From positions 124,001 through 188,000 of the IMG/VR virus record IMGVR_UViG_3300023199_000204: a stretch of DNA of 64,000 nt. One strand, 5' to 3'. Of the stretch, positions 1 to 64,000 are shown one piece after another. The position numbers and the translations under genes were made by a program. The notes under the pieces were generated by a model, which worked only from the letters and a program-made list of their open reading frames with translations, ran no database searches and was not told the origin of the DNA. Positions within the stretch are counted from its first letter, which is position 1. Each line of letters opens with the position of its first letter.

Positions 1-65
1 GCGCAGTTTGTAAAAACTATCACGGTTTTTGGAAAAGATGCGAGAGAGGGGAAAGAGAAACTTAA

Positions 66-1445
66 ATGAATCTTGATACAAAAATTTTAGCATACTGTCT
101 TTATGAAAAAAGACTATTGATAAGCGTAGAACAAGAAATTACAGCAGATTTCTTTCATCCGGATTATCAAGTGTTTTATAAGCTTTTAGTAAGTTGTTAT
201 AAAAACTACCAAGAAATTCCAACACCTAGAGTTATGATGGAGCAGGCGGGAGCAGTGTGGATTCCTGAACATGATAAAATCTATTCAAGCTCCTTGGAAT
301 TAGAAGTTGATCCAAAGGAACTTCCTCACGATTTAAAAGAATTTAAGAGGAGATTTAACAAAAATCTGCTTCTTAAAACTGGATCTAAAGTATTTAAAGA
401 AAACTGGGACGGCAATGAATTTTCCTCTCTTGAAGAGGCAAACAAAATATTAAAAAATCTAATTGTTGAAATAGATAATATTTATAAAAGTAAAATATAT
501 AAAGAAGGAACTTTATCAGAAACAGTAGATGATGCTTGGGATTCTTTTAGAAAAGTTAGAGATGATCCAGATTCAGCTAAAGGCTTACATGTTGGGTTTG
601 AAACGTTTGATAGAATTTCTAATGGGATAAGACCAGCAGAGCTTGTATTGATTGGTGGAGAGTCTGGTTCGGGAAAGTCTGCGTTGTCAATGAATATGGC
701 AGTTAATGCTTGGAAAGGAAATAATATAATTCCTCACGATCCAGAACTTGTGGGAGAGTTTATAGAGGGCGGCGCCAATATTATTTACTTTACAATTGAG
801 ATGCCGTTTAAAGTTTTGAGAAGGCGGCTAGATGCTTGTATTTCTGGAGTCCCTTTATATGGAATAAGAGATGGAAGTCTAGATGAGAATGAAATTCAAA
901 GATTCAAAGCAGGTCTTAAATTTCAGGAAGAGTATGGAAAACAATTTCACATTGTAGATGTTCCTAGGGGCTGTACTGTTCATCAAATAGAGAGCAAATA
1001 TCTAGAAAAATGTCATGAATTTCAGCCTGATCTTATTGTTGTTGATTATATAAGTCTTATGACTTCTGACAAGGATGAAGGGTCGGATTGGCTTAGTCTG
1101 GGAAGATTAGCGGAGCAAATGCACGAGTTTTGTAGAACTTATAATGTTCCAGTAATATCACCAGTTCAGCTTAATAGACCTCCTAGAAACGGTCACACAA
1201 AACCCGACCAGCACAGGGTTGGAAGAAGTAGTATGTTGCCTCAGAATGCCAATATGTTATTGGCAATAGAAACAAGGCCAGAGGAGGAAACAAGAAGAGA
1301 TATGCTTGTAAGATGGGTAAAGAACAGAGATGGAGAACAAACTTCTTTTATATTACACAAACAACTTAATGTAATGAGAATATTTGATAGTGTTCCTGGA
1401 TGGGAACCGAATATACACGATGGGTATGAAGAAATAAATGTATGA
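66..1445 (+). CDS. dnaB: Replicative DNA helicase, DnaB family
   Basis: Walker A GESGSGKS, FTIEM, IVVDYI, QLNR, KNRDG motifs. Confidence 0.93.
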   Translation: MNLDTKILAYCLYEKRLLISVEQEITADFFHPDYQVFYKLLVSCYKNYQEIPTPRVMMEQAGAVWIPEHDKIYSSSLELEVDPKELPHDLKEFKRRFNKNLLLKTGSKVFKENWDGNEFSSLEEANKILKNLIVEIDNIYKSKIYKEGTLSETVDDAWDSFRKVRDDPDSAKGLHVGFETFDRISNGIRPAELVLIGGESGSGKSALSMNMAVNAWKGNNIIPHDPELVGEFIEGGANIIYFTIEMPFKVLRRRLDACISGVPLYGIRDGSLDENEIQRFKAGLKFQEEYGKQFHIVDVPRGCTVHQIESKYLEKCHEFQPDLIVVDYISLMTSDKDEGSDWLSLGRLAEQMHEFCRTYNVPVISPVQLNRPPRNGHTKPDQHRVGRSSMLPQNANMLLAIETRPEEETRRDMLVRWVKNRDGEQTSFILHKQLNVMRIFDSVPGWEPNIHDGYEEINV

Positions 1446-1617
1446 TATAGAAATAGCATATTTAAAGAATGTAATATATGATGATAAAACAGGGCAATTA
1501 TATTTGAAAATGGAAGTAACTGATCCCGTTTGGAAACAAAAAATACTACATAAATGGCAAGAGTTAGATATTAAAATTGTCATTGAGAATAAGGAGAAAA
1601 GTGATGCCGATATATGA
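1438..1617 (+). CDS. Hypothetical protein, 59 aa (below ORF-track cutoff)
   Basis: Read manually: MYDIEIAYLKN...SDADI, overlaps both neighbours. Confidence 0.6.
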   Translation: MYDIEIAYLKNVIYDDKTGQLYLKMEVTDPVWKQKILHKWQELDIKIVIENKEKSDADI

Positions 1618-1894
1618 TTATATTTGCCTCAATTGTAAATATGAATTTTCAGTTATAAAAAAAGTTGATAAAGATGGAAATTCTATAAGTAGAACAAGTT
1701 GTAGCAAATGTGATGGGTTTGATTTAAAAAAAAAGCTTACCAGTTGCGGAGTTAGAGTAGATTATAAAGATTCTAAAGAAATGTATGAAAGGGTTATAAA
1801 GCCAGATGCTAAAAAAATAGCAGATAAAATTCGTGCTGGAGACGAGGACGCCGCTGCCGATGTTTTTGGAGAAGATAAAGTATTTGGAAGTTGA
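1604..1894 (+). CDS. FmdB-family zinc ribbon protein
   Basis: MPIYDYICLNC...CSKC. Confidence 0.8.
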   Translation: MPIYDYICLNCKYEFSVIKKVDKDGNSISRTSCSKCDGFDLKKKLTSCGVRVDYKDSKEMYERVIKPDAKKIADKIRAGDEDAAADVFGEDKVFGS

Positions 1895-1924
1895 TTAGTA
1901 AGTAAAAATTAGGAGAAAGAAAGT

Positions 1925-4900
1925 ATGACTAAAATCAAAAATTCTGGGTCAAAAGGGGTGAATGAAGTGAAAGAAAGTGAAGTAGAAAAAAGCATTTTCG
2001 ATTTAATTAATGATTCTATGGGTGAAGAAGATACTGCGCCCTGGGAAGGAACGGTAAAAGATTATTTACAAAAAGTGATAGCCAAGCCGAGTTTAAATGA
2101 TAATGCCCACGCTAGAATTTGGAGAATGATTGAATCTCACGGAGTAGAGTTTGATGAGGAAGATGAAAAGAAAAAATACCCTAGATATAAGTTTTTTGAA
2201 AACGATTTATTTGGTGTAGATCACGTAATAGCAAGGGTGATGGAATACTTTAAAGCAGCCGTTTCTGGTTCGGAAGAAGTTAGTAGAAGAATTTTACTTA
2301 TGTGGGGCCCAACCTCATCAGGCAAATCGCAATTTGCGACTTTATTAAAAAGAGGCTTAGAGGCATTTTCAAAAACAAAAGAGGGAGAGATTTATGCTTT
2401 GTCAGAGTCACCTATGTTTGAAAACCCACTAGCAGCCATTCCACATTCAGCTAGAGCATCTATTAGAGATAAGTATGGATTAGTAATTGAAGGGGAACTT
2501 TCTCCTAAAATGGCATATCTTTTAGAGCACAAATATAAAGGTGATTTTTGGAAATTACCAGTTAAAAGAATTTTCTTATCTGAGCAGAATAGAGTAGGAA
2601 TTGGAACTTTTCAGCCGGGTGATTCGAAGTGCGTGGGGGGAGATACAATAATACTTACAAATTCAGGACTAATGAGAATAGAAGATATGGAGGAGTTGGT
2701 AGAAAATAATAAAGTAAAAGATTTAATGTGTTTAGATGAAAATGGAAAAGAACACGAGATAACTACATTTTTTAAATATAAAAATAAAGAGGTAGTTGAA
2801 ATAAATACAGAACTTAATTTTAATATAACGGCTACTCAAAACCATCCATTAAAGATTGTTAATAAGGATGGAGATTTTGAATGGAAATGTGCAGGTTTAA
2901 TTTCTGCAGGAGATACTTTAGTTTTAGGGAAAGGAGATATTAATTTTGTCGGAAAAGAACTTCCAGAAAATAAACTTGGTTTAAAGTGGAGTAGTGATCT
3001 AGCTTGGTTATTGGGAGTTTTTATTGCAGAAGGCTCTTATAGAAGAAACACTGTTGAAATATCAAATTGTAATAAAGATGTAAAAAATGTTGTTAAAAAC
3101 TTTGCTGAAACTATAAATTCTACATATATTGTTCGTGATGATAGAATTACATTTACAAGTAAAGAGTTTGTTAATTTCTTAAAAGACATGGAATTTAAAA
3201 CTGGGGCTCATAGCAAATTTATACCTCCAGTTGTTTTTACATCTGGCAAATATATAAAAGATTTTATTCAAGGAATGTGGATTGGTGATGGAAATTTAGG
3301 TAGGCATAAATCCAAAAATACTAATGAAGCTTCATATAGCACAGTTTCAAAAGAGTTGGGTGAACAGGTAAGATTGCTATTACTTACTTTAGGAATTCCT
3401 GCTTCTTTACATAAAGAAAAGGATGTTGGAACATCAGGAGCATTTAAAGTACAAGTTACTGGAAAAAATGTAGAGAAATTACAAGATGTTTTAAATTTGC
3501 CTGAATGGAAAATTACTAGAAAACTTACGGAAAATAAATTTTCAAGCCCAAATACCCTTAGGCTCCCTAATATAGATAATTTATTAAATAAGATATATAC
3601 TAAAACTTGGAAAGGAACTAATTGGTATCCATATATGAATAATAAATCTAGATTCAGTCTAGAATCTTTTCAAAAATTTATTAAAACAGCAAAAGAAAAT
3701 AATATTGAGCAGGAATATTTAAATAAATTAGAGAAGCTATCTAATAAAAATATTTTTTATGTAGATGTTAAAGAGGTTAAAAATTCCATATCTGATGTTT
3801 ATGACATTGAAGTTCCAGGAATACATTATTTTATAGCTAATGGATTTATTTCTCATAATAGTCAAAGTCAATCTGAATTAGTTGGATCTGTAAATTTTTC
3901 TAAATTAGAAGAATATGGTGTAGAATCTCATCCCATGGCCTATAATTTTGATGGAGAACTTAATGTTTCCAATAGAGGAATGATGGAGTTTATTGAACTA
4001 CTTAAAGTAGATCCAAAGTTTAGACATATTCTTTTAACCCTAGCTCAAGAAAAGAGAATTAAGGTTGAAAGATTTCCTTTAATTTCAGCTGATTTAGTTC
4101 CTATTTCACACACAAATGAAACAGAATATAATAAATTCATCGGTGATAAAACTGAAGAAGCTTTGCACGACAGGCTTTGGGTTGTTAATTTCCCTTATAA
4201 CTTAAGGTTAGATGATGAGGTTAGAATTTATAAAAAGTTAATTTATGGCAACACTGGTTTGAGTCAAACTCATATTGCGCCACACACGCTTAAGGTTGCG
4301 GCAATGTTTGCTATCCTATCTAGACTAGAAGAGCCTAAAGATAAAAGTGTTACAATTTTACAAAAGATGCATATGTATAATGAAGAGTCTGTGGATGGCT
4401 TTTCTAAGGAAGATGCTGTTGAATTACATAAAGCTTCAGAAAGAGAGGGCCTAGATGGAGTATCTCCTAGATATGTAGTTAATAGATTAGCAGCGTGTTT
4501 CGCAAAATATAATGTTAGTTCTATCACCCCAATTGATGCCCTTAGAAGTGTTAAAGAGGGGTTAGGAACTAATGCTAAATTAGATAAAGAAGAAGTTACA
4601 AGATTAGAAAACTTGATTTCTCTTTGTATTGAAGAATACAATAAGATTGCTATAAATGAAGTTCAAAAAGCATTTTTCTTAAACTTTGAAACAGAAATTA
4701 AAAATCTTCTTGCTAATTATATTGATAATGTTGGAGCTTATCTCGATGATTCAAAAGTAGAAAATGAGTGGGGCGAGTACGAGGAGCCTGATGAGAGATT
4801 AATGAGGAGTGTTGAAGAAAAGATAGGTATTACCATTAGTGGTGCCGATACTTTTAGACAAGAAGTCTATCGTAAAATGCTTGAATCTAAAAAGCAGGAT

Positions 4901-5134
4901 GGAAGTTATGAATATAAATCACACGCCAGGCTTAAAGAGGCTCTACAGAAACAATTATTTGAAGAAAGAGCTGATGTAATTAGATTAACAGTTTCTACTA
5001 GAAATCCTGATGAAGGTGCTCTTAAGAGATTAAATCAGGTATGTGAAACCCTAATTGATAAGTATGATTATACTGCTGATAGTGCTAATGAGTTGCTACG
5101 ATATGTAAGCAATATAATGAGCAAAAGCAACTAA
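1925..5134 (+). CDS. prkA: PrkA/YeaG-family AAA+ ATPase ('serine kinase'), intein-containing; about 659 aa after splicing
   Basis: GPTSSGKS, SPMFENPL, GIGTFQPGD, GELNVSNRGMMEFIELLK, GLDGVSPRY. Confidence 0.93.
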   Translation: MTKIKNSGSKGVNEVKESEVEKSIFDLINDSMGEEDTAPWEGTVKDYLQKVIAKPSLNDNAHARIWRMIESHGVEFDEEDEKKKYPRYKFFENDLFGVDHVIARVMEYFKAAVSGSEEVSRRILLMWGPTSSGKSQFATLLKRGLEAFSKTKEGEIYALSESPMFENPLAAIPHSARASIRDKYGLVIEGELSPKMAYLLEHKYKGDFWKLPVKRIFLSEQNRVGIGTFQPGDSKCVGGDTIILTNSGLMRIEDMEELVENNKVKDLMCLDENGKEHEITTFFKYKNKEVVEINTELNFNITATQNHPLKIVNKDGDFEWKCAGLISAGDTLVLGKGDINFVGKELPENKLGLKWSSDLAWLLGVFIAEGSYRRNTVEISNCNKDVKNVVKNFAETINSTYIVRDDRITFTSKEFVNFLKDMEFKTGAHSKFIPPVVFTSGKYIKDFIQGMWIGDGNLGRHKSKNTNEASYSTVSKELGEQVRLLLLTLGIPASLHKEKDVGTSGAFKVQVTGKNVEKLQDVLNLPEWKITRKLTENKFSSPNTLRLPNIDNLLNKIYTKTWKGTNWYPYMNNKSRFSLESFQKFIKTAKENNIEQEYLNKLEKLSNKNIFYVDVKEVKNSISDVYDIEVPGIHYFIANGFISHNSQSQSELVGSVNFSKLEEYGVESHPMAYNFDGELNVSNRGMMEFIELLKVDPKFRHILLTLAQEKRIKVERFPLISADLVPISHTNETEYNKFIGDKTEEALHDRLWVVNFPYNLRLDDEVRIYKKLIYGNTGLSQTHIAPHTLKVAAMFAILSRLEEPKDKSVTILQKMHMYNEESVDGFSKEDAVELHKASEREGLDGVSPRYVVNRLAACFAKYNVSSITPIDALRSVKEGLGTNAKLDKEEVTRLENLISLCIEEYNKIAINEVQKAFFLNFETEIKNLLANYIDNVGAYLDDSKVENEWGEYEEPDERLMRSVEEKIGITISGADTFRQEVYRKMLESKKQDGSYEYKSHARLKEALQKQLFEERADVIRLTVSTRNPDEGALKRLNQVCETLIDKYDYTADSANELLRYVSNIMSKSN
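2630..3859 (+). mobile_element. Intein (410 aa) with LAGLIDADG endonuclease in PrkA
   Basis: K/CVGGDT start, TATQNHP block B, LLGVFIAEG and GMWIGDG motifs, ISHN/S end; splicing restores FQPGDSK-SQSQSELVG. Confidence 0.93.
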
Positions 5135-5143
5135 GAGGTTTTA

Positions 5144-6340
5144 ATGAGTAAAGAATCATTTAAAGATATTTGGTCTTTGAGAAAACCTGGGGCTCGCGAC
5201 TCCGCTCGTCATAAGGAGCGGGTTCGCGAAGCCATCAAGGATAATCTTAGAGATTTGATAGCAGAAGAAAATATTATTACTTCACACGGAAACAAAAAAA
5301 TTAAGGTGCCAATTAAGTATCTTGATATGTGGAGATTTAAGTTTGGAAAAAACAAAAAGTCCAATAGTGTCGGACAAGGTGAAGGAAAAGAACCAGGGGA
5401 TATTATTGCCAAGGAAGGTGGAAAACCTGGGCAAGGAGATAAGGCTGGAGAGCAAGCTGGTGAAGATATTTATGAAGAAGAAGTAGATCTAGATGAAGTA
5501 ATTGAAATAATGTTAGAAGACCTAGATTTACCCTGGCTTGAAGAAAAAGATAAAGCAATAGAAGTAGAAACCGAAGAGATTGTGTTTCAAGATATTGCTG
5601 AAAAAGGCTTGCCTGCGAACATTGATAAGAGAAGAACTATTCTTCAAAATATGAAACGAAACGCTATGAAAGGTAAAATGCGTATTAAGGGAATAGCTCT
5701 CGAAGATTTGAGATATAAGGTTTGGGAAAAAGTCGTTGAAAAGCATTCAAACGCAGCGGTCTTTTTATTAATGGACCGATCTGGAAGTATGGATTCAGAG
5801 AAAAAGTATATTGTTAAATCATTCTTTTTCTGGATGGTTAATTTTATTAGAAGAAAATATAACAATGTAGAAATTGTTTTTATTGCTCACGATACAAGAG
5901 CCAAAGAAGTTGAAGAGGATAAGTTTTTTGAAATTTCTCAGTCTGGAGGAACCAAATGTAGTTCCGCACTACAATTAGCAAAGGATATAATAGAAGAGCG
6001 TTATCCAGATAATATCTGGAATAATTATGTATATTCTTTTTCTGATGGAGATAATTGGAGTGACGATAATTCTATTTGTGTAGATTTAGTTAAAGATCTT
6101 TTGAAAGTGTGCCAGGCGGTTGGTTATGGAGAAGTTCATTACAATAATTGGTTTTACAACTGGTCACAAAATAATCAAGATAGAATAGAGGATTATAAAA
6201 AATCTAAGTTAGCATACTCATATGATTCTAATCTGGATTTAGTTACTAATCCAAGATTTATGATTGGTGTAATCTCAAAAAGAGAGGATATTTACCAATG
6301 CCTTAGAAACTTTTTGAAAGGAGTTAATTCAAATGAATAA
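5144..6340 (+). CDS. yeaH: YeaH/YhbH (DUF444) vWA-domain protein
   Basis: VFLLMDRSGSM MIDAS, FIAHDT, SGGT, SDGDNW; middle gene of the prkA-yeaH-spoVR triad. Confidence 0.9.
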   Translation: MSKESFKDIWSLRKPGARDSARHKERVREAIKDNLRDLIAEENIITSHGNKKIKVPIKYLDMWRFKFGKNKKSNSVGQGEGKEPGDIIAKEGGKPGQGDKAGEQAGEDIYEEEVDLDEVIEIMLEDLDLPWLEEKDKAIEVETEEIVFQDIAEKGLPANIDKRRTILQNMKRNAMKGKMRIKGIALEDLRYKVWEKVVEKHSNAAVFLLMDRSGSMDSEKKYIVKSFFFWMVNFIRRKYNNVEIVFIAHDTRAKEVEEDKFFEISQSGGTKCSSALQLAKDIIEERYPDNIWNNYVYSFSDGDNWSDDNSICVDLVKDLLKVCQAVGYGEVHYNNWFYNWSQNNQDRIEDYKKSKLAYSYDSNLDLVTNPRFMIGVISKREDIYQCLRNFLKGVNSNE

Positions 6341-9300
6341 TAGGATAGAAGAAATTTTACAACTGGCGAAAGATGAAGGTTTAGATTTCTTTCCTGTAGT
6401 TTTTGAGATCGTAGAGAAAACAACTATGAACAATGTATGTGCCTATGGCTTACCTACCAGGGCAAGGCACTGGAGCTATGGTAGATCCTATGACCATCAA
6501 AAAACCTATGGAGAAATGGGTTTGTCAAAAGTATATGAAGTTATATTAAACAACAATCCTTCATATGCGTTTATGCTTGACACAAACACGCCTGTTCAAA
6601 ATTTATTTATTGCTGCTCATTGTTCCGCACACTGTTTTATAACAGGAACATTAATTGAAACACAAAATGGACCTAAAAATATAGAAGATATAACTCTAAA
6701 TGATAAAATTTTAACTCATAAGGGAATATATAGAAAACCTATGGCTTTGTCTAAAACAAAGCATAAAGGATACTTATATACAATAGGAATTGGTTCACAT
6801 AAAATAACTTGTACGCCAGAGCATCCGTTTTATGTTGTAAGTAGTGAAGAATGTGTGCTTAATTATCGTAAGTCAATATGTAGACCAAATTGTAAATATA
6901 AAAATCAAGATAGGTGCAAAGATAAGCCTTATTCGTCATATGAGCCAAGTTGGTTAAAAGCACAGGATATTAAAATAGGAGATTTTTTAGTTTATCCTAA
7001 AAATAAAACTATTGGTTGCGAACCTGTTAAATCATTTATAATAAATGGAGAAAAGGAGCACGGTCATCCGGGTGGAGTGAAAGAAGTAGAATATACTATA
7101 AATATAGATGAGGCTTTCGGCGAATTTTTAGGTTTATATCTTGCGGAAGGTTATGCCCGTGAAGGCGGACAGATGGGATTATGTTTTCACACAAAAGAAA
7201 AAGGATTACATAAAGATAGCCATAGGTTAATTAAACAATTATTTGAGTTAAAAACATATAATTCTATTAGTGAAGATACTCATTCTCACCAAGTATTATT
7301 TAATGAAAAAGTATTAGCAAATTGGTTAATTAATAATTTAGGAAGAGGCAGTGGTAATAAACAAATACCTGATTTTTTGCTAAAATCTGGAAACGAAAAG
7401 TTTTTCTTGGCACTATTAAAAGGATTATTTCACGGAGATGGCCACGGCAGAGATAGGTCGATTAACTTAACAACCACTTCGTCGATTCTTGCTACGCAAG
7501 TTAGACAAATATGTGCTAAATATAATTACATTACTAATATTAAAATTAGAAAATATAATGATAAAAAAACAGCGTATGTTATAACTTTATCTGGAACAAG
7601 TAGGGTTAGTTTATTAAACGATACTGGTATATATTGGAATAACTACTCTGGCAATAGAAGTTACGAATTTGGATGGTATGATGAAGATAATATTTATATT
7701 CCTGTTAAAACAGTAGATGTTTCCTGTAATAATGAAGAGGAAGTATATAATCTGGAAGTTCCTAAGGACTCTTCTTATACTTTGTTTGCGGGAGCAATTA
7801 CTCATAATAGTGATTTTTTTAAAAATAATATTATGTTTAAAGGCTCTGATAGAAATATGATTAGACACGCAGCAGAGCACGCAGGAAGGGTAGAAAAATA
7901 CATAGAGAAATATGGTTTTGATAAAGTTGAACATTTAATGGATGTGGGCTTTGCTTTGGATAATCACATTGATTGGCATAAAGGTTTATATAGAAAGCCA
8001 TATGATGAAAAGAAAGAAATATATAGAAAAAGGAACCCAGGGGAATTTGATGATTTACTTTATAAAAAGTATAAACCAACCATTGTAAAAGATACGGTTA
8101 ATGATAAGTTTCCACCTAGTCCTGAAAGAGATCTATTATGGTTTTTAATTACATATGCTCCTTTAAAAAATTGGGAAGTTGATTTGTTAAACATTATTAG
8201 AACAGAATCATTTTACTTTTATCCGCAGATGATGACTAAGATACTTAATGAAGGATGGGCTTGTTTGTGCCCTGGCTCTCTTGTATTTTCCCCACAAAAT
8301 GGAATGGTTCCTATTGAGGAGCTTGTAGATAAAGGATTTGATGTAATTGATAGAAATAACAATACACATAAATTAAGTGATAAATATAATGGATACAAGA
8401 TATGTAGAAATGTAAAAACCAAACGAGGATTTGAATTATCTGGTGCGGAAAATCATGGTGTTCTATGTTGGGATGAAAAACCTATATATAAGAAAATAAA
8501 AGATTTATGTTCTGGTGATAAAGTGGTCATCAGTAGTAATCAAAATTGCTGGAGTAATAAGACCCAAAAACTACCTAGCGTTAGTTTATCTGGGAAAGAG
8601 CGAGAAGGATTTAAGTTACCAAAGTATTTAAATAAAGATGTAGCTAAATTTCTTGGATATTTTCTAGCTGAGGGTCATATAGGCAAAAGATGCGTTTGTT
8701 TAACTAATGGAGATTTAAATGTAGCGAAAGACATGTGTTTATCTATAGAAAAAACATTTGGGTATAAAGTTTCGCCAAGAGAAGAGGAATCTAGATATAG
8801 GGTTGAATTTTATTCGACATCTGTATGTGAATTGCTAAATAAGCTTAATCTTTCTGGAGGGGCAAGAAATAAGAGAATCCCGAAAGAAATTTTAACTTCT
8901 CCAAAATCAGTGGTAATAGAGTTTCTTTCTGCTGCTTTTACTGGCGATGGGGGAGCATATAATAAATATGGTATATTAGCATTAAGTACTGGTGTTAAAG
9001 AAAACGCCAATATTATTCAACTTTTATTGCTAAATTTAGGTATAGTTTCAACAATATCAGTATGTAAAAAATCTGGATATGAAGATACTTATCAAGTTTG
9101 GATTAGAGAAAACTTAATGAAAAAAGCTTTTTCAAAAATAATTAAAACTTCTTCTAAATTAAAAGAAAAGGTATTAAATAGTTTTAAAAATCACAATAAT
9201 AAAAATACTTATAAATGGTCATATAACATTAGTGATAAGGATATAAATAATATAAGTTTATTTTTACAAAATACTACACAGAAGAAAGAGAAAGAAGTTG

Positions 9301-10208
9301 GATTTAATTCTTGGAGAGTTAATAAATCAAAAAGTATAACATTAAATCAAATTAATTCTTTGGAAGAATTAGGAGTCAAGTCCAATATAAGTAAAAATTG
9401 GGTAATTGATGAGGTAAAAGAAGTTTCTATTCCATTTGAATCAAAGGTATATGACATGACTGTACCTAATGTTCACGAATATCAAGCTCAGGGATTTATC
9501 AATCACAATTCATTTTGGCACGCAGAGCTAATGTTTAAATATAATGGAACTACTCCTGAGGAACATATTGATTTCTGTAGAACTCACGAAAAAGTAGTTC
9601 AGCCAGGTGGAAACCCTTTTAGAATAAATCCATATTTCTTGGGCTTTAAAATATTCAAAGATATTGAGAAAAGATGGGATGAAAAATATAAAAATGGCGA
9701 AAGCAATATTTCTGGAAGAGAAAAAATATTCAAAGTAAGAGCGGAAGAGGACGACATCTCTTTTGTCAGAAATTACTTAACTAAAGAACTAGTAGAAGAG
9801 CTTCATTTATTTACATATGGATATGAAAAGGAATATCCCGAAGGTTTTGATGGTGAGAAATTGATTCAAATGAAATCACGGAGCCTCAATGATGTTGTTG
9901 AGTCTATTGTTTCTCCGCTATATAACTGTGGTGCTCCAAAGATTGTAATAACTGGATTAAATAGAGAAGGAGGTCTTGTTTTGAAGCACGATAGCGAAGA
10001 GATAGGGACTCTTAATTTTAATTTTGCCAAAAAGACACTTGAATATTTATGGCACCTTTGGACGGAAAATATCGAACTCCACACAAAAGATGATGACGGA
10101 AATGAAGTTATTCTTTGCTTTGATGAAGTTGGATTTTATGTTAAAAAATTAGATGAAGAATTAGATTTTCTAGATGAAGAGGAAAAAAATGAAGATTTTA
10201 AATTCTAG
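6333..10208 (+). CDS. spoVR: SpoVR/YcgB-family protein with two inteins; about 483 aa after splicing
   Basis: YGLPTRARHWSYG, YEVILNNNPSYAF, TKILNEGWA-SFWH, INPYFLG. Confidence 0.92.
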   Translation: MNNRIEEILQLAKDEGLDFFPVVFEIVEKTTMNNVCAYGLPTRARHWSYGRSYDHQKTYGEMGLSKVYEVILNNNPSYAFMLDTNTPVQNLFIAAHCSAHCFITGTLIETQNGPKNIEDITLNDKILTHKGIYRKPMALSKTKHKGYLYTIGIGSHKITCTPEHPFYVVSSEECVLNYRKSICRPNCKYKNQDRCKDKPYSSYEPSWLKAQDIKIGDFLVYPKNKTIGCEPVKSFIINGEKEHGHPGGVKEVEYTINIDEAFGEFLGLYLAEGYAREGGQMGLCFHTKEKGLHKDSHRLIKQLFELKTYNSISEDTHSHQVLFNEKVLANWLINNLGRGSGNKQIPDFLLKSGNEKFFLALLKGLFHGDGHGRDRSINLTTTSSILATQVRQICAKYNYITNIKIRKYNDKKTAYVITLSGTSRVSLLNDTGIYWNNYSGNRSYEFGWYDEDNIYIPVKTVDVSCNNEEEVYNLEVPKDSSYTLFAGAITHNSDFFKNNIMFKGSDRNMIRHAAEHAGRVEKYIEKYGFDKVEHLMDVGFALDNHIDWHKGLYRKPYDEKKEIYRKRNPGEFDDLLYKKYKPTIVKDTVNDKFPPSPERDLLWFLITYAPLKNWEVDLLNIIRTESFYFYPQMMTKILNEGWACLCPGSLVFSPQNGMVPIEELVDKGFDVIDRNNNTHKLSDKYNGYKICRNVKTKRGFELSGAENHGVLCWDEKPIYKKIKDLCSGDKVVISSNQNCWSNKTQKLPSVSLSGKEREGFKLPKYLNKDVAKFLGYFLAEGHIGKRCVCLTNGDLNVAKDMCLSIEKTFGYKVSPREEESRYRVEFYSTSVCELLNKLNLSGGARNKRIPKEILTSPKSVVIEFLSAAFTGDGGAYNKYGILALSTGVKENANIIQLLLLNLGIVSTISVCKKSGYEDTYQVWIRENLMKKAFSKIIKTSSKLKEKVLNSFKNHNNKNTYKWSYNISDKDINNISLFLQNTTQKKEKEVGFNSWRVNKSKSITLNQINSLEELGVKSNISKNWVIDEVKEVSIPFESKVYDMTVPNVHEYQAQGFINHNSFWHAELMFKYNGTTPEEHIDFCRTHEKVVQPGGNPFRINPYFLGFKIFKDIEKRWDEKYKNGESNISGREKIFKVRAEEDDISFVRNYLTKELVEELHLFTYGYEKEYPEGFDGEKLIQMKSRSLNDVVESIVSPLYNCGAPKIVITGLNREGGLVLKHDSEEIGTLNFNFAKKTLEYLWHLWTENIELHTKDDDGNEVILCFDEVGFYVKKLDEELDFLDEEEKNEDFKF
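6633..7808 (+). mobile_element. SpoVR intein 1 (392 aa, LAGLIDADG)
   Basis: H/CFITGT start, CTPEHPF, LGLYLAEG, GLFHGDG, ITHN/S end; restores AH-SDFFKNN. Confidence 0.93.
8262..9509 (+). mobile_element. SpoVR intein 2 (416 aa, LAGLIDADG)
   Basis: A/CLCPGS start, GAENHG, LGYFLAEG, AFTGDG, INHN/S end; restores NEGWA-SFWH. Confidence 0.93.
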
Positions 10209-10581
10209 ATATAAAACAGTAGTTATAGATGATGATCGTTATATCATGTATAATAATATTGGAGAATTTTGGTTTAAAAATAAAAAGCTACATAGAATAA
10301 GCGGACCTGCGTTTATTGGTAAAAACGAAGATAAGTTTTGGTTTCAAAAGGGAAAGCTTTATCGGACCGATGGTCCAGCAGTGGAATATGCTAATGGAAC
10401 TAAATATTGGTATAAAGAAGGAAAGCTTCATCGGACCGATGGTCCAGCAGTAGAATGGGCCGATGGAACTAAATATTGGTATAAAGAAGGAAAGCTTCAT
10501 CGGACCGATGGTCCAGCACTAGAGTATAGTAATGGAACTAAAGAGTGGTGGATAAAAGGAATGTATATAAAGGTGAAATAA
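10189..10581 (+). CDS. 23-aa repeat protein (KLHRTDGPA; MORN-variant-like), copy 1
   Basis: Three 69-bp units plus one degenerate unit; begins MKILNS. Confidence 0.85.
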   Translation: MKILNSRYKTVVIDDDRYIMYNNIGEFWFKNKKLHRISGPAFIGKNEDKFWFQKGKLYRTDGPAVEYANGTKYWYKEGKLHRTDGPAVEWADGTKYWYKEGKLHRTDGPALEYSNGTKEWWIKGMYIKVK

Positions 10582-11132
10582 TGAACATAACAATAACAGG
10601 TCATAGACCAGATACTTTTTTACAATCACATATAAGTGAATATTTAGCAAAAAAGAAAATATCTGATGTACTGGGAGGATTAAAAAGACAATATGGAAAG
10701 GACCTATCTTTTAATATAGGTGGAGCAATTGGTGTTGACCAGTGGGCAGGAACAGCCTGTGTTGAACAAGATATTAATTTTAAACTTTATTTACCTTTTA
10801 TTCCAAAAGTACAGTCAAAGTATTGGAAAAAAGAAGATGTAGAAGCACTTAATCTATTAATAGAGAATGCTAATTCTCTTACAATAGTTGATCCATCAGG
10901 CAATTATAATGTTTATCGCTATGAAGAAAGAAATAGATTAATGGTAGATAATTCTACATTTGTTGTAGCTTTTTGGTTGGGCAAGAAAAAGGGCGGAACA
11001 TTTAATTGTATAAAATATGCCTTAAACAAATCTAAATTTGTAGCTCACGGATTTGATAATTTAAGGTTATTGTTTAATGAAGATTTAAAATCTGGCTGGA
11101 CGCCTAACTTGGAGGAATTAAATGACAAATGA
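10581..11132 (+). CDS. YspA/DUF1273 SLOG-family protein
   Basis: ITITGHRP, GGAIGVDQW, RNRLMVDNS, GGTFNC. Confidence 0.85.
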   Translation: MNITITGHRPDTFLQSHISEYLAKKKISDVLGGLKRQYGKDLSFNIGGAIGVDQWAGTACVEQDINFKLYLPFIPKVQSKYWKKEDVEALNLLIENANSLTIVDPSGNYNVYRYEERNRLMVDNSTFVVAFWLGKKKGGTFNCIKYALNKSKFVAHGFDNLRLLFNEDLKSGWTPNLEELNDK

Positions 11133-11763
11133 AAATGTTCAGGCAGAATCTATTAATAAAAGCAAGTGGAATAAATATCCAGTCAACAATGATGTTGTTT
11201 TAGAGTGGATGAATGTTTGGGAAAATGGTTCTGAAGAAATCAAGAGAAAGACTGAAGAACTACTAATAAAAAAACTATCTTATTTGACTAACAAGATTGC
11301 CAGGAAGCATATAAACAAACACTATTACGAAGATATTCTAATGGAAGTTAAATTAGGTCTCATCTGTGCTTTAAGAGAATTTGATTCACAGAGGGGACCT
11401 AACTTTTTCAAATACGCTCAATGGAAAATGAAAAATAAAGTGAGGGATTTTATGAGCTGGTATATTAGGTCTAGCAAAAGATTTGAATATAAAAACTCAT
11501 CACTTTATGAAAATATAAAAACACCATGCGAAAAACTTGAAAAACAAGAACAACTACGGGCGCTTTTCAAAGCGCTCGATTTTTTATCAGATAGAGAAAA
11601 ATCGATTCTAAATTTAAGATTCGGGCTAGATGGTGGAGATCCAAAAGTATTAAGAGAAATAGGGGAAGTTTTTAACTTATCTAAAGAAAGAATCCGTCAA
11701 ATAGAGGTTGAGGCAATTAAAAAACTTAAGAAAGTAATAGAAATTAAAGATTTGGAGGACTAA
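11122..11763 (+). CDS. Sigma-70-family RNA polymerase sigma factor
   Basis: Region 2 (GLICALREFDSQRGPNFFKYA) and region 4 HTH (LNLRFGL...LREIGEVFNLSKERIRQIE). Confidence 0.9.
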   Translation: MTNENVQAESINKSKWNKYPVNNDVVLEWMNVWENGSEEIKRKTEELLIKKLSYLTNKIARKHINKHYYEDILMEVKLGLICALREFDSQRGPNFFKYAQWKMKNKVRDFMSWYIRSSKRFEYKNSSLYENIKTPCEKLEKQEQLRALFKALDFLSDREKSILNLRFGLDGGDPKVLREIGEVFNLSKERIRQIEVEAIKKLKKVIEIKDLED

Positions 11764-11768
11764 TTTGT

Positions 11769-14700
11769 ATGGAACTATCAGCGAGGATTTTGTCGGATAT
11801 TGTTGTTTATATGAAATATGCGAGATTTAAACCGGAACTTGGAAGAAGAGAAACTTGGAAAGAACTTATTACTAGAAATAAAAATATGCACATTAAAAAA
11901 TATCCAAAGCTGGAAGACGAAATAGAGGAGGCATATAAATTAGTTTATGATAGAAAAGTACTACCCTCAATGCGCGGACTCCAATTTGGTGGAAAGCCTA
12001 TTGAAATAAACCCAAGTAGGTTATACAATTGTTGCTATACTCCTATGGATGATTGGAGAGCATTTTCAGAAATAATGTTTTTGCTTTTGGGAGGTTCAGG
12101 GGCAGGTTATTCAGTTCAACATCACCATATAGATAAACTACCAGAAATTAAACGACCAAGGAAAAGGAAAAGAAGATATTTAGTTGGAGACTCAATCGAG
12201 GGATGGGCTGATGCTATTAAAGTTTTGATGAAATCATATTTCTTTGGAATGTCTGATATAGATTTTGATTATTCAGATATTAGGCCGAAGGGAACTAAAC
12301 TAGTGACAGCTGGTGGAAAAGCTCCTGGTCCCCAACCTTTGAAAGATTGTATTCATAACATAAGAAAGGTTTTGGATACTAAAGAAGTTGGTAGCAGGCT
12401 TACTTCTTTAGAAATTCACGACATAAATTGTTTTATTGCTGATGCAGTATTGTCTGGTGGGATTCGAAGATGTTTACCACAAAATACTTTAATTCACACT
12501 AAGAATGGATTAGTAAAGATAAAAAATATTAATGTAGGAGATGAAGTTTTAGTTGGTGTTAATAAGTGGGAAAAAGTATATGCTAAAGAAAATACTGGAA
12601 ATAAAAGTCTTTTGACAATAAAGACACAGTTAGGCAATTTTTTCAGTACTCCAGAGCATCGTTGGGCAGTTTTAAAAAACTTAGAAGGAGAAATTTTTTG
12701 GAAAGAGGCGCAAAATTTGTCTAGTCAAGATAGATTAGTTTTTGTTCCAGATATGTTATCACCAGATAACAATTTAGATTTTCCAGAATGGAAATACATC
12801 CCTCCTAAACACTCTACAATTAGTAAAAATATCAAAATTCCAAAATTTTCTGATAAGTACGCGTGGTATCTTGGGTTTTTACATGGGGATGGTTATGTTT
12901 GTAAGTTTAAAAACCTTTGGAAACAGGTAGTTTTTTCTTGCGCCCCAGATATGCCCAAATCTTATAAAAAGGTAATGGAATTGTCTAAAAATTTCAATGT
13001 AAATCCTAGACCTGTTATGAAAACAGATGGTGCCGATAAAATAGTAATAAAATCTAATCAATTAGCAGAATTTTTAAGTCAATACAAAACATCAAATACA
13101 TCAATAGAAGTTCCTGATATTATTCTTAGGGGAGATTATAAAATTAAATCATCTTATATTGCTGGAATCTTTGATGCTGATGGTAGCGTAAAGTCTAAAA
13201 ATAATAAAAAAGTTATGCCCGCAATAAGTTCTATATATTTTGATTATTTAAGACAACTTAGAGCAGTTTTAGCGAGCTTAAATATTCCAACAAAAATTAG
13301 TATTGTTAGACCAGAAAAAGGTAATTGGAAGACATTATATAAGTTAACTACTGTAGGCCAAGAATCTTTATATAGATTTCATGAACTTATTGGCCCGTAT
13401 TCTGAGAAGTGGCAAAATGATAGTAAAGATTTTTCAAGAAAGTGCGAAAGGAAGTCTTTTACCGTGCCCCCAAAATTATTGAAAGAGTCCCAATATAAGA
13501 ATCTTTTTAATGGAAGTTATTCTTCAGATTCTAGGGTAGAGTTATCATTTTTAAAGTTTGAGAAAGATACGAAAAAAAGAGGATATAAGCCAGTTAAAAT
13601 AGTTGAAGTTATTGATGAAGGTATAAAAACCGAGACATATGATATATCAGTAGAAAATGAATTTTGTTTTGTTGCAGAAGGAATGTTAGTTCACAATTCC
13701 GCTATGATTAGTCTCTTTTCATTTGATGATGAAGATATGATAACTTGTAAATATGGTGCTTGGTGGGAACTAAATCCACAAAGGGCGAGAGCAAATAATT
13801 CAGCTGTAATATTGAGGCATTTAATAAAAGAAGAAGAGTTTTATGACTTTTGGAAAAGAATAGAATTATCTAATTCTGGTGAGCCGGGAATATTCTTTTC
13901 AAATGATATGAACACTGGATCGAATCCATGTATGGAAATATCATTAAAGCCCAACTGTTTTTGTAATTTATGTGAAGTTAATGTAAGTGATGTTGAAAGT
14001 CAGGAAGATTTAAATAAAAGAGTTAGAGCTGCTGCTTTTATAGGGACATTACAGGCAAGCTATACTAATTTTCATTATTTAAGAGATATATGGAAACGAA
14101 CAGCAGAAAAGGAAGCTTTACTTGGAATAGGATTAACTGGTATAGCCAGCAATGCTATTCAAAAATTTGATTTACAAGAATCTGTCAAAATAGGAATGAC
14201 AGAAAACGAGAGGGTGGCTAATTTATTAGGAATTAATAAAGCAGCCCGAGTAACTTGTATTAAGCCTTCTGGGACATCTGCTTTAGTTTTAGGTTGTTCT
14301 AGTGGAATACACGCATATCATTCTAAGTATTATATTCGTAGAATTAGAGTTGGAAAGGATGAGGCCATATATAAATATCTTAAAGAACATCTTCCTAATA
14401 TTATAGAGGATGATTTCCTAAAACCAAAACTACAAGCTGTAATCTCTTTACCAGTTAAAGCACCACAAGGTTCAATTTTAAGAAATGAGTCTGCTCTTTC
14501 TTTGTTAGAAAGAGTAAAAGATTTTCATAACAACTGGATTAGTCCGGGGCACAGAAAGGGACAAAATAAGCACAACATTTCTTGTACTGTTTCTATTAAA
14601 AAAGATGAGTGGAAAACAGTAGGCAAATGGATGTGGGAAAACAGAGAGTTTTATAATGGTCTGTCCGTTTTGCCTTATGACTGTGGTAGCTATACTCAAG

Positions 14701-14849
14701 CACCTCTTGAAGAGTGTAGTGAAATAGAATATTTTAATATGCTTAGTAATTTGGAAAAAATTAATTTAAAAGATATTGTAGAGGGGGAAGATAATACAAT
14801 GTTTAATGAAATCGTTGCTTGTGCGGGCGGAAAATGTGACATTGTATAA
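11769..14849 (+). CDS. nrdJ: Class II (B12-dependent) ribonucleotide reductase, intein-containing; about 617 aa after splicing
   Basis: VLPSMRGL, YNCCY, NPCMEISL, CNLCE, TCIKPSGT, C-terminal ACAGGKC. Confidence 0.93.
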   Translation: MELSARILSDIVVYMKYARFKPELGRRETWKELITRNKNMHIKKYPKLEDEIEEAYKLVYDRKVLPSMRGLQFGGKPIEINPSRLYNCCYTPMDDWRAFSEIMFLLLGGSGAGYSVQHHHIDKLPEIKRPRKRKRRYLVGDSIEGWADAIKVLMKSYFFGMSDIDFDYSDIRPKGTKLVTAGGKAPGPQPLKDCIHNIRKVLDTKEVGSRLTSLEIHDINCFIADAVLSGGIRRCLPQNTLIHTKNGLVKIKNINVGDEVLVGVNKWEKVYAKENTGNKSLLTIKTQLGNFFSTPEHRWAVLKNLEGEIFWKEAQNLSSQDRLVFVPDMLSPDNNLDFPEWKYIPPKHSTISKNIKIPKFSDKYAWYLGFLHGDGYVCKFKNLWKQVVFSCAPDMPKSYKKVMELSKNFNVNPRPVMKTDGADKIVIKSNQLAEFLSQYKTSNTSIEVPDIILRGDYKIKSSYIAGIFDADGSVKSKNNKKVMPAISSIYFDYLRQLRAVLASLNIPTKISIVRPEKGNWKTLYKLTTVGQESLYRFHELIGPYSEKWQNDSKDFSRKCERKSFTVPPKLLKESQYKNLFNGSYSSDSRVELSFLKFEKDTKKRGYKPVKIVEVIDEGIKTETYDISVENEFCFVAEGMLVHNSAMISLFSFDDEDMITCKYGAWWELNPQRARANNSAVILRHLIKEEEFYDFWKRIELSNSGEPGIFFSNDMNTGSNPCMEISLKPNCFCNLCEVNVSDVESQEDLNKRVRAAAFIGTLQASYTNFHYLRDIWKRTAEKEALLGIGLTGIASNAIQKFDLQESVKIGMTENERVANLLGINKAARVTCIKPSGTSALVLGCSSGIHAYHSKYYIRRIRVGKDEAIYKYLKEHLPNIIEDDFLKPKLQAVISLPVKAPQGSILRNESALSLLERVKDFHNNWISPGHRKGQNKHNISCTVSIKKDEWKTVGKWMWENREFYNGLSVLPYDCGSYTQAPLEECSEIEYFNMLSNLEKINLKDIVEGEDNTMFNEIVACAGGKCDIV
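12471..13697 (+). mobile_element. NrdJ intein (409 aa, LAGLIDADG)
   Basis: GGIRR/CLPQNT start, STPEHRW, LGFLHGDG, AGIFDADG, LVHN/S end. Confidence 0.93.
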
Positions 14850-14858
14850 TTATTAATT

Positions 14859-15197
14859 ATGATTGTATTAGCTGACAGAGATAATGTAAATGAAGTAATA
14901 GAAGAGGAAAAACAAGAGTGGGTTGTAAAGGTTTTAGTAGCTCTTGGAGTAGAAGAAAGCATATTAGAAATTAATGATCCGATGTTTGATATTAGTGATT
15001 ATTTAGCAGGTCTTAATTTAGAAATCTGGAATAATCCAAATGGAACTGTTGATATTTTAAGAGGTGATAAAGTAGTTGGTCAGTGGAAAGAGCCAAGTTA
15101 TATTTTAAAAAAAGAAGGACAGGGTAAGTTTTATTATGAGGTAAAGATAAATGAATGGTCTTTGCCGTTTCAGATGGAAAAAAGAGGTAGAAAATAA
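14859..15197 (+). CDS. Hypothetical protein
   Basis: Open frame, coupled to next gene. Confidence 0.75.
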   Translation: MIVLADRDNVNEVIEEEKQEWVVKVLVALGVEESILEINDPMFDISDYLAGLNLEIWNNPNGTVDILRGDKVVGQWKEPSYILKKEGQGKFYYEVKINEWSLPFQMEKRGRK

Positions 15198-15658
15198 TGA
15201 GCGAGTTTTATACAAAAAGTGATAAAGGAGAATATATTCCAATTTCCTTTGACAAGATAGTTACTAAAGATTGGGATGAGAAGCTTGTTTTAGTTAGAAT
15301 TGGAAGTGAAGAAAATCCAGCAAAAGAAGATGAGATAAATCAAACCATGGAAGGATTAAATAACGCAGACGCTTTATATAAGCTTAAAAATGCTAGTTTT
15401 TTAATTACACTACATAATATTGATTTTGAAAAATTTGGAAGCGTGAAGGAAATTGCTGAGCAAAATATAGCAGTAAAAGTAACTGCTGATGATGACTTAT
15501 CAAAGTTGTCTTATTTGCAAAAAGAAGCCAAATCACAATTAAGAGGAAAGGTCAAGAAAGTTGTTACATTGCCAGTTCCACTAACTGTCCAAGAATATAA
15601 GGAAGTTATGGACATTAAGAAAAGGTGTGATACAAGAAGAGAAAGGAGAGGAAAATAG
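15197..15658 (+). CDS. Hypothetical protein
   Basis: Open frame, TAATG coupling. Confidence 0.75.
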   Translation: MSEFYTKSDKGEYIPISFDKIVTKDWDEKLVLVRIGSEENPAKEDEINQTMEGLNNADALYKLKNASFLITLHNIDFEKFGSVKEIAEQNIAVKVTADDDLSKLSYLQKEAKSQLRGKVKKVVTLPVPLTVQEYKEVMDIKKRCDTRRERRGK

Positions 15659-15720
15659 TTGAAAAAACTACTAATATTTGTTCATTAAATAGTAAACTCT
15701 TAAGGAGGGTGATCTAATTA

Positions 15721-16995
15721 ATGAAAACATTTTTGCTAGACACCAATATCTTCCTTGTTGATCCTGCCTGTTTAAAATCATTTAAAAATAACGAAATAGT
15801 CATTCCACTATCAGTAATCGATGAGCTAGATGAAGCTAAAAATCGTCCTGATGCGATAGGAAGGAATGCTAGAGAAGCAATTAGAATTTTAGATGTTTTA
15901 AGAAAAAAAGGTAATATTAGCAAAGGGGTAAGTTTAGAAGACACTTTAATAAGAGTAGAGCTTAATCATTCCGATAATATTCCATCTATGTTGTCAGATA
16001 AAAAGAAAGACAATAGATTTATAAGCACTGCTTTAGGTCTTAAAAGGGAAGGAAGTAAGGTAATAGTAATAACAAAAGATATTAATCTTAGAGTTAAATG
16101 CGATGCCTTAGGGCTTGAGGCAGAAGATTATGAAACTGACAAGATAGCTAAAAATCCCTCTGATATTTATTCTGGAATTAGAGAAGAGTTTGTATCTCAA
16201 GAAACAGTGGATAAGCTATATAAAGAAGAGGATGGAATAGAAGGCTTTGAAGGCTTTCCCAATGAATTTATTCTCCTTAAAACTGAACACAATAATTGTG
16301 TGGGGTTAGGAAGAATTGTTGGAGATAAGCTTAAAAAGTATAATAATATCAAGAAAATATGTGGAATTAGTCCAAGAAATTTAGAACAAAAAATAGCTTT
16401 TGAGTTATTAATGGATCCAGATGTTAAGCTAGTTACATTGGTTGGTCTTGCTGGAAGTGGCAAGACTGTAATGGCGGCAGCGGCTGGATTACATCACATA
16501 TTAAGCCAAGGCAATACATATCAGAAGCTTCTTATATCTAGACCTATACAGCCTATGGGAAGAGATTTGGGCTACCTTCCTGGTGACATTGATCAAAAAC
16601 TAGATCCTTGGATGCAGCCAATTTACGACAATTTCGAGCTTCTTTTGGGCAACAGTAGAGAAAATTTAAGGATGTATAAGGAGCAAAGACTAATTCAAGT
16701 AGAGCCTTTAACATACGTTAGAGGCAGAAGTATCCCAAAAGCTTTCATAATTCTTGATGAGGCTCAAAACCTTAGCATTAATGAAATTAAGACAATTGTA
16801 TCAAGAGCTGGCGAAGACACGAAAATAGTAATTACTGGAGATATAGAGCAGATTGATAACCCTTATGTAGATTTTGCTGATAATGGATTAACACACGTTG
16901 TTGAAAGATTTAAGGATTATGGAATTGCGGGACATATAATGCTTCAAAAATGTGAAAGATCTAAACTTGCGGAACTAGCCGCCAAAGTGCTGTAA
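15721..16995 (+). CDS. phoH: PIN-domain PhoH-family protein (PhoH2/YlaK type)
   Basis: PIN: LLDTNI, VIDELD, DNRFI, ITKDINLRVK; ATPase: GLAGSGKT, LDEAQN, TGDIEQID. Confidence 0.92.
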   Translation: MKTFLLDTNIFLVDPACLKSFKNNEIVIPLSVIDELDEAKNRPDAIGRNAREAIRILDVLRKKGNISKGVSLEDTLIRVELNHSDNIPSMLSDKKKDNRFISTALGLKREGSKVIVITKDINLRVKCDALGLEAEDYETDKIAKNPSDIYSGIREEFVSQETVDKLYKEEDGIEGFEGFPNEFILLKTEHNNCVGLGRIVGDKLKKYNNIKKICGISPRNLEQKIAFELLMDPDVKLVTLVGLAGSGKTVMAAAAGLHHILSQGNTYQKLLISRPIQPMGRDLGYLPGDIDQKLDPWMQPIYDNFELLLGNSRENLRMYKEQRLIQVEPLTYVRGRSIPKAFIILDEAQNLSINEIKTIVSRAGEDTKIVITGDIEQIDNPYVDFADNGLTHVVERFKDYGIAGHIMLQKCERSKLAELAAKVL

Positions 16996-17011
16996 TTATA
17001 ATACTTTATAC

Positions 17012-17046
17012 AATATGGAGCTTAATTTATTAGGCTCCATATTTTT
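17012..17046 (+). terminator. Rho-independent terminator after phoH
   Basis: AATATGGAGC...GCTCCATATT stem followed by T run. Confidence 0.7.
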
Positions 17047-17109
17047 ATCGATAGAATGTAATTTAGAATATACTAATATTAAGGCATTTTTGTGTAAAAT
17101 ATTAGTATA

Positions 17110-18393
17110 TTGGAGAATTTTATTGTGAGTCTTTTTACATTAAACAAAAACCCAACAGCCAGTGAGACTGGAGTAGATGGGGATAAAACTATAGACATAA
17201 GCATACTTTCTACAACTGATGACTTTGGTGTAGTTTTATCGGACATAGATGCTTATGTTGATGGAAATCCGGCGTTTGTTGGTCCGGGGACATTTTTATC
17301 TCCTTGGAATGGAAGTGATTCTTCAATATCTGCCATAACTACTGATGGTTATAGTGGATATAAACTTATTTTAGATTATGCCAGCGGCTCTTTAAATTCA
17401 AACACAGATTTTTCTGTTAGAGTCGTAGCTAGAGATGAGAATTTAAATACACTGGATGAAAGTTATTCTTTTAGAACTGGTAATAAGATTATTTCAGCCG
17501 AAGTTTCTGATTTTGAAATAGTCTTAAATGTAAAATTTGAACAGGCAATGAGTGAGGGAACATTGTCAAAAGCTTCTGGATACACATTTGATAATGGAGC
17601 ATATGTTAGGTTAGTAGAACAGGTTTCTTCGGCTGAGGTTAAAATATGGGTGGAATTATTAGACGGTAGTGATTCATTTGTTTTAAATACATCAGATATT
17701 ATACTAGATTCATATGGAGATCCCATCCCAAGCTCTTATAATAATTTTGTAGTTTCTCCGCTTGTTTCTACAGCAACAATAAGTCATTCAAATGCTAAGA
17801 TAAGAACCTGGAGAGAAAGTAACATTATTTTTGCCGATAGTGAAAGAATTTATTTGGCAGGAAGTAGAGGAATGGACGTTTTTAATAGAGACAACATAAC
17901 AGCAACTTCTCGTTGGGGACAAATATTTGATTCGTATGGAATTAATGCTATGTTTGTTGCTAACTTTGGCGGAGATTTGGTCATAACCGATACCTCTCCG
18001 CCTTATCTATCAAATCAAAGTCCAGTTCCTTTAACATTTGCCCCTACTGATTCATTAATCATATTATCCATAGTAGATGATGAAACGTCAGTGGAACCAA
18101 CATCTACAACTATTTATATTAATGAGATATTAGCATTCAGTGGAAGCTTTGGTGGTTGGCAAAATGACTATACTGGAAGTATTATAGTATCTCATAAAAG
18201 GCTTAATTTTACTATTGTTTCAGTTTCACAGTTTTCAGAGGGACAAAATGTAACAGTAAGGGTAATATCTTCAGATCTATATGGGAATGAATTAGATACA
18301 ATATACGGATTTATTGCGACTGATGAAGTTGATCTTTTTGGAGAAGGTTTTGGAGCAGAGGCTTGGGGAACTAGTGGCTGGGGTAGTGCATAA
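17110..18393 (+). CDS. Probable virion structural protein (Ig-like beta-rich, acidic)
   Basis: Ser/Thr/Asp-rich beta-sandwich-like repeats (NKNPTA, NQSPVP); start codon uncertain. Confidence 0.55.
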   Translation: MENFIVSLFTLNKNPTASETGVDGDKTIDISILSTTDDFGVVLSDIDAYVDGNPAFVGPGTFLSPWNGSDSSISAITTDGYSGYKLILDYASGSLNSNTDFSVRVVARDENLNTLDESYSFRTGNKIISAEVSDFEIVLNVKFEQAMSEGTLSKASGYTFDNGAYVRLVEQVSSAEVKIWVELLDGSDSFVLNTSDIILDSYGDPIPSSYNNFVVSPLVSTATISHSNAKIRTWRESNIIFADSERIYLAGSRGMDVFNRDNITATSRWGQIFDSYGINAMFVANFGGDLVITDTSPPYLSNQSPVPLTFAPTDSLIILSIVDDETSVEPTSTTIYINEILAFSGSFGGWQNDYTGSIIVSHKRLNFTIVSVSQFSEGQNVTVRVISSDLYGNELDTIYGFIATDEVDLFGEGFGAEAWGTSGWGSA

Positions 18394-19559
18394 TGGTTTT
18401 TCCTATTATTTCAAACAAAAGCCCAGAGGTAGATTCATATGGAAACTCTATTGATACTTTAATTGAATTTGATATTACAGATGCTGACGACGACCTAACA
18501 GGAAGTTCCGTCAATATATATGTTAAGGGCGCACTTGCTTATAATGGAACAAATTTTTTATCTCCCTTTAATGGAATAAATTCAGCAGTATCGACAATAA
18601 CAGATGGTTATCATTTTGCGATAGACAGTTATAATGATTATGCTAATTTAGTTTCAGTTGAAGTTGATGCCTATGATTCTTCTTTAAACACTATAGAAGA
18701 AAAATGGTCATTTTTAATCACAGGTAATTTTAATGTGGTTTATTTTTCTGACGGCTATGGTTTAAAGGCAATAGATCAGTTAGATTTAGTCGGAGAAGCA
18801 CAAAGCGTAGTTAGAGCTGTTTTAACAGAACCAGATATTCCTTCAAGAAGAATTTCACATTTAGATGGAACAACGAAAGGTGGCAGTGTTTTTAATGTTG
18901 CTTCTTTTCTAGACTCCTATGCGACAGACTCTTATGGAGCTTCTGTTATAAAAAATGAAACACAGGTTTTTACTTATAGAGATGGTTATAAAGTAGATAA
19001 AGCAAAAATTAATACCAACGGAACTCTTTATTTAATTAATAAAACATTAAACCAAATAGAAGCATTTTATGGTGTAGATTATAGGGGGGACGTTAATAGA
19101 GAGCCAGATTTTATTTATAATGAATCATCAGTCCCTTCATTATTTAATGGAGAACTTCTTGATATAGAGATGTCAGAAGGAAATTCTACAGTCTTTCCTG
19201 GAGGGACAAGGTTATATATTGGAACTTCATTAGGTATGTCTAAACTTGATACTTATGATTCTCAAACTGACGGATATTCGGATAGTTTAGAAGGCTATGG
19301 GATATCTGTTTCATATGGTATTTCTGGATCAGGTGCTGATTATGAAGTGCTAGGAGGGACAATACCTAGAGTTACTAGAGTTAGTGTTAATGATGAAAAG
19401 CTAGTAATGTTTGTTGTAACTGCTGATGGATTAGGTGATGGTGGAATTACTCAAGTTAATTTATCTGGTAATTCAAAAATATTGTTTATAGATAAAAATG
19501 TCGGATATATAGCGAGCAATGATATAAGAGACGTGTTTGCGAGGGATTTTAACATATGA
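18393..19559 (+). CDS. Probable virion structural protein
   Basis: N-terminal module (SNKSPEV...FLSPFNG) similar to preceding gene. Confidence 0.55.
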   Translation: MVFPIISNKSPEVDSYGNSIDTLIEFDITDADDDLTGSSVNIYVKGALAYNGTNFLSPFNGINSAVSTITDGYHFAIDSYNDYANLVSVEVDAYDSSLNTIEEKWSFLITGNFNVVYFSDGYGLKAIDQLDLVGEAQSVVRAVLTEPDIPSRRISHLDGTTKGGSVFNVASFLDSYATDSYGASVIKNETQVFTYRDGYKVDKAKINTNGTLYLINKTLNQIEAFYGVDYRGDVNREPDFIYNESSVPSLFNGELLDIEMSEGNSTVFPGGTRLYIGTSLGMSKLDTYDSQTDGYSDSLEGYGISVSYGISGSGADYEVLGGTIPRVTRVSVNDEKLVMFVVTADGLGDGGITQVNLSGNSKILFIDKNVGYIASNDIRDVFARDFNI

Positions 19560-19819
19560 TAGAAAAATTAACTTTACAAGAGCTGTTGTTAGCGAGACAA
19601 TGGCTGGTATTTTATACAAATGTAACGAATATAGAGAAGAATTATTCTAATGATGCTGTTCAGGCACTACTTGATGTCGACAAACAGATATGGGGAAAAC
19701 TGATTTCAACCAGCACACCTTGGGGTGAAGTTAAAAGCAAAGAAGATAATTTAGAATTTTGTGATGAGGATTTTGATGATACTGTTAAAGAATTATTTAA
19801 AGAAGAAGAAGAAGAATGA
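19556..19819 (+). CDS. Hypothetical protein
   Basis: Coupled open frame. Confidence 0.7.
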   Translation: MIEKLTLQELLLARQWLVFYTNVTNIEKNYSNDAVQALLDVDKQIWGKLISTSTPWGEVKSKEDNLEFCDEDFDDTVKELFKEEEEE

Positions 19820-20112
19820 TTGTAGACAAAGATAAAGAAAAATCTGATTTGCTATTGAAAGATATTGTTAAAACTAAGTTTAAATTAGAGGATGAGGGTA
19901 AAAATCCGAGAGTAGTTTTATTATCAAAAGAAGAAAATGAATTACTTAAAAATAATTGGATTAAAACATATAAAGAGCTGCCTTGGGCAGATAGTATTAA
20001 TTTTGAACTTATTAGAAATAAAAATAAAGAGAGTATATTTCTAGGTGACGGAACTATATTAGGTTTGTGGGTCGTAGTTGTTGATACGATAGAGGAATTT
20101 AAAGTATATTAA
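19816..20112 (+). CDS. Hypothetical protein
   Basis: Coupled open frame. Confidence 0.7.
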   Translation: MIVDKDKEKSDLLLKDIVKTKFKLEDEGKNPRVVLLSKEENELLKNNWIKTYKELPWADSINFELIRNKNKESIFLGDGTILGLWVVVVDTIEEFKVY

Positions 20113-20876
20113 TGATAGTTTATATAAAAAGCAGAGAAGAATTAGAGGGTTTTAAATTAGCTTCAAAGCACGCTGCGGAAATTCTAGAAAAATTAATAAA
20201 AGCGGCTAAACCTGGAGTGGAGTTAAGACATCTTGATGAACTAGCAAATAAAGAATGTAAGTCACGCAATATCATTCCAATATTTTTAAATTATAATGGA
20301 TTTCCTGGCTCAGTATGTTTGTCTGTAAATGAAGAATTAGTTCACGGAATTCCTTCAGACAGAACACTAAAAGAAGGTGATGTTCTCACGATAGATTTTG
20401 GCTCAAATTATAATGGATATATTGGAGACACAGCTGAAACTATAGTTGTTGGGCAAAAACAAAACAATTTAATTAAATGTTGTAAAAAAGCATTAATGGA
20501 AGCAATTAAATTATCAGTTCCTGGTAATAAATTAAACGATATAGGTAGAGTTATAAGTGGTATTGCTAAAAAGAATGGATATTGTATTCCTTACGGATAT
20601 GGCGGGCACGGAATAAATAGATATGAGTTACACGGTTCCCCATTTGTTCCGAACTATGAAGTAATTGAAAAGGAAAACATAACATTAAGAAAAGGAATGA
20701 TAATAGCTATAGAGCCTATGTTTATAGATGGCACCGACAATACAACTTCTGTTAAAGATGATAATTGGACGGTAGTGGCTAGTGGAATTTCAGCACACTG
20801 CGAGCACACCATAATGGTTGATAAAAATCCACTTATTTTAACTAAAAGAGGCATGGATGTTAAAATGTGTAGTTGA
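20112..20876 (+). CDS. map: Methionine aminopeptidase, type I
   Basis: CLSVNEELVHGIP, IDFG, GYIGDTAET, GGHGI, AIEPM, SAHCEHT. Confidence 0.93.
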   Translation: MIVYIKSREELEGFKLASKHAAEILEKLIKAAKPGVELRHLDELANKECKSRNIIPIFLNYNGFPGSVCLSVNEELVHGIPSDRTLKEGDVLTIDFGSNYNGYIGDTAETIVVGQKQNNLIKCCKKALMEAIKLSVPGNKLNDIGRVISGIAKKNGYCIPYGYGGHGINRYELHGSPFVPNYEVIEKENITLRKGMIIAIEPMFIDGTDNTTSVKDDNWTVVASGISAHCEHTIMVDKNPLILTKRGMDVKMCS

Positions 20877-21945
20877 TTGTAAATCGCCTCTAATAACTGA
20901 AAATAATATTAAAACACCAGATAATATAAATATTAATGATGAATTATTAACTTATAAAAATGGAAGAGTTTTAAAATCAAAAGTAGTAAACATTTATAAA
21001 GAAAAATTAGAAGCAATAGAATGCTTATATTATGGAAAAAACTTATGTTGGTCTACTTTTAATAGTAAATGGATTTCTGTTGATGAGAGAAGACCAAGAA
21101 ATGAAAATAAAAAACTAATACAAAATATTAAAAATCATAGAAAATTAAAGCGAGCCCCATTCTTTAAAAGTAATTTAGGTAGTGTGGATGAGCCACACTC
21201 TTATGCCATTGGAGCTTTATTAGGAGATGGATGTAGTATTAATGGTAAAAATAAAATTTACATTTCTTCAAAAAACTCTATTATACCAAATAAAACAACT
21301 AGAGTAATTTCAGCAAAATATTGTTATAAACTTAAAGGGAATAATTATACTTATTGTATAAGTAACGAGCCAAAATATACTAATCCACACAAAACTACAA
21401 AAGTAAAATGTCATTTTTATAATAATTGGATCGAGGATAGATATGCTCACCAAAAAATAATAGATATTAACAAAATTAAGAAGTGGAATAGATTATCTTG
21501 TATAAAGCTGTTAGCAGGATTATTAGATACAGATGGATCCGTATCTATTAATAATAATAGATTAACTATTTCTTGGGGAATGCAAGCAAAAGAAGTTATT
21601 AAATGTATTAAATATTTAATATTATCTCTTTGGTACTTCAGTCCTTCTATTTATACTAGCAAAAGAGATAAATATAAAAATGGACCATTATATGTTATTT
21701 CAATAAGAAATAATAGAATATCAAAAATGATGTTAAAAGAAATGAATAAAGAATTAGTTTGTGATAGAAAGAAGTATAAAAGCTTTTACAATAATATTAA
21801 AACACCAGGCACTTCTGATTTATTTTTAACAGTTAGATTAGGTAAGAAAGAAATTAGAGATATGTATAATATTTTTATTAATAATCCTATTATATTGGCT
21901 AATAATAGGGTAGTTTGTGGATTTGAGGAGTTAAATGAAGAATAA
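20857..21945 (+). mobile_element. Free-standing intein-derived LAGLIDADG homing endonuclease with degenerate splicing motifs
   Basis: IGALLGDG and LAGLLDTDG motifs; Hint-like N- and C-terminal blocks lacking the block-B His and terminal HN; no exteins. Confidence 0.7.
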
Positions 21946-22585
21946 AAAAGGATTATTTATTACTATCGAAGGAGGCGAAGGTAGTGGAAAGACGACTCAG
22001 TCTAAATTACTTTCGAAGTGGATGGAAAGTAATAATATAAAGCATTTTTTAACCAAAGAGCCAGGGACAGAATATCTTGATGAATGTATTAAAATTCGCA
22101 AATTATTACTTGATACAAAAAGTGATTTAAACTACAAGTCTGAATTATTATTATTTTTAGCAGACCGAGCACAACACGTTCATAAATTCATATTGCCAAA
22201 GCTAGAGCAAGGAATTCATATTATATGTGATAGATACTCTGATTCAACTAGAGTTATACAAAGTGCTAGGGGTTTAAGTAGAACTAAAATTAATTCTTTA
22301 ATAGAGTTTTCCACTTCAGAATTAAATCCAGATATAACATTTATTTTGGATATGCCAGTTGAAACGGGATTGAAAAGAGCAAAAGCAATAAGTATATATG
22401 AAGACGGAGATAGAATGGAGTCTGAAAGCCCAAGATTTCATGAAAATATTAGGCAGGGGTTTTTAAAACTAGCTGAAAGTATGGATGACAGGTATTATTT
22501 AATAAATGTCGCACCGCCTGCGACCTCTGAAGAAATACACGAAAAGGTTGTGGAACAGGTTAAAAAGAAATTATGGGAAGTGTAG
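21935..22585 (+). CDS. tmk: Thymidylate kinase
   Basis: FITIEGGEGSGKTTQ, TKEPG, ELLLFLADRAQH, ICDRY. Confidence 0.95.
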   Translation: MKNKKGLFITIEGGEGSGKTTQSKLLSKWMESNNIKHFLTKEPGTEYLDECIKIRKLLLDTKSDLNYKSELLLFLADRAQHVHKFILPKLEQGIHIICDRYSDSTRVIQSARGLSRTKINSLIEFSTSELNPDITFILDMPVETGLKRAKAISIYEDGDRMESESPRFHENIRQGFLKLAESMDDRYYLINVAPPATSEEIHEKVVEQVKKKLWEV

Positions 22586-22592
22586 GTGTAGT

Positions 22593-23618
22593 ATGAATAC
22601 TTGTATAGTTATTTGTGGAAAAAAAGTTGATATAGGGACAAAAGTTATTTTGTGGAATGATCCAGATGGGCTTAACGCTTATGGTAGATCAAAAAATGTT
22701 TATTATATTGAAGATAGAAAAACTGGCAAGAAGAAAAAAGAAGTGGTTTCGGGAGCAAGATTTAATTCACGAAGCAAAATAAGTAGCCAGCCTAGTTTAA
22801 ACAAAATTCGAAATATAGTTACGCAATTTTTCTTACATCACTCAGGCTTATATAGAGCAAAAGATACATTTAATGTTCTTCATAATCAAAGAGGAATATC
22901 TTGTCATTTTATACTCGATGATGATGGAACTATTTATCAGACTTTAGATATGAGAGAAAGAGCTTGGCACGCAGGCTTAAATAACACCATAGCTGTTGGA
23001 GTTGAGATTGATTCAAGAGCATACGCAAAATCATTGCCAAAGGCATATGACAAATTTCATCAAAAAAGATTTGGAGTTATGCCGAGAAATAAGAGATTAG
23101 ATAGAGTTAATGGCGATAATATACTGGGATACGAATATAATGATGCTCAGTATAATGCCTTGATTAATTTAGGAATAGGAGTGAAGGATATTTTTCCAAG
23201 GTTATGGGAAAGTCCAAATAAATATTTAATTGATTTTCCAAGAGACCAGAATGGAGATATTATTAAATCGAAGTTAAGTAATCCTACGAAGCATATAGGT
23301 TTTATTTGTCATTATAATTCAAGCAGCAGCAAAAGAGACCCAATCGCTTTTGATCACGACAGATTTTTAAGAGGTGTTTTTGAAGACAATCCAAATCAAA
23401 AGTCAACTTTTGTTGATTTAAGCGACTGGGAAAAGAGACAAAAGGCTCTTAAAAAGTTAAATTTTGATCCTGGAGTAATTGATGGTATTTTTGGATTAAA
23501 TACAAAAAAAGCCATTATAGCTTTTCAGAAGAAATATGGACTTGTTGCTGATGGAGTTTGGGGCTACAATACACAGAGTGCTATAGAGAAGGCACTAAAG
23601 GGCAATAATGAAGATTAA
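22593..23618 (+). CDS. N-acetylmuramoyl-L-alanine amidase with C-terminal peptidoglycan-binding domain (endolysin-like)
   Basis: FLHHSG, SCHF, AWHAG, GVEI; PGVIDGIFG...AFQKKYGLVADGVWG. Confidence 0.87.
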   Translation: MNTCIVICGKKVDIGTKVILWNDPDGLNAYGRSKNVYYIEDRKTGKKKKEVVSGARFNSRSKISSQPSLNKIRNIVTQFFLHHSGLYRAKDTFNVLHNQRGISCHFILDDDGTIYQTLDMRERAWHAGLNNTIAVGVEIDSRAYAKSLPKAYDKFHQKRFGVMPRNKRLDRVNGDNILGYEYNDAQYNALINLGIGVKDIFPRLWESPNKYLIDFPRDQNGDIIKSKLSNPTKHIGFICHYNSSSSKRDPIAFDHDRFLRGVFEDNPNQKSTFVDLSDWEKRQKALKKLNFDPGVIDGIFGLNTKKAIIAFQKKYGLVADGVWGYNTQSAIEKALKGNNED

Positions 23619-24385
23619 AGTAATAAATACACATTATATTTTTAAAAATATGAGTTATAAAGAGTATAATATTATATGTAATATAATGAGTTGGAACTAT
23701 TAAAAACCATCTTTTGCGAGTTAATCAAATTATGACGCGTTTATAGATAAAGAAGTGAATTCGTGTAGAGTATGTCAAAAGTGATATATTGATAAAGAAA
23801 CAACAAAGGAGTGTTGAAATGAAAGTTATAAATAGCAAAAAAGGTAAAAGCTCATTTACTATAAGTTCGGACGAAATGATTTTGGATTTTCTTGAAAATA
23901 TAAGAGTTTCTTGTGAAGTTCCCAAAGACAAAATTTATGTAATAAGTGAGCCTATTGTGATAAAAGGAAAGGGTAAAATTAAATGAAATTAATAAATAGT
24001 AGCTCCTCCGTTAAAGTAACTGCTAAAATAAGACCTACAACTATAATATTTAATAATGGAGAATGGACTTCAACTAACAATTACACTCTGTTTAATGATG
24101 ACTTTATAATAGAGTATATTTATAAAACAAATTGGACTGTTGATAATAAAGGGGAAGAAAATGGCTAAAATGATTAATTCAAATAAAAACACGATTACTA
24201 TATCTCTTAAAACGCTCATAGAGACTGTTGTGGAAAATATAAGGACAAATTATTCAAGAAGTTTATTTGAGCTTGAGGAAATAATTAAAATCAACGGCAC
24301 TGAGGAGTTAAAAAATCCTTGTAATGAGGTCACGGGTATAGAGCCAATATTCACAAAAAAGATTAAAAACTGTGAGAGTATTTAA
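23608..24385 (+). other. Four small ORFs (23608-23703, 23819-23986, 23983-24168, 24161-24385) with the K-x-IN(S/T) N-terminus
   Basis: Starts MKIKVINT, MKVINS, MKLINS, MAKMINS. Confidence 0.7.
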
Positions 24386-25230
24386 TGAAAGAAATTAAAG
24401 TCTTAGAGAAAGGCTTTGTAAAATTGGTTGATTATATGGGTGATGACAGTTCAATAGTACAAGCCGCACGAGTGAGTTATGGAGAAGGAACTAAAACTAT
24501 AAGAGAAGATAGAGATTTAATAAGATACTTAATGCGTAATAAGCATTCTTCACCTATGGAAATGGTAGAATTTAAATTTCATATTAAATGTCCAATATAT
24601 GTTTTTAGGCAAATTATTCGGCATAGAACATTTTCAACAAATGAAATCAGCCTTAGATATTCAATAGTTAAAGATGAATTTGATTTAACTCTAGAAAATG
24701 AGTGGCGAGTTCAATCAAAAAATAACAAACAGGGCAGTGAGGGACTAATAAGTAAAGAACTAGGTATAAGTTTTACTGATAAAGAAAAATATATAGCCAA
24801 TAATGCTAAATCAGCATATGATAAAATGATCGTTAATGAAGTAGCGAGAGAGCAGGCTAGAAAAGTTCTTCCAGTATCTTTATATACTGAAGCCTATTGG
24901 AAGGGAAATTTACATAATTTATTTCATTTTCTTGGGTTAAGACTAGATTCGCACGCACAACAGGAAACTAGAGAATATGCTGAAGCTTTATTTAATTTAA
25001 TAAAACCAATAGTTCCCATTTCCTGTGAAGCTTTTGAAGATTATAGATTAAATGCTGTTCAGTTCTCTTCTAGAGAATTGAAATTAATACAAAAAGCCCT
25101 AAAAGAAGGCATGATTCCAGATAGAAAATGGATTAAGGAAAACGCAAATGGCAAACATCCAGAATTAGAATTAAGCCAAAGGGAGAGGAGAGAATTTCGG
25201 ATTAAACTTAATCGAAATGTCGATAATTAA
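24385..25230 (+). CDS. thyX: Flavin-dependent thymidylate synthase
   Basis: IVQAARVSY, HSSPME, RQIIRHR, NEISLRY, AREQARKVLP, AQQETR. Confidence 0.95.
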   Translation: MKEIKVLEKGFVKLVDYMGDDSSIVQAARVSYGEGTKTIREDRDLIRYLMRNKHSSPMEMVEFKFHIKCPIYVFRQIIRHRTFSTNEISLRYSIVKDEFDLTLENEWRVQSKNNKQGSEGLISKELGISFTDKEKYIANNAKSAYDKMIVNEVAREQARKVLPVSLYTEAYWKGNLHNLFHFLGLRLDSHAQQETREYAEALFNLIKPIVPISCEAFEDYRLNAVQFSSRELKLIQKALKEGMIPDRKWIKENANGKHPELELSQRERREFRIKLNRNVDN

Positions 25231-25245
25231 GATTTTCCGAAATAC

Positions 25246-25730
25246 ATGATAATGATGCCAATTGATGAAATCAAAGAATATAGGAACTTAAATATTGGAG
25301 ATCTGGTCAGAATAAAAGATAGATTTATTCCACCTGTTCTTGAGGGTTTAAAACCAGTTTCTATGGAAATAGTTAAATATATTAGAGATAATGGAAATAT
25401 ATTTACTATATGTAGAATACTTCCATATAAATCTCCAATATTTAAGTTATATGAGGTTATGTCAGTTGTTGATTATAGGCATTTAAGTCCATTTAGACAA
25501 AATGGAAGTATAAGGATTTTTAATTGGAAAAGAATAACTTAGAGTTTGTATTTAGAGATAATAGTAAAATAAAGTTTTTAATAGAAGATAATAAACTATC
25601 TATAGTTCTTCAAGCAAAAAATTTAGGTTCAGAAAATAAAATAACATCATCTAGCGTAGAGCTTAATGAACAAGAGTTCATTGAGCTAGTAAACTGGCTA
25701 GGAGAAAATTTACTTAAAGGAAACGATTAG
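25246..25730 (+). other. Two small hypothetical ORFs (25246-25542, 25524-25730)
   Basis: Coupled open frames. Confidence 0.65.
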
Positions 25731-25731
25731 A

Positions 25732-26379
25732 GTGGGTCAAATTACCAAAGAACATCTTACAGAATTAGAGCAGACTATAAAAACATATGCTCCAAAATTT
25801 GAAGTAAAGTTTAAAGATGAAAGTAAACTAATGAAGGTAATAGGAAAGCTTTCATTTTTTAATAAAGACTTTATGACCAGCGGGGCAATAACCGTTGGGC
25901 AGAAAGTATATTTCCCCTCACGTGAGATTTATGAGACGAACCCAGAATGGTCTTTTAGGGTTTTAACTCACGAATTTGTCCATATAATGGACTGGTTAGC
26001 TAACCCCTTCACATTCATAATTGGTTATTGGTTCCCTCAAATGCTAGCAGCGTTCTCGTTGCTGGCATTTTTAGCTTTTATCAATCCGTATTTTCTATTG
26101 TTCTTGACATCTCTTGTATTTTTGGCTCCAATCCCTGCCCCAATAAGGGCTTGGGCGGAGCTGAGAGGCTATGGAATGAGTTTAATGATAAAATCAACTC
26201 TATACGGCATTGATATTAAAGTCGCAGCAGAGAGCTATGTGGGGCGTTTCAGCAGCCCTTCTTATTGGTTTATGTGGCCATTTAAAAATAATGTAAGAAA
26301 AATGCTCGTAAAGTTTGCTATGAGCAAAGATCGTCCATTTGTAATCGTAAGAGGCTTAATGGAGAAGCTTTCTTTATGA
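25732..26379 (+). CDS. Putative membrane-anchored HExxH zinc peptidase
   Basis: THEFVH, hydrophobic segment, downstream AELRGY candidate third ligand. Confidence 0.55.
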   Translation: MGQITKEHLTELEQTIKTYAPKFEVKFKDESKLMKVIGKLSFFNKDFMTSGAITVGQKVYFPSREIYETNPEWSFRVLTHEFVHIMDWLANPFTFIIGYWFPQMLAAFSLLAFLAFINPYFLLFLTSLVFLAPIPAPIRAWAELRGYGMSLMIKSTLYGIDIKVAAESYVGRFSSPSYWFMWPFKNNVRKMLVKFAMSKDRPFVIVRGLMEKLSL

Positions 26380-27455
26380 AATATGATGTGATAATTATAG
26401 GTGCTGGACCAGCGGGTGTCTCTGCTAGCTATAAACTTTCCAATAAATTAAGCACTCTTATAATAGATGAAGGTAAAGGTATTAGTAGAAAAAGAAATTT
26501 AACTTCTGGTTGGTTTGGAAGAGGGCTGTTTGGGGTAAATAGACTTGAGCTTAATGATATTAAACTTAATAATGATAAAGAGTGTAATTATATTTTAGAA
26601 GAGCTTAAAAATGTCGCTCGACCCAGCAAACCAATAATAAAAAAGAAATTTTGTTCTTTTCCATTACTTGCTGGTCCAGCTATTGCTAATTTCTATTTAA
26701 ATAAAATAGGCAAAACTGCTGATATATTATTTAATACTAAAGTTTATAATATAAGAAAAGAAAATGATTTATTTATAGTAACTACAAGTAAAAAGGAATA
26801 TGTTGGTAAAAAGTGTATAATTGCTACTGGAAGTAATTCGTTAGTGTGGTCAAAGAAAATATGTAAATCCGCAGGGATATATAGCAAAACTCCAACTATC
26901 AAGGTAGGAGTTAGAGTAGAAATACCCACAAGGATTTTAAACTGTCTTACAGATGACCATAATGTAAATTATAGTGACATAAGACCAAATGCTTTTGTTG
27001 GAGAGTGGGAAGATTCAAGATTTGTCTCAGCCTTTTCTCACGGGCTCCCAGAAGAAAGATCCGAAAAAACTAATTTTACAATAGGTAAAAACTATGAAGA
27101 AACTAATAGTATAATAAGAACTATCAAGATAGTTAATGTTTTAGCTAATGATAAAATTAAAAGAGAAAAGGTATATAATTATCTTTCAGGAAACTCAATA
27201 CTAAAGCACATAGGTCTGTTTAGCAATTTAAAAGAAACTTTTTTGAAAATAGATGAAGAAATTTCAAACTTTATAGATTTTGCTTTTATGTATATTCCAG
27301 AATTAAAATATAGTGGGATAATTAAAGTAGATGAAAAGATGAAAACTAATATAGATGGGTTATATTGTATTGGTGAGGCTTCTATAAAAGCTGAGACAAT
27401 TATTGGCGCTATGGCATCAGGTCGTATCGCCGCTAAAGGAATTTTAGGAGAGTAA
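26376..27455 (+). CDS. FAD/NAD(P)-dependent oxidoreductase
   Basis: IIIGAGPAG dinucleotide motif, IIATG, TNIDGLYCIGE...AMASG. Confidence 0.8.
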   Translation: MKYDVIIIGAGPAGVSASYKLSNKLSTLIIDEGKGISRKRNLTSGWFGRGLFGVNRLELNDIKLNNDKECNYILEELKNVARPSKPIIKKKFCSFPLLAGPAIANFYLNKIGKTADILFNTKVYNIRKENDLFIVTTSKKEYVGKKCIIATGSNSLVWSKKICKSAGIYSKTPTIKVGVRVEIPTRILNCLTDDHNVNYSDIRPNAFVGEWEDSRFVSAFSHGLPEERSEKTNFTIGKNYEETNSIIRTIKIVNVLANDKIKREKVYNYLSGNSILKHIGLFSNLKETFLKIDEEISNFIDFAFMYIPELKYSGIIKVDEKMKTNIDGLYCIGEASIKAETIIGAMASGRIAAKGILGE

Positions 27456-27458
27456 TAA

Positions 27459-30400
27459 ATGACAAAGAAAAAAATAACAAGTAAAAAGAAAACAAGTGCT
27501 GTTAAAAAACCAAATTTGGTTGAGCAGTATTTGAAAAAAAATAAGTCTAAGTTAATGGAAAACGAGAGCATTTTGGATGTAGGACCAGGTGAAGATGGAA
27601 AGATTGTTGTATTAACATCTGATCCAAATCTAGAACTCAAAGAAGTAAAGGGCGTAGAATTTAATATATTATTTGCTGGAAATCAGAAATTAGAGGAAAT
27701 TAGGGCTAAATATAATTTAGTAGCGAACCCACTTGTGGAAACTCACAAAGCATCAGAAGCCATAAATCCCAACTCTGAATCAGCAAATATAGAAGAATAT
27801 AAAGCCTGGAAAAAAAGACACTCAAGGAGTTAAAATGGATTTTGTAACACTGTTAAACAGAGGGCATAAGTCTTATATTGAAAAGTATCTAAAACCTAGA
27901 AAAAATGGCACGTGCGATGATTGTGAATGTTATGCGTTGCTAATATCTACATTTTTAGATTCTGATATATGGAATTTGTGCGAAAAATGCTACTCGGAAG
28001 TTATAAAGGAGTATGAATTCTAGGTGAAAAAAATGAAACTGGTAAATAGTAATAATAGAGAAGAAACATTAAATTTGATAGACCAGATATTGGAAGATTA
28101 CAACGATGTTGGTGATTTTTTTGATTTAAATCTGGAAGACATAAGAGAGCCGTGTTGGCAAATTAAAATAGATAGGAAAGAAGATTTAATAAGGTTTTTA
28201 ATAGATTTAAAAGAAATAACAAATTTTCCTTTGCCCGAAGTTGATATAAATTCTGAATTTTTATATTTGGCAATGAAATTATTTAAAACAAAAGACCTTG
28301 TTAAGCTTGAAGATTTTTTAAAGTCTGGAAGTTATGAAACGTTATAATAGAAGATTATTATTTTTAATTATAACTATAGCAGCCGTGGCAATTGGCGGAT
28401 CGGTATTTCATTATCATTTTAGGCAGAATAATAAGTCTTTTTGTAAGCTTAGCGAATATAAAAGATTTAAAAGATGTCCTTGGATTAGAAGAACTTTGAT
28501 TTTTAATAAAACTTCTTGGGCTGTGGAATATTATTGTAATCGCAATGAAGCGTTTTTTCAAATTTTTAATCCTACCCTATCTGTTAAAAATTATGTAGCA
28601 AAAAGATTTGTTCGGCTTTCTTTAAGTGGTTTTAAGGTTAATAAAGAATGTCAATCCAAAAAACAAATTACCTATCACTTAATAAGATGAATCCGTTTTC
28701 TCAATTCCCAAAATTATTAGAAATGTTGGTAAATAAAATATCCGAGATTTCTCCAGAAAATGAAAGCGAAAGTGCTAAAAAAGCAAGGAAAAAGTTGCTT
28801 AAAAATTTAGAAAATGTTAATCAAACTTTGATTAATATCTCTGATAATAATGAAGAGCTGCCATTTACCAATGAACAAATAGAAGCATTGGCTAAAATAA
28901 GGCTAGAAACAAAAGATATAGAAGAAATGGTAAGAAAAATTACTAATTTTAAGGAGAAGATTAATGAAACTGATAAATAGCAATTCATTAACTCAAATGA
29001 AGGCTTTCGAAGAAATGGTAGAACAACTATCGTTTGAATTCGATTCAGATTGTAATTTTGTTAACAATTTGGAGTTTTCAGATGAAGATGTAGAAATGAT
29101 GCTTAGTTTACTTGACGAATGGGATAGTGTTCAAAAAGATAGTAAAGTGATAGATTATTCAAAAAATCAAGAAGAATTTATGTTTTATATCCCTGAACCA
29201 TTGGGAGATGAAACTACTGAAAAACATTCAAAAAATCTCAAATTTAGAGATGTAACTACGACTTTCACTTTTTAAGTCTCTGCTAATATTTTTACATCAA
29301 GATTATGAGTAATATCAGCAAAATTGCCCAAGATTTATACTATGCTATGATCACTTCTGGTATGGTTAAACAGGCTATTAAATTAAAAGAAACAGTAGCA
29401 GAGGTTAATTCCTCATTGGATTCCTATATTGATTCCACTATCTATCAAATGATAGAAGATTTAGAACATCACGGCAGAGATGAGGTGGTTAAATCTATTA
29501 AAAAGGCGGCAGAAAGCCTATGAAAATAATATGTATTAATTCGAATGATAGGGTAAAAACCCTTTGTAGTGACTATACTTTAACTATTTTAAATAGCACA
29601 CCGTATAATGATTCATTGGATTTTATTCGTTATGAACATACTGGGGATTATTATACTACAACATCAACGGCACCAGATGATTGGATATATTTTCCATCAA
29701 ATTTGGCATATGACAGCACCACAACAGGAGCTAATAACGATGAATAGGAAACTGAAATACTGGCTAGAGACTAAAGGCAGAAGGCTCATAGAGCTTAAAC
29801 TGGCGGGATGTAGCGAGTATTTCGCCAAGGTAAGGGATATTGGCAAAATGGAAACAATTTCTGCCGAAGAGTGGGTTGAATTTATCGCACTCACAGGGGA
29901 AATGGATGCCTTGCTTTGGGTCCTTCAACCTAAGTCTTCTGAGAGAAAAGAAAAATTTAAAACCGAAGTTAAAAACTTTCTAATCAAGATTGAAAGCCAA
30001 ATTTTGGAAATTAATGAAATAACAGGTCAGGCTTTGCTTCCAAAAGGTGAGGCGTGACACGGCTGATTAACTCTGGTGTTGAATTATGTGTAAGAACTTC
30101 AAAAGGGGACCTCATCGTGAGGTTCCCTTCTTGCGTTAGGTTTATGTATTATAGAATATTTAAAAAATCAGGTATGTATATAGCAAAAGAGCAAATGGAC
30201 CCAGATCTAGAGTTTGTTTGCTCTGTTAAAATTCCACAGGATATAGTCATAAAATGAAATCAAAAATAATATCTATTCTTAAAGATGTTTCCTCCTATTA
30301 TTCAAAATTCTCATCAAAAGAAAAGAAAATAAGAATTATATTTGAATGTCTAAATTGTAAGACAACTTACGATATGACAACTATTTATAAAGATAAATAT

Positions 30401-33400
30401 ACTCTAACTTGCGTTTGTGGCACGGAGCTTGAAAGTGAAAATGAAAAAAAATGAATCAAATAGTAAATGCGAAATGAGAGCTTATGTTGTGAGTTGGAAC
30501 AGAAATTATAACTTTAGCCCATATGATATTTTTTGTAACCCTCCAAATTCCCCCACTGTTTATGATGGGTTCAACCTTGAAGTAAAATATAAGTGCCCAT
30601 ATTGCTCTGCTTTATGGACAGTTGAATTTAATTACTATCATAATAGTTTTAAAACAGTATGTATGTATAAAACCCCTCTTATTGTATCTATAGAAAAATA
30701 CGTTTAATGAAAATAAAAGCAATAAATTCAAATGCCCCACCATATCAACTCATATCAAAGATAATTGAAAAAATAGAATATCGTTGGAATAATTCTCTTA
30801 GTTTGGAATTATCTAATAGATACTTGTATCTAGAAAGACTTTTAAACCGATTACAGACAAAAAGAAGAATTTATAGATGGCACTATTCTATGGATAGAAA
30901 AGTTCTCGCAATAATTCCATACCTTACATCTAAAATTTTCTATATTATTTTGAGGTTCTAAATATGAAAATGTTAAATTTCAGTCAAAATGAAAAGTGGG
31001 CTAAATACATAAAAGAAAAGCTAAAAAATATGTCCAGTTGTCCAGGAATGAATGAACTTGCGTCCCTAACAGCGGATTTGATTATAAAAGCAGATGGGAA
31101 AGTGATATTTATAACATATTCTTTAAAAGAAATTAATATCCATTTTTCAAATGGAATGAAAAAAAGGATAAAGATTTGAAAATATGTAAAGTAAATACAA
31201 ATACTTATGAAATAAACTTTTTTAAAGACCATCCAGAGTGTGAAGCAGCCCGTAGGATTTTTAAAAATCTGTTGTCGTTCAAAAAAATAGTTAAAACAAC
31301 TTCAAATAACAAAATACTTTTTATTTATAAAAATATATATCTTTTTATAGGGTCAAATGGTGGCCGAATAGTAAGAATAGCACTTTATAATAAAGTCGAT
31401 GAAAACTGTTGTATAACTTCTATTTCCTGAGGAACTTAAATTTTCAGAAAATCTAGTAGAAATAATGAAATTTATTGAAAAATATGATATTAATTAACTC
31501 CTCCCATAAAATAATGTTATTACCCAAAAGTATTAGTTTGCCCAAAGGATATACGTATATAAAAGAACTTTGTATATATTGTTCAAAATTTTATTATCTT
31601 TATTATCCTGAAAAACCTGAAGCAGTAGATGTGTATGAAGTGTGCCCTCATTGTTATTGTATCATATATCATAACCAAATAAAGGAATATAAAATGTTAG
31701 TAATTAATACAATCCCAAAATTTATTAAAGATAATCCAGTTTTAGTGCCATTCTATAGACATTTTGTAAAATTTGACCCAGAAGTTGTTAAAGAAAATTT
31801 TACAGATAATTATCTGCTTATGAGATTCAAAAAACCAAAAAAGACGGCATACGTTGTTCTTCAGCCCAGGATAGTCCTGCCATTCTGTACCATAACAACA
31901 TATGATCAATCTGGATGCTGGGTTTCGGATTTCTATGATACGCTTTCTCTTCCAAAAATATGCTGATCTCTAAACTTGAAAGTAATAGGTTTTTTGAAAT
32001 TAAAATAGGAGAGGTAGATGTTGGATATCATATCAAAGTTTTTCTTAAAAAGAAAATCATCTTTTCTGTTGTTAAAAGATTGGAAGGCAAGTTCTATAAA
32101 ATAAAAATACCTTTTAATGAGACACCAGTAGAGTTCTCAGTAAATGTGTCCTATCCAGGATTTCTAACTTGGCAATCAAAACATTATATATATAATGGAT
32201 CAGGGTTTATTATTTACTTTGATAAATGTCCAGATCCACTATTATCGGAGTATAGATTATGATCATATCTACATTCTCAACTAATGTCGCTAAAATAATT
32301 ATATCTAACCTTAGAAAAAACGATAACTTACGGCTCCTGTCAGCAAGAGGATATAGAGAAGTAAGAAAAACAATGTCGGAGAAAGAAATATTCTATGTGC
32401 CCTTCTGCCATTATAAAATATCAATTAGCGTCTCAAATCCGTATATGTTCACATTTCAAAAACAGGTTCTTGTCGAAAGTAAAAGAATAGGTGTTCATAG
32501 GAGAGTTATAAGATGATAATATGTGGAATAAATTCAAATAAATCTCCTTTACAAATTGTTTATGAACAAATAATTAATACTTGCTTGGTGACCAAAAATG
32601 ACGTGGCTTATATATCTCGCCCAGATATAGAAGGAATAATAGTGTATTATAGAGAAAATTTCTATGCCAAAGTAAGATTGACTGCTTATGATAAAAAGGT
32701 AAAAGTTAATTCATTTACGGAAGCTAAAAATAAATTTGGAAATTGGATCCAATATAGAAAACAAATTTATCTTGAAGACCCATATGTTTTATATGATTTT
32801 AAAAGCTTGGGGCTAAAAACATTATCAAAATTAAAGTGCTAAATCCTTATTCTTTAATACAATAAATTCATCAAAAAACCAAACATCTCTTGAATTTAAA
32901 TAAAAACCTATTCATTTGATGCTGAATATATTCAAGAAGAGAGCAAATAAAGATAATTTTATTACCGAGACTTTTATCCAGATTAATCAGTTTTGTGTGG
33001 AATTTATAATTTCAAAGAAATAGAAAGTAAAACCCAATACCTATTACAGGTTCCTAAAAATAAAGGATTTATATGAAAGTTACATTAATTAATGCCAACG
33101 GCTATACAATCCAAATAAACCGCGTCACAATTGGTTCAAAAATTAAAATAATAGGTAAAAACTATAAATATCAGGGTTTTATAAATAAAAACCCTTTTAA
33201 AATCACAATGCCGCTCCCAAAATATACTCGTCTTAAAATAACCATATACGGTGCCAATAGATATATCTTTAAAAAAAGAATTTATCTTAAAGATATTGAA
33301 ATAATCAATACCGCGACATTTAGACCAATTTTAACCCTATAAATGAAAATTAAAGCAATAAATTCAACAACTTTAAAATCACTAGCAAATAAAATTATTG

Positions 33401-33935
33401 CTCACTTAAATATAGAAAATCCTCGTGTTTCTGAAAAATTAAAAAAGTTTGTAACCATAGCTTGGCGGCATAAAAATTATCACTGTTATATTGATTACGA
33501 TAGAGAAATAATAGCCCTCGCTATCATTGTGGTTTCATCAAAAGGTTATAATTTCATTTATAATGCCAAAACAAAGTTTTCCAGAGATATGAATAAATTA
33601 AATGATTTCAAGGAAATATTATGAAAATTAAAGCAATAAATTCAACTGATCTTAAATCAATAGCAATAAAGATCAAAAATTACCTTCAAATTAAAAATCC
33701 TGATATTTATGGACCAGAAGATAAAGACCCCTGTTATATCACAATTTATTGGCACAACACGAAATATAGGCTCTATATCGATGTTGAAAAACCATTGCCT
33801 TTGACAATATCGCTATCTATCTATAAAAAAAAAGGAAATCATAATATCAAGAATTTTCCATTCGTTCTCACAAAGAAATTAAATATGAATAAATTAAATG
33901 ATTTCAAGGAAATATTAAAAAATTATGAAGATTAA
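27459..33935 (+). other. Array of about 22 tightly packed small hypothetical ORFs (27459, 27835, 28033, 28334, 28687, 28964, 29305, 29520, 29740, 30054, 30254, 30417, 30707, 30964, 31176, 31475, 31960, 32259, 32513, 33073, 33343, 33621)
   Basis: Overlapping start/stop coupling; many start MK-x-INS; some have CxxC motifs. Confidence 0.7.
32821..33009 (+). pseudogene. Decayed paralog of the KIKVLNP family
   Basis: Frame IIKIKVLNPYSLIQ* continues through TAA and two TGA; no start codon. Confidence 0.45.
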
Positions 33936-34237
33936 AGTCCTAAATCCAAATGATTTATATCAACTAACAAAAAAAAAACAAGCGGCTCCTCAATATTGAA
34001 GAGGCTTGGGTGGGTGAATATTGTTCAACACTCTTCCTGAAAACAAATCACTTTCGATTCTTTGTTGATCTAAATAAAATAAATCCTAGCAAAATTAGAT
34101 GCCGGCTGTCTATTTATAATGATAAAATCACCATAGGAAATATTGTTAATTATAAAATTGTTGAGCACTTTCTAAAATATCCCTTCAATATTGAAGAACT
34201 TAAATCTTTCAAAGATATTGTTGAAAAATATAAATGA
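33925..34237 (+). pseudogene. KIKVLNP-family ORF, apparently frameshifted in an A-run (or sequencing error)
   Basis: MKIKVLNPNDLYQL start; C-terminus in another frame resembles 33343/33621 (ELKSFKDI vs KLNDFKEI). Confidence 0.5.
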
Positions 34238-34239
34238 TC

Positions 34240-34750
34240 CAGCCTCTCAAAACTTTCCTCTCCAGTATATAATCCCCCTCCGTAACGTCTCGAATTTATT
34301 AAGCTTTTTAAACCAATATATTCCCCTCCTAACTTCCCAATATTATTCAATAAATTAACCCACCAAATTAATACAAATAGCTAAATTCCAGCCTCTCAAA
34401 AAAATCAACCAAGCCGGGCTATAAGAATGTGATAAATATCTGTTTTTATTGTTGCTGATCATATAAGTAAATCTAATATAAACCATAAGCATAAAAGCAT
34501 TTCTCTCCTCCCTATCTCTCTTATATCTAATAACTCATAACCTCATTGCCACATATACATTAAGCTATATCTTACCCCTATTCTCTTCCTTTCCCCTAAC
34601 CTATACATATATATACATTATTAATCTTAAGAGCCACTTCTTACTTCTATCTTACTCCTTTCTCTATATATTAAACTTAATCTTAAGCTGTATGTTAAAC
34701 TTAATAGCTACATCTTACCCCTCCTATCCCTTTACATATATATACATAAA
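34240..34750. other. G-depleted non-coding junction, candidate genome end or origin
   Basis: 8 G in 240 nt at 34501-34740; TACATATATATACAT direct repeat at 34604 and 34733. Confidence 0.5.
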
Positions 34751-35210
34751 TTTACCGAACGGGGTGCCCCGGAGCCTCAACTTCAAAAGTTTCCCGCCTG
34801 GGTCCGTACTACATCACCCTACGTGTAAGATAATATCCTACATATAAATAACTCCCTGAAATTATTGATGAAAATATTTTTCCGTTTGAAAAACAATGGA
34901 TCGACGATTATATTAGGTTGAAAGCGGCAAGCTGTGTCGGCATGGCGCAGCAAGGGTGAGCAGGCACAGGGGGCGAGTGGGTGATACACACCTGAGCCCC
35001 CGCAAGAGACCCGAAGGGTCTCTGCTCCCCAAAAAACACAGTGCTGGGCGTTTGATTTATCCAGCACGACGCTTTTAGAAGGTTGAGAGCGTCGGCGTCT
35101 GCGTGGTGTAGGCGTCGTAATCCTGGCGGGATTTCCCGCCGCATACGGAACGGGGCCGGCTTAGGCATAAAGCCCCAAAAGATAGCGGGTAAAACCGCAA
35201 GGAGACTATC

Positions 35211-35720
35211 ATGAGTAAGTTCAGCATTTTCTTGGGAAGGGGAACGCAGATCAGCATCGCGAATACGAAGCTGCGCGAGAGCGTCGTCAGGGCAGCGGAG
35301 GAGCGCAACGTGGGGGAGGAGAAGCTCAAGGCGCAGCTGGATAAGCTGTGCAGCCCGGAGGATCGCGCGGAGTGCCAGTCCGTGTTGGAGGGAGGTGGGT
35401 CCGTGACCACGAGCCTCTACGATCTCAACGACCTTACCCCGGAAGTGCGCAAGAAGGCCGTGGCCTTCTTGCGCCAGCTGGCCAAGCAGGCGGGCAGCAA
35501 GGTTCGCGAAGTGCGGTTCACCGTGACGGCACCGAAGTCCGGAAAAGTCGTAGGTAAGTCGTCCGGCCTCAAGGGCATTCTCAACGCGCCGGTGACCATC
35601 ATGGGCGCCGAGCTTGAGCGCGCTGGCGCCAGCAAGTCGGACGGGCCGAGCGCCTTTGACTCGGCCATCGCCTCGATCCTCGGGTCCGAGGACACCGACA
35701 GCGAGACCGCCGACGCCTAG
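35211..35720 (+). CDS. GC-rich hypothetical protein, first gene after the junction
   Basis: AAGGAG RBS, strong G/C third positions, hairpin after stop. Confidence 0.85.
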   Translation: MSKFSIFLGRGTQISIANTKLRESVVRAAEERNVGEEKLKAQLDKLCSPEDRAECQSVLEGGGSVTTSLYDLNDLTPEVRKKAVAFLRQLAKQAGSKVREVRFTVTAPKSGKVVGKSSGLKGILNAPVTIMGAELERAGASKSDGPSAFDSAIASILGSEDTDSETADA

Positions 35721-36616
35721 ACTCTTCGGGGGCGCAAGCCCCCGACATTCCTACCTTTTTAAAGGGGCGGTCCCATTAACTTGGGGTCGCCCCTTTTCCC
35801 ATTCGAGCGCTAAATGCGTTTCTGCGTGTTCGAGCAAGGGATCGCCCACTGCTACGTCCCTAGACTTGTCTATGTGGGGGCGTATCAAATCTCGACATGT
35901 GCGGACGCATCCGCACCGTTCGACGATTACTGGCTGGTTCGCTAAGTCGACTCAGTCACACCTTTTGCCCGCTTTCCTTAATGGTTTGCGGGCTTTAGGT
36001 GTTCGAAGGGTTTTCTCCCTTCGAACGCAGATCTTAAACTTGCTTTGATGTTTCTTGGGAATAATCTCCCAGAAAGCATCATAACCAGCGTTGCGGTCGT
36101 CACGGCAGCAAAAGCAGGCAAGGGACAGTATGATGCCGCGATTCATCTCGTGGCTAAGTCTCTGGTTTTCCCCGACCACAACTCTTGGGGGAATGAGTGG
36201 AGTACTGCCTTCACTCACGCAACATTGGAGCTAGACTCCAATGATCACGGCAGGTTCTACCGCTAGCTAAGGTTCTTTTTGTTTCTTGGGCACCATAGGT
36301 GCCCTTTAAGCATTCGAGGAGACTTTCTCCAAAAAACAAAAGGGTTTATATCTCTACTTGACTTTAAAACGAGGGTAGGGTTCGTGAACCTAGGAAACTG
36401 TAAGCCTAATTACAGTGGGCGGGGGGCCTCACATTTCATAGTTATTTTTTTGAAAAGGTTCGTGTTAATTCTGGGAGCTATGGCTCCCTATAAGCATTCG
36501 AAAACCCACAAACAAGGAAGCTCCCAGTAGATGAGTTGAAGCGACTACTTAACTCTTAATGTTAATGTTTAGAGGGCACCATAGGTGCCCTTTAGGTATT
36601 CGAGAAAGGTAAAGCA

Positions 36617-36763
36617 ATGACCACTTTTATCACGGGCTTTCTGGTTGTGGGGATTGTATTCATTCAGAACCCAGCGAAATACTTTGATGTATGCGCTGGA
36701 TTCTTTGTGGGTTTGGTTTTCACTTTGATTATGGTTTTGGTTTTTGGAAACCAAAACCGATAA
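36617..36763 (+). CDS. Small membrane protein, 48 aa
   Basis: Read manually; two hydrophobic stretches; lies between two hairpin elements. Confidence 0.6.
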   Translation: MTTFITGFLVVGIVFIQNPAKYFDVCAGFFVGLVFTLIMVLVFGNQNR

Positions 36764-36860
36764 TTTTTTTCTGAAATTTTTTTTTGGAAAAGGGCGTATT
36801 AATCCTTCCAAGGGTTCACGCCCTATAGGTGTTCGAAAACACACAAACAAAGGAGCTATT

Positions 36861-37160
36861 ATGCTCACTCGGAAAGAGAAAGAAGAACTGTTGCGAAGGA
36901 TCCTAACCTTTCGCAAGGGCAAAGTGAACCTTCGGACGCAACGACCGAAAGGTCAGGATCAAGAATCACTGCGTGCGTACTTCGTGTGGCGCATGGCGAG
37001 ATTCCATGGTGGAGAAGATCTGAGCATGCCGATTCAGGCACTTCAGGTCATTGGAGATGACGAAGCGCTCCCCGACTTGAAGGAGATGGCCGACAAGCTG
37101 GCGAAGCGTTTCTTTGGGAGTGACATGCGAGCCGTCAATCGGTTCGAGGGTCTCTTCTAG
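36861..37160 (+). CDS. Hypothetical protein, paralog of 49629-49949
   Basis: AAGGAG RBS; shares MLT...RKG...YFVWR. Confidence 0.8.
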   Translation: MLTRKEKEELLRRILTFRKGKVNLRTQRPKGQDQESLRAYFVWRMARFHGGEDLSMPIQALQVIGDDEALPDLKEMADKLAKRFFGSDMRAVNRFEGLF

Positions 37161-37212
37161 GGGAGACATATACATCGGCAAAACACTTTAAGGGCACTTC
37201 GGTGCCCTTTAG

Positions 37213-37786
37213 GTGTTCGACAATACACAAGCAAAGGTGGCTATAGTGGTTGTCATCCGTCACGAAATTATCAACACCTTAAAGGGAGACTTTGAGGTTT
37301 TCTCGGGAAAGAATCCCGAGCAAGTGGCCTGGATTCTCTCTTACGTTAAGAGAGAGTTTAAGGGGCGACTGTTTCCAGCAACTCCTGGAAATCCTGACGG
37401 CATCGTCAGGAATGACCAGGGCGAGGAAATCGGCCTCTATACCTATGAGGCTCCTCCGTTTCGGCCTCGCAACTCCACGTGGCTATATGTGGAAATTCGG
37501 CTGTGAGCCATAGAGCCTTTACAGGTTTATATACTTTTGCCCACTTTCCTTAATGGTTTGTGAGCTTTAGGTGTTCGAAACCTCATAGTCAAGGAGAGTT
37601 GAAATGACTCAGAACCTGTATCAAATGACTCGTCGCCTCCATCGCAAAAGCCCGCAGCAGCTAAGGGCGTTGCTAAACAAGCTGGCGGTCATCGGTGCGA
37701 CCACGAAGACCAACGTCTCCGGCTACATGAGGGACGTGAGCCACATGATGGCTTGGAAACAAGTGGAGGGGCCGCACAAGCGATAG
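37213..37786 (+). other. Two small hypothetical ORFs (37213-37506, 37604-37786)
   Basis: One ORF per inter-hairpin interval; start of the first is uncertain. Confidence 0.6.
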
Positions 37787-38148
37787 GTCTGCGGGACTTA
37801 AACAAAACACTCACAGGCGCGCGGGATTATTTCCTTAGCGCCTTTGGGTGTTCGAAGAGCAGAGCCGGTTGGTCCCTGGTTCGAATCCTACTTCTCGGCT
37901 TCGAGGAAAAAAAGTTTGAGAAGTATGACTTCGGAATATAAACTTCTTTGATAAAAGGGTCTTCGGACCCTTTAGGTATTCGAAGGGCGTAAAGCTTAAT
38001 TGTTTAACTTGACAACTTAGCTTAACTACTTAACAATTTAATATCTTAATCTTACACCCTTCCTCTTAACTTAATGTTTCTTTTGCCAGTTGAAACTGGC
38101 AGCTAACCTCAACCCAGAGCAAGAATGCTCCAAACCAAGGAAAAAACA

Positions 38149-38511
38149 ATGAGCACGACCACGAACAAAATCATCGAGCAGGCGAAGTCGGCAATAGTGA
38201 ATGGTACGAAGATCGGCGCCAGCGTCAATCTCGGTCGTCAAATCACCAAGCTGGTTCGCGATTTCGCGGGAGCACACTACCCCGAGGCTTTCAACAGCCC
38301 GCTGTTCAAACAGGTGGAGCCGCTTCTGGTGGCTTTCATCGTCCAGGCTGCGACCACGGCATATCCGAATGTGCCGGGAGCGCAGAAGGCGAACAAGGTC
38401 GCTGGACTGGCAATGGTCGGTGAGGCTGCCCTTCTGACCCAGGAGCTGATGTCCAAGGTGGATGTGAGCACGCTGTTCCAGCGAGTGGCTGCTCTCGCTC
38501 CAACGGAGTAA
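38149..38511 (+). CDS. GC-rich hypothetical protein
   Basis: AAGGA RBS, high GC3. Confidence 0.8.
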   Translation: MSTTTNKIIEQAKSAIVNGTKIGASVNLGRQITKLVRDFAGAHYPEAFNSPLFKQVEPLLVAFIVQAATTAYPNVPGAQKANKVAGLAMVGEAALLTQELMSKVDVSTLFQRVAALAPTE

Positions 38512-38522
38512 GCAGGTATAAG

Positions 38523-38558
38523 GCTTCAACGGGGCCGCGGCTCGATGGCCGCGGTGAT
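38523..38558 (-). CRISPR. Solitary 36-nt CRISPR-repeat-like unit, type I-G (I-U)-like; no array
   Basis: Minus strand ATCACCGCGGCCATCGAGCCGCGGCCCCGTTGAAGC: 7-bp stem and TTGAAGC 3' end. Confidence 0.55.
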
Positions 38559-38636
38559 GCTTGTACCTTTCGAGAAACCGCCAGTGCGGTAGGCAGGTAT
38601 AAGAAACAAAAAAAACAACAAACAAAAGGAACTGCT

Positions 38637-39227
38637 ATGTTGAAACTAGGTTTTTCGGAGCTTGTGATTCACAAACGCTTTAACAAGGTCCTTCTCAACA
38701 AACTCAAGAAGTCAGAATACGAGTTCGGTCTTACGGGCTCGTACTTCTTCGGGACCTATCGCCCTGATAGTGACCTTGATCTCTTCGCCAAGGACTCGAA
38801 TGAAGTTCGTAGATTCCTCTACGAATGTAATTTTAATATCGAGTGGGAGGTGAATGGGTATGGGGACAAAAATACTGTCTTATTGTTAAGGCATCACTCC
38901 AATCCTCACATCGATGTTCAGTTGGTGCGGGACACCGCTGCCAAAAAGGATGTGGAGGAGAGGATCAAAAAGGAAACGGGTTGTTGGATCCTCACTCCCC
39001 AATGTGGTGAGACCAAGACCTCTATTTGCTTCAAAAAGCGGCGTGCTACTTTGTATGATATGCTGTATGGGCTGTATGTTTCGGGACACCCCGATTCGCC
39101 TCTTGCGCAGCATATCACAAATCGTTCAGACGTGCTGAACAAGAAGTTGGGTTTGGGTTCGGCACCCAGCGTCGCAGGGAGCAAGAAGGAAACACCAGCA
39201 CTCAAGGGATGGCCTTTCACGTCCTAA
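38637..39227 (+). CDS. Nucleotidyltransferase (pol-beta superfamily, MNT-like)
   Basis: LTGSYFFG...DSDLDL and third Asp in HIDVQ. Confidence 0.8.
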   Translation: MLKLGFSELVIHKRFNKVLLNKLKKSEYEFGLTGSYFFGTYRPDSDLDLFAKDSNEVRRFLYECNFNIEWEVNGYGDKNTVLLLRHHSNPHIDVQLVRDTAAKKDVEERIKKETGCWILTPQCGETKTSICFKKRRATLYDMLYGLYVSGHPDSPLAQHITNRSDVLNKKLGLGSAPSVAGSKKETPALKGWPFTS

Positions 39228-39249
39228 AAACAGGAGATAAAACCATTTT

Positions 39250-39322
39250 GGGCCCATAGCTCAGCGGTTAGAGCGTCGCTCTCATAAAGCGGGGGTCCCT
39301 GGTTCGAATCCAGGTGGGCCCA
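39250..39322 (+). tRNA. tRNA with CAT anticodon (elongator Met or Ile2); no encoded CCA
   Basis: Full cloverleaf, GGGCCCA/TGGGCCC, loop CTCATAA, GGTTCGAATCC. Confidence 0.95.
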
Positions 39323-39572
39323 AAGCAACAATTAATAAAAATAACGAAAGGAGCCAAACAATGCGATAATCTAATATTATTGAAGGAAAACATATATAGT
39401 GTCCTGGGGCTGCCCAACTTTAATAGGTTGGGCAGCCCTTTAGGCATTCGTGAACTTGGCGATATAGGTTAACTTGGTACGCGACAAGAGAATTGCGAAT
39501 TGCGAATTGCGAATTGCTAAGGATCATGGGGAAATTTCCTGGGGGTTTTCCCTGGGACGAAAGGACAGAATC

Positions 39573-39878
39573 ATGAAGACCATGAAGACCATCAGCAAAG
39601 ACATGATCAAAGAGTTGCAGGTCGGCGACGCCGTACTGGTCCTGACCAGCACGGCGCATTACTGGACAGGGAGGATCGTCTCTCTGTCCATGACAGAGAT
39701 CGCCCTCGACGAGGCGGCCTGGATCTCGCAGGTGGGCCGCCACAGCGACTGCGTCGCACGAGGAGACCTGAGTGGGGCTGAGATCGAGCCCCACGCTGAC
39801 GGGCAGATTACCAGGCTGCCTCGGATCGGCAGCGTGGTAGTGGACTGGATCCACGCGTTGCCGCGCGAGCAGCGCTAA
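39573..39878 (+). CDS. GC-rich hypothetical protein (Sm/SH3-like beta protein typical upstream of Ser/Gly-repeat phage genes)
   Basis: HYWTGRI...LDEAAWI...EIEP; AAGGA RBS. Confidence 0.75.
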   Translation: MKTMKTISKDMIKELQVGDAVLVLTSTAHYWTGRIVSLSMTEIALDEAAWISQVGRHSDCVARGDLSGAEIEPHADGQITRLPRIGSVVVDWIHALPREQR

Positions 39879-40270
39879 TGGACGATCTCGCAGGGGAGCT
39901 CGAGCAGCTGATGCGCGCTGGAGACGAGCGCGTGCTCACGGACTACATCGCCGAGCACGCGCTCGAGTGGCTGTGGCTGCCGGCGCCGACCCTTCCGCTG
40001 ATAGCGTGGTCTGGGCGGCTGTCGGGGTCGCGGTCGCGGTCGAGGTCGTGGTCGTGGTCGCTGTCGGGGTTGCGGTCGCGGTCGAGGTCGTGGTCGCTGT
40101 CGGGGTTGCGGTCGCGGTCGAGGTCGAGGTCGCGGTCGCGGTCGAGGTCGTGGTCGGGGTCGGGGTTGCGGTCGCGGTCGAGGTCGTGGTCGAGGTCGTG
40201 GTCGGGGCCGAGGCCGAGGTCGAGGTCGCGGTCGCGGTCGAGGTCGTGGTCGGGGTCGGGCTGGCTCTGA
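39878..40270 (+). CDS. Low-complexity (Ser-Arg/Trp/Gly)n protein
   Basis: TAATG coupling to upstream gene; C-terminal 80 aa of SR/SW/SG dipeptides. Confidence 0.75.
   Translation: MDDLAGELEQLMRAGDERVLTDYIAEHALEWLWLPAPTLPLIAWSGRLSGSRSRSRSWSWSLSGLRSRSRSWSLSGLRSRSRSRSRSRSRSWSGSGLRSRSRSWSRSWSGPRPRSRSRSRSRSWSGSGWL
40022..40261 (+). repeat. Tandem hexamer repeat, mostly TCG-NGG, about 40 units
   Basis: tcgcgg/tcgagg/tcgtgg/tcgggg seen directly. Confidence 0.95.
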
Positions 40271-40343
40271 CGTCGCGCGTGCCGGTATAGATACGATAGG
40301 AGGGGTTATGATTACTTTCGTATTTTTCTGACGGAGGTGAATC

Positions 40344-40478
40344 ATGCGCAAGACTCATAAAAAGATTGGTCCTGGCGGAGTGAAGTGTCCTTGCTGTAAT
40401 CCTTATGGTAAGGACATTAAGAAAAAGCTTAATCGTTGGGAGCGACGCAAGGTAAAACAAGAGCTTAAAACTTATTAG
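40344..40478 (+). CDS. Small basic protein, 44 aa, GPGGVKCPCC motif
   Basis: Read manually; GGAGGTG RBS. Confidence 0.75.
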   Translation: MRKTHKKIGPGGVKCPCCNPYGKDIKKKLNRWERRKVKQELKTY

Positions 40479-40503
40479 CTTATGGGGTGCTGTGAGAGTT
40501 TGG

Positions 40504-40706
40504 AAATGCTGGGAGGTAGGCTTAGAAGCAGCCAGCGGTGTTGAGCAAACCGCATACCTTTAAAGAGTAGCTCATACCCACTCTAGGTGAGTTTGACCGT
40601 GAAGGCTCGCGGAAACCTTGCCGGAGTTTAGGAGTCGGTCTAGAACGACTTTTAATGAAAACCAGGGTTGAGAAAATGCTTTTGGCGTAATAGCACACCA
40701 GTATTT
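40504..40706 (+). ncRNA. Candidate ncRNA mimicking the 23S rRNA L11-binding GTPase-associated centre (H43-H44) with two insertions
   Basis: Collinear blocks GCTGGGAGGTAGGCTTAGAAGCAGCCA / CCTTTAAAGAGT / GCGTAATAGCACACCAGT closed by 9-bp helix 40504-40512:40698-40706. Confidence 0.85.
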
Positions 40707-41150
40707 ATTGGAGTAAAAATCCTAAAGGTCGTTGGTCTTTCTCAAGACTACGACCTTTAGGCATTCGAGGACACTTTAGCGCGTATGGTTGGAAGGTTGG
40801 TATATACATTTAAGTGTTTGACTGTGTTGTGGAGCACCCCCCCCAATGAGATAAGGGACTTCAAGTTCTTTTCCTAAGTGTGTGGGACCGAAAGGTCAAA
40901 AACTAACACAGCGAGATCGGCGGAAGTATCACACGACTCCGCGCGGATCTCCATTTGGCGATAAAAAATAACAGAATAAGGATAAGCCCGGATACTTAAT
41001 TGTATTCGGGCTTTAGGTATTCGAGGAGCTTGTCTCCTAGAAATTGTTAGACCTTGTGAAGACCGCGGGGCGCCACTTCCCCCGGCCGGCAGACACGCCG
41101 GTGTTCTTCCGGCGGAAGAAATAGCGGTTAGCCGCTGAAAGGAAAGGTAC

Positions 41151-41891
41151 ATGCGACTCTCAATCAAGATGTCCAACATCGACGCGCTGTGCGAGGAGCT
41201 ATTGAAGCTCCCAGCCGGTGCACTCTTTCGCCACAACGACGCCGGTGACCTGCCCGCCGCAGGTCGCAGGCAGAAGTTTTTCTTCACTAACCGCGGGCAA
41301 GCCAAGACGGGATACTCGTACCGGACGCGCACGAGTCGCGGTAGTTGCCCGCGGTCGTGCCGTCTCTTCGATATCTGCTACGCTAGCGTTAATCCTCTCC
41401 GATGGTACTGGCAGCAACTCGGACGTTGGTACAAGCGCGGCGCGGAGTATCTCGATCACCGTACCGTGATCAAGCTCGCCAAGGCGGCTTCGCACCTGAC
41501 GGGTTGGACCTACACGCATTGGGACTGGAAGCGCTACTTGCGCACGTTCCTGCGCGGCAACGAGCTCGGGTTCACGATCAACGCGTCGACCGAGAGCCCC
41601 GAAGAGGCACTCGAGGCGTTCCGCGCAGGTCTGCCGGTCACACTCGTCGCTCCGCCCTTCGTGCGCAAGAAGATCATGCTCGAGGACGTGCCCGCCATCC
41701 CTTGTCCCGCGCTCCTGCAAAAGGGCTTCACATGCGACATGTGCGGCAAGGGTTCACCTCTGTGCGCCCGAGCCGACAGGCACTACATCATCCTGTTCCC
41801 CGCGCACGGCGCCAGAGCCCGAGCCGTGTGGAATCGCATCGCGAAGTTCTGGACGGACTTTCTGCCCGAAATGGAGGACGCCTGTGCCTAG
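41151..41891 (+). CDS. GC-rich Cys-rich phage protein (DUF7227/Gp88-like)
   Basis: RHNDAGDL, CPRSC...CYA, WTYTH, GFTINAS, CPA...CDMC...C, FPAHG. Confidence 0.65.
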   Translation: MRLSIKMSNIDALCEELLKLPAGALFRHNDAGDLPAAGRRQKFFFTNRGQAKTGYSYRTRTSRGSCPRSCRLFDICYASVNPLRWYWQQLGRWYKRGAEYLDHRTVIKLAKAASHLTGWTYTHWDWKRYLRTFLRGNELGFTINASTESPEEALEAFRAGLPVTLVAPPFVRKKIMLEDVPAIPCPALLQKGFTCDMCGKGSPLCARADRHYIILFPAHGARARAVWNRIAKFWTDFLPEMEDACA

Positions 41892-42193
41892 AAGAGACGA
41901 CGATGTGGGCTGGGCGGCCATCTAGAGTCTCACCTAAGTCGACGGGTGAAAAAAAATACCGTCCATACAAATCCGACTCATATGTTTCGCCCAAGTTCAA
42001 GTCGCACACTCACACTATGGGGGACATACCATAGGGCTACTGGCTTGCTATAAAGGAAACTAAGACGCTCGCGAGCGCATCTTTCCTTTACAGCAGCCAG
42101 TGGCCTTTTGGTGTTTCGACTGCCTTGGGCAAATGCGCGATAACGCGCGCGATATAGGGTTAAAGAAGTTTTAAATCATCATTATTCGAATAT

Positions 42194-42269
42194 GCACCCG
42201 TATCGGACAGGACTTCTAATCCTGAGCACCGTAATTGGATCGATGCAGGTTCGAGCCCTGCCGGGTGTA
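42194..42269 (+). ncRNA. Non-canonical tRNA-like RNA with Arg(TCT) anticodon hairpin and rearranged D-arm
   Basis: Acceptor GCACCCG/CGGGTGT, CAGGA-CTTCTAA-TCCTG only 7 nt after acceptor, T-arm GCAGG-TTCGAGC-CCTGC. Confidence 0.75.
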
Positions 42270-42331
42270 TTAAAGAAGAAGTTAAAGAGAGCCGAGCACA
42301 CAAAGAAGTTCCATTTACAACGAGGTGAATA

Positions 42332-43598
42332 ATGGAAATCTCCGCGCCAGCATTTATGCAAAAAGGATTGGTCTTTTTGATCGATCTAGGAGCCGACTGT
42401 AAAGAAGAGGTAATCTCTCACGAGATGGGGAGGAGCTTTTGGGGACCTGGTTTTTGGTGGAAGGTGGTAAAGGAGCTACGAAGCAGAGGATACGACATTT
42501 CTCCGGAAGACCTTGGGAGAACCATTGCCAAAATGTACTATGACTTTCGTCCCAACGAGATGATGAATGAGCAAATGGTATCCTATGGATACTCCCAGTG
42601 TTCGAAGTGTGAATTGAGGTATCTTAAACACAAGTTCAAAAGTCACGATCCGTGTGATAATTGCAAAGGTGGTGAATAGAGGTTTCGCAATTTCCGGGAC
42701 TTAGAAAAGGAGAGAATCAAAATGAATAATTTCAAGCGTCTCCGTAAAATCTCGAACACTATCGGCATTTCCCAAGTCAACATGGGAAAGACCGCAGAAG
42801 GGAATGGTCACGTCTCGGTTATTCTGAGAAATGGTCTTTCTATCCGTTCGGAATACGGACAGGGAGACTTTCAGAAAATCTGGTCGGCTATTCACGTATG
42901 GAAGAAGGCACAGGGTCTTCCGTTCTGTTACAACGGCAGTTCGCACGGCTTCGTGTCGCGACTTCGTAAAAAACAGCCGAAGCGAGTAAGAGATGTTTAA
43001 GTCAATTCGGGAGTGGGTTCGCAGAAGGAGAATCAATAAGAAAACAGCGCTGACGGCTTCACGGTTCAAGTGGCTTGGCCTTGAACTTATCAAGGTCTTT
43101 CCCAAGAATCACGATGGGACCGTAAGGATTACCGCGAAGGTCGTCGGCAAGCCAGTGGAATACATCGGAAAGGATTTCAACTTTCAAGGTCGCAAGTATA
43201 TCGTAAAGGATATGGAGTATGGAAAACTCTGTGATAGCATCGTTGGTCTTCGGTGTATAGACATGGGAAGAAATAGATAAGCTTGAAGGGCTTATATGAG
43301 CCCTTTCGGCATTCGAGGAGAAAAAAAGATTATGTTTTCAAACGATGACATTTGGGATTTCCTGAACTTGGAGAGGAATTTTCGCTATGTTGGAGGTCTT
43401 CTTCGTTTTCTAGAAGCACTTCCCGACAAGAAGAACTGTGCCAACCCAAGGGAGCCTGATTGTACGTCAGCTCGCTACATTGGGACTATCATTGTTCGTA
43501 ATGCTTATAATGCTTATAACGCGATGCGAGATGAGGAAAATATGACAAGGGACTGGGGCAACATCATAGATATGGTGTTGGCTTTTAACAACGAATAA
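42332..43598 (+). other. Four small hypothetical ORFs (42332-42679, 42722-43000, 42993-43280, 43332-43598)
   Basis: RBS-preceded open frames. Confidence 0.7.
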
Positions 43599-43787
43599 GG
43601 AGACAAACGATGTCTTTCAACAAAATCAAAAAGGAGTAAGAAATGGGATATATCTGTGCTCCAATTGTTGTGGTATATGTTGCGATTTTGTCAGCTTTGT
43701 GTCAGAAAAAAGAAGTGGACTCAATGAATAGATAGATAGATAGGTTTGCTATCCTTGAACAAACTACCTAATTAAAGGTAATAGAAA

Positions 43788-44024
43788 ATGAATTACGAAA
43801 AATATGAAGTAAGAGTATATACTGATGGAGATAAATATTGGTATCAAGAGGGAAAGCTTCATCGGACCGATGGTCCAGCAGTAGAATTTGCCAATGGAAC
43901 TAAACTTTGGTATATAGAAGGGAAAGAATATACTAAAAAAGAGTTCATTGAACTCTTGAAGAATGACTGTGATGGAAAGACCGTCGAAATCGACGGAAAG
44001 AAATACAAACTAATTCTTCAATAA
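43788..44024 (+). CDS. RTDGPA repeat protein, copy 2 (one unit)
   Basis: Shared MNYEKYEVRVY N-terminus and KTVEIDGKKYKLILQ C-terminus. Confidence 0.88.
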   Translation: MNYEKYEVRVYTDGDKYWYQEGKLHRTDGPAVEFANGTKLWYIEGKEYTKKEFIELLKNDCDGKTVEIDGKKYKLILQ

Positions 44025-44386
44025 GGAAAGACAAATGAGCAACAAAGTTACACCTCAAAAAAAACACATGCAATTCTTCGTTTGTAGTTGCGCGATCAAA
44101 TCAGCAATACTGAAGCGAAAATCGCTCAAATGAGCGAGAAAAAAAAAGCAAGGGTGTGCGAAAAGCCATTCGGCAAAACAAAAGGCAACTGCAAAAATTG
44201 AGAGAGCGCAAGCACGAAGTAGAGCAGCTTCAACGTTATTATGGCGACTAATTAGTAATTAATGGTGGGGGCATCTTAAATAAAGTTCTATAGGCTATCG
44301 GTCTTTTTAGACCCATGGCCTATAGGCATTCGAAAGGGTTTTGGCAATAAAACTCAAACTTGAGAGAAACCAAAAAGGAGAAAGAA

Positions 44387-45076
44387 ATGATTAACTTTGC
44401 CATTTATTCTCATAGCTCTCTGACTTCACTTCCTGTTGCCGATTTTGGTCCGGCGCTTCAAAGGATCAATAATTCTCCCTTTGAGTTCTGGCTCACGGGA
44501 AGTTTTTATTTCGGCAATTACACTATCGATAGCGACTTGGATCTCTACGTTGCTGACGAGAATGCCGTTCATCAGTTCATAATTTCGCTTGGCGGAGTTG
44601 TTCTTAATGGAGTCGCCGGCTATTCTGATTCGAATACCAAGCTCGTTTATAGAATCAAAAACCCAACAATAATGCTTCGGCACATTGACATCCAGATTAG
44701 CAAAGATGTAAAAAGGAAAAAATATCTAGAGCGCAAAATAATGTGTGGTGGTTCACTATACACTACTTTTATAAGTTTGGACAAGGGCGACCGTCGTTCT
44801 TTTTATAACTCCCTATATAGTTTGACTAGTTATAATGAGGAGGAGGAGAAGAAAAAACAACTGCCTTGGTATCATAATGGACAGTATCATCCAGCCGATG
44901 GTCGTCCAATAGCTGAGGGTCTATCTATGAAATCTATCGCATCGCGATCAATTGCCTCTCGCAAAGGTCAAACCATAAAGAAGCAAGATACTTGTACTAA
45001 TTGTGGTTCTCTTGGAGAGGATCTTATCTTCAAGTTCTATTGCTCCAATCCTTCTTGTTCTAACTACAAACCGTAA
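44387..45076 (+). CDS. Nucleotidyltransferase (MNT-like) with C-terminal zinc ribbon; paralog of 38637
   Basis: LTGSFYFG...DSDLDL, HIDIQ; CTNC...CSNPSC. Confidence 0.8.
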   Translation: MINFAIYSHSSLTSLPVADFGPALQRINNSPFEFWLTGSFYFGNYTIDSDLDLYVADENAVHQFIISLGGVVLNGVAGYSDSNTKLVYRIKNPTIMLRHIDIQISKDVKRKKYLERKIMCGGSLYTTFISLDKGDRRSFYNSLYSLTSYNEEEEKKKQLPWYHNGQYHPADGRPIAEGLSMKSIASRSIASRKGQTIKKQDTCTNCGSLGEDLIFKFYCSNPSCSNYKP

Positions 45077-45089
45077 AGGATGTTGGGAG

Positions 45090-45971
45090 ATGAAAAACAA
45101 AGCAGTAAACATCAACCCTGGAAGCCCTGAAGCTGTAAAGCGTGGCTGTAAATGTCCCGAGATAGACAATGGTTACGGAAAAGGTTATATAGGTGGTCGA
45201 TACGATCCGGAAACTGGTCAGGTGATGTATGTCACAAGCAGTGCCTGCCCACTTCATTGGGAAAACTAAGGAGAGAATAATGGCTCGTCGTAAAAACACA
45301 ACTCGAAAAGTTCTTTTTCTTTGCGTCTTCGCTCTGGCTGTCTTTGGTGGATGGTCTCTTTGGAAAGGACACGGAAAGAAGTGGTTCTTCAAGGGCAAAG
45401 CTCAGGTGGAGAAAGTCACGAAGGCAGTGAAGAAGAGTTTGAAGTAATTTAAGGAGTAAAAGATGGTCTCGGTAACAAAAGATATGATGGGAAAAATCAC
45501 TTTTCTCATTGGTCAGAAACTAACTCTACACTTTTTACTCAAGAGCGAGGTTACTCCGCGATTCAAAAATTGGGGATATTCTTCGGAAAAGTGTAAAAAC
45601 TACACTTCTTATGGTTTCGGACTTGGAAAGTTAGCTTTTTTGGTATATAATAAGCAGGTGAATTAATGAGAGTTAAGTTCCTGATGTTTGGAAATCTCAG
45701 TTGTCAGGGGAAGGCTTTTTCACAAGTAGATAAAGGATGGGCTATACTTCAAGCCCGTGTTTGTGATAATACTGTTGGTGAGTTAATCACTGATTGGGCA
45801 AACGATTACGAGATTTGGTTGTTTGGAGATAACCCTTGGCTTTGTTCTGGTTTGGAAGTTGAGAAAGCTTTGACAGAACAATTGGATTGTGAGTTTCTTG
45901 AGAAAGAAATTCTCAGACTCAATAAGCACGAGGGTTTGCCAGTTTACGGCTGGGTTGCTATTCACTCTTAA
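45090..45971 (+). other. Four small hypothetical ORFs (about 45090-45269, 45280-45447, 45463-45666, 45666-45971)
   Basis: RBS-preceded open frames; first has CKC...CPLH. Confidence 0.65.
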
Positions 45972-46115
45972 GTTTATGGGGCTCAATGAGCCCTATAGAT
46001 ATTCGAAGGGTGCTAGGTTTATAGTTTAACTTAACATTAATCTTAAATTCAGACTTAAAATTTAATATTTCATTCTAGCACCCTTCTTCTTAGCATAACT
46101 TTGCGAACTTTTTAT

Positions 46116-46197
46116 GCCGGAATGGTGAAATTGGTATACACGGGAGACTCAAAATCTCCTTCCTTCGGGAGCAGGGGTTCGACTCCCCTCTCCGGCA
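46116..46197 (+). tRNA. tRNA-Leu(CAA); no encoded CCA
   Basis: GGAGA-CTCAAAA-TCTCC, long variable arm, GGTTCGACT; one acceptor mismatch. Confidence 0.93.
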
Positions 46198-46296
46198 TCA
46201 AGGACAAGCTATATTGTAGAGAGTTATTAAGCTTTCATTGAAAGTTGTGAATAATGAGATCTGCTCACCTCGGATCCAAATTTTTAGAGGAGAATA

Positions 46297-46542
46297 ATGA
46301 CTAAAAACAGAACGAAGCTTCCTAAGTTCATTTGCCTTGGTTATAACTTTTCAGAAAACGAAATAATGCGTTTTGATTGTGTTGCTGAAACAAAAGAGAG
46401 GGCTGCTGAAAAAGCAAAGACCCGTCTAGTAAAAAGCATCGGAATGAATTAAGTTCATTATGATTGGTCAGTTTACAACGTTTCCAATGCGAAACTCTAT
46501 GATATATTTAATACCGAGTTGGTTTGGAAGGGAGACCAGTAG
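46297..46542 (+). pseudogene. Small ORF with in-frame TAA at 46450
   Basis: GGAG RBS; frame stays open 29 codons past the stop. Confidence 0.5.
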
Positions 46543-46841
46543 TTTGGTAAGTGATTTTAAATCCCGATAGGTTTTATTCCTTCGGGACTTAGCAGGAACT
46601 CAGGCTGCGAAATGACCTTGTTTTGTACTATCTTTTGGTGTAAGACCGCAAGCTGGGCTAGCCCGCTTACATTAGGATTGGTGAATATAAGTAATCATTA
46701 TTAGGGCTAAAGCCCAGCTGATGCCTACCTGAGTATGCTTATCGGCCCAAAAGGGCCTTTAAGCATTCGAAGACAGTAAAGATTAGAAAGAAAACATTGT
46801 TGGAGCAATTTTTACCACCCGACAGGCGCAAGGTTATAAAA

Positions 46842-47216
46842 ATGAATTACGAAAAATATGAAGTAAGAGTATATACTGATGGAGATAAATATTGGTATAA
46901 AGAGGGAAAGCTTCATCGGACCGATGGTCCAGCAATAGAATATGCTAGTGGAACTAAACAATGGTATCAAGAGGGAAAGCTTCATCGGACCGATGGTCCA
47001 GCAGTAGAATATGCTAATGGAGATAAATTTTGGTGGAAAGAGGGAAAGCGTCATCGGACCGATGGTCCAGCAGTAGAATATGCCAATGGAACTAAACTTT
47101 GGTATATAGAAGGGAAAGAATATACTGAGAAAGAGTTCAACGAACTCTTGAAGAACGATTGTGATGAAAAGACCGTCGAAATTGACGGAAAGAAATATAA
47201 ACTAATCCTTCAATAG
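46842..47216 (+). CDS. RTDGPA repeat protein, copy 3 (three units)
   Basis: 69-bp periodicity. Confidence 0.88.
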   Translation: MNYEKYEVRVYTDGDKYWYKEGKLHRTDGPAIEYASGTKQWYQEGKLHRTDGPAVEYANGDKFWWKEGKRHRTDGPAVEYANGTKLWYIEGKEYTEKEFNELLKNDCDEKTVEIDGKKYKLILQ

Positions 47217-47458
47217 GGAAATAAATGGAAAGCATCTCAACATTGATTGGCGCCATATGGCTAACAGCAATTTTTGCTTCAGCAATAAGTTGGTGTATTA
47301 GTTGCGTAAAATTGTGGCGTTGGGATAAACATCAGCAACGAAATATCTTTTAAAAGTGGGAGCCCATATGGGCTCCCTCGATTTGTTCGAGCTAATATAA
47401 GCTTGGCTTCTTTATATAAGGTTAAAAAATCACTTAACGCGTACAAAAGAGGGACAAT

Positions 47459-48276
47459 ATGAAAAATCTAGTTATTTTAATGATTTTACTTTCCTCTTGT
47501 GGGAGAACTGAAGTAAATCCTTCAAATTCCGTTATAGTTGTTGCGACTGATGGATATGTAGTTATTCCTACCACTTACACTTGTAAAGAGGATCTTTCAA
47601 AGGACTTTATTGAATCCAAAGAATTATGTCTTACTAATTATAAATGTAAAAATAAAGTTTTTACATTTTATATGACGTATTTTTGTTTGGATGGAGGAAC
47701 ATTTTGTTTCATTAGGAGAAGTCATAATCAAATTAAATGGAAGTCGTGGGTGTTATTTGTTAATTCACGATTTTGCGAACTTTCGAAAGATTTGAGGTTC
47801 AAGCCTTTAATGAACTTTTGGTTGCTTGGAAAGAACGAAGTTTTGATATTGGAAAAAAAATAAAAAAGGATTTAAATTAATTCCTTTTCAAAAGGCACCA
47901 AATGGTGCCTTTAAGTATTCGAAAGGGATTAAGCAATATGAAGCTTTGGCACATTGGAAAGAGACCTCCGTTCCCAAAACCTTTTAATCTTACTTTTATG
48001 AGCACTTCACGAACTGCTTGGATTCGACCTGGTAGGTCCGATATTAAATGCGGAGTTTTCCTTTCTCCTCGGCCCGATCTCGTTTCTAAAAATCATAATC
48101 GTGTTGGTAATGTTTATACCGTTGAAGTTCCTCGCAAAGTCATAAAGGCTATGGGAGGAATTTTAATTTACGACAATGCTCCTGAAATCATTATTGATGA
48201 TGAACATTGGGTTTATTGTCATTTTATTGGTAGGTCTAAAAAGTGGGAAAAGAAAATTGAAAACATTACTTTTTAA
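47459..48276 (+). other. Two hypothetical ORFs (47459-47863 with lipoprotein-like signal LLSSC; 47938-48276)
   Basis: Each directly downstream of a hairpin-TTCGA element. Confidence 0.65.
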
Positions 48277-48545
48277 ATTAATAGGGAATAAACTATAAAA
48301 TTAGCTAATGCGATTAATACATCCTTGGCTAAGGGAGAATTTAAGAAAGTATCTCAAATGGTTACTAACCAAAAAGAATTTCGAAGATTTATAAAGGAAG
48401 GAAAATGAAAAGAAATAAAAAAAAACCCTCAAAGCCTATATCTTCTTGCCCAGAATGTGGAAATGGAACTCACGGACAAGATGCCCTGTGTGATAAACAT
48501 TGGTCGGAATATTTGGGACAACATATTGGTGGAAGGTAATAGAAA

Positions 48546-48920
48546 ATGAATTACGAAAAATATGAAGTAAGAGTATATACTGATGGAGATAAATTTTGGT
48601 ATAAAGAGGGAAGTCTTCATCGGACCGATGGTCCAGCAGTAGAATATGCTAATGGAGATAAATTTTGGTGGAAAGAGGGAAAGCGTCATCGGACCGATGG
48701 TCCAGCAGTAGAATATGCCAATGGAACTAAACTTTGGTGGAAAGAGGGAAAGCGTCATCGGACCGATGGTCCAGCAGTAGAATTTGCCAATGGAACTAAA
48801 TTTTGGTATATAGAAGGGAAAGAATATACTAAGAAAGAGTTCAACGAACTCTTGAAGAATGACTGTGATGGAAAGACCGTCGAAATCGACGGAAAGAAAT
48901 ACAAACTAATTCTTCAATAG
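48546..48920 (+). CDS. RTDGPA repeat protein, copy 4 (three units)
   Basis: 69-bp periodicity. Confidence 0.88.
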   Translation: MNYEKYEVRVYTDGDKFWYKEGSLHRTDGPAVEYANGDKFWWKEGKRHRTDGPAVEYANGTKLWWKEGKRHRTDGPAVEFANGTKFWYIEGKEYTKKEFNELLKNDCDGKTVEIDGKKYKLILQ

Positions 48921-48930
48921 GAAAATAAAA

Positions 48931-49473
48931 ATGTGTTGTGAAGATTGTACACACATTGGTGTATCAGATTATGATGGAGCGTGTATCTCTTGTGGAGAGC
49001 AGATTTTAATTGAGAGGAGCTATTATGGCTATCGTTGTGCTGATGGCTCTCTAGAATTTAAACTCGCGACAGCTCAACCTGAAGCCGATGCGACGATAAT
49101 TTTTAATTGTGATGCTGCTTCGTGGCATCAAGCAATGGACCAATGGCACGAATTTAATGGTTGGAAGCCATATGTTCCTTTAAAAGATAAAAGTGAGTGA
49201 TAAACAATGGCTGATTTTTTAAACGTTATTATAGACACAGGACACGTAGCACTTACTGACAGGGAAACATTGTTTCCTGATGAAGAGTTGGTACACGTAT
49301 TTCGTGAAGACAATCCAAAAACAATCTTCGACTTTCTAGTTATCATTGGTGCTTTCAAGTCTAAAAGCCAAGCCAAAAAAAACTGGAAAGGCGGTCCTAT
49401 TCAGGATGGATGGAATGAGTGGTTCATAGGCAAAAAGAAACGCCACTTGTGTATATGGAAACCCAGTTTTTAA
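48931..49473 (+). other. Two small hypothetical ORFs (48931-49200, 49207-49473)
   Basis: Open frames; first has CEDC...CISC. Confidence 0.7.
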
Positions 49474-49628
49474 AAGAGAGGAAAACTAAATGTCGAACAT
49501 TAGCCGGCACTGAAAAAGAGACAACAAGCCCGAAGAAAAAAAAGAACAAGCGTAACAGTTCTTTAATAGAATATTATTTGTATACTGGCACCCTGCCTTA
49601 ATAAATTTTTAATGGAAGGTAATTCATT

Positions 49629-49949
49629 ATGTTGACGAAAGAACAGGAAAAAGAGATTATTAATCGTGCTCTTATTCAAAGAAAAGGTGAAATTAAATTG
49701 CGTAGTGTGAAACCCGAACACCGCTATGACGATATGGGAAAATATTCTTATTTCGTATGGCGACTAGTTCGGGTTTATAGTGGAGAAGATACTAGCAATC
49801 CACGATTGGCTGGGAAACTCTCTGTTAAGTTTTCAGAAGAAGTTCGCGAAAGTCTAAAGAACTTGGCGATTAAGATTACCAAGTATCTTTATACTAAGTC
49901 TACTACCACCTCTACTAAAAAGAACGAACAAGAAACAGTTACGGTTTAA
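49629..49949 (+). CDS. Hypothetical protein, AT-rich paralog of 36861-37160
   Basis: MLTKEQEKE...RKG...YFVWRLVR..GED. Confidence 0.8.
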   Translation: MLTKEQEKEIINRALIQRKGEIKLRSVKPEHRYDDMGKYSYFVWRLVRVYSGEDTSNPRLAGKLSVKFSEEVRESLKNLAIKITKYLYTKSTTTSTKKNEQETVTV

Positions 49950-50364
49950 TATTATAATAATATGAAGATTCAAAAAGAACGAGAGTTGTTAAAAGAATTG
50001 AGTCCTATCTTTGTTCTAGGGGGAGGGGCTAGGGAGAAAGCTATAGATTTATATCTTGAATGGCACAAATATGCCTTTAAAGCTAGTTATTCAAGATTAA
50101 AAGCAATAGCTAAACTAATAAATGTAAGGGAAATATAATTTAATTGGGGTGAATTTTGACAAAGAAAGATTATGAAGCTTTTGCTGAGATAATTAAAGAT
50201 CCCTGGGCTTCAATAAGATATAAAGAAATTAAAATTGAAGAGGTAATTGAAATTTTAATTGCTGATTTTTGTAAGTTGTTTTCTTATGATAATACAAATT
50301 TTGATGAGAATAAATTTCGCCAAGCTTGTAAGCCAGATAATTTTATAGTTATTGGAGAATAAAA

Positions 50365-50748
50365 ATGAACTATGAAAGATATGAAGTAAGAGTATATCCT
50401 GATGGAACTAAACTTTGGTATCAAGAAGGAAAGATTCATCGGACCGATGGTCCAGCACTAGAGTATGCCAATGGAGAGAAATATTGGTATAAAGAGGGAA
50501 AGCTTCATCGGACCGATGGTCCAGCAGTAGAATATACTAGTGGAGATAAAGAATGGTATCAAGAAGGAAAGCTTCATCGGACCGATGGTCCAGCAATAGA
50601 ATATGCTAATGGAGATAAATTTTGGTATATAGAAGGGAAAGAATATACTGAAAAAGAGTTTAATGAACTCTTGAAGAACGATTGTAATGGAAAGACCGTC
50701 GAAATTGACGGGAAGAAGTATAAACTAATCCTTCAAATAGGAAATTAA
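50365..50748 (+). CDS. RTDGPA repeat protein, copy 5 (three units)
   Basis: 69-bp periodicity. Confidence 0.88.
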   Translation: MNYERYEVRVYPDGTKLWYQEGKIHRTDGPALEYANGEKYWYKEGKLHRTDGPAVEYTSGDKEWYQEGKLHRTDGPAIEYANGDKFWYIEGKEYTEKEFNELLKNDCNGKTVEIDGKKYKLILQIGN

Positions 50749-51095
50749 TAATGGAAAAGCGAAGCTTGCTAAATAAAGAGATTCAGGGCGATTCTTGGGA
50801 GGCAGATACAATTATATTTGAACTATATGGAGCCCCTATATCTTCATCACCTAAGCCTCAAATTCTTTGGACGAGAGTTTGGACCAGTTTTTTGTGAAGA
50901 TGCTCAAGAGAAAGAACTTGGCGTATGGTTTGTGATCACAACTAATGGAATTCATACTGATTTTTTAATGTCTCAAAAGACTTTTAAAGAAATGTCAAAG
51001 TATGTTAAATGAAGATGTGGTTGGCGTCGTCATTTTTGGAACTTAAAGCTTCGTTTGCGAAGCTGGTGGTTTTGGTTTCGTAATAATTAAAATAA

Positions 51096-51204
51096 GTGGT
51101 AGTAGTCTAAAAGCGATCAAAACGAGAGGAAGGGTTCATCCCAACCGAGCGGGACTAGGACGCCGTAGGCCACGGAATTGTAGGTTCGAATCCTACCTAC
51201 CACA
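51096..51204 (+). ncRNA. tRNA-shaped RNA with expanded D-arm and no canonical anticodon loop
   Basis: Acceptor GTGGTAG/CTACCAC+A, T-arm GTAGG-TTCGAAT-CCTAC, stem TAGTC/GACTA enclosing about 45 nt. Confidence 0.7.
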
Positions 51205-51217
51205 TAAGGAAAAAAAA

Positions 51218-51700
51218 ATGAATTATTTTAAAGATCTTTCGCGAGCATTTTATCTAATTTCTATTGCGTATTGTATTGATAAAAAAGATCTTTCTATGTC
51301 GACTTACGTAATGTCGGCATCTGATAAAGATCTTATTCTTGTTAGTATTTATAGGAACAAATATGCTCAATCCACACCGAATTTTTTGAGAAAAACAGCT
51401 TCTTTAATTAAAGAGAATATTAAAAACCTAATTGTTATTTCTGTGAAAGATTCTCAATTTAACCATTAATCTTATTTTGATAATCTTCCAAGCAGAGAAG
51501 ATATTCTAGATTCAATTGAAAAAGACAGAAGTATTGCTCACGAAATTCATAATCCATTTTATAATGCTGTTCGTGAAATTGCTGAAACTTTTTCTTTTCC
51601 TGAAGTTTTTACACATTTTGGGGAGAGAGGAACTCCACATCCTAATGGTTATGTTAGGATTAAAAAATTCCATATTAATGAGATTAGTAAAAAAAATTAG
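51218..51700 (+). pseudogene. ORF interrupted by in-frame TAA at 51467
   Basis: Frame continues open 76 codons after the stop. Confidence 0.6.
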
Positions 51701-51734
51701 GACTTTTAAAAAAAAGGTGGTGAGAGAAATAATA

Positions 51735-51807
51735 GAGCCCATAGTTTAACGGTTAAAGCGTAGGTCTCATAAACCTGTTAGTCTAGGTTCGAATCCTAGT
51801 GGGCTCA
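51735..51807 (+). tRNA. tRNA with CAT anticodon (Ile2 or elongator Met); no encoded CCA
   Basis: GAGCCCA/TGGGCTC, TAGGT-CTCATAA-ACCTG, GGTTCGAATCC. Confidence 0.93.
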
Positions 51808-52584
51808 TTTAATAATAGATATTCTGCTTCAAACTTTATATCTTAATAAAGGAACTTAAATGTAAACGGAATCGATATTTACAGTAGAATATACTATAAT
51901 TTATGGAAAGTATACTTATATTCGATGTTATTATGCTGAAAAAATCAAGCCATTAAAGATTCGTAATATAAAAAAATGATAAAGAGGCTTTTCGTATGAG
52001 CGGAATTTATCCGTTTTTAACTGGTTTATTTGAAGGATTTGAAATTTGCGAAATTATTGAAGTTGAATTTGCTGGTGTTGGTAAAACCAAACCAAGTGGG
52101 TACTATTATTGTGGGAAAAATTTTAGTGACATTATCAAAATAATGGAAAAAAAATGTGGACAATCCTGAACAGAAGGGAATTATATATACAGCTGTTGGT
52201 GGAGTAGAAATCCTTGCTAAAAGAATGGTATTCTAATGGCGCCCAAGCGTGTCTTATGATGTTATAATTAATCCAGAGTATTAACGAAATGATTACTCCT
52301 GATTTTACAAAGACTTTTGCTTCCATAGCAGAAATTAAAGAGTTCTTTTTTGGAACTAATAGTTAAATTAATCTTCAAACAGGATGGAATAAAAGAGGCA
52401 ATAGTTTTCTTCTTATTTATAAAGAGGGGTTTCTTTGGTTTGCGAATGTTTGTACCAATCGTGATCCAAGAAATACATTCCTTAGACTTTTTAATTTCCC
52501 AGAAAGGATTATAACAGAATAAATATTCTGGACCATATTCTTTCTTAACCGTTTGTAGAATTTTGTTAAAAGTAAAAAGAGATT

Positions 52585-54466
52585 ATGAGAACTAAAATGA
52601 AACTAAAAGTTTTTCTTAAAAAAGCTTCAAAAGCTGTTGGTTGGTCAAAACCTGATGGAGTTCAAATTAAGCCAACTATTGATGGAATTCAAATTAATTA
52701 TGATTTGAAAAATCCAAGACATTGTACTTGGGTTAATGAGGTAGAAGAAGCTCTTTGTGATGAAGTAGAAATTTACGTTTCTGCTTCTCTTACCAAATAA
52801 GGAATTTATCTTGGTATCAATTGAAAAGAAAATAAATAACTCCTTTATTCTTGAATATCTTGATTCATTTTTCGAGCTTAGTTTTGGATATAAAAGACTT
52901 TCTACTTGGAAAAGGATCACGGCTGGACCATTTACACCTAATACTGTTCCTACAGGTAAAGAAGTTCTTAATCATATAATTAACGATTTTATTCCAAAAT
53001 GGGAAAAAGCTTTTAGTTATAAAAAAGATAAGCCTCTTCCTTATTTTCGCATTGTTAATTTTTACACCAATAAAGTTGTATGGTTAAAAGTTGATGGTAA
53101 AGTAGTTGTTTCATTTAAATAGGAGAGCATAGTGATTCCAAAATTATTTGGATTTCCTCTTTACAAAAGTTATAAAAAAAGATTGGCTAAAAAATCATTA
53201 ACTCACAAAGTAAGAATATGTTTAAAAGGCTTTGTGAGCTTGATGGAATTCAACTTGGAGATTTGGTAAACGACTGTACTGGGTTTAATTCTCCTGTGTT
53301 AAAAGCGAAACCGATTTACAAAAGAACAAAAAGAGGAAAGGTTCTAATTGATCTAGATCTTACAACTGTCGAAACTACTTGTTCTTTTTATCATTGTGAT
53401 GTAGAGCCTCCACTTAGTGCCTTTAAAATTAGAGAAAGATGTGATATAGACCTTGAAGCTTGGAAGAATGATGATTTCGATTTTTTTAAAGAGTTATATA
53501 ATAAATATAAAAACGTAAAGATAAATCCTGATGGAACAAAAGCTGTCTAACAAACTTAAAAGAATTTATCAAATTTTACATCAAGTTTCTCCAAAGAATT
53601 TATTTGGAGTGTCTCGTTTTGAATTTGAGAACTCTGTTCAATTAGTTAGAAAACTAATAAGAAGTGCCGAAGTTGAGGAGAAGAAAAATGAACAGGACAA
53701 TGCGACTAATTTTGGTTTTATTTGTTATTTTTAATAGTTGTTTTATACTTACTTCTTGTTTCACATCACGAAAATGTAAATGTGATGATGGAGGAAAAGG
53801 AACCTTTGTAGAATGTAATGAACCTCTTAAATATGAACCAGATAAGATAAAAGAAGCAGTCAAATCTGTAAGAACTAATATGATTTATTTGGTTGATAAA
53901 AGGCATAAACATCCTATTTGTTATGCTATTGTAGTTTCTCGTGAAGTTGTTCGGGGCGTCACCACAGTCGTTTGTGATACTCTTAATAATAAAAAAATTA
54001 CTACTTTGGAAGTTCCAAGCGTTAAGTAGAGGAAAAATAGATGAAAATTCTAACTTATGATAGTATTAAGTAGATTGTCGTAAATGTAATTCAATGCTTT
54101 CTTTTACGAAGGAAGATGTGTATGTAGTTAATAATACTTGTGGCTATGCTGGCGAGACTTGGGATCCAGCTTATAAAGTTAAATGCTACAGTTTGTAGTA
54201 ATGGTATAAATGTTTCAAATAAAATTTCTTCTGAGCTTGAACAAGATGTAAGTGATAAAGTTCGCAATCTTGAAAAGAAATCTTCTAATTCTAACTGGAA
54301 ACAAGAAAAACCTATTGAACAATTGATTGTCATTATTCAAGCAGCACAGGGAGAACTTATTAATATTTATTCTCAGCTTTATAAAGTTAATAAACAAGTT
54401 TCTAAAGCTAAAAAACTTCTAGAAGAAGCTCAAGAAATTATAAGTAAATATAAAAATAATTTATAG
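52585..54466 (+). other. Small hypothetical ORFs (52585, 52811, 53218, 53531, 53688, 54140)
   Basis: Co-oriented open frames; 53688 has a signal-peptide-like N-terminus. Confidence 0.6.
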
Positions 54467-54490
54467 GAATGGTAAGTTAAAGTAAAAAGG

Positions 54491-55069
54491 ATGACTATAT
54501 TTTTTACATCTGATTATCATTTTGATCATAAAAATATAATTAGGTATTGTAAAAGACCTTTTAAATCTATTTCGGAAATGAATGAAGAGATAATTAAGAG
54601 GCATAATGAAAAGGTTTCTAATGAAGATATAGTTTATAATCTTGGAGATTTTGCTTTTTGCGATGCTAATAAGGCAAGTAATTTTGCTAGACAACTTAAT
54701 GGGACTATATATCTTCTAAAAGGAAACCACGACAAAAGAAGAAACAAACCTATATCTCATAATATAAAACATCTCGATCATTATTATGAATTAAAAGTTG
54801 ATGATGGAACAAAAAGAGGGCAACTTATTGTCCTATGTCATTATGCTTTTAGAGTTTGGAATAAATCACACCGTGGAGCGTATCATTTGTATGGACATAG
54901 CCACGGATCGCTTTCAGATGATAAAAATGCCTTATCGTTTGATGTGGGCGTAGACTGTCATAATTTTTATCCAGTTAGTTTTAAAGAAGTTCAAGCAATA
55001 ATGAATAAAAAGGAATACAAACCAATTGACCACCACGGCAAAAAAATAACCGACGACATAATGATTTAG
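54491..55069 (+). CDS. Calcineurin-like metallophosphoesterase
   Basis: SDYH, LGDF, GNHD, CHY, GHSH motifs. Confidence 0.9.
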   Translation: MTIFFTSDYHFDHKNIIRYCKRPFKSISEMNEEIIKRHNEKVSNEDIVYNLGDFAFCDANKASNFARQLNGTIYLLKGNHDKRRNKPISHNIKHLDHYYELKVDDGTKRGQLIVLCHYAFRVWNKSHRGAYHLYGHSHGSLSDDKNALSFDVGVDCHNFYPVSFKEVQAIMNKKEYKPIDHHGKKITDDIMI

Positions 55070-55110
55070 ATATTGAATTTAGAGTAAGAAATCCCAAAGA
55101 TTATAAGGGA

Positions 55111-56187
55111 TTGCGAACTAGATTAAGAACAAAATTAAAGGCACCTTTTAAATATCGTACCGATTTAGTTAGAAAATCAAAATCTTTTTTACATAATCAT
55201 TTTAATGGAAATCCTAAGAATAGTATAAACACTTCGTCTATGAGCATTTATATTATTCTTAGAAAAATAAACTCACCTGAAGAAATTAAAAAGGTTAAAA
55301 ATTATATTATAAATAAATTAAATAAATTAGAGTTTGAAGGATTTCCTATAGTGGTATTATCTAATTAGGAGCTTCTGTGTCTAAAAGAAAGTTTTATAGT
55401 ACTCACAAAGTCACGCTTACTGAAGATGAAAAAGCTCATATTTATAGAATTATAGATAGTGCTTTTGAAAAAGTTAAAAATATAAATAAGAAATCTGATC
55501 AAGATTTAGAAGGTGAGGTATTTACAAAAATTAGAACTGATGTGATTAGAGCATCAGATGTTCCATATAATATTCGTCACTTGTTTAAAGGAACAATGAA
55601 ATCATTTTCGCTATGTTTTTCATATCTTAATAAACAAACACAAATGGAGCTTAGGAGTATGTTTAATAGCATTAAAGAAAAACGGAAAAGCAACTCTGAA
55701 AAAGAAAGTATTAATTTTACCGATCTTTATATGGAAATGCATATTATGAGGGCAAACATTAAAAGAATGGAGGATTTAGCGGACCAGGCAAAAAAAGTAA
55801 GTGAGCAAGCTGAAGAACTAGAAAAATTTATTGAAGGTTAAGGAGAGATAAGTGTCAGATAATAAACAAAGTTCTGTTGAACGATTGAATTCATTGGTTG
55901 GACCCGAGGTATTGAAACGTGGAAAGATTACCCAAGGTATTCTAAAAGAAGTTTTGGGTGAACTTCAAACTGAAAAGCTTGAAGAAGCAAGAAAGCGTGC
56001 TCGGGAGCTAATTCGCAAAGCTCTTGAAATTAATGAACAAAAAGATAAACTTAAGAAAGAATTCGAAAAGGCGGATCTTAAAGCTGATAAAGAATTGGCA
56101 AAGATTCTTAACCAGTTGGAATCAGATCTAAGAGTTTCTGCTGGAATGCCGGTGGTTGAAAACGCTGAGGAAACAACAACAGAATAA
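55111..56187 (+). other. Three hypothetical ORFs (55111, 55377, 55852); last is coiled-coil-like
   Basis: GGAG RBS, open frames. Confidence 0.65.
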
Positions 56188-56388
56188 TTATTCTGTATGA
56201 TGATAATATTTCATCGGTCCTCTCATTATTGTGTATAGCACAAGGGTAGGTCGTACTACGATGAGAGGTTCAAAGGATCTTACAATGTTTCATTTGTGTC
56301 CTAATGAACTTATGGTATTCGTTATTGGGTTGCCATTTATTGGTGCTGTGTATTGGTGGATCAAATCAAGATTTTTTGGAGAAAGAAA

Positions 56389-56775
56389 ATGAATGAGAAA
56401 GAACTTAATTACATCGCAAAGACAATTGGTGGAATTCTTGCTAATCGATTTAGCACTCCTATTTAATCCTCTGTAAAAGAAATTATTCAAAAGTCTATTG
56501 ATAAAATTAGAGAAGGAGTTAATGAAATTGAAAATCTACTTTACTCTGAAGCAAAAGCTAAGCTAAATAATCGTTTTAGAAATGAAATTGAAGTTTCTAT
56601 TGACAGATCTGTAGAGCGTCTTAAAAGAGATATTGATAGTGGAAAATTTGATAATCTCCTTTAGGATATTATGAAAAAGGAGTTGGAAAGAACACTTCGC
56701 GATAAAGCTAGAAGTTGGGCAGAAAGAGTTTCTAGTGCTCACGTTTCTTTTTCTTTTGAAGATATGTTTTGTTAG
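56389..56775 (+). pseudogene. Helical-protein ORF with in-frame TAA (56464) and TAG (56662)
   Basis: One frame open for 128 codons apart from these two stops. Confidence 0.6.
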
Positions 56776-57440
56776 GATTTAAAATGAATACTTGGGTTAT
56801 TAAATCTTGTCATATGGAATATGTTGAATTGGAACGTTCTAATTCAAAAGATAAGGCAAAATATTATCCTAAATATGAAGAGCTTATTGTTAATGATGAG
56901 CTTCTTCTTAGAGATGTTAGTCTACTAAAAGGGCTAACAATAATTTCTAATAATTATCCTGCCGAATGGGAAAGAGTTAAGTAATTGAGTACTAAAGAAG
57001 TATTTGAAATAAAAGCTGCTTGGAAAGACGGGGTAAAATTAGGAACTAAGCAAGATATAATTCCTTCTTAAGTTCCAGAAATGATTTCAGGAAAGCTCAC
57101 TTGGAAAGATTTGGCTAAGCAAATAAAGATGGGGGAAAGTGGCCTTATGTTTGGGCTATGGGGTTCCTGTTTGGTTTATATGGAGATGTGAAATACTCTA
57201 GTCAGATTTTAAAATCTGATCAAAAAAAATATATTACTGCTAAACATATGTCTGAAGGAATGAAAAGAATAGGTGTTTAAATGAAAGTATATGCTCGGCT
57301 CATAGAGTCATTAATGATCCTAATTGTAGATTATGTTCAACAGGAAGGTGGGTATTGTTTGATAAAACCCAAGCTAAATTTATGAGAATGTGAATGGATA
57401 GAGAGAATTGGAATAATGAAACATATTATGGAGACAGAAA

Positions 57441-57749
57441 ATGAGTGATTTGCTTAAAAAAGTCAAAAATATTCTTGGTAAAGAATATGACTGGATTCCA
57501 GTAAAAATGAGTCGTGTAAAAAATGGAGAGGCTCTAAGAACAGATGTTATTGAAGGAGTAACAATTAATGGTTTGCTAGAAAAAGGGAAATCTTTTTTCG
57601 TTTATGGTGAGTCGTTGGCTCACAATGGTGCGATGAGATCCGTTAATACATCTCCAATCGTTGAAATTAAAGAGGTTAATGATTATAAGTTGATAACAAC
57701 AGCTTCTGGCAGTATATATAAAATTGAAATTATTGAAGGAAGTAATTAA
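57441..57749 (+). CDS. Hypothetical protein
   Basis: GGAG RBS, open frame. Confidence 0.75.
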   Translation: MSDLLKKVKNILGKEYDWIPVKMSRVKNGEALRTDVIEGVTINGLLEKGKSFFVYGESLAHNGAMRSVNTSPIVEIKEVNDYKLITTASGSIYKIEIIEGSN

Positions 57750-57755
57750 ATAGAT

Positions 57756-57829
57756 GGGGCTATAGTTTAACGGTTTAAAGCAAACGCCTCATAAGCGTTC
57801 TATTCTAGGTTTAAATCCTAGTAGTCCCA
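57756..57829 (+). tRNA. tRNA with CAT anticodon, degenerate T-loop (TTTAAAT); no encoded CCA
   Basis: GGGGCTA/TAGTCCC, AACGC-CTCATAA-GCGTT. Confidence 0.85.
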
Positions 57830-57846
57830 AACTTGAAAGGAAAGAA

Positions 57847-59792
57847 ATGAACAATATTAAGGAAAAGACGAGCAACATTGATTTTATTAATGAAGAAGAT
57901 AATTTTAAATCAATATATCTTGAATGTTCTTGCCAAGATAGAAGTCATCTAGTTGTTATTTCTAGAGATTTTGAACATAATTATTTGTACATTGAAGTTC
58001 AACTTAATTCTTACCACGGATTTTTTAAGCGTCTTTGGTTGGGTTTGAAATATATTTTTAATAAAAACTTTAATAATGGTATGTGGGACTGCTCTTTGCT
58101 TAATAAAAGTGAAGCAGAGCAAGTTAAAAGTTTTCTTGAAAGCAAATCTTAATAGCTATTATTGTAGCCTGCCTCCTTCTGGATGCGGGCTACAGGTGTT
58201 TGTAAATTTCGCCATAACGCGGGCAAAGTTATAAGTATTTTAAGGTTAGGAATTAAACAGTGAAAATTATTCAAAATAGTTATGTTGAAGAAATAGTTCG
58301 TTATATTAGAAACTTTTCTTGGGCAGATCAAGATGATCCTTATTATGGTTTCTGTTTTGATTCTGATGAAAATGGAAATGTTGATATTGATAATCTAAGT
58401 TCCTGTGCTAGGAATAATTATGAAAAATGTATTAATGGAGAACATAATGTAGTTGATTTGGGAGTTAAAAAACTTGTTCATAATTATAAACACCCAAAAA
58501 TTGGACTTTGTGATTGTGGGGAGGCGATTTTTCTCGATAGTTTTACAAATACTTGTGAATGTGGAGTTGATTATAATTCAAGTGGCCAAAAGTTGGCTGA
58601 TCGTAGCCAATGGGGCGAAGAAACCAATGAACATTGGACGGAGTGTTATTAATGTCTGAAGATAAGATAAGAAAAGTTTCTATTGCTAGAAAGGACTTTA
58701 ATAGTGAAATTCAAAACCTTTATGAAATGGCTCAGTCTGTTAGATGTTTAGGACTGGATAGTATGACAGATGAGCTTGGGGCTAGTATAAAAATTCTTAA
58801 TGATTTTTGTAATGAACTATATCAGGCTTGGTCAGACGAACTAGGTAATAGATGTGATGATGCTAAAAGAAGTCTTGGAAACGTCCTAAGTGCTGTTCTT
58901 AATTCAAATCTTCCTAAAATTGAGGATGAATAAAATGTCAAGAAAATTTTGTATGCATTGTTTGCGTAGCATCAATATTCTCGCTGGTAGATGTCCTTAT
59001 TGTCGTTCAGAAGAGCAAGGCGTTCTAGGAAGAATCCTTGTTTATTTGGCAATTTTGGGTACATTGGTTTATTTTGCTTACAACCTAACATAAAGGAAAT
59101 TTCAAGTGCCTGAAAATAAGAAACATTTTTTTGATATGACCGTTAAAGAAAGAAAAGAATCATTTAAAAATCTTAGTGAAAAGCTTATTAGAAAGAAAAA
59201 ACGGGAAGAAATAACTACAGTGATTGGTTTTGTTTTTCTATTTTTTATTTCTATAGGAGCAATAACATTTGTAGGTTATTTTATGTATCTAGTAGTTGTA
59301 GCACTACAAAAATATATTGGCGGATAATATTTATAAGTAAGGAAAATTTCAAAATCTTTGAAAGGTAATTGACATGAGAGTTTTTTCTATTAAACACAAT
59401 GGTAGTTGGCCTTATAATGATACAAGTGTTGTAGTTGCGAAAAATGAAGAGGAAGCAAAGAAGCTTCTTCGCGAAGCATTTGTAATTAAATATCAAGTAG
59501 AGATTAAAATAACAGAAATATCTGAGATTAAAACAACTCAATCGGCAGCTTACATTAATAGTAAATAATTATGTTTAAAGTTGGTGATAGAGTTATTAAT
59601 TGGAGAAGCGGTGAAAAAAGTGGGCTTTGTTCTATTGAACAAACAACGGGATGTATAGGATTTATTAAAGAAATTAATGAATACGAAACTTGTTTTGGGA
59701 CAGCTTATAAAAAATTTGTTGTAAAGTATGATTCGGGAGATATTATTGAACATTTGTCTCTTCAACTCTATCCATATCCTCCTTATAAATGA
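57847..59792 (+). other. Small hypothetical ORFs (57847, 58260, 58652, 58923, 59106, 59374, 59571)
   Basis: Packed open frames; several CxxC zinc-ribbon motifs. Confidence 0.65.
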
Positions 59793-59920
59793 GAATATAA
59801 ATATTTAAAAAATTTGATAGAAATTTTCGCAAACTTAAAACTTTTGAAGATTATAACGAGCTTGACCCACCGTATGAAGTTAAGGTTGAGCAACCTCCAG
59901 AGGTTCCTTATGATAAACAA

Positions 59921-60514
59921 ATGATTTTAAGGATGCTAGTAAGACCAAAATGTGGTGAGTTTAAAATTCCAGAAGAACTTTATTGGCTTAGGAGAAGTAT
60001 TAAGCAAATAGCAATTTATGATTATCTTCTGTCTGGAATAAAACACAGATGGTGTTATGTTACTGTAAGACACGGTCCACTTTGCTCTGAGACTGATGAT
60101 GAATGGCATTTTGACGGAGCATCGTTTAGGACAGATATTATACTAGAAAGAAATTATATTTGGACAAATCATACTCCACCAGAATATAAATTAGGAAGTT
60201 TGAAATTTCCTAATGATTTTGATCCAGTAAAACATAATTTGTTTTCATTTGCCAAAGAACAAACTAAATATGATATAATTCGAACAGCTCAAGAAAAAAC
60301 TTGGTTGCTTATGAAACCATTTTGTTTTCATAGAAGACAAGGAATTAAACGTGGAACTAAAAGAACTTTTATTAGAATTTCTTTTCCAGATATTGAGGTA
60401 AGGGACAAAAATAATACTCCAAACCCTTTGCTTTCAACACCCGCTTTTAATAGAGACCCAGTGAAATCATTTAGAAATACTCTTAAAGAGTATTATGAGG
60501 AAAAAAGAATTTAA
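59921..60514 (+). CDS. Hypothetical protein, possibly 2OG-Fe(II) dioxygenase-like
   Basis: WHFDG (HxD)...FHRR...RTFIRISF spacing. Confidence 0.45.
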   Translation: MILRMLVRPKCGEFKIPEELYWLRRSIKQIAIYDYLLSGIKHRWCYVTVRHGPLCSETDDEWHFDGASFRTDIILERNYIWTNHTPPEYKLGSLKFPNDFDPVKHNLFSFAKEQTKYDIIRTAQEKTWLLMKPFCFHRRQGIKRGTKRTFIRISFPDIEVRDKNNTPNPLLSTPAFNRDPVKSFRNTLKEYYEEKRI

Positions 60515-60552
60515 TTAAATTTTAATTCTCCAAAAACAAATTAAGGATTTGT

Positions 60553-61906
60553 ATGAAATATGAAATATTATCAATAGTGAGATGCGAGGGCTCTAATGCT
60601 TTAAAATCTGGTTGGAAAGCGAATGTAAAATGGTTTCCTAAAAGGAAATGGCTAATAGGTAAAAAACGAAAACCAGTTATAATTACTTATTATAGCTTTA
60701 CTGGACTTTTGTGGTATGATAAAAACGGAACAGAATTATATTCTATTTCTGAATTATCTAATATACTTAGTAAAAAAACTAAAGGAATGGAAACATTAAC
60801 TAATATGAAAGAATTTATTGAATCTCATGAACAAAGTAATGAGAACCTCCCGAAAATAAAGAAAATTTATACACATTTGTGTCCAAGATATAAAGAAGAA
60901 GTGACAAAAATATATAGGTAATTTATAATGAAAAAGAAATTTCGCGACCTTTGCCTTGATAAAGAAATTTGGAAATATCGTATTCACAGAAGTGGTGTTT
61001 CCATAATTTCTCCTGAAAATAAAAAAGTATTTATTGAGGTAGTAGAATTTCTCAATACAATTCGTTTTGATGGACATTCATTTTGGAATAATAACTCTCT
61101 TGATAGGGCAGAAGAGAAAGGATATTATCCAAAGCTTGGTCCAGGAAATATAAAAGAATATATTCTTCAAACTTTTAAAGGAAAGTGAAATGGACAAAAA
61201 GGAATTGGAAATTGTTTTACTAGATGGTTATGGAATTATTAGAGATTTTCCTAATGCAATTGTAAGTATTCATAATCATAAGTATCTCAAAACACCTCGT
61301 GATGAAATTTATATATCAGTTGTTGATAGGACACTTAATAAGAAAATTAATTATATCGATCACGAATTTTCAATTGATCATATAGAAGAAGCGGTGGGAA
61401 AGTTTTTTTTTCATTTGTAATAAGTTTTCAAATGGAGAGGTTATTCCAGATAATGATGCTTATATTATTGTTCTGGTTAAAAACAACAACACAACTTCTA
61501 TGAGGCAAGTTATTATCCAAAATTATGCTGATAAAAATGATGCTATAAGTCAAGCTACTGTTCAAGCTCAAGATATGGGCTGGGAAGTTCTTGATTGTGT
61601 AGCCCTAAGACCTCTTGATATTATGGATGGAGTGCCTACTCTTCCTTATCAGTCTACTGTAAATAATATGAATAAAAGAGATAAATAATGAAAAGACTAT
61701 TATATTTAATGCCTGGTGATATTTTTTTAAAAGCAGGAAATAATGAATATTTTGTGTTTCTTAATAGACCAAATGGTTCTATAGAATGCGAATGTTTATG
61801 TTTAACTGATTATGGAAGTGGATATAAAACTTATAAACTTAATAGTTCTATTGAAGTAGAAGTTATGGGCAAGTTGCCAAAAACTTTTTCTTCCTTTTCT
61901 TTTTAA
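60553..61906 (+). other. Small hypothetical ORFs (60553, 60928, 61190-61688 joined by a T-run frameshift, 61688)
   Basis: Removing one T at about 61403 fuses 61190 and 61500 frames. Confidence 0.6.
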
Positions 61907-61915
61907 GGAAAATTA

Positions 61916-62324
61916 ATGTTTGAAAAAGCAAGAACATATGTTTGGGTTGAAAAAAATAATTGGAACAGTTCCAAAACTATTGAATTTCTTGGAACAATTC
62001 CAAAACTTTACCAAAATATTTCTTGAGAAGATGCTGTTAAAATAATAAAAGAGCATATTCAAGAAGATTATAATTTTAATGATATTGCTCTTGGAAATCT
62101 TGAAACTTTTATTGAGAGATTAATATCAAATAAATTTAATAATATATAAAGGAGTTATAATGTTTTTCTTTGGTCTTTTAATTATTATTTGTATTTTAAT
62201 TGCGATGGTTTATGATGCTAATTCAAATGGAATGAAAGTATTTTGAGGAGTTTGTTCATTTTTAACAACTTGTTTGACCGTATTTCTTTGGATGGTTAAA
62301 TATCATTTAATTTATTTGAAATAA
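61916..62324 (+). pseudogene. Two adjacent small ORFs (61916-62149, 62160-62324), each with one in-frame TGA (62024, 62244)
   Basis: RBS AAGGA/AAGGAG; Trp fits the contexts IS*ED and VF*GV. Confidence 0.6.
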
Positions 62325-62331
62325 AATAAAT

Positions 62332-62413
62332 GCTGGGATGGCGTAAATGGTAGCCGCGACGGACTTAAAATCCGTTGTCTTCGGGCGTGGGGGTTCGAAT
62401 CCCCCTCCCAGTA
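62332..62413 (+). tRNA. tRNA-Leu(TAA); no encoded CCA
   Basis: GCTGGGA/TCCCAGT, ACGGA-CTTAAAA-TCCGT, variable arm, GGTTCGAATCC. Confidence 0.95.
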
Positions 62414-62432
62414 AAACTTATAAAGGATTATA

Positions 62433-62963
62433 ATGATCAAAAAAAGAAAATTTATTCCAGCTTTAATTGACATCAAAACTAACAAGATTCACGATCGATC
62501 TAGAGAAGCAAAGCTTATAGCAAAATTTAATACTATTAAAGACCCGTCAAATTTTAATAAATATGAAAAATTAAGTATTGACGCTATCAAAAGTAAATGT
62601 AAGATAGTAGATAAAATTCCTGATGGAGCTATTTGTTGTGGAATTAGAAAGTCTTACACTGATAGACATTATGTTCTTTTCAAATCTCCTGATGGAATAC
62701 ATTATTAATTCTCTATTAAAGAGTTCAATAAATTAATTACTGGAATGCTTTTATTTAACTCGCCAGGTTTTGTTAGTCTCGCGGGCAAAATATTAATTGC
62801 TGTTGATGAGAGCACTGTATTTACAAAGCCAGTAGAAGAGAACCTTAAAGAACATTATAAAGTTCTATACGATGCTATTTCTGACAAAGATGAAAACACT
62901 ATTGAAGAAGTAATTAATGCCATCTTAGGAGAGAATAAGGAACGAATTAATGGAAAAGATTAG
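62433..62963 (+). other. Two small hypothetical ORFs (62433-62708, 62745-62963)
   Basis: Open frames. Confidence 0.6.
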
Positions 62964-63169
62964 AATGTTTGTAGTTTCTTGGATTGAGGAGAGTGGAAAA
63001 TGAGGATGGAATATAAAAATAAATATGATACTGAAAGTATTTTAACTAAATACGAATTATCTTCTGCGTATGAAGTAGAGGGTGCTGCGTGGAGAGCAGA
63101 CTTTCTTTATAAAATAGAAGTCGTATAAGATATATCTTTGGTTTATAAGGAGGGGGGGGTGTAGTATTT

Positions 63170-63230
63170 TCTCGGCGGCTGTCATTAATAACTTACCGAA
63201 GTTTTGCCGCGAGTCAAATTTTTTTTTTCT
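63170..63230 (+). terminator. Possible terminator or attenuator
   Basis: CTCGGCGGC...GCCGCGAG stem with long loop, followed by a T run. Confidence 0.5.
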
Positions 63231-63257
63231 TAGACAGATATTATAAAGGAAGGGAGT

Positions 63258-63539
63258 ATGTATAGAGATAATGAAATAGCAAATAATGAATTATGTGAAA
63301 CATTAAAGAAAGAAAATATTAAACTAATAAATGAAAATTCTGTTCTAAAAAGAAACATAAAGAAAAATTCAAAAAGAAAGAAATTTAAATTGAGCGATAA
63401 TCTTAAACACACGATTCTTGGCATTGTTGGAATTTTGGCGGCACTTGTTTTTTTTAGGGTTCCTTGTGATTAAAGGAACTAGTTGTGAATCTAAAAAAGA
63501 AAATAGTAATATTTGGGCAAAAATGTATAGAAGTTACTA
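63258..63539 (+). CDS. Coiled-coil membrane protein, probably frameshifted in a T-run near 63447
   Basis: Removing one T extends the hydrophobic helix (LVFLGFLVIKG...). Confidence 0.5.
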
Positions 63540-64000
63540 AAAACCCGGAAGTTTGTCGCAAGCAACTGGAGAAGTTGAAGTAAAATGAAAATAATTTGGT
63601 ATATGAATAATGGTTGTTATTCTGAATACTGTGATGGAGAACTAATTATTTTTAATAAAAAGGGAGAAATAATTGATAGTATTATGACATCACTTGATGA
63701 TGTCCCAAATCATTTACTCTATTATTAATCTTTACTTTAAAGAAAAATAAAAAAATGACTAGAAGAAACTACAACAATAAGTCTAAACCGATTTCTTTTT
63801 CTTATGATGCTAAGATAAAATGGCTTACTTTTCTTATTAAAAATCCTGTTTCTTACGAAGCAGGATTAAGAGCATCGTTTTCTAAATATCATCCGATGTA
63901 TAAAGATCTAGTTAATCTGCTCTCAAATATTTATAAAAGAAATCGAGTAGAAGTTCTTAAAGAACAATTGAAAGTAGTTTTGCTTGAAAAACAACTAGAA

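Follow-up and report, generated by a model that had tools for sequence, protein, structure and literature searches.

Dissimilar phage proteins with a short N-terminal peptide in common are known from T4, where IPI, IPII, IPIII and Alt, encoded at a variable locus, carry a capsid-targeting sequence (CTS) of 10–19 residues that ends at the gp21 cleavage site L/I-x-Glu (PMC9026906). Other described systems also bear comparison. The double-glycine leaders of bacteriocins, which are cut by C39 peptidases, are conserved N-terminal leaders, encoded in tandem, in front of a variable remainder. Small phage genes also form lineage-specific arrays of tandem paralogs, which expand locally and contain subfamilies, relics and frameshifted copies, while block G of inteins consists of a hydrophobic strand followed by an Asn and a Ser or Thr.

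The tailed phage considered here is represented by a 316-kb contig. The window, the whole stretch of 64,000 nucleotides that was analysed (positions 124,001 to 188,000 of IMG/VR record IMGVR_UViG_3300023199_000204), holds one 10-kb block of small genes, and about half of those without known function open with the same peptide of 6–8 residues, called the tag below. As in T4, a myovirus carries dissimilar small proteins with a common N-terminal peptide, and the bodies behind the peptide turn over between related phages. The tag differs from the CTS in being shorter, in lacking a gp21-type site and in lying in a nucleotide-metabolism block. The tagged bodies are folded proteins of 55–160 aa rather than the short cores of double-glycine systems. 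In contrast to simple tandem arrays, only the first 6–8 residues are common across subfamilies, the remainder being at control level.

A C39 leader system of the bacteriocin kind can be rejected for this phage. A C39-like peptidase is encoded inside the same block in four related phages, and its profile finds nothing in the present genome (best E 0.12). Gly-Gly is likewise absent from residues 1–30 of the tagged proteins.

Occurrence of the tag in the genome and in related phages

The tag has the consensus M-K/R-hydrophobic-(xx)-hydrophobic-Asn-Ser/Thr and stands at the extreme N-terminus. The short and the long form have zero and two residues, respectively, between the hydrophobic positions, and another Asn often comes next after the tag. 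All 17 N-termini listed by the first-pass annotation are found in the sequence where it had placed them (Table 1), and most tagged starts either follow a Shine-Dalgarno sequence or overlap the preceding stop codon. Asn is followed by Ser or Thr in 14 of the 16 local tags. The proteins themselves have a pI anywhere from 4.2 to 10.4, and their Cys content varies widely.

Table 1. Tagged genes, near-tags and relics, in window coordinates
N-terminus	Position	Strand	Description
MKIKVINT	23608..23703	+	31-aa ORF, then 116-nt gap
MKVINS	23819..23986	+	55 aa, pI 9.4
MKLINS	23983..24168	+	61 aa, pI 5.1
MAKMINS	24161..24385	+	74 aa
MKLVNS	28033..28347	+	104 aa, acidic; family F1
MKLINS	28964..29275	+	103 aa, acidic
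MKIICINS	29520..29747	+	75 aa
MTRLINS	30054..30257	+	67 aa, GTG start
MKIKAINS	30707..30961	+	84 aa; reference copy of 28-nt gene-start direct repeat
MKMLNF (near-tag)	30964..31179	+	71 aa
MKICKVNT	31176..31430	+	84 aa, TTG start
MILINS	31484..31966	+	160 aa, Cys-rich
MIICGINS	32513..32842	+	109 aa
..KIKVLNP.. (relic tag)	32821..32865	+	ATC replaces ATG; out of frame at 3' end of 32513 gene
MKVTLINA	33073..33342	+	89 aa; Ala replaces Ser/Thr
MKIKAINS	33343..33624	+	93 aa; true paralog of 33621
MKIKAINS	33621..33935	+	104 aa; paralog of 33343
MKIKVLNP	33925..34237	+	third paralog of 33343 family; frameshifted
MKILNS	10189..10581	+	MORN-like repeat protein; paralogs begin MNYEKYEV

Of the 32 genes between 23.6 and 34.2 kb of the window, 14 have the motif in its strict form and 2 more in a near form. 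The frequency of [ILV]N[ST] inside the proteins of this genome is 0.0021 per position, a rate that leads one to expect the motif at residues 3–8 of about 1.3% of genes by chance. The enrichment in the block corresponds to a binomial P of about 1e-18, and comparison of the block with the rest of the genome gives a Fisher odds ratio of 48 (p 8e-14). Over the whole genome the motif is counted 23 times against 6.75 expected; outside the block and a four-gene family at genome 113.6–114.9 kb the count is 8 of 499 against 6.3 expected, which is background. The short-form DNA pattern has 10 matches on the coding strand, none on the opposite strand and none when reversed. Strict tags are also lacking in the window from 35 to 64 kb, in agreement with the earlier remark that the ORFs to the right of 35 kb lack the tag. 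The tag is therefore real and non-random, enriched in the block against a background level elsewhere, and it is local, not genome-wide. Because the motif is at background outside the block and the four-gene family, its presence on the MORN-like protein at 10189 may be a chance occurrence.

Parts of the array are decayed. The 23608 ORF, whose start shares a 43-nt similarity with the start at 33921, probably belongs to the long-form class as a relic that has lost its end. Behind the relic at 32821 there is a gap of 230 nt without an ORF of at least 60 aa, and the 33925 copy is frameshifted at a run of ten A residues (33969–33978).

The first queries of a phage collection and of IMG/VR returned no near relatives, and the relatives described here were found only through the protein encoded at 25732. 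In these phages (31–40% GC) about 15 of 72 small genes of the same syntenic block carry the tag. Family F1 has tagged orthologs in six related phages. Wherever the slot behind the 29743-type gene is readable (this phage, L020, L023 and L026), a tagged gene fills it, and the bodies at that slot differ from phage to phage. In relatives the syntenic slot of the 30054 gene is likewise filled by a tagged gene with a different body. In the closest large relative (301.7 kb), the coding strand has only three short-form tags, a number close to that of the control; a rich repertoire of tagged genes is thus not a general feature. Most copies of the tag are the product of a lineage-specific tandem expansion.

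A peptide kept apart from its bodies

What is conserved at these gene starts could in principle be DNA or RNA, with a role in starting translation, in binding a repressor of the RNA-binding kind (an operator) or in recombination, and with the peptide as a by-product. Direct repeats of 21–28 nt do sit exactly at the gene starts, an exact repeat of 35 nt extends across the junctions at 33621 and 33925, and the neighbouring tags at 28033, 28964 and 30054 all use CTG, a rare codon for Leu (3% usage). Yet two nucleotide families of the tag differ and encode the same peptide, Ser is written with both AGY and TCN codons, Lys gives way to Arg in relatives through AGA, CGA or CGT, and the codons of the hydrophobic positions vary widely. 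There is no conservation upstream of the ATG. Searches of the block found no intergenic motif enrichment other than tRNA arms, no promoter or terminator signals above shuffles, and no cross-frame DNA similarity of the kind that would mark frameshift-born bodies. The sequence is present in only three sequencing runs, all of DNA and all from a single study, and their reads are free of variation. The exchanges that do occur are conservative (K/R, I/L/V, Ser/Thr), with the Asn invariant here and in the relatives at 31–40% GC, although Lys, Ala, Asn or Ile sometimes replaces Ser/Thr in orthologs. In the long form the inner two residues are free (KA, IC, CK, CG, TL, KV) while the flanking positions are fixed. 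A nucleic-acid function is thus very improbable, and the tag is kept, as its codons indicate, by selection on the protein. Chance or an AT-rich codon bias at 5' ends, which the first-pass annotation had named as a possible undoing of its proposal, is rejected, since the rest of the genome is at background and the tag persists in relatives at 38–40% GC.

A further question is whether all tagged genes descend by tandem duplication from one ancient gene and form a single paralog family of extreme divergence. The N-terminal residues would then be a structural element rather than a signal, serving as first strand or helix cap in a small fold that all members share. The genes are clustered in tandem and nearly confined to one block, with relics and a frameshifted copy among them. 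Genuine subfamilies exist as well, though they are few: 33343/33621/33925, the weakly similar pair 23819/24161 (E 0.003) and the quartet at genome 113.6–114.9 kb; a relative of this quartet, in another phage, begins in the same way (MKLLNK). Beyond these small groups, blastp and phmmer with the tag removed connect nothing, in agreement with the earlier description of the bodies as mostly dissimilar. Homology of all the ORFs over their full length, the second outcome that the first-pass annotation had named as fatal to its proposal, is not detectable. Shuffle-normalised alignment scores between tagged bodies equal those between tagged and untagged small proteins (Mann-Whitney p 0.57), a profile built from the best-defined subfamily picks up none of the other tagged bodies, and DNA similarity among tagged genes ends after 20–28 nt. 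Neither Pfam nor PHROGs has a significant match to any of 20 tagged proteins, and a word-based protein search finds no homolog of the 31484 protein among 5.8 billion proteins and none elsewhere for the 33621 protein. Size, charge and Cys content also differ widely.

The anatomy of the proteins bears on the same question. An alignment of five orthologs of the 28033 protein shows an invariant M1 and N5, then 7–20 variable residues with indels, and then a conserved core. In the AlphaFold model of the 28033 protein, a disordered tag (pLDDT below 50) precedes low-confidence helices and a confident beta3-alpha2 core (above 90); that of the 33343 protein has the same contrast between tag and core, with residues 1–8, the tag, disordered and leading into one helix and five strands. 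In both models, for which the alignments comprised 2 and 5 sequences, a tail, a helix, a beta meander and a C-terminal helix follow one another in the same order, a point in favour of common descent, and a very old common fold of the tagged proteins is possible on the strength of these predictions. When the 28033 model was compared with known and predicted folds, nothing matched it clearly: Foldseek E values were 0.59 or more, the best Z was 4.9, and TM values in the Atlas did not exceed 0.46. In neither model does the tag pack against the core, from which a variable, indel-rich linker separates it. Within a fold, moreover, conservation is as a rule among the lowest at the very N-terminus. Descent from one family with a structural N-terminus is accordingly a possible but doubtful account; the tag behaves like a separate peptide module under selection at the protein level.

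Candidate readers of the tag

The first-pass annotation drew a parallel with T4 sorting. What survives of it is a real shared peptide module; the cleavage site expected of a strict CTS is missing. Under a strict T4-type scheme the tag would bind the prohead core, and the proteins would be packed, trimmed by the prohead protease and injected with the DNA. The phage is a myovirus, to judge by its tail sheath, has a head protein of the HK97 type and, as in T4 (PMC9026906), encodes dissimilar small proteins that share an N-terminal peptide at a variable locus. All this fits the scheme, as does a distant relative, L021, in which ten adjacent genes have a common longer leader ending in an I-x-E-like site. 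However, [LI]-x-E occurs in residues 6–25 of 25% of tagged and 21% of control proteins, and no Glu is conserved in the tag alignment. Peptidase_S77 is unmatched in the contig, which may be incomplete, and the same search is empty in every control genome too. The tagged block is surrounded by genes of nucleotide metabolism and is some 135 kb away from the major head gene. The tag also has only 6–8 residues against the 10–19 of T4, and a strict CTS is improbable. Nor do the N-termini have the make-up of a Sec, Tat or lipoprotein signal peptide, in which a basic start is followed by a hydrophobic core of about 10 residues or more: no tagged protein has a hydrophobic run of at least 9 within its first 30 residues.

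The tag could also be read as a minimal C-intein (a last strand and terminal Asn, with Ser/Thr at +1) by which many bodies would be trans-spliced onto one N-intein partner. It resembles block G, and all four resident inteins of the phage end in His-Asn followed by Ser. The penultimate His is missing from the tag, though, and orthologs accept Lys, Ala, Asn or Ile at +1, which is thus not strictly a nucleophile. No orphan N-intein partner was found in the 316-kb contig, where three Pfam models (PF14890, PF13403, PF07591) and a custom profile matched only the resident inteins and an intein-like endonuclease at 20857. The chance that the tag is such a C-intein is negligible.

Docking of the tag on a common partner or protease, which the first-pass annotation had offered as one option, remains the best reading that can be inferred. 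We give a probability of roughly one half to the tag being a short linear motif of the protein by which a set of accessory proteins of fast turnover is recognised, a handle common to them all. A flexible, variable linker would carry the tag ahead of small globular bodies, and a single reader, a sorting, processing or degrading machine of phage or host, would recognise the changing repertoire by the tag alone. The old core would be a few tagged families common to related phages; in this phage tandem duplication with turnover of the bodies would have enlarged the set, and the relics and the frameshifted copy would be its remains. Candidates for the reader are the assembling head (as for the T4 CTS), a conserved HExxH membrane peptidase-like protein encoded at 25732–26379 and a host protease. 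The phage also encodes a MetAP (20112–20876). A bolder proposal, which we consider unlikely, is that the tag is a new sorting signal specific to a clade of huge myoviruses and routes a fast-evolving set of small effectors to one destination, the virion for co-injection or a phage processing peptidase.

Small ORFans make up most of the genome content of huge phages, and almost none has a known role. If the tag is a sorting signal, any gene fused behind six to eight codons would become a delivered effector, and the ten-gene leader of L021 would be a second case of the same principle. As a signal for packaging or delivery it would be a very short, portable tag for cargo loading, a use to which the T4 CTS has been put. 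Should it be merely the conserved end of one diverged family, the turnover of bodies in a tandem array would still be unusually fast. The tag offers an experimental entry point, since the protein that binds it would show the destination of a dozen proteins.

The N-terminal tag and its genomic setting

A first-pass annotation had listed about 17 small proteins that begin with a short common tag (Met, Lys, up to three further residues, Ile, Leu or Val, then Asn and Ser or Thr), and all of the listed N-termini are found at the coordinates it gave. Genes are named here by their start in the window. With the 32 genes curated by hand between 23,608 and 34,237 as the denominator, 14 start with M-x(1-6)-[ILV]-N-[ST]; near forms occur in two genes (INA at 33073, LNP at 33925), and the 30964 gene begins MKMLNF. 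The tag has two lengths, M-K-h-h-N-[ST] and M-K-h-x-x-h-N-[ST] (h, hydrophobic), and is directly followed by Asn in 9 of 16 local copies. Inside the proteins of this genome the tripeptide [ILV]-N-[ST] occurs at 0.0021 per position, or by chance in about 1.3% of genes, which gives a binomial probability of about 1e-18 for 14 of 32. The rest of the genome, which controls internally for base composition, has the motif in 8 of 499 genes against 6.3 expected once a paralog family of four genes at genome 113.6-114.9 kb is left out. AT-rich codon bias, which the annotation had named as a possible undoing of its proposal, does not account for the tag. The short-form DNA pattern has 10 matches on the coding strand, none on the other strand and none when reversed, and unbiased clustering of all N-termini in the genome places both tag forms among the top clusters.

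The block lies on a single virus contig of 316,473 bp (about 31% GC), of which the window covers bases 124,001-188,000. The contig is from a tailed phage that encodes a tail sheath. Other recognisable genes are DnaB, the PrkA/DUF444/SpoVR trio, class II ribonucleotide reductase, PhoH-PIN, thymidylate kinase, amidase and ThyX. Inteins interrupt PrkA, SpoVR and the reductase, homing endonucleases are numerous, the window holds at least six tRNAs, and the + strand carries nearly all genes. Three DNA runs, all from one study, contain the contig sequence in identical form. The contig is classed as linear and, with a CheckV completeness estimate of 18%, may be incomplete; CheckV gives 75% to a syntenic relative of 301.7-312.6 kb, however, and its estimate looks unreliable for this clade. 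The tagged block is flanked by the amidase gene and by a GC-rich island that starts near 34.8 kb, contains few recognisable genes and has no match in an Rfam search. At the equivalent position in one relative (L020), GC climbs to 37-39%. Foreign DNA, mobile DNA or an assembly chimera may account for the island.

Features of the contig and of related contigs (window positions unless marked)
Feature	Position	Remark
Four inteins: PrkA, SpoVR (two), class II ribonucleotide reductase	1925-14849	
Free-standing LAGLIDADG endonuclease	20857-21945	362 aa; overlaps MetAP gene end
Amidase	22506-23618	
HExxH membrane protein	25732-26379	215 aa; untagged
Exact repeat, ~35 nt	33587-33621, 33883-33917	spans 33621 and 33925 junctions
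GC-rich island	34800-42000	47-56% GC vs 30% in genome; directly right of tagged block
NTP_transf_2; DUF7227	38637; 41151	in island
tRNA-Met; further tRNA	39249; 42194	
MORN-like repeat proteins	10174-10581, 43788-44024, 46797-47216, 48546-48920, 50365-50748	
HK97-type major head protein	genome 11,791-12,822	
Proteins sharing MS(K/R)WDYF..ITV	genome 19081, 19372, 21648 (L005, L006)	95, 758, 189 aa; structural region
Four tandem tagged paralogs	genome 113638-114865 (L010:13638-14865)	between GDP-sugar genes and glycosyltransferases
C39-like peptidase gene, then tandem AEDFGL genes	L027:13421-14454, L028:13776-14329	
Ten adjacent genes with another leader	L021:1829-8023	43-258 aa

Conserved tag, diverse bodies

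The starts of the tagged genes form two families of direct repeats (21-28 nt) that encode the same peptide in different codons, with AGY for Ser in one family and TCN in the second. The codons at hydrophobic positions are ATA, ATT, GTA, TTA, CTG and CTT, and in the long form the two inner residues are free to vary while the flanking positions are kept. In relatives, Lys changes to Arg (AGA, CGA, CGT), Ser to Thr and Ile to Leu or Val, and Asn is invariant. Because the codons differ, the substitutions are conservative, Asn never changes and the DNA 5' of the ATGs shows no conservation, this pattern is the signature of purifying selection on the peptide. Pointing against protein-only selection, three neighbouring tags have in common the rare Leu codon CTG (3% usage), which suggests recent copying of some tag DNA.

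DNA likeness between tagged genes stops after 20-28 nt, with no cross-frame similarity found. The proteins span 55-160 aa and pI 4.2-10.4; none of those scanned matches Pfam or PHROGs, and a word-based protein search with 33621 and 31484 returned no homologs. Tag-stripped blastp and phmmer link only four groups: 33343, 33621 and the frameshifted 33925/34010 copy; 23819 and 24161 (weakly); the four genes at genome 113.6 kb; and 10189 with MORN-like paralogs. Searching with a 33343-subfamily profile brings up no further tagged body, and in shuffle-normalised Smith-Waterman comparisons 344 tagged-body pairs do not rise above 3,240 tagged-versus-untagged pairs (Mann-Whitney p 0.57). The bodies are thus mostly dissimilar, as first described, with small subfamilies only. 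The MORN-like family (HRTDGPA..W.KEGK units) numbers at least seven copies genome-wide, and five of these lie in the window. The 113.6-kb family has one relative elsewhere, in the same synteny and with N-terminus MKLLNK; its C-terminal half recurs nine times in a metagenomic protein of 2,382 aa (P0007).

Turnover in the array is visible as a frameshift in the 33925 copy at an A10 run (33969-33978), a tag relic at 32821 with ATC replacing ATG, followed by a 230-nt gap without an ORF of 60 aa or more, and a 31-aa ORF at 23608 that looks truncated. Public assemblies break at the ~35-nt repeat, which extends over the end of one paralog together with the ribosome-binding site of the following one.

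The block in related phages

Contigs with a homolog of the 25732 protein have a common gene order: MetAP, thymidylate kinase, amidase, thymidylate synthase, two small genes, the 215-aa protein, FAD oxidoreductase and small ORFs. Hydrophobic segments and an invariant HExxH characterise this conserved membrane protein, for which there are about a hundred metagenomic homologs; 6 of 29 family members match the eCIS_core zincin-like domain weakly. In L029, a related contig, its gene has a head-module gene on one side and the major head gene on the other.

Among 72 small genes located right of the FAD oxidoreductase in six relative contigs (GC 31-40%), about 15 bear the strict tag, and several others begin with close variants of it. 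The 28033 ortholog is present in all six and always tagged (MKLINS, MRLLNK, MKVINS, M-LNT, MKLMNS, MKLVNS). Three of the six share another tagged family, whose members have a Cys pair at the C-terminus; in its syntenic slot the gene of this phage and of L020 is likewise tagged, with a different and shorter body. The coding strand of the closest large relative (301.7 kb) has just three short-form tags, a number near the control count, so the large tag set of this genome is a lineage-specific expansion.

Possible roles of the tag

Tagged proteins have neither a signal-peptide hydrophobic core nor a Gly-Gly motif. Four relatives encode a C39-like peptidase inside the block, and a profile of their protein finds none in this genome. 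In two relatives the peptidase gene precedes small genes in tandem whose N-termini have an AEDFGL motif in common, and the two may be a leader-and-peptidase pair. It is very improbable that the tag is a minimal C-intein. The tag looks like a splice junction, and each of the four resident inteins ends in H-N and then Ser, but three Pfam models and a custom profile find no orphan N-intein in the contig, the tag lacks the penultimate His, and its +1 position is not strictly a nucleophile. Pfam LAGLIDADG domains are present in three of the inteins (PrkA, the reductase and the second SpoVR site). The free-standing endonuclease has an intein-like N-terminal splicing block after three residues and a degenerate C-terminal one, and looks like an intein turned independent gene.

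The annotation had also proposed a T4-like packaging signal. A shared N-terminal peptide on dissimilar bodies fits that proposal, but [LI]-x-Glu is not enriched after the tag. Peptidase_S77 has no match in the contig, in a search that matched none of the control genomes either. That search aside, the strict T4 reading fails two defining tests, and such a capsid-targeting sequence is unlikely. The main rival, somewhat less doubtful, is that all tagged genes form one ancient paralog family and that the N-terminus has a structural role. In its favour, AlphaFold models of 28033 and of the 33343/33621 pair (five and two sequences) have the same element order, so a very old common fold of the bodies is possible. 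In these models from thin alignments the tag seems to be a free, linker-attached tail and not part of the fold, because its pLDDT is low (below 50 for residues 1-6 of 28033 and 1-8 of the pair) and the 7-20 residues that follow it in 28033 orthologs are variable and indel-rich. Core residues 41-100 of 28033 exceed 90 (whole-model mean 77), and the pair has one helix and five strands at ~70-78 (whole-model mean 63). M1, N5 and a handful of core residues are invariant in the five-sequence 28033 alignment.

Other shared leaders exist. In a distant relative (L021; 284 kb, 42% GC), ten genes share one of ~15 residues with an I-x-E-like site at its end (MKITKRQLRRIIREE and variants), which is the same phenomenon with another peptide; in PHROGs, 7 of 9 scanned have no match and 2 match unknown-function families only. 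In this genome, three proteins of the structural region share the N-terminus MS(K/R)WDYF..ITV, through which tail or baseplate proteins may dock in common.

The simplest account of the results, to which we give a probability of about 0.5, is that the tag is a short linear motif at a free N-terminus, a shared recognition handle under protein-level selection. Candidate readers are the assembling head, by analogy with T4 capsid-targeting sequences (PMC9026906), the HExxH membrane protein and a host protease. On this account a few old families would carry the handle, as would the products of a recent tandem expansion in this phage, during which the bodies turn over while the handle is kept.

What the first reader, a model, noticed from the sequence alone, without database searches (positions are those of the whole stretch)
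35761..47922. About 20 co-oriented 'hairpin-N8-TTCGA' elements partition the early region into single-gene cassettes
Seen: stems differ in sequence and length (4-nt loops to ~80-nt hairpins) yet keep pairing, including compensatory TATAGGC/GCCTATA versus AAAGGG/CCCTTT. In almost every copy exactly 8 nt separate the last stem C from TTCGA (9 at 42115). Most intervals hold one ORF or one RNA, some are empty, and two pairs are near-duplicates (35967/37539; 36288/36574). The U-tract is too short for an ordinary terminator. Known analogues: IS200/IS605 right ends (hairpin + fixed spacer + TCAA/TTCAA cut by an HUH enzyme), REP elements, integron attC sites, T4 PeSL shuffling cassettes and N4 hairpin promoters. 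Inference: a structure-plus-sequence site for gene-cassette capture/shuffling, RNA processing (TTCGA mimics a tRNA T-loop), or a phage-specific promoter. No cognate recombinase is visible in this window.
Basis: partly seen in the sequence, partly recalled or inferred. Interest (0 to 1): 0.8.

Follow-up and report, generated by a model that had tools for sequence, protein, structure and literature searches.

The report
Hairpin-plus-box punctuation array in jumbo phage
A 12-kb stretch of an uncultivated 316-kb phage is cut into small gene units by about 20 same-direction copies of a GC-rich hairpin followed at a fixed distance by a 13-base box. This is most likely a terminator fused to a phage-specific promoter that also serves as a crossover point for swapping genes.

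Summary
The box CTWTARGYRTTCGA (one mismatch allowed) occurs 17 times, all on the + strand between 35993 and 47922, against 0.3 expected. Three degenerate copies and one doubtful copy bring the total to 21. There are no other copies in 103 kb of the same contig. Each box follows a hairpin whose basal G:C pair is invariant, while the other pairs covary.

Hairpin modules and downstream leader modules are found in different combinations around the box, which indicates recombination within it. GC content per unit ranges from 29 to 63% in a 30% GC genome. One 60% GC gene has its nearest relatives (62% identity) in 62% GC phage-like contigs, and the similarity is confined to the ORF.

My best reading (0.45) is a composite terminator plus non-sigma-70 promoter, the functional counterpart of the PeSL cassettes of T4-type phages, with gene shuffling as a by-product. 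No RNA data exist, so three rivals remain open: an RNA-processing site, an N4-like hairpin promoter, and a dedicated recombination site. No recombinase or phage RNA polymerase was seen in 103 kb, but a phage sigma factor gene is present.

I class it as a new variant of a known kind, of moderate interest.

The parts
35764..35806 (+). degenerate element: 12-bp hairpin, 8-nt spacer TTTTCCCA, TTCGA
35967..36006 (+). canonical element (hairpin module shared with 37539)
   Evidence: (D9)
36288..36317 (+). canonical element (hairpin shared with 36574; leader shared with 41020)
   Evidence: (D8, D10)
36473..36501 (+). canonical element; the following unit has no gene
   Evidence: (D7)
36574..36603 (+). 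canonical element; ATG 13 nt after TTCGA
36792..36836 (+). canonical element with CA-rich leader family D7
37192..37220 (+). canonical element, cUUCGg loop
37539..37578 (+). canonical element, 93% copy of 35962-36007 with a compensatory change
   Evidence: (D9)
37816..37855 (+). canonical element (TTTGGG variant), followed by a tRNA remnant
   Evidence: (D19)
37957..37983 (+). canonical element, cUUCGg loop, leader family D5/D11
38535..38573 (+). doubtful copy: hairpin, 14-nt spacer, TTCGA
39407..39451 (+). canonical element (TTCGT variant), 14-bp stem
40727..40768 (+). canonical element; the following unit is non-coding
40986..41024 (+). canonical element upstream of the 60% GC DUF7227 gene
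42035..42119 (+). degenerate element: 71-nt hairpin, 9-nt spacer; upstream of a tRNA
43288..43316 (+). canonical element (TTTCGG variant)
44293..44333 (+). canonical element; stem extends into CCTATAGG
45979..46006 (+). canonical element (TATAGATA variant), leader D5/D11, then tRNA-Leu
46744..46770 (+). canonical element
47358..47390 (+). degenerate element: hairpin, 8-nt spacer TCGATTTG, TTCGA
47894..47922 (+). last canonical element; ATG 15 nt after TTCGA, then a long unit with no further element
34240..35210 (+). head of the array: about 1 kb non-coding, made of a CT-rich repeat zone, a sigma-70-like TTGAAA-17-TATATT site at 34886-34914, and a train of about 9 GC-rich hairpins without the box
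   Evidence: z = -5.1
11122..11763 (+). phage sigma-70-family factor gene; a candidate reader of the box (inference only)

Best explanation
Each element is a compact intergenic punctuation module with two halves.

First half: a GC-clamped hairpin followed by UUU, acting in the RNA. It ends or attenuates the upstream transcript and protects its 3' end.

Second half: the abutting box TWTARG-YR-TTCGA plus purines. I read this as a phage-specific, non-sigma-70 promoter or initiation box that restarts transcription at or within a few bases of the end of TTCGA. The next start codon or tRNA follows 13-165 nt later. It could be host core polymerase with a phage factor (a sigma-family gene lies at 11122-11763), or a phage polymerase not yet seen.

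About 20 co-oriented copies of the same 14-20 bases also act as crossover points for the phage's general recombination. Genes, tRNAs and non-coding units are therefore gained, lost and swapped as ready-insulated expression cassettes, as described for the PeSL cassettes of T4-type phages.

Shown: the anatomy, the statistics, stem covariation, the mosaic of modules, the GC heterogeneity, and the foreign homologue confined to one ORF.

Inferred: the terminator activity, the promoter activity, the position of the start site, and the recombination mechanism.
For: 1. There are 17 canonical copies against 0.3 expected, all co-oriented with the genes and strictly intergenic.
2. There are no copies in the other 91 kb of the contig that I read, as expected for one temporal class of signal.
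3. Stems are kept by covariation with an invariant basal G:C pair. Two loops are cUUCGg, an RNA-specific stable tetraloop. Eight of 20 copies have an upstream A-tract pairing with the TTT. All of these are terminator-like.
4. TTCGA is followed by purines (first base after TTCGA: A 10, G 8, C 2). The gap to the start codon can be as short as 13-15 nt, with the Shine-Dalgarno inside it. Hairpins begin directly at or after TTCGA in 36002, 36313, 41020 and 47386. Together these place an RNA 5' end at the box.
5. Genes with no element between them overlap or abut like operons, so the elements delimit transcription units.
6. The variable dinucleotide before TTCGA is always a flexible Y-R step (CA 8, TG 6, TA 5, never CG). 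CCTWTAGG and TTCGAA are near-palindromes. Both point to duplex DNA read-out.
7. Mosaic structure: the same hairpin occurs with different leaders (D9, D10), and the same leader with different hairpins (D5, D7, D8).
8. Unit GC ranges from 29 to 63% in a 30% GC genome. DNA contigs from two samples span the GC jumps. The DUF7227 gene is 62% identical to genes in 62% GC contigs, over the ORF only.
9. Precedents: PeSL composite terminator/promoters with GGGC..GCCC stems and recombination between them (PMC2839356, PMC4122927), and single-block promoters for a phage sigma factor (PMC8948821).
Against: - There are no transcript data: no RNA run was listed.
- The box has no -35/-10 pair and matches no promoter consensus known to me.
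- The phage sigma factor keeps a good region 4, which would predict a -35 element that the box lacks.
- No phage RNA polymerase gene was seen in 103 kb.
- Only three U follow the stem. The terminator scan flags just 1 of 21 elements.
- A simple terminator-next-to-promoter arrangement does not require the exact 8-nt register that is observed.
- Contigs of three DNA runs show no deletion or circle junctions at the elements. This is weak evidence, because contigs drop rare variants.
- No relative with the same elements was found, so shuffling is inferred only from within this genome.
Confidence: 0.45

Rival explanations
1. RNA punctuation site. One long transcript starts in the head region (the sigma-70-like site at 34886-34914). 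A host or phage endoribonuclease cuts it at each hairpin-plus-box, giving mono- or oligocistronic RNAs with protective 3' hairpins, like the RNase III sites of the T7 early transcript.
For: The loops are RNA-type and the stems covary. The fixed 8-nt register between structure and box fits a single enzyme reading both. Hairpins start right after TTCGA, which would protect new 5' ends. A sigma-70-like promoter sits at the head. tRNAs and non-coding units lie inside the array. The phage encodes a PIN-PhoH fusion, a possible RNase/helicase, at 15721-16995.
Against: About 20 GC-clamped hairpins each followed by UUU, in series, should attenuate a bacterial polymerase. I know of no endoribonuclease with a 13-nt single-strand specificity. 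The Y-R step and the palindromic half-boxes suggest DNA read-out. The sigma-70-like hit is a single 10/12 match in AT-rich DNA, and such hits number 49 against 37 expected.
Confidence: 0.17
2. N4/LUZ7-like hairpin promoter. The hairpin is extruded in the DNA and is itself part of a promoter read by a phage single-subunit RNA polymerase, possibly one carried in the virion, that transcribes only this region.
For: LUZ7 middle promoters are GC-rich hairpins (stem of 6 bp or more, loop 3-4 nt) about 15 bp upstream of a G start (PMC9163698). Here the first purine after TTCGA lies 14 nt after the stem. The spacer consensus TTTAGGTG is identical to positions -16 to -9 of SP6 promoters, read from the SP6 genome itself; the TTTAAG variant also occurs in SP6, and the last two spacer positions vary in both. 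The elements are confined to one 12-kb region, as N4 early promoters are.
Against: Stems range from 5 to 28 bp and the loops are neither conserved nor at a fixed distance from the box. N4 polymerase reads loop and stem bases centred at -11 (PMC4496689). The cUUCGg loops argue for RNA-level selection. No single-subunit polymerase gene was seen in 103 kb. In the SP6 register the start site would fall on the 4th base after TTCGA, which is C in 6 of 17 copies.
Confidence: 0.12
3. Dedicated DNA recombination site. This would be a structure-plus-sequence site cut by a site-specific enzyme (integron attC-like or HUH-like), making the region a gene-capture array.
For: A variable hairpin sits beside a constant box at a fixed distance, with an invariant basal pair. 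In both near-duplicate pairs the homology ends exactly at TTCGAR (D9 and D10). The array contains single-gene and empty units, a decayed tRNA, and foreign-GC genes. GC falls along the array (Spearman rho -0.49, p = 0.02), as expected if new units enter at the head.
Against: No tyrosine, serine or HUH recombinase was seen in 103 kb. The stems are mostly perfect and lack the extrahelical bases of attC. There is no inverse-core sequence 5' of the stem (flanks). RNA-type loops are present. The box always sits at promoter distance from starts, with shared leaders. No circle or deletion junctions were seen (weak evidence).
Confidence: 0.1
4. Terminators only. This would be a class of intrinsic terminator or attenuator whose conserved tail is a pause or release signal, with no restart.
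For: The base of the stem is GC-rich, it is followed by UUU, an upstream A-tract is present in 8 of 20 copies, and the elements sit right after stop codons.
Against: Twenty terminators in series would silence the distal genes. Conservation peaks at TTCGA, 9-13 nt past the stem, beyond the usual release point. The element is not used after any of the roughly 150 other genes in the 103 kb read.
Confidence: 0.08

Closest known systems
PeSL (promoter-early stem-loop) cassettes of T4-type phages (PMC2839356, PMC4122927)
   Same: Both are intergenic composite modules combining a GGGC..GCCC-type stem-loop (terminator/attenuator) with a promoter. Both are concentrated upstream of orphan genes in a plastic region. 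Both are repeated in one orientation and used as crossover points, so that genes move as insulated cassettes.
   Different: The PeSL promoter is a sigma-70 type -35/-10 with an AT-rich upstream region, and the stem-loop sits in five different positions relative to it. Here there is no -35/-10. The box is a single 13-nt block, and the stem is in one fixed register (8 nt). The phage is not shown to be T4-like.
N4 virion-polymerase and LUZ7 hairpin promoters (PMC4496689, PMC9163698)
   Same: A GC-rich hairpin with a 3-4 nt loop lies a fixed short distance upstream of a purine start, and the elements are confined to one region of the genome.
   Different: N4 and LUZ7 hairpins are short (stem lengths of 4 to about 7 bp are reported) and of nearly constant size, with conserved loop and stem bases read by the enzyme. 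Here only the basal pair is constant and stems reach 28 bp. No such polymerase was seen.
Integron attC sites
   Same: The sites vary in length and sequence but keep a folded structure plus a short conserved sequence. The arrays are co-oriented and made of mostly single, promoterless-looking ORFs.
   Different: attC has paired core sites (RYYYAAC / GTTRRRY) forming the base of the stem, extrahelical bases, and an adjacent intI/attI/Pc platform. None of these is present here. Here the conserved box lies outside the stem.
IS200/IS605 ends and REP/RAYT elements
   Same: A hairpin lies beside a short conserved sequence at a fixed offset from its foot.
   Different: Those systems have distinct left and right ends or inverted REP pairs, a conserved hairpin sequence, and a Y1 HUH gene. 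Here all copies are identical in type and orientation, the hairpin sequence is free to vary, and no HUH gene was seen.
T7 early-region RNase III processing sites
   Same: Hairpins between successive genes in a block of small genes leave upstream RNAs with 3' hairpins.
   Different: RNase III cuts inside long imperfect stems and needs no flanking box. Here most stems are 5-14 bp and the conserved part is single-stranded.
SP6/T7-type and phiEco32 gp36-type single-block promoters
   Same: Both are contiguous conserved blocks of about 9-19 nt with the start site at or just past the block. The spacer consensus TTTAGGTG is identical to SP6 positions -16 to -9.
   Different: The 3' half (TTCGA against ACACTATA) differs. 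No matching polymerase was found. The phage sigma factor found here has a region 4, unlike gp36 (PMC8948821).

Membership tests
PeSL composite terminator/promoter (T4-type phages) | Stable GC-rich stem-loop within the intergenic module | tested here: met
   All 21 elements have one, and the basal pair is G:C in 20 of 20.
PeSL composite terminator/promoter (T4-type phages) | Sigma-70-like -35 and -10 hexamers with an AT-rich upstream region | tested here: not met
   The sigma-70 scan gives no consistent hit at the elements. There is no conserved -10 downstream or -35 upstream of the box.
PeSL composite terminator/promoter (T4-type phages) | Located upstream of orphan genes in a plastic region and used as recombination points | tested here: met
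   The genes are orphans. Hairpin and leader modules form a mosaic. A foreign homologue matches one ORF only. Recombination is inferred, not observed (one search shows no junctions).
PeSL composite terminator/promoter (T4-type phages) | Promoter and terminator activity demonstrated | not testable with these tools
   No RNA run was listed.
N4-type hairpin promoter | Short hairpin (5-7 bp stem, 3-nt loop) with its centre at a fixed distance from the start site and with conserved loop and stem bases | tested here: not met
   Stems are 5-28 bp and loops 3-6 nt of varied sequence. Only the foot of the stem is in a fixed register.
N4-type hairpin promoter | Cognate T7-family (virion) RNA polymerase gene | tested here: inconclusive
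   None was found in 103 of 316 kb. The rest was not read.
Integron attC | Core sites RYYYAAC and GTTRRRY pairing at the stem base, with extrahelical bases | tested here: not met
   The conserved box TWTARGYRTTCGA lies 3' of the stem. The 5' flank pairs with at most 5 nt of it. The stems are mostly perfect.
Integron attC | Adjacent intI tyrosine recombinase with attI and Pc | tested here: not met
   No integrase was found in the 1-kb head region or in 103 kb around it.
IS200/IS605 and REP/RAYT | Y1 HUH transposase gene, and distinct left/right ends or inverted REP pairs with a conserved hairpin sequence | tested here: not met
   All copies have one type and one orientation and the hairpin sequence varies. 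No HUH family appears in the Pfam tables for 103 kb.
Canonical intrinsic terminator | GC-rich hairpin directly followed by a U-rich tract (at least 5 T in 8) | tested here: inconclusive
   The hairpin criterion is met. The tail is TTT followed by AGGYRTT, so the scan flags only 47358-47377. A-tracts are present upstream in 8 of 20 copies.
SP6/T7-type single-subunit polymerase promoter | Contiguous conserved block from about -17 to +1 or beyond, with an AT-rich 5' part and a purine start | tested here: inconclusive
   A block of 14-17 nt is followed by purines, and TTTAGGTG is shared with SP6. The register does not fit, and no polymerase was seen.
tRNA T-loop mimic | TTCGA within a 7-nt loop closed by a 5-bp T-stem | tested here: not met
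   The bases flanking TTCGA do not pair (alignment). Rfam at E of 0.1 or less finds only the six real tRNAs.

The most novel reading that the evidence does not exclude
The array is a phage-borne gene-capture platform. The hairpin with its invariant G:C foot, together with the box, is the substrate of a still-unseen site-specific enzyme that cuts just after TTCGA. New single-gene cassettes taken from unrelated, much GC-richer genomes enter at the head of the array next to the 1-kb non-coding region. This would be a functional analogue of an integron in a virulent jumbo phage.
Probability: 0.1. Interest if true: 0.9.

Novelty: new variant of a known kind. Interest (0 to 1): 0.55.

Why it matters
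If the reading holds, modular gene shuffling through repeated terminator/promoter cassettes is not peculiar to T4-type phages. It would have arisen separately in an unrelated uncultivated 316-kb phage, in a much more regular form: one register and one 13-nt box.

It would also define a new promoter class that could be used to annotate transcription units in this phage group. The array would be a natural record of genes being taken up across a 30-point GC gap.

The fixed geometry makes the element easy to test in a reporter. Once closer relatives are sequenced, the element will also be easy to search for in them.

Tried and rejected
- **RNA evidence.** No RNA run holding the region was listed, so no ends could be mapped.
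- **Strain variation.** Contigs of three DNA runs were laid on 35761-41700. The sequence is identical, with no joints at any element. The only joints and excess depth are in the hexamer repeat at 39.9-40.3 kb and at the tRNA.
- **Relatives by DNA.** There is no near match in GenBank phages. The 16-mer CCCTTTAGGYRTTCGA in IMG/VR is multi-copy only on the window's own contig. Among the 168 foreign hits, the frequency of an upstream hairpin is what chance predicts (6 at -12.8 kcal/mol or below against about 8 expected). The few two-hit loci are unrelated repeats.
- **Relatives by protein.** The nucleotidyltransferase cassette gene has no homologue. A profile of its two paralogues finds only generic minimal nucleotidyltransferases. 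A 452-kb relative (about 50% protein identity, 45% GC) is syntenic with window 17.5-28 kb. Synteny then ends, and the 12 kb of it that I read beyond that point (large, tightly packed genes) carry no box and no window homologues.
- **Host.** A genome scan with the DUF444 protein found nothing.
- **Ideas rejected.**
  - T-loop mimic: there is no T-stem.
  - CRISPR-like repeat: the hairpin sequences differ.
  - Sigma-70, sigma-54 and ECF-type bipartite promoters: there is no second conserved block at any spacing.
  - Assembly chimera as the cause of the GC island: single contigs from two samples span the junctions, and the box occurs on both sides.

Full report
**Source and setting.** The window is positions 124001-188000 of a 316,473-bp metagenomic contig (IMG/VR UViG_3300023199_000204, also named Ga0256419_1000024). 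It is a large phage, with genes for DnaB, PhoH fused to a PIN domain, ribonucleotide reductase, ThyX, an amidase with a peptidoglycan-binding domain, and PrkA/DUF444/SpoVR interrupted by inteins. All genes are on the + strand and GC is about 30%. No cultured phage is close. A 1-kb non-coding region at 34240-35210 ends a long operon. The stretch from there to about 42 kb is 45-63% GC. Single contigs from two independent DNA samples run across the GC jump, so this is not an assembly chimera.

**The observation.** The pattern CTWTARGYRTTCGA with at most one mismatch occurs 17 times, all on the + strand between 35993 and 47922. Shuffled sequence gives 0.30. A weight matrix gives these 17 copies 22.7-27.8 bits, and nothing else in 64 kb exceeds 10.8 bits. 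An unsupervised repeat search finds the same family (D3). Three more copies keep the hairpin, the spacing and TTCGA but have a divergent spacer: 35802 and 47386, plus 42115 with 9 nt. A fourth, at 38569, is doubtful. No copy occurs in a further 39 kb of the same contig read on either side of the window. The exact 16-mer that matches 3 of the 17 copies has no other hit anywhere on the contig.

**The hairpins.** Every box is preceded by a hairpin whose G/C stem ends 8 nt before TTCGA. Stems have 5 to 28 pairs and loops 3 to 6 nt. Mean energy at that position is about -12 kcal/mol, against -4.8 (sd 4.4) at random positions. The basal pair is G:C in all 20 copies. Pair 2 is GC 17 / CG 3, pair 3 is GC 11 / CG 7 / TA 1, and pairs 4 and 5 are mixed. 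The structure, not the sequence, is therefore what is kept. The near-duplicates at 35962 and 37534 differ by one compensatory G:C to A:T change (D9). Two loops are cUUCGg, an unusually stable tetraloop in RNA, which argues that the hairpin works in RNA. Eight of 20 copies have A residues 5' of the stem that pair with the TTT, as in many intrinsic terminators.

**Relation to genes.**
- The elements are strictly intergenic.
- Upstream ORFs stop 4-45 nt before the stem.
- The next start codon or tRNA begins 13-165 nt after TTCGA, usually with a good Shine-Dalgarno sequence.
- Genes with no element between them overlap or abut each other.
- The three bases after TTCGA are purines in most copies.
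- In four copies a hairpin begins at or right after TTCGA. This is what one expects if an RNA 5' end lies there.
- Some units contain no ORF: 36313-36497, 36497-36599 and 40764-41020.
- One unit holds only a decayed tRNA 3' half (37866-37900, D19).
- Others hold a tRNA.

**Evidence for exchange at the box.** Sub-families of the repeat share either the hairpin side or the leader side, but not both. The hairpin at 36288 recurs at 36574 with a different leader. The leader after 36313 recurs after 41020 behind a different hairpin. The hairpin at 35967 recurs at 37539 with another leader. A CA-rich leader carrying the Shine-Dalgarno sequence is shared by 36497, 36832, 37216 and 37574. A long AT-rich leader is shared by 37979 and 46002 (D5-D11). 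In the two near-duplicate pairs the similarity stops exactly at TTCGAR.

Unit GC ranges from 29 to 63% and falls along the array (rho -0.49, p = 0.02). The 60% GC DUF7227 gene (41151-41891) has its best relatives, at 56-62% identity, in 62% GC phage-like contigs. One of these was binned with a Myxococcales genome. The similarity covers the ORF only, and those contigs carry no box. Other cassette genes have no detectable relatives.

**What reads the box?** It is not a sigma-70 type promoter, because there is no second conserved block at any spacing.

The variable dinucleotide before TTCGA is always a pyrimidine-purine step (CA, TG or TA, never CG). CCTWTAGG and TTCGAA are near-palindromes. I take both as hints of read-out on duplex DNA.

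The phage encodes a sigma-70-family factor at 11122-11763, with region 4 at E = 1.7e-15, a weak region 2, and TIGR02937 at 76.8 bits. Single-block promoters are known for a phage sigma factor, but that factor lacks region 4 (PMC8948821). The assignment is therefore open.

The 8-nt spacer consensus TTTAGGTG is identical to positions -16 to -9 of SP6 promoters, as read from the SP6 genome itself; the TTTAAG variant also occurs there and the last two positions vary in both. However, the 3' halves differ and the SP6 register would put the start on a base that is often C.

No RNA polymerase gene and no recombinase appear in the 103 kb of the contig for which I have Pfam tables or my own scans. The other 213 kb were not read.

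**Mechanism.** I commit to a composite terminator/promoter module at confidence 0.45. The hairpin plus UUU ends and stabilises the upstream RNA. The box restarts transcription at about the end of TTCGA. The roughly 20 direct repeats of the box make the region recombine, so that insulated expression units are gained, lost and reshuffled.

This is how PeSL cassettes of T4-type phages are described. There, promoter and terminator activities and mini-circles formed by exchange between neighbouring cassettes were demonstrated (PMC2839356, PMC4122927). The element here works like a PeSL but is not a member of that family. The defining sigma-70 promoter is absent, and the stem is in one fixed register rather than five.

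**Rivals.**
- RNA processing site in one long transcript (0.17). It explains the fixed register and the RNA-type loops. It needs an unknown nuclease and read-through of 20 terminator-like hairpins.
- N4/LUZ7-like hairpin promoter (0.12). The geometry resembles LUZ7 middle promoters (PMC9163698). Stem length and loops vary too much for loop-reading as in N4 (PMC4496689).
- Dedicated recombination site (0.10). It is attractive because of the attC-like logic, the sharp homology ends and the GC gradient. However, there is no enzyme, no attC or HUH hallmarks, and the stems carry RNA-type features.
- Terminators only (0.08). This would silence the distal genes.

**Limits.**
- No RNA run was listed.
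- The DNA runs are contigs and show no variants.
- Searches of IMG/VR and metagenomes for the box found only chance single hits.
- The one syntenic relative I could follow (452 kb, 45% GC) loses synteny at about window 28 kb, and the 12 kb of it that I read beyond that point carry no box and no window homologues.
- All statements about function are therefore inferences from anatomy.

Noticed in passing
window 11122-11763: Phage-encoded sigma-70-family factor of 213 aa. Region 4 is RpoD-like and region 2 is weak.
   Followed up: partly
window 34915-35210: Train of about nine consecutive GC-rich hairpins without the TTCGA box, lying between a sigma-70-like site (34886-34914) and the first GC-rich gene. 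Folding z-score is -5.1.
   Followed up: partly
window 34240-34760: CT-rich non-coding zone with ATCTTAC-type and ACATATATATACAT repeats. A related CT-rich motif recurs in the long leaders at 38035-38074 and 46059-46098.
   Followed up: no
window 34900-42100: Island of 45-63% GC inside a 30% GC genome. Contigs from two samples span its left edge.
   Followed up: partly
window 39951-40301: Hexamer-periodic (GGTCGN)n repeat inside ORF 39878-40270, with long ORFs on the opposite strand too. It attracts many unrelated metagenome contigs.
   Followed up: no
window 37866-37900 and 42194-42269: A decayed tRNA 3' half, 18 nt identical to tRNA-Met at 39294-39311, lies directly after an element. A sixth tRNA is seen by Rfam (39.8 bits) but not by ARAGORN.
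   Followed up: partly
window 40479-40726 and 46453-46743: Two structured non-coding stretches of 250-290 nt inside cassettes (z -2.6 and -2.2). Neither matches any Rfam family.
   Followed up: partly
window 1925-14849: Inteins with LAGLIDADG endonucleases interrupt PrkA, SpoVR (two inteins) and ribonucleotide reductase. A free-standing LAGLIDADG ORF lies at 20857-21945.
   Followed up: no
window 43788-44024, 46842-47216, 48546-48920: Family of MORN-repeat genes with a shared C-terminal domain, 74-92% identical at the DNA level.
   Followed up: no
L182 3387-4820 (contig 117.5-118.9 kb): Tubulin/FtsZ-family gene (PhuZ-like) 5.2 kb upstream of the window. A sialic-acid/nonulosonate sugar biosynthesis cluster lies further upstream (L188).
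   Followed up: no
window 15721-16995: PIN-PhoH fusion (PhoH2 type), a possible RNA helicase/nuclease.
   Followed up: no
L157 1821 and 4580: An unrelated 64% GC metagenome contig carries two copies of a longer repeat that happens to contain CCTTTAGGTGTTCGAAA, with conserved flanks and no hairpin.
   Followed up: no

What the first reader, a model, noticed from the sequence alone, without database searches (positions are those of the whole stretch)
38515..38573. Solitary type I-G-like CRISPR repeat embedded in a hairpin element: candidate RNA anti-CRISPR
Seen: 36-nt ATCACCGCGGCCATCGAGCCGCGGCCCCGTTGAAGC on the minus strand, single copy. It is enclosed by an 8-bp GGTATAAG/CTTGTACC stem followed by TTTCGA, and flanked by a GCAGGTATAAG direct repeat (38512, 38593). 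Known: I-G repeats typically end in (A)TTGAAGC after a GC stem, and phage solitary repeat units can act as Racrs. Caveat: the crRNA sense is antisense to local transcription, so it needs an opposing promoter or acts as an antisense to host pre-crRNA.
Basis: partly seen in the sequence, partly recalled or inferred. Interest (0 to 1): 0.6.

Follow-up and report, generated by a model that had tools for sequence, protein, structure and literature searches.

The report
Solitary type I-G CRISPR repeat in phage
A 316-kb phage from Namib salt-pan mats carries one isolated copy of a type I-G CRISPR repeat, a known kind of candidate RNA decoy against bacterial immunity, but it lies on the strand opposite every gene and nothing shows that it is expressed or active.

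Summary
The 36-nt sequence at 38523-38558 (minus sense) is present once in the 316-kb virus record. It has the anatomy of a type I-G CRISPR repeat: 4 nt, a 7-bp CCGCGGC/GCCGCGG stem, a 6-nt loop, 4 nt and an 8-nt GTTGAAGC handle.

A pattern taken from it found at least 120 bacterial loci, most of them arrays with a ~72-bp period. In 44 of them a Cas4-Cas1 fusion gene lies beside the array on the same strand. Csx17, Csb1 and Csb2 were confirmed in two loci.

It is a divergent member: 37.6 bits against 39.2-56.1 for real repeats. Two near-invariant positions differ. No second repeat lies within 200 nt and no cas gene was found in the record.

It sits in an intergenic gap inside a GC-rich island with GC3 up to 0.86, apparently acquired from a high-GC source.

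The anti-CRISPR (Racr) reading is only partly supported. Type I-G solitary repeats in viruses are already catalogued as Racr candidates. Here the crRNA sense opposes all 321 long ORFs, no sigma-70-like promoter precedes it, the host is unknown, and no RNA data exist.

Verdict: a new member of a known kind, function unproven.

The parts
38523..38558 (-). Solitary type I-G-family CRISPR repeat (SRU), 36 nt. In minus sense: 4 nt, 7-bp stem, 6-nt loop, 7-bp stem, CCCC, 8-nt handle-like GTTGAAGC.
   Evidence: The anatomy matches the I-G repeat described in PMC9638904.
38535..38554 (.). Inner hairpin CCGCGGC-N6-GCCGCGG. The stem arms read the same on both strands. This is the part bound by the Cas6 domain of Csb2 in I-G systems.
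   Evidence: -14.9 kcal/mol in minus sense and -17.5 in plus sense..
38515..38522 (.). 5' arm of the outer stem on the + strand (GGTATAAG).
38560..38567 (.). 3' arm of the outer stem on the + strand (CTTGTACC). It pairs with 38515-38522 with one G-U on + RNA and a C-A mismatch on minus RNA.
   Evidence: The 61-nt fold is -28.2 kcal/mol on + (z -3.2) and -22.4 on minus (z -3.1).
38508..38522 (+). Direct repeat copy 1, GTAAGCAGGTATAAG. It contains the stop codon TAA (38509-38511) of the upstream gene.
38589..38603 (+). Direct repeat copy 2, GTAGGCAGGTATAAG, 81 nt downstream of copy 1. Its TAG (38590-38592) is in frame with the upstream ORF.
   Evidence: and reading.
38577..38590 (.). Small second hairpin ACCGC-CAGT-GCGGT between the SRU and direct repeat copy 2.
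38125..38511 (+). Upstream gene of 128 aa (the public protein collection holds a 120-aa version, corresponding to window 38149-38511). It is an ORFan with GC3 0.71 and ends 11 nt before the SRU.
38637..39227 (+). Downstream gene of 196 aa, a Pol-beta-type nucleotidyltransferase-like protein. Its RBS AAGGA lies 7 nt upstream of the start, and a paralogue lies at 44360-45076.
34240..44000 (+). GC-rich accessory island (47-56% GC in a ~31% GC genome). It holds the SRU, small ORFan genes with GC3 up to 0.86, a DUF7227 gene, tRNA-Met and a tRNA-like sequence.
   Evidence: Contiguity with phage DNA.

Best explanation
The element is a solitary repeat unit (SRU) derived from a type I-G CRISPR array. 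It is a repeat mimic of the kind that phages use as RNA anti-CRISPRs (Racrs).

It sits in a recently acquired, GC-rich accessory island of a huge myovirus from Namib salt-pan mats.

Proposed mechanism, by inference only:
- A short minus-strand transcript starts in the AT-rich 38560-38640 stretch and folds into the 7-bp CCGCGGC/GCCGCGG hairpin.
- The Cas6 domain of the host's Csb2 binds that hairpin. It may cut 4 nt 3' of the stem, leaving GUUGAAGC as a handle.
- Because a proper spacer and second repeat are missing, Csb2 and Cas7g are tied up in dead-end complexes and interference drops.

Shown: homology to I-G repeats, solitariness, intergenic position and hairpin stability.

Inferred: transcription, binding by Csb2, any effect on immunity, and that the host has a type I-G system.
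For: 1. Family membership.
- A pattern from the sequence hits at least 120 genome loci, most of them ~72-bp-period arrays.
- 44 loci carry a Cas4-Cas1 fusion homologue beside the array, always on the strand of ...ATTGAAGC.
- Csx17/Cas8g, Csb1, Csb2, Cas4g/Cas1g and Cas2 were confirmed in L050 and L005.

2. The layout of 36 nt, 7-bp stem, 4 nt and 8-nt handle equals the experimentally mapped I-G repeat. There, Csb2 binds the hairpin with KD about 43-55 nM and cuts 4 nt 3' of the stem (PMC9638904).

3. It is the only positive-scoring site in 316 kb, at 37.6 bits. No partial repeat lies within 200 nt and no cas homologue is in the record.

4. It lies in an intergenic gap, 11 nt after a stop codon and 78 nt before the next start.

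5. I-G SRUs of the same CCGCGGC-stem sub-family are catalogued on viral contigs as Racr candidates. One viral contig, L122, has an internal one.

6. RacrIF1 needs only the stem-loop and the part upstream of it; its handle is dispensable (PMC10651486).

7. The G at handle position 1 is a natural variant. It occurs in the arrays of L132, L002, L007 and L068.

8. In two samples of the source study, other contigs lie on the repeat alone. This suggests that organisms there have a similar repeat. L123, from the same metagenome, carries I-G repeats.
Against: 1. The crRNA sense is on the minus strand. All 321 ORFs of at least 100 aa that look real are on the + strand. The minus-strand ORFs occur almost only in the GC-rich island and look like GC artefacts; GC by codon position was checked for four island ones.

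2. No sigma-70-like promoter lies upstream on the minus strand. My best hand-read candidate matches only 7 of 12 positions.

3. The score falls just below every real array consensus (37.6 against 39.2-56.1). Rfam gives 21.1 bits against 30.2 for a genuine array of the same sub-family.

4. The base 5' of the stem is A, where 70 of 72 arrays have T. Handle position 1 is G, where 69 of 72 have A.

5. The closest array consensus still differs at 5 of 36 positions (L024).

6. The repeat family lives mostly in high-GC bacteria, whereas the phage is 31% GC and uses strong Shine-Dalgarno sites. The host is unknown, and 1977 spacers gave no match.

7. The island looks freshly imported from a high-GC source (GC3 0.7-0.86). 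An intact repeat therefore need not reflect selection in this phage.

8. No related phage was found, so conservation cannot be judged.

9. No HTH/Aca-like or known Acr gene was detected nearby.
Confidence: 0.4

Rival explanations
1. Passenger or relic. The repeat arrived with the GC-rich island from a high-GC phage or bacterium, where it may once have served as a Racr or been part of an array. In this phage it does nothing.
For: - Island genes have GC3 of 0.7-0.86 in a 31% GC genome, so the acquisition is recent.
- DUF7227 homologues occur in phages of Pseudomonas, Curvibacter and Thermus.
- The repeat is on the wrong strand and has no promoter.
- It deviates at two near-invariant positions and scores below all real repeats.
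- The flanking 15-nt direct repeat with duplicated stop codons looks like a recombination scar.
Against: - The stem, spacing and handle are otherwise intact.
- The position is cleanly intergenic.
- Capture of a single CRISPR repeat by a phage without selection is rare.
- The sequence is identical in two samples, although those samples are too close to each other to be informative.
Confidence: 0.3
2. A structural element of the + strand mRNA. The 53-nt extended hairpin (outer stem plus GC inner stem) just after the stop codon protects or processes the 3' end of the upstream message, or weakly terminates it. Its CRISPR-repeat ancestry is incidental.
For: - The + strand is the transcribed strand everywhere.
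- The fold is stronger on +: -28.2 against -22.4 kcal/mol, z -3.2.
- The outer-stem wobble is G-U on + but C-A on minus.
- The element starts 4 nt after the stop codon.
Against: - There is no U-tract (only UUU, then CGAG), and the terminator scan finds nothing here.
- This does not explain the 8-nt handle or the exact I-G spacing.
- A single G-U pair is weak evidence for a strand.
Confidence: 0.12
3. Anti-CRISPR action from the + strand. The mRNA-embedded hairpin keeps the same stem arms and could act as a Csb2 decoy. Alternatively, the 36-nt anti-repeat pairs with host pre-crRNA repeats and blocks their processing or triggers their cleavage.
For: - The stem arms are identical on both strands, and the loop is unconserved in the family.
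- Csb2 binds the hairpin and not the handle.
- The RacrIF1 handle can be replaced by its reverse complement.
- Expression on the + strand is the default here.
Against: - There is no precedent for this in type I systems.
- On + RNA the inner hairpin is locked into a longer helix.
- The conserved flanks (U 5' of the stem; CC(C/U)C 3' of it) are absent on +.
- The repeat is at best about 86% identical to any known array.
Confidence: 0.08
4. Remnant of a phage-borne mini-array or crRNA-like regulatory RNA: a repeat plus a spacer-sized segment that guides host Cas proteins.
For: - The 81-nt unit between the direct repeats equals 15 + 36 + 30 nt, close to a repeat-spacer period.
- Huge phages and viral crlRNAs are known to use mini-arrays (abstract of 10.1101/2024.10.29.618823).
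Against: - No second repeat, even a degenerate one, lies within 200 nt on either strand.
- The spacer-sized part has no match in viral contigs.
- The sequence downstream of the repeat is the phage's own gene end.
Confidence: 0.05
5. Chance resemblance of an ordinary GC-rich palindrome to a CRISPR repeat.
For: The Rfam hit alone is not significant (E 0.65 over 13 kb).
Against: - All 23 fixed positions of the family pattern match.
- The score is 37.6 bits against a maximum of -0.7 in 3 Mb of random sequence.
- The spacing is exactly 4-7-6-7-4-8.
Confidence: 0.01

Closest known systems
Solitary repeat units / RNA anti-CRISPRs (Racrs): Faure et al. 2019; Camara-Wilpert et al. 2023, PMC10651486
   Same: - It is a single CRISPR-repeat mimic with no partner repeat and no cas genes nearby.
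- It is intergenic and sits on a virus.
- The hairpin that the Cas6-type nuclease binds is intact.
- That paper's supplementary table already lists I-G SRUs on IMG/VR contigs, including one with the same CCGCGGC stem and ...CATTGAAGC tail.
   Different: - No predicted promoter lies upstream.
- The sense strand opposes all neighbouring genes, whereas the viral I-G SRU in L122 points the same way as its neighbours.
- It is more diverged from known repeats (31 of 36 at best).
- It is wrapped in an extra 8-bp outer stem and flanked by a 15-nt direct repeat.
- The host and its CRISPR subtype are unknown.
- In the main text I read, the systems named as tested were I-F, I-E, I-C and V-A; I-G is not mentioned there.
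Type I-G CRISPR repeats (Rfam RF01330 CRISPR-DR16; Thioalkalivibrio sulfidiphilus system, PMC9638904)
   Same: - It is 36 nt long with a 7-bp GC stem.
- It has 4 nt between the stem and an 8-nt handle ending TTGAAGC.
- The stem arms are identical to those of many arrays that lie next to csx17-csb1-csb2-cas4/1-cas2.
   Different: - It is a single copy with no spacers and no cas genes.
- It has A instead of the near-invariant T 5' of the stem, and G instead of A at handle position 1.
- It scores below the Rfam gathering threshold.
Viral mini-arrays and crRNA-like regulatory RNAs (crlRNA/CreA type)
   Same: It is a repeat-derived RNA element on a phage with an adjacent spacer-sized segment.
   Different: These need two (often degenerate) repeats flanking a pseudo-spacer, and no second repeat is present here.
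Intergenic mRNA hairpins and intrinsic terminators of phages
   Same: It is a stable GC-rich hairpin directly after a stop codon on the transcribed strand.
   Different: It has no U-tract, and its sequence is homologous to a CRISPR repeat rather than being generic.

Membership tests
Type I-G CRISPR repeat (sequence family) | 36-37 nt unit with a 7-bp CCG[C/G]GGC / GCC[C/G]CGG stem and a 6-nt loop | tested here: met
Type I-G CRISPR repeat (sequence family) | 4 nt after the stem, then an 8-nt handle (A)TTGAAGC at the 3' end | tested here: met
   The element has CCCC + GTTGAAGC. The first handle base is G, where 69 of 72 arrays have A; G also occurs in real arrays. The cleavage geometry is from PMC9638904.
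Type I-G CRISPR repeat (sequence family) | T immediately 5' of the stem (70 of 72 array consensus repeats) | tested here: not met
   The element has A at this position.
Type I-G CRISPR repeat (sequence family) | Reaches the gathering score of Rfam CRISPR-DR16 (35 bits) | tested here: not met
   It scores 21.1 bits. The genuine CCGCGGC-stem array L132 also fails at 30.2 bits, so the model is narrow.
CRISPR array | Two or more repeats separated by spacers, usually next to cas genes | tested here: not met
   There is a single copy in 316 kb, no CRISPR-like periodic repeats, no partial repeat within 200 nt and no cas homologues.
Solitary repeat unit (SRU) as defined by SRUFinder | A full-length match to a known repeat that is intergenic and has no full or partial repeat within 100 bp | tested here: met
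Solitary repeat unit (SRU) as defined by SRUFinder | BLAST bit score of at least 41.1 to a repeat in the reference set of 17,823 repeats | not tested
   That repeat database is not on hand. The best identity to the arrays fetched here is 31 of 36, which may fall short of the threshold.
Racr (functional RNA anti-CRISPR) | Expressed as a small RNA from its own promoter | tested here: inconclusive
   No sigma-70-like site lies on the minus strand, but the phage's or host's promoter types are unknown. No RNA runs hold the locus.
Racr (functional RNA anti-CRISPR) | The host carries the cognate CRISPR-Cas subtype with a similar repeat | not testable with these tools
   The host is unknown: there are no close relatives among cultured phages and no spacer match. 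There are only hints that similar repeats occur in the same mats.
Racr (functional RNA anti-CRISPR) | Binds the Cas6-type nuclease and backbone subunits and lowers interference | not testable with these tools
   This needs biochemistry and interference assays.
Intrinsic terminator | GC-rich hairpin followed by a run of U | tested here: not met
   The scan finds none at this site. The tail reads UUUCGAG.

The most novel reading that the evidence does not exclude
The phage carries the I-G repeat in antisense on purpose, inside the 3' untranslated hairpin of an mRNA. The + strand RNA would then act either as an anti-repeat or as an mRNA-embedded Csb2 decoy. As an anti-repeat it would pair with host pre-crRNA repeats and block or misdirect their processing. 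As a decoy it would work because its stem arms are the same on both strands. Either would be a mode of RNA anti-CRISPR not yet described for type I systems.
Probability: 0.07. Interest if true: 0.8.

Novelty: new member of a known kind. Interest (0 to 1): 0.4.

Why it matters
In the papers I searched and read here I found no inhibitor of type I-G CRISPR-Cas that has been tested, whether protein or RNA. I-G is the least studied type I subtype and is being adopted for genome engineering. A working I-G Racr would give an off-switch and a probe of Csb2-centred assembly.

The locus also shows a huge, low-GC phage importing a block of high-GC accessory genes together with a CRISPR-repeat mimic. That bears on how counter-defence elements move between unrelated phages.

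If the element is inert, it serves as a caution: repeat mimics found by sequence alone can be passengers.

Tried and rejected
- **Relatives of the island or phage.** I found none by megablast or blastn against phage records, and none by searching viral contigs with the two flanking proteins. A word search with the upstream protein returned only itself.
- **Exact sub-family pattern and spacer-sized flank in viral contigs.** Both gave nothing.
- **Host link through spacers.** The 1977 spacers from the fetched I-G arrays gave only chance matches of at most 17 nt.
- **Host through phage relatives.** Tail sheath, PhoH and PrkA-like proteins have only distant hits (below 40% identity) to phages of many phyla.
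- **Second degenerate repeat (mini-array).** No alignment exceeded shuffled controls.
- **Phage-borne CRISPR-Cas.** There are no arrays and no cas homologues.
- **Recurrent promoter or boundary motif.** GTARGCAGGTATAAG is not recurrent. k-mer enrichment in intergenic regions gave only Shine-Dalgarno and tRNA motifs.
- **Aca/HTH or known domains in neighbouring small ORFs.** None was found.
- **Orientation of other solitary I-G repeats relative to their genes.** My GC3-based heuristic gave mixed, unreliable results, so I did not use it.
- **Assembly chimera as the origin of the island.** I rejected this. An independent contig spans the left junction, and the JGI contig includes phage-type sequence at both ends.
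- **Not used.** I did not run the large representative protein search or structure prediction, because the claim does not rest on them.

Full report
**Where the window lies.** The window is bases 124001-188000 of a single 316,473-bp virus record. The record is about 31% GC. It encodes a tail sheath, a baseplate wedge protein, a DnaB-like helicase, PhoH, a ribonucleotide reductase and several tRNAs, so it is a huge myovirus.

Identical DNA occurs in two samples of one study: JGI metagenome 3300022725 and runs SRR23862440 and SRR23862445. The paper that lists those accessions describes Namib Desert salt-pan microbial mats and halites. No cultured phage is close. Every one of the 321 ORFs of at least 100 aa that looks real lies on the + strand.

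**The observation.** The 36-mer is at + strand 38523-38558 and is unique in the record. Read on the minus strand it has six parts:
- 4 nt (ATCA)
- CCGCGGC
- a 6-nt loop
- GCCGCGG
- CCCC
- GTTGAAGC

The direct repeat is really 15 nt, GTA[A/G]GCAGGTATAAG, at 38508-38522 and 38589-38603. Each copy contains a stop codon (TAA, TAG). The two stops are 81 nt apart in the frame of the upstream ORF, with no stop between them (my reading). The motif does not recur elsewhere in the window beyond chance.

**Is it a CRISPR repeat?** An E-value scan of Rfam gave one relevant hit. CRISPR-DR16 matched over its full length on the minus strand at 21.1 bits, below the gathering score of 35. The alignment shows the same stem, with a compensatory G-C to C-G swap, the same CC after the stem and the same UUGAA core.

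I then wrote a degenerate pattern covering both sequences and scanned one genome per prokaryote species.
Most are arrays with a period of about 72 bp, in Planctomycetota, Proteobacteria, Acidobacteriota, Gemmatimonadota and other phyla.
- In L050 and L005 the genes next to the array are csx17/cas8g (found in L050 only), csb1/cas7g, csb2, the cas4g-cas1g fusion and cas2. That is a type I-G operon.
- Across the fetched loci, 44 have a Cas4-Cas1 fusion homologue beside the array. In all 44 the repeat points the same way as the gene.
- Rfam DR16 hits the L050 array above threshold. It scores the genuine CCGCGGC-stem array of L132 at only 30.2 bits and the viral solitary repeat of L122 at 30.5. The Rfam model is therefore narrow, and a sub-threshold score does not exclude membership.

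The published biochemistry of a type I-G system describes a 36-nt repeat with a 7-bp stem. Csb2 cleaves 4 nt 3' of the stem to leave an 8-nt handle, and its Cas6 domain binds tightly to the hairpin but not to the handle (PMC9638904). The element has this geometry exactly.

**How good a member is it?** A position-weight matrix from 72 distinct array consensus repeats gives the element 37.6 bits.
- Real repeats, scored leave-one-out, range from 39.2 to 56.1 bits, with a median of 51.8.
- No other site in the 316-kb genome scores above zero.
- The maximum in 3 Mb of random sequence with the island's composition is -0.7.

One caveat applies. The training repeats were collected with a pattern that shares its fixed positions with the element, so only the free positions are an unbiased test. 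At those positions the element agrees with the invariant G two bases from the 3' end. It departs at two near-invariant sites:
- The base 5' of the stem is T in 70 of 72 arrays and A here.
- The first handle base is A in 69 of 72 arrays and G here.

The G variant is natural. It occurs throughout the arrays of L132, L002, L007 and L068, and as single variant repeats within other arrays. The nearest array consensus, L024, differs at 5 of 36 positions. The element is therefore homologous to I-G repeats but sits at the divergent edge of the family.

**Is it solitary?** Yes.
- Local alignment of the repeat against 200 nt on each side, on both strands, does not exceed shuffled controls.
- The genome has no CRISPR-like periodic repeats. 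The 69-bp periodicities that do occur probably lie in coding repeats.
- Neither tblastn with I-G Cas proteins nor the Csb2 HMM finds anything. The record may be a fragment of a larger genome.

**Context.** The element lies in the 125-nt gap between a 128-aa ORFan (38125-38511) and a 196-aa nucleotidyltransferase-like gene (38637-39227). The ORFan has no homologue by family scans or word search. The second gene has a good AAGGA ribosome-binding site and a paralogue at 44360-45076. tRNA-Met follows at 39249-39323.

All of this sits in the only GC-rich island of the genome, roughly 34240-44000, at 47-56% GC.
- The + strand ORFs in the island show the coding signature GC3 > GC1 > GC2, with GC3 of 0.71-0.86 for several. 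The long minus-strand ORFs there do not, and their translations look like noise.
- The DUF7227 gene in the island has homologues in phages of Pseudomonas, Curvibacter and Thermus.
- The island is not an assembly artefact. A 6.2-kb contig from an independent assembly spans its left junction. The 9.8-kb JGI contig carries phage-type sequence at its ends and breaks inside repeated gene families.

The simplest reading is a recent import of accessory genes from a phage or element of high-GC bacteria, the same kind of organisms that carry this repeat family.

**Strand, promoter and structure.** The crRNA sense is antisense to everything around it. The consensus scan finds no sigma-70-like promoter on the minus strand between 38560 and 38800, and no terminator-like site at the element on either strand. 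By hand, the best minus-strand candidate is TTGTTT, an 18-nt spacer and TATACC, which matches only 7 of 12 positions. This is my own reading and is weak.

k-mer enrichment in 196 intergenic gaps reveals only Shine-Dalgarno and tRNA motifs, so no phage promoter motif is available for comparison.

The 61-nt stretch folds stably on both strands:
- + strand: -28.2 kcal/mol, z -3.2.
- minus strand: -22.4 kcal/mol, z -3.1.

The + strand gains from G-U pairs, including the one in the outer stem. Because the inner stem is a perfect helix, its arms read identically on both RNAs. Only the loop, which is unconserved in the family, and the flanks differ.

**What is known about such elements.** Solitary repeat units in viruses were shown to act as RNA anti-CRISPRs.
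- RacrIF1 is bound and cut by Cas6f and, together with Cas7f, forms an aberrant subcomplex.
- Its activity needs the stem-loop and the RNA upstream of the cut. It tolerates replacement of the handle by its reverse complement.
- 2,103 viral SRUs were found, covering all CRISPR types except type VI.
- 83% of prophage SRUs match the CRISPR subtype of their host (PMC10651486).

The supplementary table of that paper lists I-G SRUs on IMG/VR contigs. One has the same CCGCGGC stem and a CATTGAAGC tail.

My own scans found three viral contigs with repeats of this family. In L122 the repeat is internal, lies 10-15 nt after a stop codon, and points the same way as its flanking genes. Several metagenome and genome contigs also carry apparently solitary copies. 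The kind is therefore known, and this element would be one more member.

**Weighing the explanations.**

In favour of a Racr:
- clear homology to I-G repeats;
- intact Csb2-type geometry;
- a solitary, intergenic position on a phage;
- precedent for this sub-family on viruses;
- the rarity of repeat capture without selection.

Against a Racr:
- the strand;
- the lack of a recognisable promoter;
- the two deviant conserved positions;
- a score below every real array;
- a low-GC phage with an unknown host, and no spacer link among 1977 spacers;
- no relatives in which to judge conservation;
- the evident recency of the island, which removes the argument that intactness implies selection.

A hint in favour is that other contigs in two samples of the same study lie on the repeat alone, with unlike sequence beside it. 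That is what CRISPR arrays of co-resident organisms would give. L123, a 61% GC viral contig with I-G repeats, comes from the same metagenome. I could not retrieve those other contigs.

My estimates are:

| Explanation | Confidence |
|---|---|
| Racr-type function from the minus strand | 0.40 |
| Inert passenger or relic | 0.30 |
| + strand mRNA hairpin with no CRISPR role | 0.12 |
| + strand decoy or anti-repeat | 0.08 |
| Mini-array remnant | 0.05 |
| Chance | 0.01 |

**Unexplained.** The 15-nt direct repeat brackets 66 nt: the 36-nt repeat plus 30 nt. It duplicates a stop codon in frame. This looks like a recombination or insertion scar. No other solitary I-G repeat that I examined has such flanks, and I have no mechanism to offer for it.

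**Verdict.** The anti-CRISPR interpretation is plausible but unproven, and the strand problem weakens it. The element is a new member of a known kind. Its interest is moderate and would rise sharply if the antisense arrangement proved functional.

The costly representative protein search was not used.

Noticed in passing
window 34240-44000: This is the only GC-rich island (47-56% GC) in a ~31% GC, 316-kb phage. It has a sharp left edge near 34240-34900 and GC declines gradually to the right. Its + strand genes have GC3 up to 0.86, which suggests recent import from a high-GC source.
   Followed up: partly
window 34240-35210: This is about 1 kb without ORFs at the left edge of the island. A pyrimidine-rich, low-complexity stretch (34240-34870) is followed by a GC-rich stretch with several hairpins (34900-35200), directly upstream of the strong RBS of ORF 35211-35720. 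Rfam finds nothing there.
   Followed up: no
window 38509-38592: The stop TAA of the upstream ORF is followed by 26 open codons and an in-frame TAG. Both stops lie inside the two copies of the 15-nt direct repeat. A read-through would add 27 residues that are encoded partly by the CRISPR repeat.
   Followed up: no
window 39878-40270 (repeats about 40026-40200): There is a GC-rich tandem repeat (GGTCGC-type units; periods of 42-102 nt detected) inside an ORF. It reads as an RS-rich protein on the + strand and as PRP-rich or VAV-rich in other frames.
   Followed up: no
window 38637-39227 and 44360-45076: Two paralogous Pol-beta-type nucleotidyltransferase-like genes (GS...DSDLDL motif) have different GC3 values (0.57 and 0.39). 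Each lies near tRNA genes.
   Followed up: no
window 42194-42269: Rfam finds a tRNA-like sequence here (39.8 bits), but ARAGORN does not call it.
   Followed up: no
window 1925-5134, 6333-10208, 11769-14849: These are very large ORFs. Their matches to PrkA-like kinase/ATPase and ribonucleotide reductase families cover only part of each protein or come in two pieces. Endonuclease-like hits lie between the pieces, so inserted domains such as inteins are possible.
   Followed up: no
whole record; window examples 10361, 46900, 48583, 50435: There are many 69-bp-period tandem repeats (23-residue units, MORN-like, as in ORF 43788-44024). They probably explain the breaks in independent assemblies.
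   Followed up: no
whole record: All ORFs that look real are on one strand across 316 kb. Intergenic k-mers show strong AAGGAG-type Shine-Dalgarno sites, which suggests a host that relies on Shine-Dalgarno initiation (my inference).
   Followed up: partly
loci L003, L028, L030, L036, L040, L058, L071, L087, L116, L124/L125/L130, L127: Apparently solitary type I-G repeats also occur in bacterial genome and metagenome contigs, with no other family repeat in the fetched stretch. Whether they lie in prophages or are array remnants was not determined.
   Followed up: partly
window 38521-38560, runs X2 and X3: Extra low-depth contigs from two samples of the same study lie on the repeat only, with unlike sequence before 38521. 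They are probably CRISPR arrays of other mat organisms with a repeat at least 85% alike. They could not be retrieved.
   Followed up: no

Follow-up and report, generated by a model that had tools for sequence, protein, structure and literature searches.

The window analysed here, a stretch of 64,000 nucleotides, is part of the 316-kb IMG/VR contig UViG_3300023199_000204. It encodes a DnaB-type helicase, PhoH, an intein-bearing PrkA-DUF444-SpoVR set and an intein-bearing ribonucleotide reductase, and it carries five or six tRNA genes that are all located on the + strand. The nearest protein matches are found in Thermus phages and in huge uncultured phages. Based on the gene set, the protein matches and the tRNA genes, the phage origin of the window is well supported. 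At 40504-40706, again on the + strand, this large phage carries a non-coding RNA element of about 200 bases that is the subject of this study.

The element resembles the GTPase-associated centre (GAC) of 23S rRNA, which is formed by helices H43 and H44. Over three collinear blocks, 47 of 57 positions are the same as in E. coli 23S 1051-1108, taken from rrlH of strain MG1655 (record positions 1310-1367). The first block (40508-40534) corresponds to 23S 1051-1077 with 23 of 27 identities, the second (40557-40568) to 1079-1090 with 9 of 12 and the third (40685-40702) to 1091-1108 with 15 of 18. A previous sequence-only reading of this DNA had arrived at about 47/57 identities with an E. coli sequence that turned out to be letter-perfect against rrlH.

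From the 5' end, all on the + strand, the element is built as follows. The 5' strand of a closing helix, P1 (40504-40512, equivalent to 23S 1047-1055), replaces the top of H42 and is complementary to the 3' strand at 40698-40706 (equivalent to 1104-1112); AAAUGCUGG pairs with CCAGUAUUU over 9 bp, including one G-U. Compared to E. coli 23S, pair 1053:1106 is changed from C-G to U-A and pair 1054:1105 from A-U to G-C, and both changes are compensatory. The segment 40513-40534 contains G1056, the 5' strand of H43 (lower stem at 40514-40516), U1060 (40517), A1061 (40518), the 1067 hairpin GGCUUAGAAGCAGCC (40519-40533, with A1067 at 40524), which is identical to that of E. coli, and A1077 (40534). 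Between A1077 and position 1078, a 22-nt hairpin (40535-40556) is pushed out, whose stem is formed by 40535-40539 and 40549-40553 (GCGGU/ACCGC) and whose loop is GUUGAGCAA. The 3' strand of H43 follows at 40557-40559 (1079-1081), and then the junction UUAAAGAGU (1082-1090, ending at 40568) with the pair U1082:A1086 at 40560:40564 and A1088 at 40566. A second insertion, a variable domain of 116 nt between U1090 and G1091 (40569-40684), has a base helix of 40569-40571 with 40678-40680 and ends with a family-specific UUUG linker at 40681-40684. The distal hairpin of H44, GCGUAAUAGC, is located at 40685-40694 with A1095 at 40689, and is followed by A1101 (40695), C1102 and A1103 (40695-40697). The complete A1067 and A1095 loops, the 9-bp closing helix with its two compensatory changes and the insertions of 22 and 116 nt with their sub-hairpins had all been described in the sequence-only reading, and all were confirmed. 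An A at position 1061, as present in the window copy, is the substitution used in structural work to stabilise the tertiary fold (PMC1802607).

The minimum free energy fold of the + strand gives the long-range helix as well as H43 (z = -3.27), whereas the - strand folds no better than shuffled sequences (z = -1.47). With up to two mismatches allowed, the 15-mer of the 1067 hairpin should turn up 0.01 times in the window by chance; it was observed once. A covariance model (R1) built from 34 members of the family described below finds the element at 40503-40707 with 100.3 bits (E = 4.8e-30), which is the score of a trained member since the window element was in the seed; the same search found no second copy in the window. 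An Rfam search revealed no rRNA anywhere in the window, and the LSU model RF02541 gave no match there at the gathering threshold or at E values up to 10, whereas the same tool picked up the true 23S in the Pd_22F record at 2940 bits. The earlier view that the locus lacks flanking rRNA and is not an rRNA gene therefore holds.

The surroundings of the element are as follows. It begins 20-25 nt past the stop of an ORF for a basic protein of 44 aa (40344-40478), which has a weak PHROG match of unknown function. Near other elements of the family no homologue of this ORF was found, and it was rejected as a family-linked partner. The nearest tRNA genes are on the same strand, one upstream at 39249-39323, 1175 nt from the element, and one downstream at 42194-42269, about 1490 nt away and found with Rfam only. 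The window copy lacks the directly adjoining tRNAs that are common, though not universal, in the family. Among the ORFs downstream of the element, DUF7227 was the only clear domain match. A strong hairpin (40721-40761, + strand) lies 15 nt past P1 and outside the family core; the region 40708-40790 folds with -26.6 kcal/mol (z = -3.25). This hairpin is a possible 3' end of the transcript, terminator or stabiliser, but since it has no U-tract it is not a canonical intrinsic terminator. A scan for sigma-70 promoters and intrinsic terminators yielded nothing useful.

The element is not unique to this phage. IMG/VR was scanned with the exact 15-mer of the 1067 hairpin, which gave at least 120 contigs, and with the 3' block UUGGCGUAAYAGCACAC, which differs from rRNA and gave at least 119 contigs. 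In the listed contigs of the first scan no similarity to E. coli 23S was found past positions 1046-1109, approximately, and they are therefore not rRNA genes. About one quarter of the first-scan contigs listed are chance matches within coding sequence; the remainder have the architecture seen in the window. From this set 96 elements (89 unique) were defined, with a length of 105-462 nt and a median of 206 nt, and altogether 154 elements were found in viral contigs, MAG contigs and cultured phages. The 3' block matched 74 times in 185,579 species genomes (596 Gb), which is about the chance expectation for a 17-mer; some 18 of the 74 are real elements, mostly in MAG contigs. Carriers among the cultured phages are Cronobacter GAP32, Pectobacterium CBB, Serratia BF, Aeromonas 4_4572, Xanthomonas XacN1, XaC1 and XbC2, Yersinia fHe-Yen9-03 and fHe-Yen9-04, the Erwinia pEa_SNUABM series and Pseudomonas pf16, Milchi, Astolliot and UNO-G1W1, and in these phages the copies occupy unannotated gaps. 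The hosts of the family span many phyla. BLAST of a 700-nt region against GenBank phages gave no match, which is due to the shortness of the conserved blocks; queries with the short blocks did match. Phage members on which model R1 was not trained score 70-126 bits, compared to 49-56 bits for the true rRNA domain (E. coli, Paenibacillus). The element thus belongs to a large phage-borne RNA family.

All members follow a common plan. In the 5' to 3' direction it comprises P1, H43, the junction UUAAAGAGU, a variable domain at U1090/G1091, UUUG, the H44 hairpin with the consensus GCGUAAYAGC, A1101-C-A and the 3' strand of P1, so that the 3' tail reads UUUG-GCGUAAYAGC-A-CAC with A1101. The window copy has all of these features: P1, the H43 bases, the junction, the helix-closed insert, UUUG and A1101. 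The pairs of P1 (1048-1055 with 1104-1111) are canonical in 92-99% of the members, compared to 41-89% in shuffles, and double-sided changes were seen in all nine P1 pairs. In H43, 1058:1080 occurs as all four Watson-Crick pairs and 1057:1081 alternates between A-U and C-G; the tertiary pair 1082:1086 alternates between U-A, C-G and A-U and is canonical in 96%. According to RNAalifold, 14 of 21 consensus pairs have double-sided changes, including the base helix of the insert, which occurs as GC, AU, UA and CG. In 106 distinct model-aligned sequences, 90.7% of the cells are paired, compared to 67.2% after shuffling and 30-52% with slid partners, and the covariation score is 0.54 versus 0.14; this alignment was fitted to the model and is hence biased to structure, but independent anchor-based counts agree. 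The proposal that the RNA is a selected, structured mimic of H43-H44 is borne out by this family-wide covariation: the search for homologues in phages, as had been suggested, led to members with inserts of variable length and with compensatory changes in all helices, not random decay. The element is widespread and under strong structural selection.

The insert at 1090/1091 is 45-350 nt long in the family, and its sequence is not conserved family-wide beyond the base helix. Sub-families do have insert motifs in common, such as ...CACCCCGNAAC/AUGGUAAGG... and GUGCGAAAUG...GAUGUGC. Comparison of the inserts with other 23S and 5S regions (SRL, H42 and others) gave only scattered chance matches of 10-12 nt, and the idea that the inserts are copies of other rRNA regions was rejected for lack of recurrent similarity. 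An insertion of 19-57 nt at 1077/1078, as in the window copy, is present in 13 of 87 members, several of which share UUGAGMA-type loops, and for these reasons it looks like a selected feature of a sub-family.

Each of the two search patterns fixes one half of the element and, therefore, each half was scored in a sample chosen on the other half. Sample A, 85 unique elements chosen on the 3' block, was used for the 5' half, and sample B, 87 elements chosen on the 5' block, for the 3' half. In sample A, U1060, G1063, U1066, G1071, C1072, A1077, C1079, G1087, A1088 and U1090 are conserved in 100% and G1089 in 99%; G1059 is also found in 100%, but was demanded by the sample filter. Conservation is less strict at the apex of the 1067 loop, with A1067, the base that is contacted by thiostrepton and factors on this side, in 82% (G, C and U occur), G1068 in 76%, A1069 in 91% and A1070 in 82%, and the exact rRNA 15-mer is retained in 40 of the 85. 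In the H44 loop, as seen in sample B, U1094 is conserved in 86 and A1095 in 85 of 87 members, whereas position 1097 is free. A1101 is found in 87 of 87, where rRNA has U. Together with the UUUG linker, the insert and G1089/U1090, A1101 forms a signature of the family. Even enterobacterial jumbo phages retain this signature, whereas E. coli 23S has A1089/A1090; this speaks for inheritance among phages and not for repeated uptake from the hosts.

These data bear on the explanation that the element is an inert fragment of a host 23S gene, picked up by recombination, or the cis-regulatory leader of a ribosomal-protein gene. The high identity of the two loops to rRNA is what one would expect from such a fragment. 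However, compensatory changes occur throughout the family, the signature A1101, UUUG linker and 1090/1091 insert is absent from rRNA, enterobacterial phages do not follow the rRNA of E. coli at 1089/1090, true rRNA scores below untrained phage members on the family model, and the first-scan contigs listed have no flanking rRNA. As for a leader, a Pfam scan of 28 ORFs of the window gave no ribosomal-protein domain, no ribosomal-protein genes were found nearby, and in the family it is tRNAs and not coding starts that adjoin the element; the sequence-only reading, too, had argued against a leader. Covariation, signature, model scores and genomic context thus contradict both versions of this explanation, and we assign it a negligible probability.

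Phage tRNA genes are the usual surroundings of the family; they are not mentioned in the sequence-only reading, nor is the position of the 22-nt hairpin within the L11 footprint. A tRNA is located within 50 nt of the element in 37 of 96 members and within 2 kb in 61, while the other 35 have no tRNA within 2 kb. The nearest tRNA is on the same strand in 92 of 92 cases. Many elements are flanked by tRNAs on both sides at a distance of 0-10 nt, which is the spacing within tRNA arrays; in pf16, the element fills a 253-nt gap between tRNA-Asn and tRNA-Pro. A consistent protein neighbour was not found within 3 kb at 154 loci. The largest neighbour cluster, an HNH endonuclease, accounts for 9 of the 154 loci, and lineage-specific neighbours are TerD, vWA-TerF and a CCA-adding enzyme, the latter located directly downstream in one protein cluster of five loci. 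In XacN1, an RNA ligase neighbours the element. Because of the tRNA flanks and the lack of a conserved protein neighbour, the element is probably a stable RNA in its own right, transcribed together with tRNAs and set free by tRNA processing, rather than a cis-regulatory leader.

What could such an RNA bind? The isolated rRNA domain of about 58 nt binds L11 via the protein's C-terminal domain, and the interface on the rRNA comprises 1058-1060, 1062-1065, 1075-1083 and 1088 (PMC1802607). The invariant set of the phage family coincides with the builders of the tertiary fold and with this interface. The interface nucleotides are conserved and the main insert at 1090/1091 falls outside; the 22-nt hairpin of the window copy at 1077/1078 lies inside the footprint 1075-1083. 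Mutations of A1067 affect binding of thiostrepton but not of L11. The pattern of conservation argues for an RNA whose fold is recognised in the manner of uL11 rather than for ligands that depend on A1067: since A1067 and its loop neighbours vary, whereas the positions for the fold and L11 are invariant, ligands such as thiostrepton, EF-G or an A1067 methylase are disfavoured.

We tentatively propose, with a confidence that falls slightly short of even, that the element is a stand-alone GAC mimic that captures uL11, the most likely ligand of the phage RNA, or else some other GAC ligand that recognises the fold. It would be transcribed from the + strand; in most relatives it takes a slot in a phage tRNA array and would probably be cut out by tRNA-processing nucleases. 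The tertiary surface of the folded RNA would match that of the ribosomal domain, making the RNA a molecular mimic with free or exchangeable uL11 as the direct ligand, bound via its C-terminal domain. As the most likely consequence, there would be less L11 on the ribosomes, and activation of RelA, and with it the stringent response, would be weaker during infection; L11 (rplK/relC) is required for RelA activation. Blunting of the stringent response may matter when the cell receives a flood of phage tRNAs, which are possibly under-charged, and the link to tRNA arrays could be rationalised in this way, since a tRNA-flooding phage would gain from a blunted RelA. Transcription, processing, three-dimensional fold, L11 binding and physiological effect are what we infer from the sequences, and the link of the phage RNA to RelA is pure inference.

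Some observations speak against capture of uL11. Ribosomes contain L11 in stoichiometric amounts and most of it is assembled; therefore, its titration would require an RNA as abundant as tRNAs or the stripping of exchangeable L11. The hairpin at 1077/1078 in the window copy and some relatives could weaken or alter binding. The change of U1101 to A and the insert make the three-way junction a four-way junction. Finally, A1095 is nearly invariant, whereas no need for it in L11 binding is known, which may reflect selection by some agent that recognises the H44 loop.

Alternatively, the mimic could bind translational GTPases (EF-G, EF-Tu, IF2, RF3), the L10-L12 stalk or thiopeptides via the A1067/A1095 cleft. 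Both loops of the window copy are indeed identical to rRNA, the exact 15-mer is kept in nearly half of the members that were not selected on it, and EF-G reportedly binds oligonucleotide mimics of the GAC domain in vitro, as described by Munishkin and Wool in 1997. On the other hand, 18% of the members have G, C or U in place of A1067, and 1068 and 1070 also vary, whereas 1067, 1068 and 1070 are essentially invariant in rRNA. H42 with its kink-turn, which is needed for binding of L10, is replaced by a plain, arbitrary covarying helix, and for this reason binding of the full L10-L12 stalk is disfavoured. Sequestration of elongation factors would hurt the phage itself, and thiopeptides enter poorly into many of the hosts, which are Gram-negative. 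We therefore regard these ligands as highly improbable.

Could the GAC module merely serve as a compact, nuclease-resistant, perhaps L11-chaperoned scaffold, with the activity residing in the lineage-specific inserts or in self-assembly like that of GOLLD and ROOL? The inserts are of considerable size, with a maximum of 350 nt, their base helix covaries, sub-families share insert motifs, and GOLLD and ROOL are likewise found close to tRNAs. However, it is the core and not the insert that is conserved throughout the family, the smallest members have a simple insert of 51-67 nt, and insert-less copies are present on two viral contigs; moreover, Rfam gave no match to GOLLD or ROOL. The shortest members would place the function in the core and, together with the conservation of the core, they make a role as scaffold quite unlikely.

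The main rival to uL11 capture, unlikely as it is but to be given some weight, is that the RNA diverts or inhibits an enzyme directed at the GAC, be it from a defence system or an interbacterial toxin, serving it as a decoy or pseudo-substrate, and thereby spares the ribosomes. Candidate effectors are an ADP-ribosyltransferase, a nuclease or a methylase acting on H43/H44. Phage tRNAs are thought to counter tRNA-directed nucleases, which offers a parallel. One toxin of this kind is known from bacteria, Tre23, which ADP-ribosylates H44 of the GAC at 1095-1098 (PMC8661411). A decoy would be in line with the better conservation of the H44 loop (U1094 and A1095) compared to the apex of the 1067 loop, with the location in tRNA arrays near genes for RNA repair or maturation (the RNA ligase of XacN1, the CCA-adding enzyme) and with the spread over many host phyla, as suits a universal target. 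On the other side, we know of no anti-phage system that targets the GAC, and at the 154 loci no toxin, antitoxin or defence gene is consistently linked to the element. Furthermore, a stoichiometric RNA would face a catalytic enzyme in competition with 10^4-10^5 ribosomes and would be inefficient unless bound much more tightly. The sequence-only reading had listed, as possible functions, sequestering or recruiting L11, the stalk or translational GTPases, blunting of the stringent response and a decoy for ribosome-targeting defences. This list has been narrowed by the family data, but the function of the phage RNA is unproven.

With the 58-nt L11-binding domain of rRNA (GAC, H43-H44, 1051-1108) the phage RNA shares the secondary structure and the determinants of the tertiary fold, U1060-A1088, 1082:1086, G1071/C1072 and G1093-A1098; the loop sequences are the same in the window copy, and at 1084-1090 the family matches the common bacterial consensus AAAGAGU. 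In contrast to the rRNA domain, it is free-standing and located in phage tRNA arrays, has a generic helix in place of H42, a 45-350 nt insert at 1090/1091, A instead of U1101 and a variable apex of the 1067 loop. Extra-ribosomal copies of protein-binding sites of rRNA are also present in the leaders of ribosomal-protein operons, such as the uL1 site of the L11-L1 operon and the L10(L12)4 leader, but no uL11-binding leader is known and the L11 operon is controlled by uL1 (PMC10931766). Moreover, these leaders are cis-acting 5' UTRs of cellular genes, whereas the phage RNA is flanked by tRNAs and has no ribosomal-protein gene, and Rfam leader families did not match the window element or 13 family loci. 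GOLLD and ROOL occupy the same niche in tRNA clusters and are probably co-transcribed with tRNAs as well, but they have no relation to the phage GAC RNA in sequence or structure, as judged from Rfam, and do not resemble a ribosomal centre. Other non-tRNA RNAs embedded in a phage tRNA cluster are the stable RNAs C and D of T4. The pseudo-ToxI of phage PhiTE is likewise a phage RNA that copies a host RNA to capture its protein partner (PMC3475682). Its target is a type III toxin-antitoxin system and not the ribosome, and it has no structural relation to the phage GAC RNA.

The sequence-only reading knew of no description of such an RNA, and this agrees with our searches. In Rfam 15 no family, LSU rRNA included, matched the element, neither in the window (at the gathering threshold and at E values up to 10) nor at 13 family loci (at the gathering threshold). 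For the window and these loci only tRNAs were returned, plus the true 23S in the Pd_22F record, and the models for tmRNA, tRNA, GOLLD and ROOL gave no match over the element. Searches of open-access full text and bioRxiv, which included the loop sequence, revealed no description of the family, and it is not in a survey of 224 motifs. That a virus encodes a copy of a ribosomal functional centre which acts in trans is thus apparently undescribed, with no precedent found.

Taken together, we consider it somewhat more probable than the contrary that phages of many phyla encode, in their tRNA arrays, a trans-acting replica of a ribosomal centre that hijacks a host component which recognises the GAC, either uL11, and thereby RelA, or a GAC-directed toxin. 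If true, the family would provide the first case of a virus that mimics an rRNA domain, and would show phages controlling or protecting the translation machinery at a level that had not been recognised. Viruses would then copy not only tRNAs and ribosomal proteins but also pieces of rRNA. If confirmed, the family would be a new class among the few widespread non-coding RNAs of phages, and no other of these comes with a ligand hypothesis that can be tested at once. Its presence may account for unannotated gaps of about 250-360 nt in several cultured phages, among them the jumbo phages GAP32, CBB, XacN1 and BF and the smaller pf16. In addition, it offers a natural set of variants, tested by evolution, of an RNA tertiary fold that is among the best studied, with minimal, expanded, A1061-stabilised and A1067 forms. 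Depending on the ligand, the family would point to a silencing of the stringent response by phages or to anti-phage systems that attack the GTPase centre.

The element (window 40504-40706, + strand) lies in an island of 9-10 kb (34750-44000) that has a GC content of 43-70%, compared to about 30% in the remaining genome. Apart from the element and two tRNAs, the island has few ORFs that look convincing, and it is directly preceded by a stretch of about 500 nt (34250-34750) that is devoid of genes, G-poor and CT-rich, with a GC skew of -0.56. The island might mark the boundary of a module or of the genome end, have been acquired as a block by horizontal transfer, or represent a cluster of structured RNAs. 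The local GC content reaches up to 70% at a tandem array of 238 bp (40021-40258) located about 245 nt 5' of the element and made up of about 40 hexamers of the type GTCGNG; a period of 36 was scored as well. The array is enclosed by an ORF (39878-40270), and its predicted translation is a series of SR/SW dipeptide repeats.

The element is flanked upstream by a small ORF (40344-40478) that stops 20-25 nt before it. This ORF has a strong Shine-Dalgarno sequence and encodes a very basic polypeptide of 44 amino acids with a CPCC motif; it matched PHROG 25404 (function unknown) weakly and showed no linkage to other members of the family of phage-borne RNAs resembling the GTPase-associated centre. 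Directly 3' of the element is a strong hairpin (40721-40761) with about 18 stem pairs (-26.6 kcal/mol, z = -3.25), which is not followed by a U-tract. Further downstream, a tRNA-like sequence (42194-42269) was matched by Rfam with 39.8 bits and was not called by ARAGORN. Three of the five tRNAs that ARAGORN did call in the window have a CAT anticodon.

Genes for RNA repair or maturation were found beside some relatives of the element. In the sequence L253, a gene of the CCA-adding enzyme/poly(A) polymerase family (1845-3311) follows the element at a distance of about 100 nt, and homologues of this gene are downstream of the element in four related loci. In Xanthomonas phage XacN1 (L123), an RNA ligase gene (3328-3978) is directly upstream.

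Elsewhere in the window, three phage genes (1925-5134, 6333-10208 and 11769-14849), encoding a PrkA kinase, a SpoVR-like protein and a class II ribonucleotide reductase, are split by inteins with LAGLIDADG homing endonucleases; the SpoVR-like gene probably holds two. PrkA, DUF444 and SpoVR form a contiguous operon, an arrangement also known from Thermus phages.

The record of Paenibacillus phage Pd_22F (GenBank MZ092003.1) carries complete 23S and 5S rRNA near one end (1273-4378). This rRNA stems either from host DNA or from an artefact of assembly and is not a family member.

Within the family, a sub-family has an extra hairpin between A1077 and position 1078 (E. coli 23S numbering) of H43. 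It is present in the window (40535-40556) and in the sequences L007, L033, L037, L069, L099, L116 and L118, and the hairpin loops of several members are alike (UUGAGCA or UUGAGAA). The element occurs as two closely spaced copies in each of two viral contigs, L070 at 5123-5363 and 5440-5709 and L269 at 1118-1234 and 2173-2363. Two other viral contigs, L019 (3712-3772) and L087 (4245-4418), have minimal, insert-less copies of the domain that are rRNA-like (U1101) and have no flanking rRNA. These minimal copies may represent either the ancestral state or separate capture events.

Follow-up and report, generated by a model that had tools for sequence, protein, structure and literature searches.

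The 76-nt element at positions 42194-42269 (+) raises the question of whether a sequence with the acceptor, anticodon and T arms of a tRNA, but with no room for a D hairpin in its usual place, is a genuine tRNA gene and, if so, what has become of its D-arm. The element lies in a window of 64,000 nucleotides (positions 124,001 to 188,000 of IMG/VR virus record IMGVR_UViG_3300023199_000204; all coordinates below are those of the window), which is part of a 316-kb record with about 30% G+C. The record encodes a DnaB-type helicase, ribonucleotide reductase and PhoH, so it is a jumbo phage. A sequence-only reading had described the element as a tRNA-Arg(TCT)-like RNA with perfect acceptor and T arms, in which ATCG and CGAT could pair so that the anticodon arm sits inside the D-loop. 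It had proposed either a functional AGA decoder whose fold evades host tRNA nucleases or a decoy, and had suggested that similar oddities may exist in other phages.

Layout of the element

To determine whether this description holds, we first read the segments directly from the sequence, and we set them out here together with the equivalents in a cloverleaf tRNA that we propose below.

42194-42200 (+), acceptor stem, 5′ strand (GCACCCG), pairing with 42262-42268.
42201-42203 (+), connector U8-A9-U10 (TAT), proposed equivalents of U8, of A9 or A21, and of D-stem position 22.
42204-42206 (+), proximal helix, 5′ strand (CGG), equivalent of the D-stem 3′ strand, positions 23-25.
42207 (+), single A between the proximal helix and the anticodon stem, position-26 equivalent, a role inferred from the geometry.
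42208-42224 (+), anticodon arm CAGGA-CTTCTAA-TCCTG, with the anticodon TCT at 42215-42217, U33 at 42214 and A37 at 42218.
42225-42228 (+), AGCA, asymmetric bulge or linker between the anticodon stem and the 3′ strand of the proximal helix (position 44 plus extra bases).
42229-42231 (+), proximal helix, 3′ strand (CCG), equivalent of the D-stem 5′ strand, positions 10-12.
42232-42244 (+), D-loop-like connector TAATTGGATCGAT, of which 42232-42240 is TAATTGGAT, with A14/A15 equivalents at 42233-34, G18 G19 at 42237-38, A20 at 42239 and a U48 equivalent at 42244 (tertiary roles inferred).
42245-42261 (+), T-arm GCAGG-TTCGAGC-CCTGC, with a canonical T-loop.
42262-42269 (+), acceptor stem, 3′ strand (CGGGTGT, 42262-42268) and discriminator A (42269); no CCA is encoded, and TTA follows.
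42026-42115 (+), upstream of the tRNA gene, a long stable hairpin followed by a U-rich stretch, with an MFE of -56 kcal/mol and z = -7.25 against shuffles, probably the end of the preceding transcription unit.

The observation made from the sequence alone is therefore correct, with the one qualification that the acceptor stem includes a G1-U72 wobble, so that it is paired but not perfectly Watson-Crick. The connector TATCGGA is 7 nt long, the D-loop-like UAAUUGGAU lies 3′ of the anticodon hairpin within a 20-nt stretch, AGCACCGTAATTGGATCGAT, and ATCG (42202-05) and CGAT (42241-44) are complementary in this copy. The anticodon loop is canonical for tRNA-Arg(UCU), and the element has the 7-bp acceptor stem with discriminator, the 5-bp T stem with a GTTCRANNC loop and the 5-bp anticodon stem with a 7-nt loop carrying U33 and R37 that are expected of a tRNA. 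The Rfam tRNA model (RF00005) scores it at 39.8 bits against a gathering score of 29 (E 2.7e-7 on the local stretch), but only by aligning the D-arm as deleted and the variable region as carrying a 17-nt insertion; the D hairpin (stem 10-13/22-25 with its loop) is absent between the acceptor and anticodon stems, where only 7 nt lie. ARAGORN calls five other tRNAs in the window but not this one. A minus-strand match to the Plastid-ycf2 RNA model scored 19 bits against a threshold of 65.7 and is noise, and promoter and terminator consensus scans around the gene found nothing above chance.

Homologues and covariation

We next asked whether the element is a one-off, using the homolog search and covariation analysis that had been named beforehand as a test. 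BLAST against cultured phages found the same layout in Agrobacterium phage Atu_ph04 and in several Streptomyces phages, whose acceptor, anticodon and T stems are entirely different but whose connector and post-anticodon segments are nearly the same. Pattern scans of IMG/VR gave 106 distinct members with the UCU anticodon, and keeping the scaffold pattern while changing the anticodon gave 99 distinct NCG members (ACG 69, UCG 27, CCG 2, GCG 1) and 25 CCU members, for a total of 230 distinct relatives with arginine anticodons. Because these patterns fixed GTAT, the anticodon, TAA, GGA and GTTC, conservation at those bases is partly by construction; the counts are lower bounds and the proportions are biased. 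One of the 120 metagenome loci (L343) comes from a record labelled human gut metagenome; we take it for a microbial contig, and it entered only the pooled counts. The cultured carriers are the Streptomyces phages LilMartin, Moab, Mildred21, Daubenski and TunaTartare, the Microbacterium phages A3Wally and Zooman, Agrobacterium phage Atu_ph04, Stenotrophomonas phage SOVA965, Limnohabitans phage DC31, Alishewanella phage Slicko01 and Salmonella phage SSBI34. The rewired gene lies at about 41427-41505 in SSBI34 (MZ520832.1), at about 38979-39053 in SOVA965 (PP079418.1) and at about 112818-112893 in Atu_ph04 (MF403007.1). In a single scan of 185,579 bacterial and archaeal species genomes, made with the UCU-type pattern only, just nine contigs were hit, all from metagenome-assembled genomes of unrelated phyla, and several of these are dense tRNA arrays or carry phage-type genes such as split topoisomerase II. 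The class therefore looks phage-borne.

To examine the secondary structure, we counted pairing over the 106 distinct UCU members. The acceptor stem is paired in 99.2% of cells with double-sided changes at 6 of 7 pairs, the anticodon stem in 94.5% with double-sided changes at all 5 pairs, and the T stem in 99.8% with double-sided changes at 4 of 5 pairs. The ATCG/CGAT helix put forward in the sequence-only reading is not supported. Its two outer pairs (A9-U, U10-A) are possible in all 106 members but never vary, so they say nothing either way, and its two inner pairs form in only 52/106 and 58/104 sequences. The four pairs carry about 0.24 pair probability in the single-sequence ensemble, and the third position shows some covariation with column 11 (CG 19, GC 18, UG 8, UA 7), but the structure costs +1.0 kcal/mol relative to the three stems alone, and column 11 is Watson-Crick paired with column 38 in every member, so it cannot also pair here. 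The loose link between column 50 and the 11-38 pair fits a base triple better than a helix, and we consider this fold very unlikely.

A different 3-bp helix holds instead, joining connector bases 4-6 (42204-06) to the three bases just before U-A-A (42229-31). In the 106 UCU members, pairs 11-38 and 12-37 are formed in 106/106, with 3 and 4 pair types. Once these positions were left free in the scan, the combinations observed were CGG/CCG, CUC/GAG, CAG/CUG, CAC/GUG, CAU/AUG, UGG/gCA and GCC/aGC, and the NCG and CCU sets add ACC/GGU, CCC/GGG, AAC/GUU, CGC/GCG, CGA/UCG and others. Over the 230 Arg members, the first two pairs are Watson-Crick in 230/230 each and the third is formed in 157/230 (156 Watson-Crick and 1 G-U), so that it is mismatched in about a third of members; there are 21 strand combinations, 16 of them fully Watson-Crick. 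Energy calculations neither favor nor exclude this helix in the window copy, giving -23.7 kcal/mol with it, -22.2 without it and an MFE of -24.9 with another small hairpin inside the extra region, and RNAalifold on the 106 sequences returns only the three main stems, which neither helps nor contradicts. The small hairpin of the MFE (36-38 with 43-45) was not upheld, as it is only 63.5% paired and shows no double-sided changes. A covariance model of the class (R1: the 7-nt connector, the 3-bp helix, a 4-5 nt bulge and a D-loop-like GG stretch leading into the T stem) gives 53-91 bits to members and 31 bits or less to canonical tRNAs in the same loci. The window copy fits this definition and scores 90.8 bits, the highest of all sources searched, although this is expected because it was part of the seed alignment.

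TAT is present in BLAST-found homologues that no search pattern forced, with C at the third base in Limnohabitans phage DC31, and the base equivalent to position 26 is A, C or G. The linker after the anticodon stem is always 4 or 5 nt in the 230 members, of type AGNA or NGAAA, and is 8 nt in Salmonella phage SSBI34. The D-loop-like connector has the same order of bases as the D-loops of canonical phage tRNA-Arg(UCU) found in the same loci (AACTGGA, AGTAGGA). Among 66 first-set relatives, CCA is encoded in 40 and the discriminator is A or G in 63.

These data bear on two other explanations. The first is that the element is a decaying pseudogene or an assembly artifact, as might be suspected because ARAGORN does not call it and most GenBank records leave the homologues unannotated. 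However, hundreds of distinct copies carry compensatory changes in four helices, the locus is contained in two sequencing runs (no RNA run contains it), and the same class occurs in finished genomes of cultured phages, so that for practical purposes the covariation has refuted this explanation. The second is that the RNA folds as a floppy Y-shaped D-armless tRNA, like animal mitochondrial tRNA-Ser(AGY), with the extra 20 nt forming a loose variable region without D-loop/T-loop docking. Rfam aligns it that way, and mitochondrial and engineered D-arm-less tRNAs of this kind do function, the engineered one in E. coli (PMC11551756; PMC7609411). But the 20 nt are not loose, because three of them form a covarying helix with the 5′ connector, and GG and the following base are kept, with that base switching with amino-acid identity as described below. 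The short connector is as in the mitochondrial type, but the T-loop is fully canonical, GG is retained and the region after the anticodon arm is long. We therefore regard this fold as unlikely.

Amino-acid identity and codon supply

The first scans suggested that the class is restricted to arginine, but because they fixed GGA they could not test this. The covariance model and a free structure scan over 3.1 Mb of collected loci then found members with Ile anticodons (GAU, UAU), which carry GGU, so the arginine-only view does not hold. A metagenome scan with a pattern ending at GG returned 104 distinct Ile-anticodon members (UAU 71, GAU 33), in which the proximal helix is fully paired in 104/104 in ten combinations, U follows GG in 104/104, and the discriminator is A in 94/104. 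Of other anticodons, an NCM scan gave no valid member, and a non-C35 scan with GGA gave only the two Ile-anticodon members. The scaffold thus serves all Arg anticodons and two Ile anticodons, and the focus of the sequence-only reading on AGA was too narrow.

In Arg(UCU) members fetched by a pattern that did not fix the base, A follows GG in 44-46 of 46, and it does so in every BLAST-found Arg member. A20 is the established major identity element for bacterial ArgRS (Shimada et al. 2001, PMC61076, cited in PMC12475279), and the window copy has the bacterial ArgRS identity set of A20 (42239), C35 (42216), U36 (42217) and A73 (42269), with the placement of the relocated A in the position-20 site being inferred. 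This switch with the anticodon is the strongest indirect sign that the RNAs are charged and that the relocated loop plays the part of the D-loop. The Ile branch differs from Arg(UCU) by one anticodon base (UCU to UAU) and may derive from it, but this is a hypothesis only.

We then examined whether the host phage would need such a decoder. As had been stated from the sequence alone, AGA is the dominant Arg codon, with 1994 of 3194 Arg codons (62%, about 28 per 1000 codons) in + strand ORFs of at least 120 aa in the 316-kb record. ARAGORN finds 32 tRNAs in the record, of which the only Arg tRNA is Arg(ACG), and there is no second rewired gene and no ArgRS gene there, so that the element is the only AGA decoder found. 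In the tRNA-rich flanks of the UCU-type loci L001-L109, ARAGORN called 488 tRNAs but only three canonical Arg(UCU). The scanned tRNA region of Streptomyces phage Mildred21 has four rewired genes (Arg UCU, Arg UCG, Arg ACG and Ile GAU) and an annotated Arg(cct), but no canonical Arg(UCU), Arg(UCG) or Arg(ACG); the rewired genes supply those three anticodons. However, in Microbacterium phage Zooman a rewired Arg(ACG) sits next to an annotated canonical Arg(acg), so the rewired form is not always the only decoder. In one contig (G001, locus L165) a rewired gene has been cut in its anticodon loop, and its two remnants flank a canonical tRNA-Arg(UCU) and an HNH endonuclease ORF. This looks like a mobile cassette that destroyed the gene and brought a functional equivalent with it. 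As for feasibility, a D-arm-less tRNA is accepted by E. coli synthetase, EF-Tu and ribosome without adaptation (PMC11551756).

An alternative is that the RNA is not a translational adaptor but a decoy or sponge for tRNA-targeting nucleases or other tRNA-binding host factors, or a dedicated aminoacyl donor for a non-ribosomal reaction. The shape is unusual, carriers such as Mildred21 encode RNA ligase, polynucleotide kinase, tRNA nucleotidyltransferase and a Ro-like protein, which points to a tRNA damage and repair conflict, rewired and canonical Arg(ACG) sit side by side in Zooman, and aminoacyl-tRNA-dependent DNA modification by phage enzymes exists (PMC13219725). Against this, the anticodon loop, U33, the purine at 37, the discriminator and the position-20 base are all kept as a synthetase and ribosome would require, the range of Arg anticodons matches decoding needs, the element is the only AGA decoder in the record, and a canonical Arg(UCU) replaces it in L165. 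In addition, no partner protein gene is conserved next to it, as at most 11 of 106 loci share a neighbor family. We therefore consider this alternative, including the decoy that the sequence-only reading had offered, to be unlikely.

The proposed permuted D-domain

Our best explanation, in which we have fairly good confidence, is that 42194-42269 (+) encodes a tRNA-Arg(UCU) of a phage-borne structural class in which the D-domain is circularly permuted. In a cloverleaf tRNA, D-stem strand 22-25 runs through base 26 into anticodon-stem strand 27-31, and opposite it strand 39-43, base 44 and D-stem strand 10-13 form a quasi-continuous stack that is not covalently joined. In this view that stack is joined, so that the order is acceptor, U8-A9, a strand equivalent to 22-25, one base equivalent to 26, the anticodon hairpin, base 44 plus a 3-4 nt bulge, a strand equivalent to 10-13, then A-A-Y-Y-G-G-A (equivalent to A14 R15 Y16 Y17 G18 G19 A20), a few bases ending in U (a possible U48 partner of A15), and the T stem. 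The D-loop-like stretch, instead of returning, would run into the T-stem and replace the variable loop, and the anticodon arm would sit on top of a strand-swapped D-stem. The D-stem and anticodon stem would become one long hairpin of nine to ten stacked layers, as many as D-stem plus base 26 plus anticodon stem. In the canonical 3D structure the chain ends that must be re-joined (9 to 22, 44 to 10, 21 to 46-48) all lie in the core, and by this reasoning the GG of the relocated D-loop can still dock on the T-loop to make the elbow, with A20 still displayed there.

What our analysis establishes is the secondary structure, by covariation, along with the conservation of the layout, its apparent restriction to phage DNA and the link between the position-20 base and the anticodon. 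The L-shaped fold, which is reasoned from canonical tRNA geometry, as well as expression, processing by RNase P and the CCA enzyme, charging by the host ArgRS, use on the ribosome and reading of AGA, are inferred from sequence. The earlier interpretation is thus partly supported: the element is a tRNA-Arg(UCU)-type gene with a truly non-standard connectivity, under selection as a tRNA, in a phage whose main Arg codon is AGA and with the same oddity in many other phages, but the proposed fold is not supported and evasion of host tRNA nucleases remains conjecture.

Comparison with known systems indicates what is new. Canonical bacterial and phage tRNA-Arg(UCU) share the 7-bp acceptor stem, A/G discriminator, 5-bp anticodon stem with a CUUCUAA loop, canonical T-arm, G-G-A motif (G18 G19 A20), length of 75-77 nt and location in phage tRNA clusters, but have a D hairpin between positions 10 and 25 and a separate variable loop. 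Animal mitochondrial D-armless tRNAs (e.g., tRNA-Ser(AGY) and Ascaris tRNA-Ser(UCU)) also have a short connector between acceptor and anticodon stems and are also missed by cloverleaf-based gene finders, but they lack the GG/T-loop elbow contacts, have degenerate T-loops and short variable regions, and need adapted mitochondrial partners, whereas this class keeps a canonical T-loop and a relocated D-stem and D-loop and lives in phages of bacteria. The engineered D-arm-less mini HisT used by E. coli (PMC11551756) shows that bacterial synthetase, EF-Tu and ribosome can use a tRNA without a D hairpin, but it is artificial, 62 nt long with the D-arm simply deleted, unstable, and Y-shaped in models, whereas the phage class is natural and full-length and retains D-domain elements in a new order. 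Circularly permuted tRNA genes of the red alga Cyanidioschyzon merolae also involve permutation, but there the gene is permuted at the acceptor ends and processing restores a normal cloverleaf, whereas here the ends are normal and the mature RNA itself would have the permuted D-domain. Type II tRNAs and allo-tRNAs (long variable arm; 8/4 or 9/3 acceptor/T branches; PMC5389517) are likewise non-standard layouts found by mining metagenomes and phages, with extra bases between the anticodon and T arms, but they keep a D hairpin and fold the extra bases into their own arm; here there is no D hairpin, and the extra bases pair with the 5′ connector and carry the D-loop.

Full-text searches, within the one library of papers examined, found no description of this class. 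A 2020 review of non-canonical tRNAs lists nothing like it and mentions no phage or bacterial D-armless tRNA (PMC7609411), and a 2024 paper states that all known bacterial tRNAs are cloverleaves and that natural arm-less tRNAs exist only in mitochondria (PMC11551756). Here there are several hundred natural, full-length tRNA genes that cannot draw a cloverleaf, carried by phages of many bacterial phyla, so natural tRNAs outside mitochondria would not need to be cloverleaves. Gene finders miss or mislabel them, and records list them as ‘tRNA-OTHER’, ‘tRNA-Phe(gaa)’, ‘tRNA-Ser’ or nothing at all, so phage tRNA repertoires and codon-supply analyses undercount Arg and Ile decoders.

Why the permuted form is kept can only be conjectured. 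The leading idea, although a tentative one that we consider less likely than not, is escape from host or rival factors that read the canonical D-arm. It is made plausible by the RNA repair genes of carriers such as Mildred21, by the HNH or endonuclease VII genes that often sit next to the rewired genes, and by a 2025 study noting that T5 tRNAs differ from host tRNAs mostly around the D-loop, in the setting of tRNA-cleaving retrons (PMC12475279). The null is a single lucky rearrangement that stayed chargeable by ArgRS, then spread by horizontal transfer and diversified by anticodon changes within the Arg identity, with one jump to Ile. On the more speculative reading, phages have evolved and widely exchanged a topologically permuted tRNA body for arginine and isoleucine that host synthetases, EF-Tu and ribosome still accept but that defense nucleases, rival-phage tRNases or tRNA quality control no longer recognize, which would make it a structural counter-defense and a natural orthogonal tRNA chassis. 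If these RNAs are charged and used, they show a second way to build the tRNA core, they give a direct handle on which tRNA partners need the connectivity of the D-arm rather than its parts, they point to an unrecognized front in the tRNA arms race between phages and hosts, and they offer a ready-made scaffold for orthogonal tRNAs.

Rewired tRNA genes in other phages and their annotation

In locus L109, which is from Streptomyces phage Mildred21 (MF155946.1), we found that one phage carries four rewired tRNAs. These lie at L109:3704-3780, 16380-16454, 21368-21443, and 24858-24934, and they are Ile GAU, Arg UCU, Arg UCG, and Arg ACG. The record labels them, in that order, as nothing, "tRNA-OTHER," "tRNA-Phe(gaa)," and nothing, where the Phe label comes from GAA being read out of the CTTCGAA loop. 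This count of four leaves out two further "tRNA-OTHER" features of the same record, at L109:27926-27998 and 28559-28687. A different label was given to the rewired Arg(UCU) gene of Alishewanella phage Slicko01 (OQ508956.1; locus L163:1485-1563), which is annotated as "tRNA-Ser," presumably because the long post-anticodon region was taken for a type II variable arm.

The same rewired scaffold also has a sister branch with isoleucine anticodons, which we observed in metagenome loci L324-L403 and beyond and also in loci L308, L322, L111, L288, and L293. This branch comprises at least 71 distinct members with UAU and at least 33 distinct members with GAU, and in these U rather than A follows GG, while the discriminator is mostly A.

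Surroundings of the rewired tRNA gene in the window

The following features were observed in the window, with one further element outside it in the same virus record (G000).

1925-5134, 6333-10208, and 11769-14849: very long ORFs (1026-1291 aa)
34000-42000: 8-kb island of 47-56% G+C
38637-39227: weak nucleotidyltransferase match
39249-39323: tRNA-Met
41151-41891: DUF7227 protein
42026-42115: very stable long hairpin followed by a U-rich stretch
51096-51204: tRNA-like element
G000 255660-255759 (outside the window): tRNA-like element
39249, 46115, 51735, 57755, and 62331: canonical tRNAs

Directly upstream of the rewired tRNA, the 8-kb island at 34000-42000 has 47-56% G+C in a phage of about 30% G+C. 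The ORFs there are short and overlap on both strands, and only the tRNA-Met, the DUF7227 protein, and the weak nucleotidyltransferase match were recognized. When the island was compared with phages by BLAST, only the tRNA-Met was matched. Between the DUF7227 gene and the rewired tRNA lies the long hairpin at 42026-42115, which is very stable (-56 kcal/mol, z -7.25) and is followed by a U-rich stretch.

The window's canonical tRNAs, which are three CAT-anticodon genes and two Leu genes, are scattered singly every 5-7 kb among small + strand ORFs, and a dense tRNA array begins much further along the record, at G000 ~261-301 kb. In addition, the two tRNA-like elements, at 51096-51204 and at G000 255660-255759, are 100-109 nt long and have a 7-bp acceptor stem and a canonical T-arm, but they have a middle part of about 55-60 nt that fits neither the cloverleaf nor the rewired class. 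Neither is called by ARAGORN; the window copy scores 23 bits with R1, the covariance model of the rewired class, and the other scores 28 bits with Rfam tRNA.

Endonuclease genes and a split rewired gene

In the very long ORFs at 1925-5134, 6333-10208, and 11769-14849, replication or nucleotide-metabolism domains such as ribonucleotide reductase are combined with endonuclease-like or unrelated PHROG segments, and this may indicate inteins or fused homing elements. HNH or endonuclease VII genes lie immediately adjacent to the rewired tRNA genes in five unrelated cultured phages, namely SSBI34, SOVA965, TunaTartare, A3Wally, and Zooman (loci L162, L164, L166, L167, and L168). In Zooman, the rewired Arg(ACG) sits between annotated canonical Arg(acg) and Arg(ccg) genes.

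In locus L165, which is from IMG/VR contig G001, a rewired tRNA-Arg gene is split in its anticodon loop, with the following arrangement.

L165:1494-2106, minus strand: split rewired tRNA-Arg gene with the intervening sequence
L165:1541-1972: HNH endonuclease ORF, between the two remnants
L165:1976-2049: canonical tRNA-Arg(tct), between the two remnants

The last codons of the HNH endonuclease ORF run into the 3′ remnant of the rewired gene. The 3′ strand of the anticodon stem is missing, and thus we conclude that this is an insertion or replacement and not an intron.
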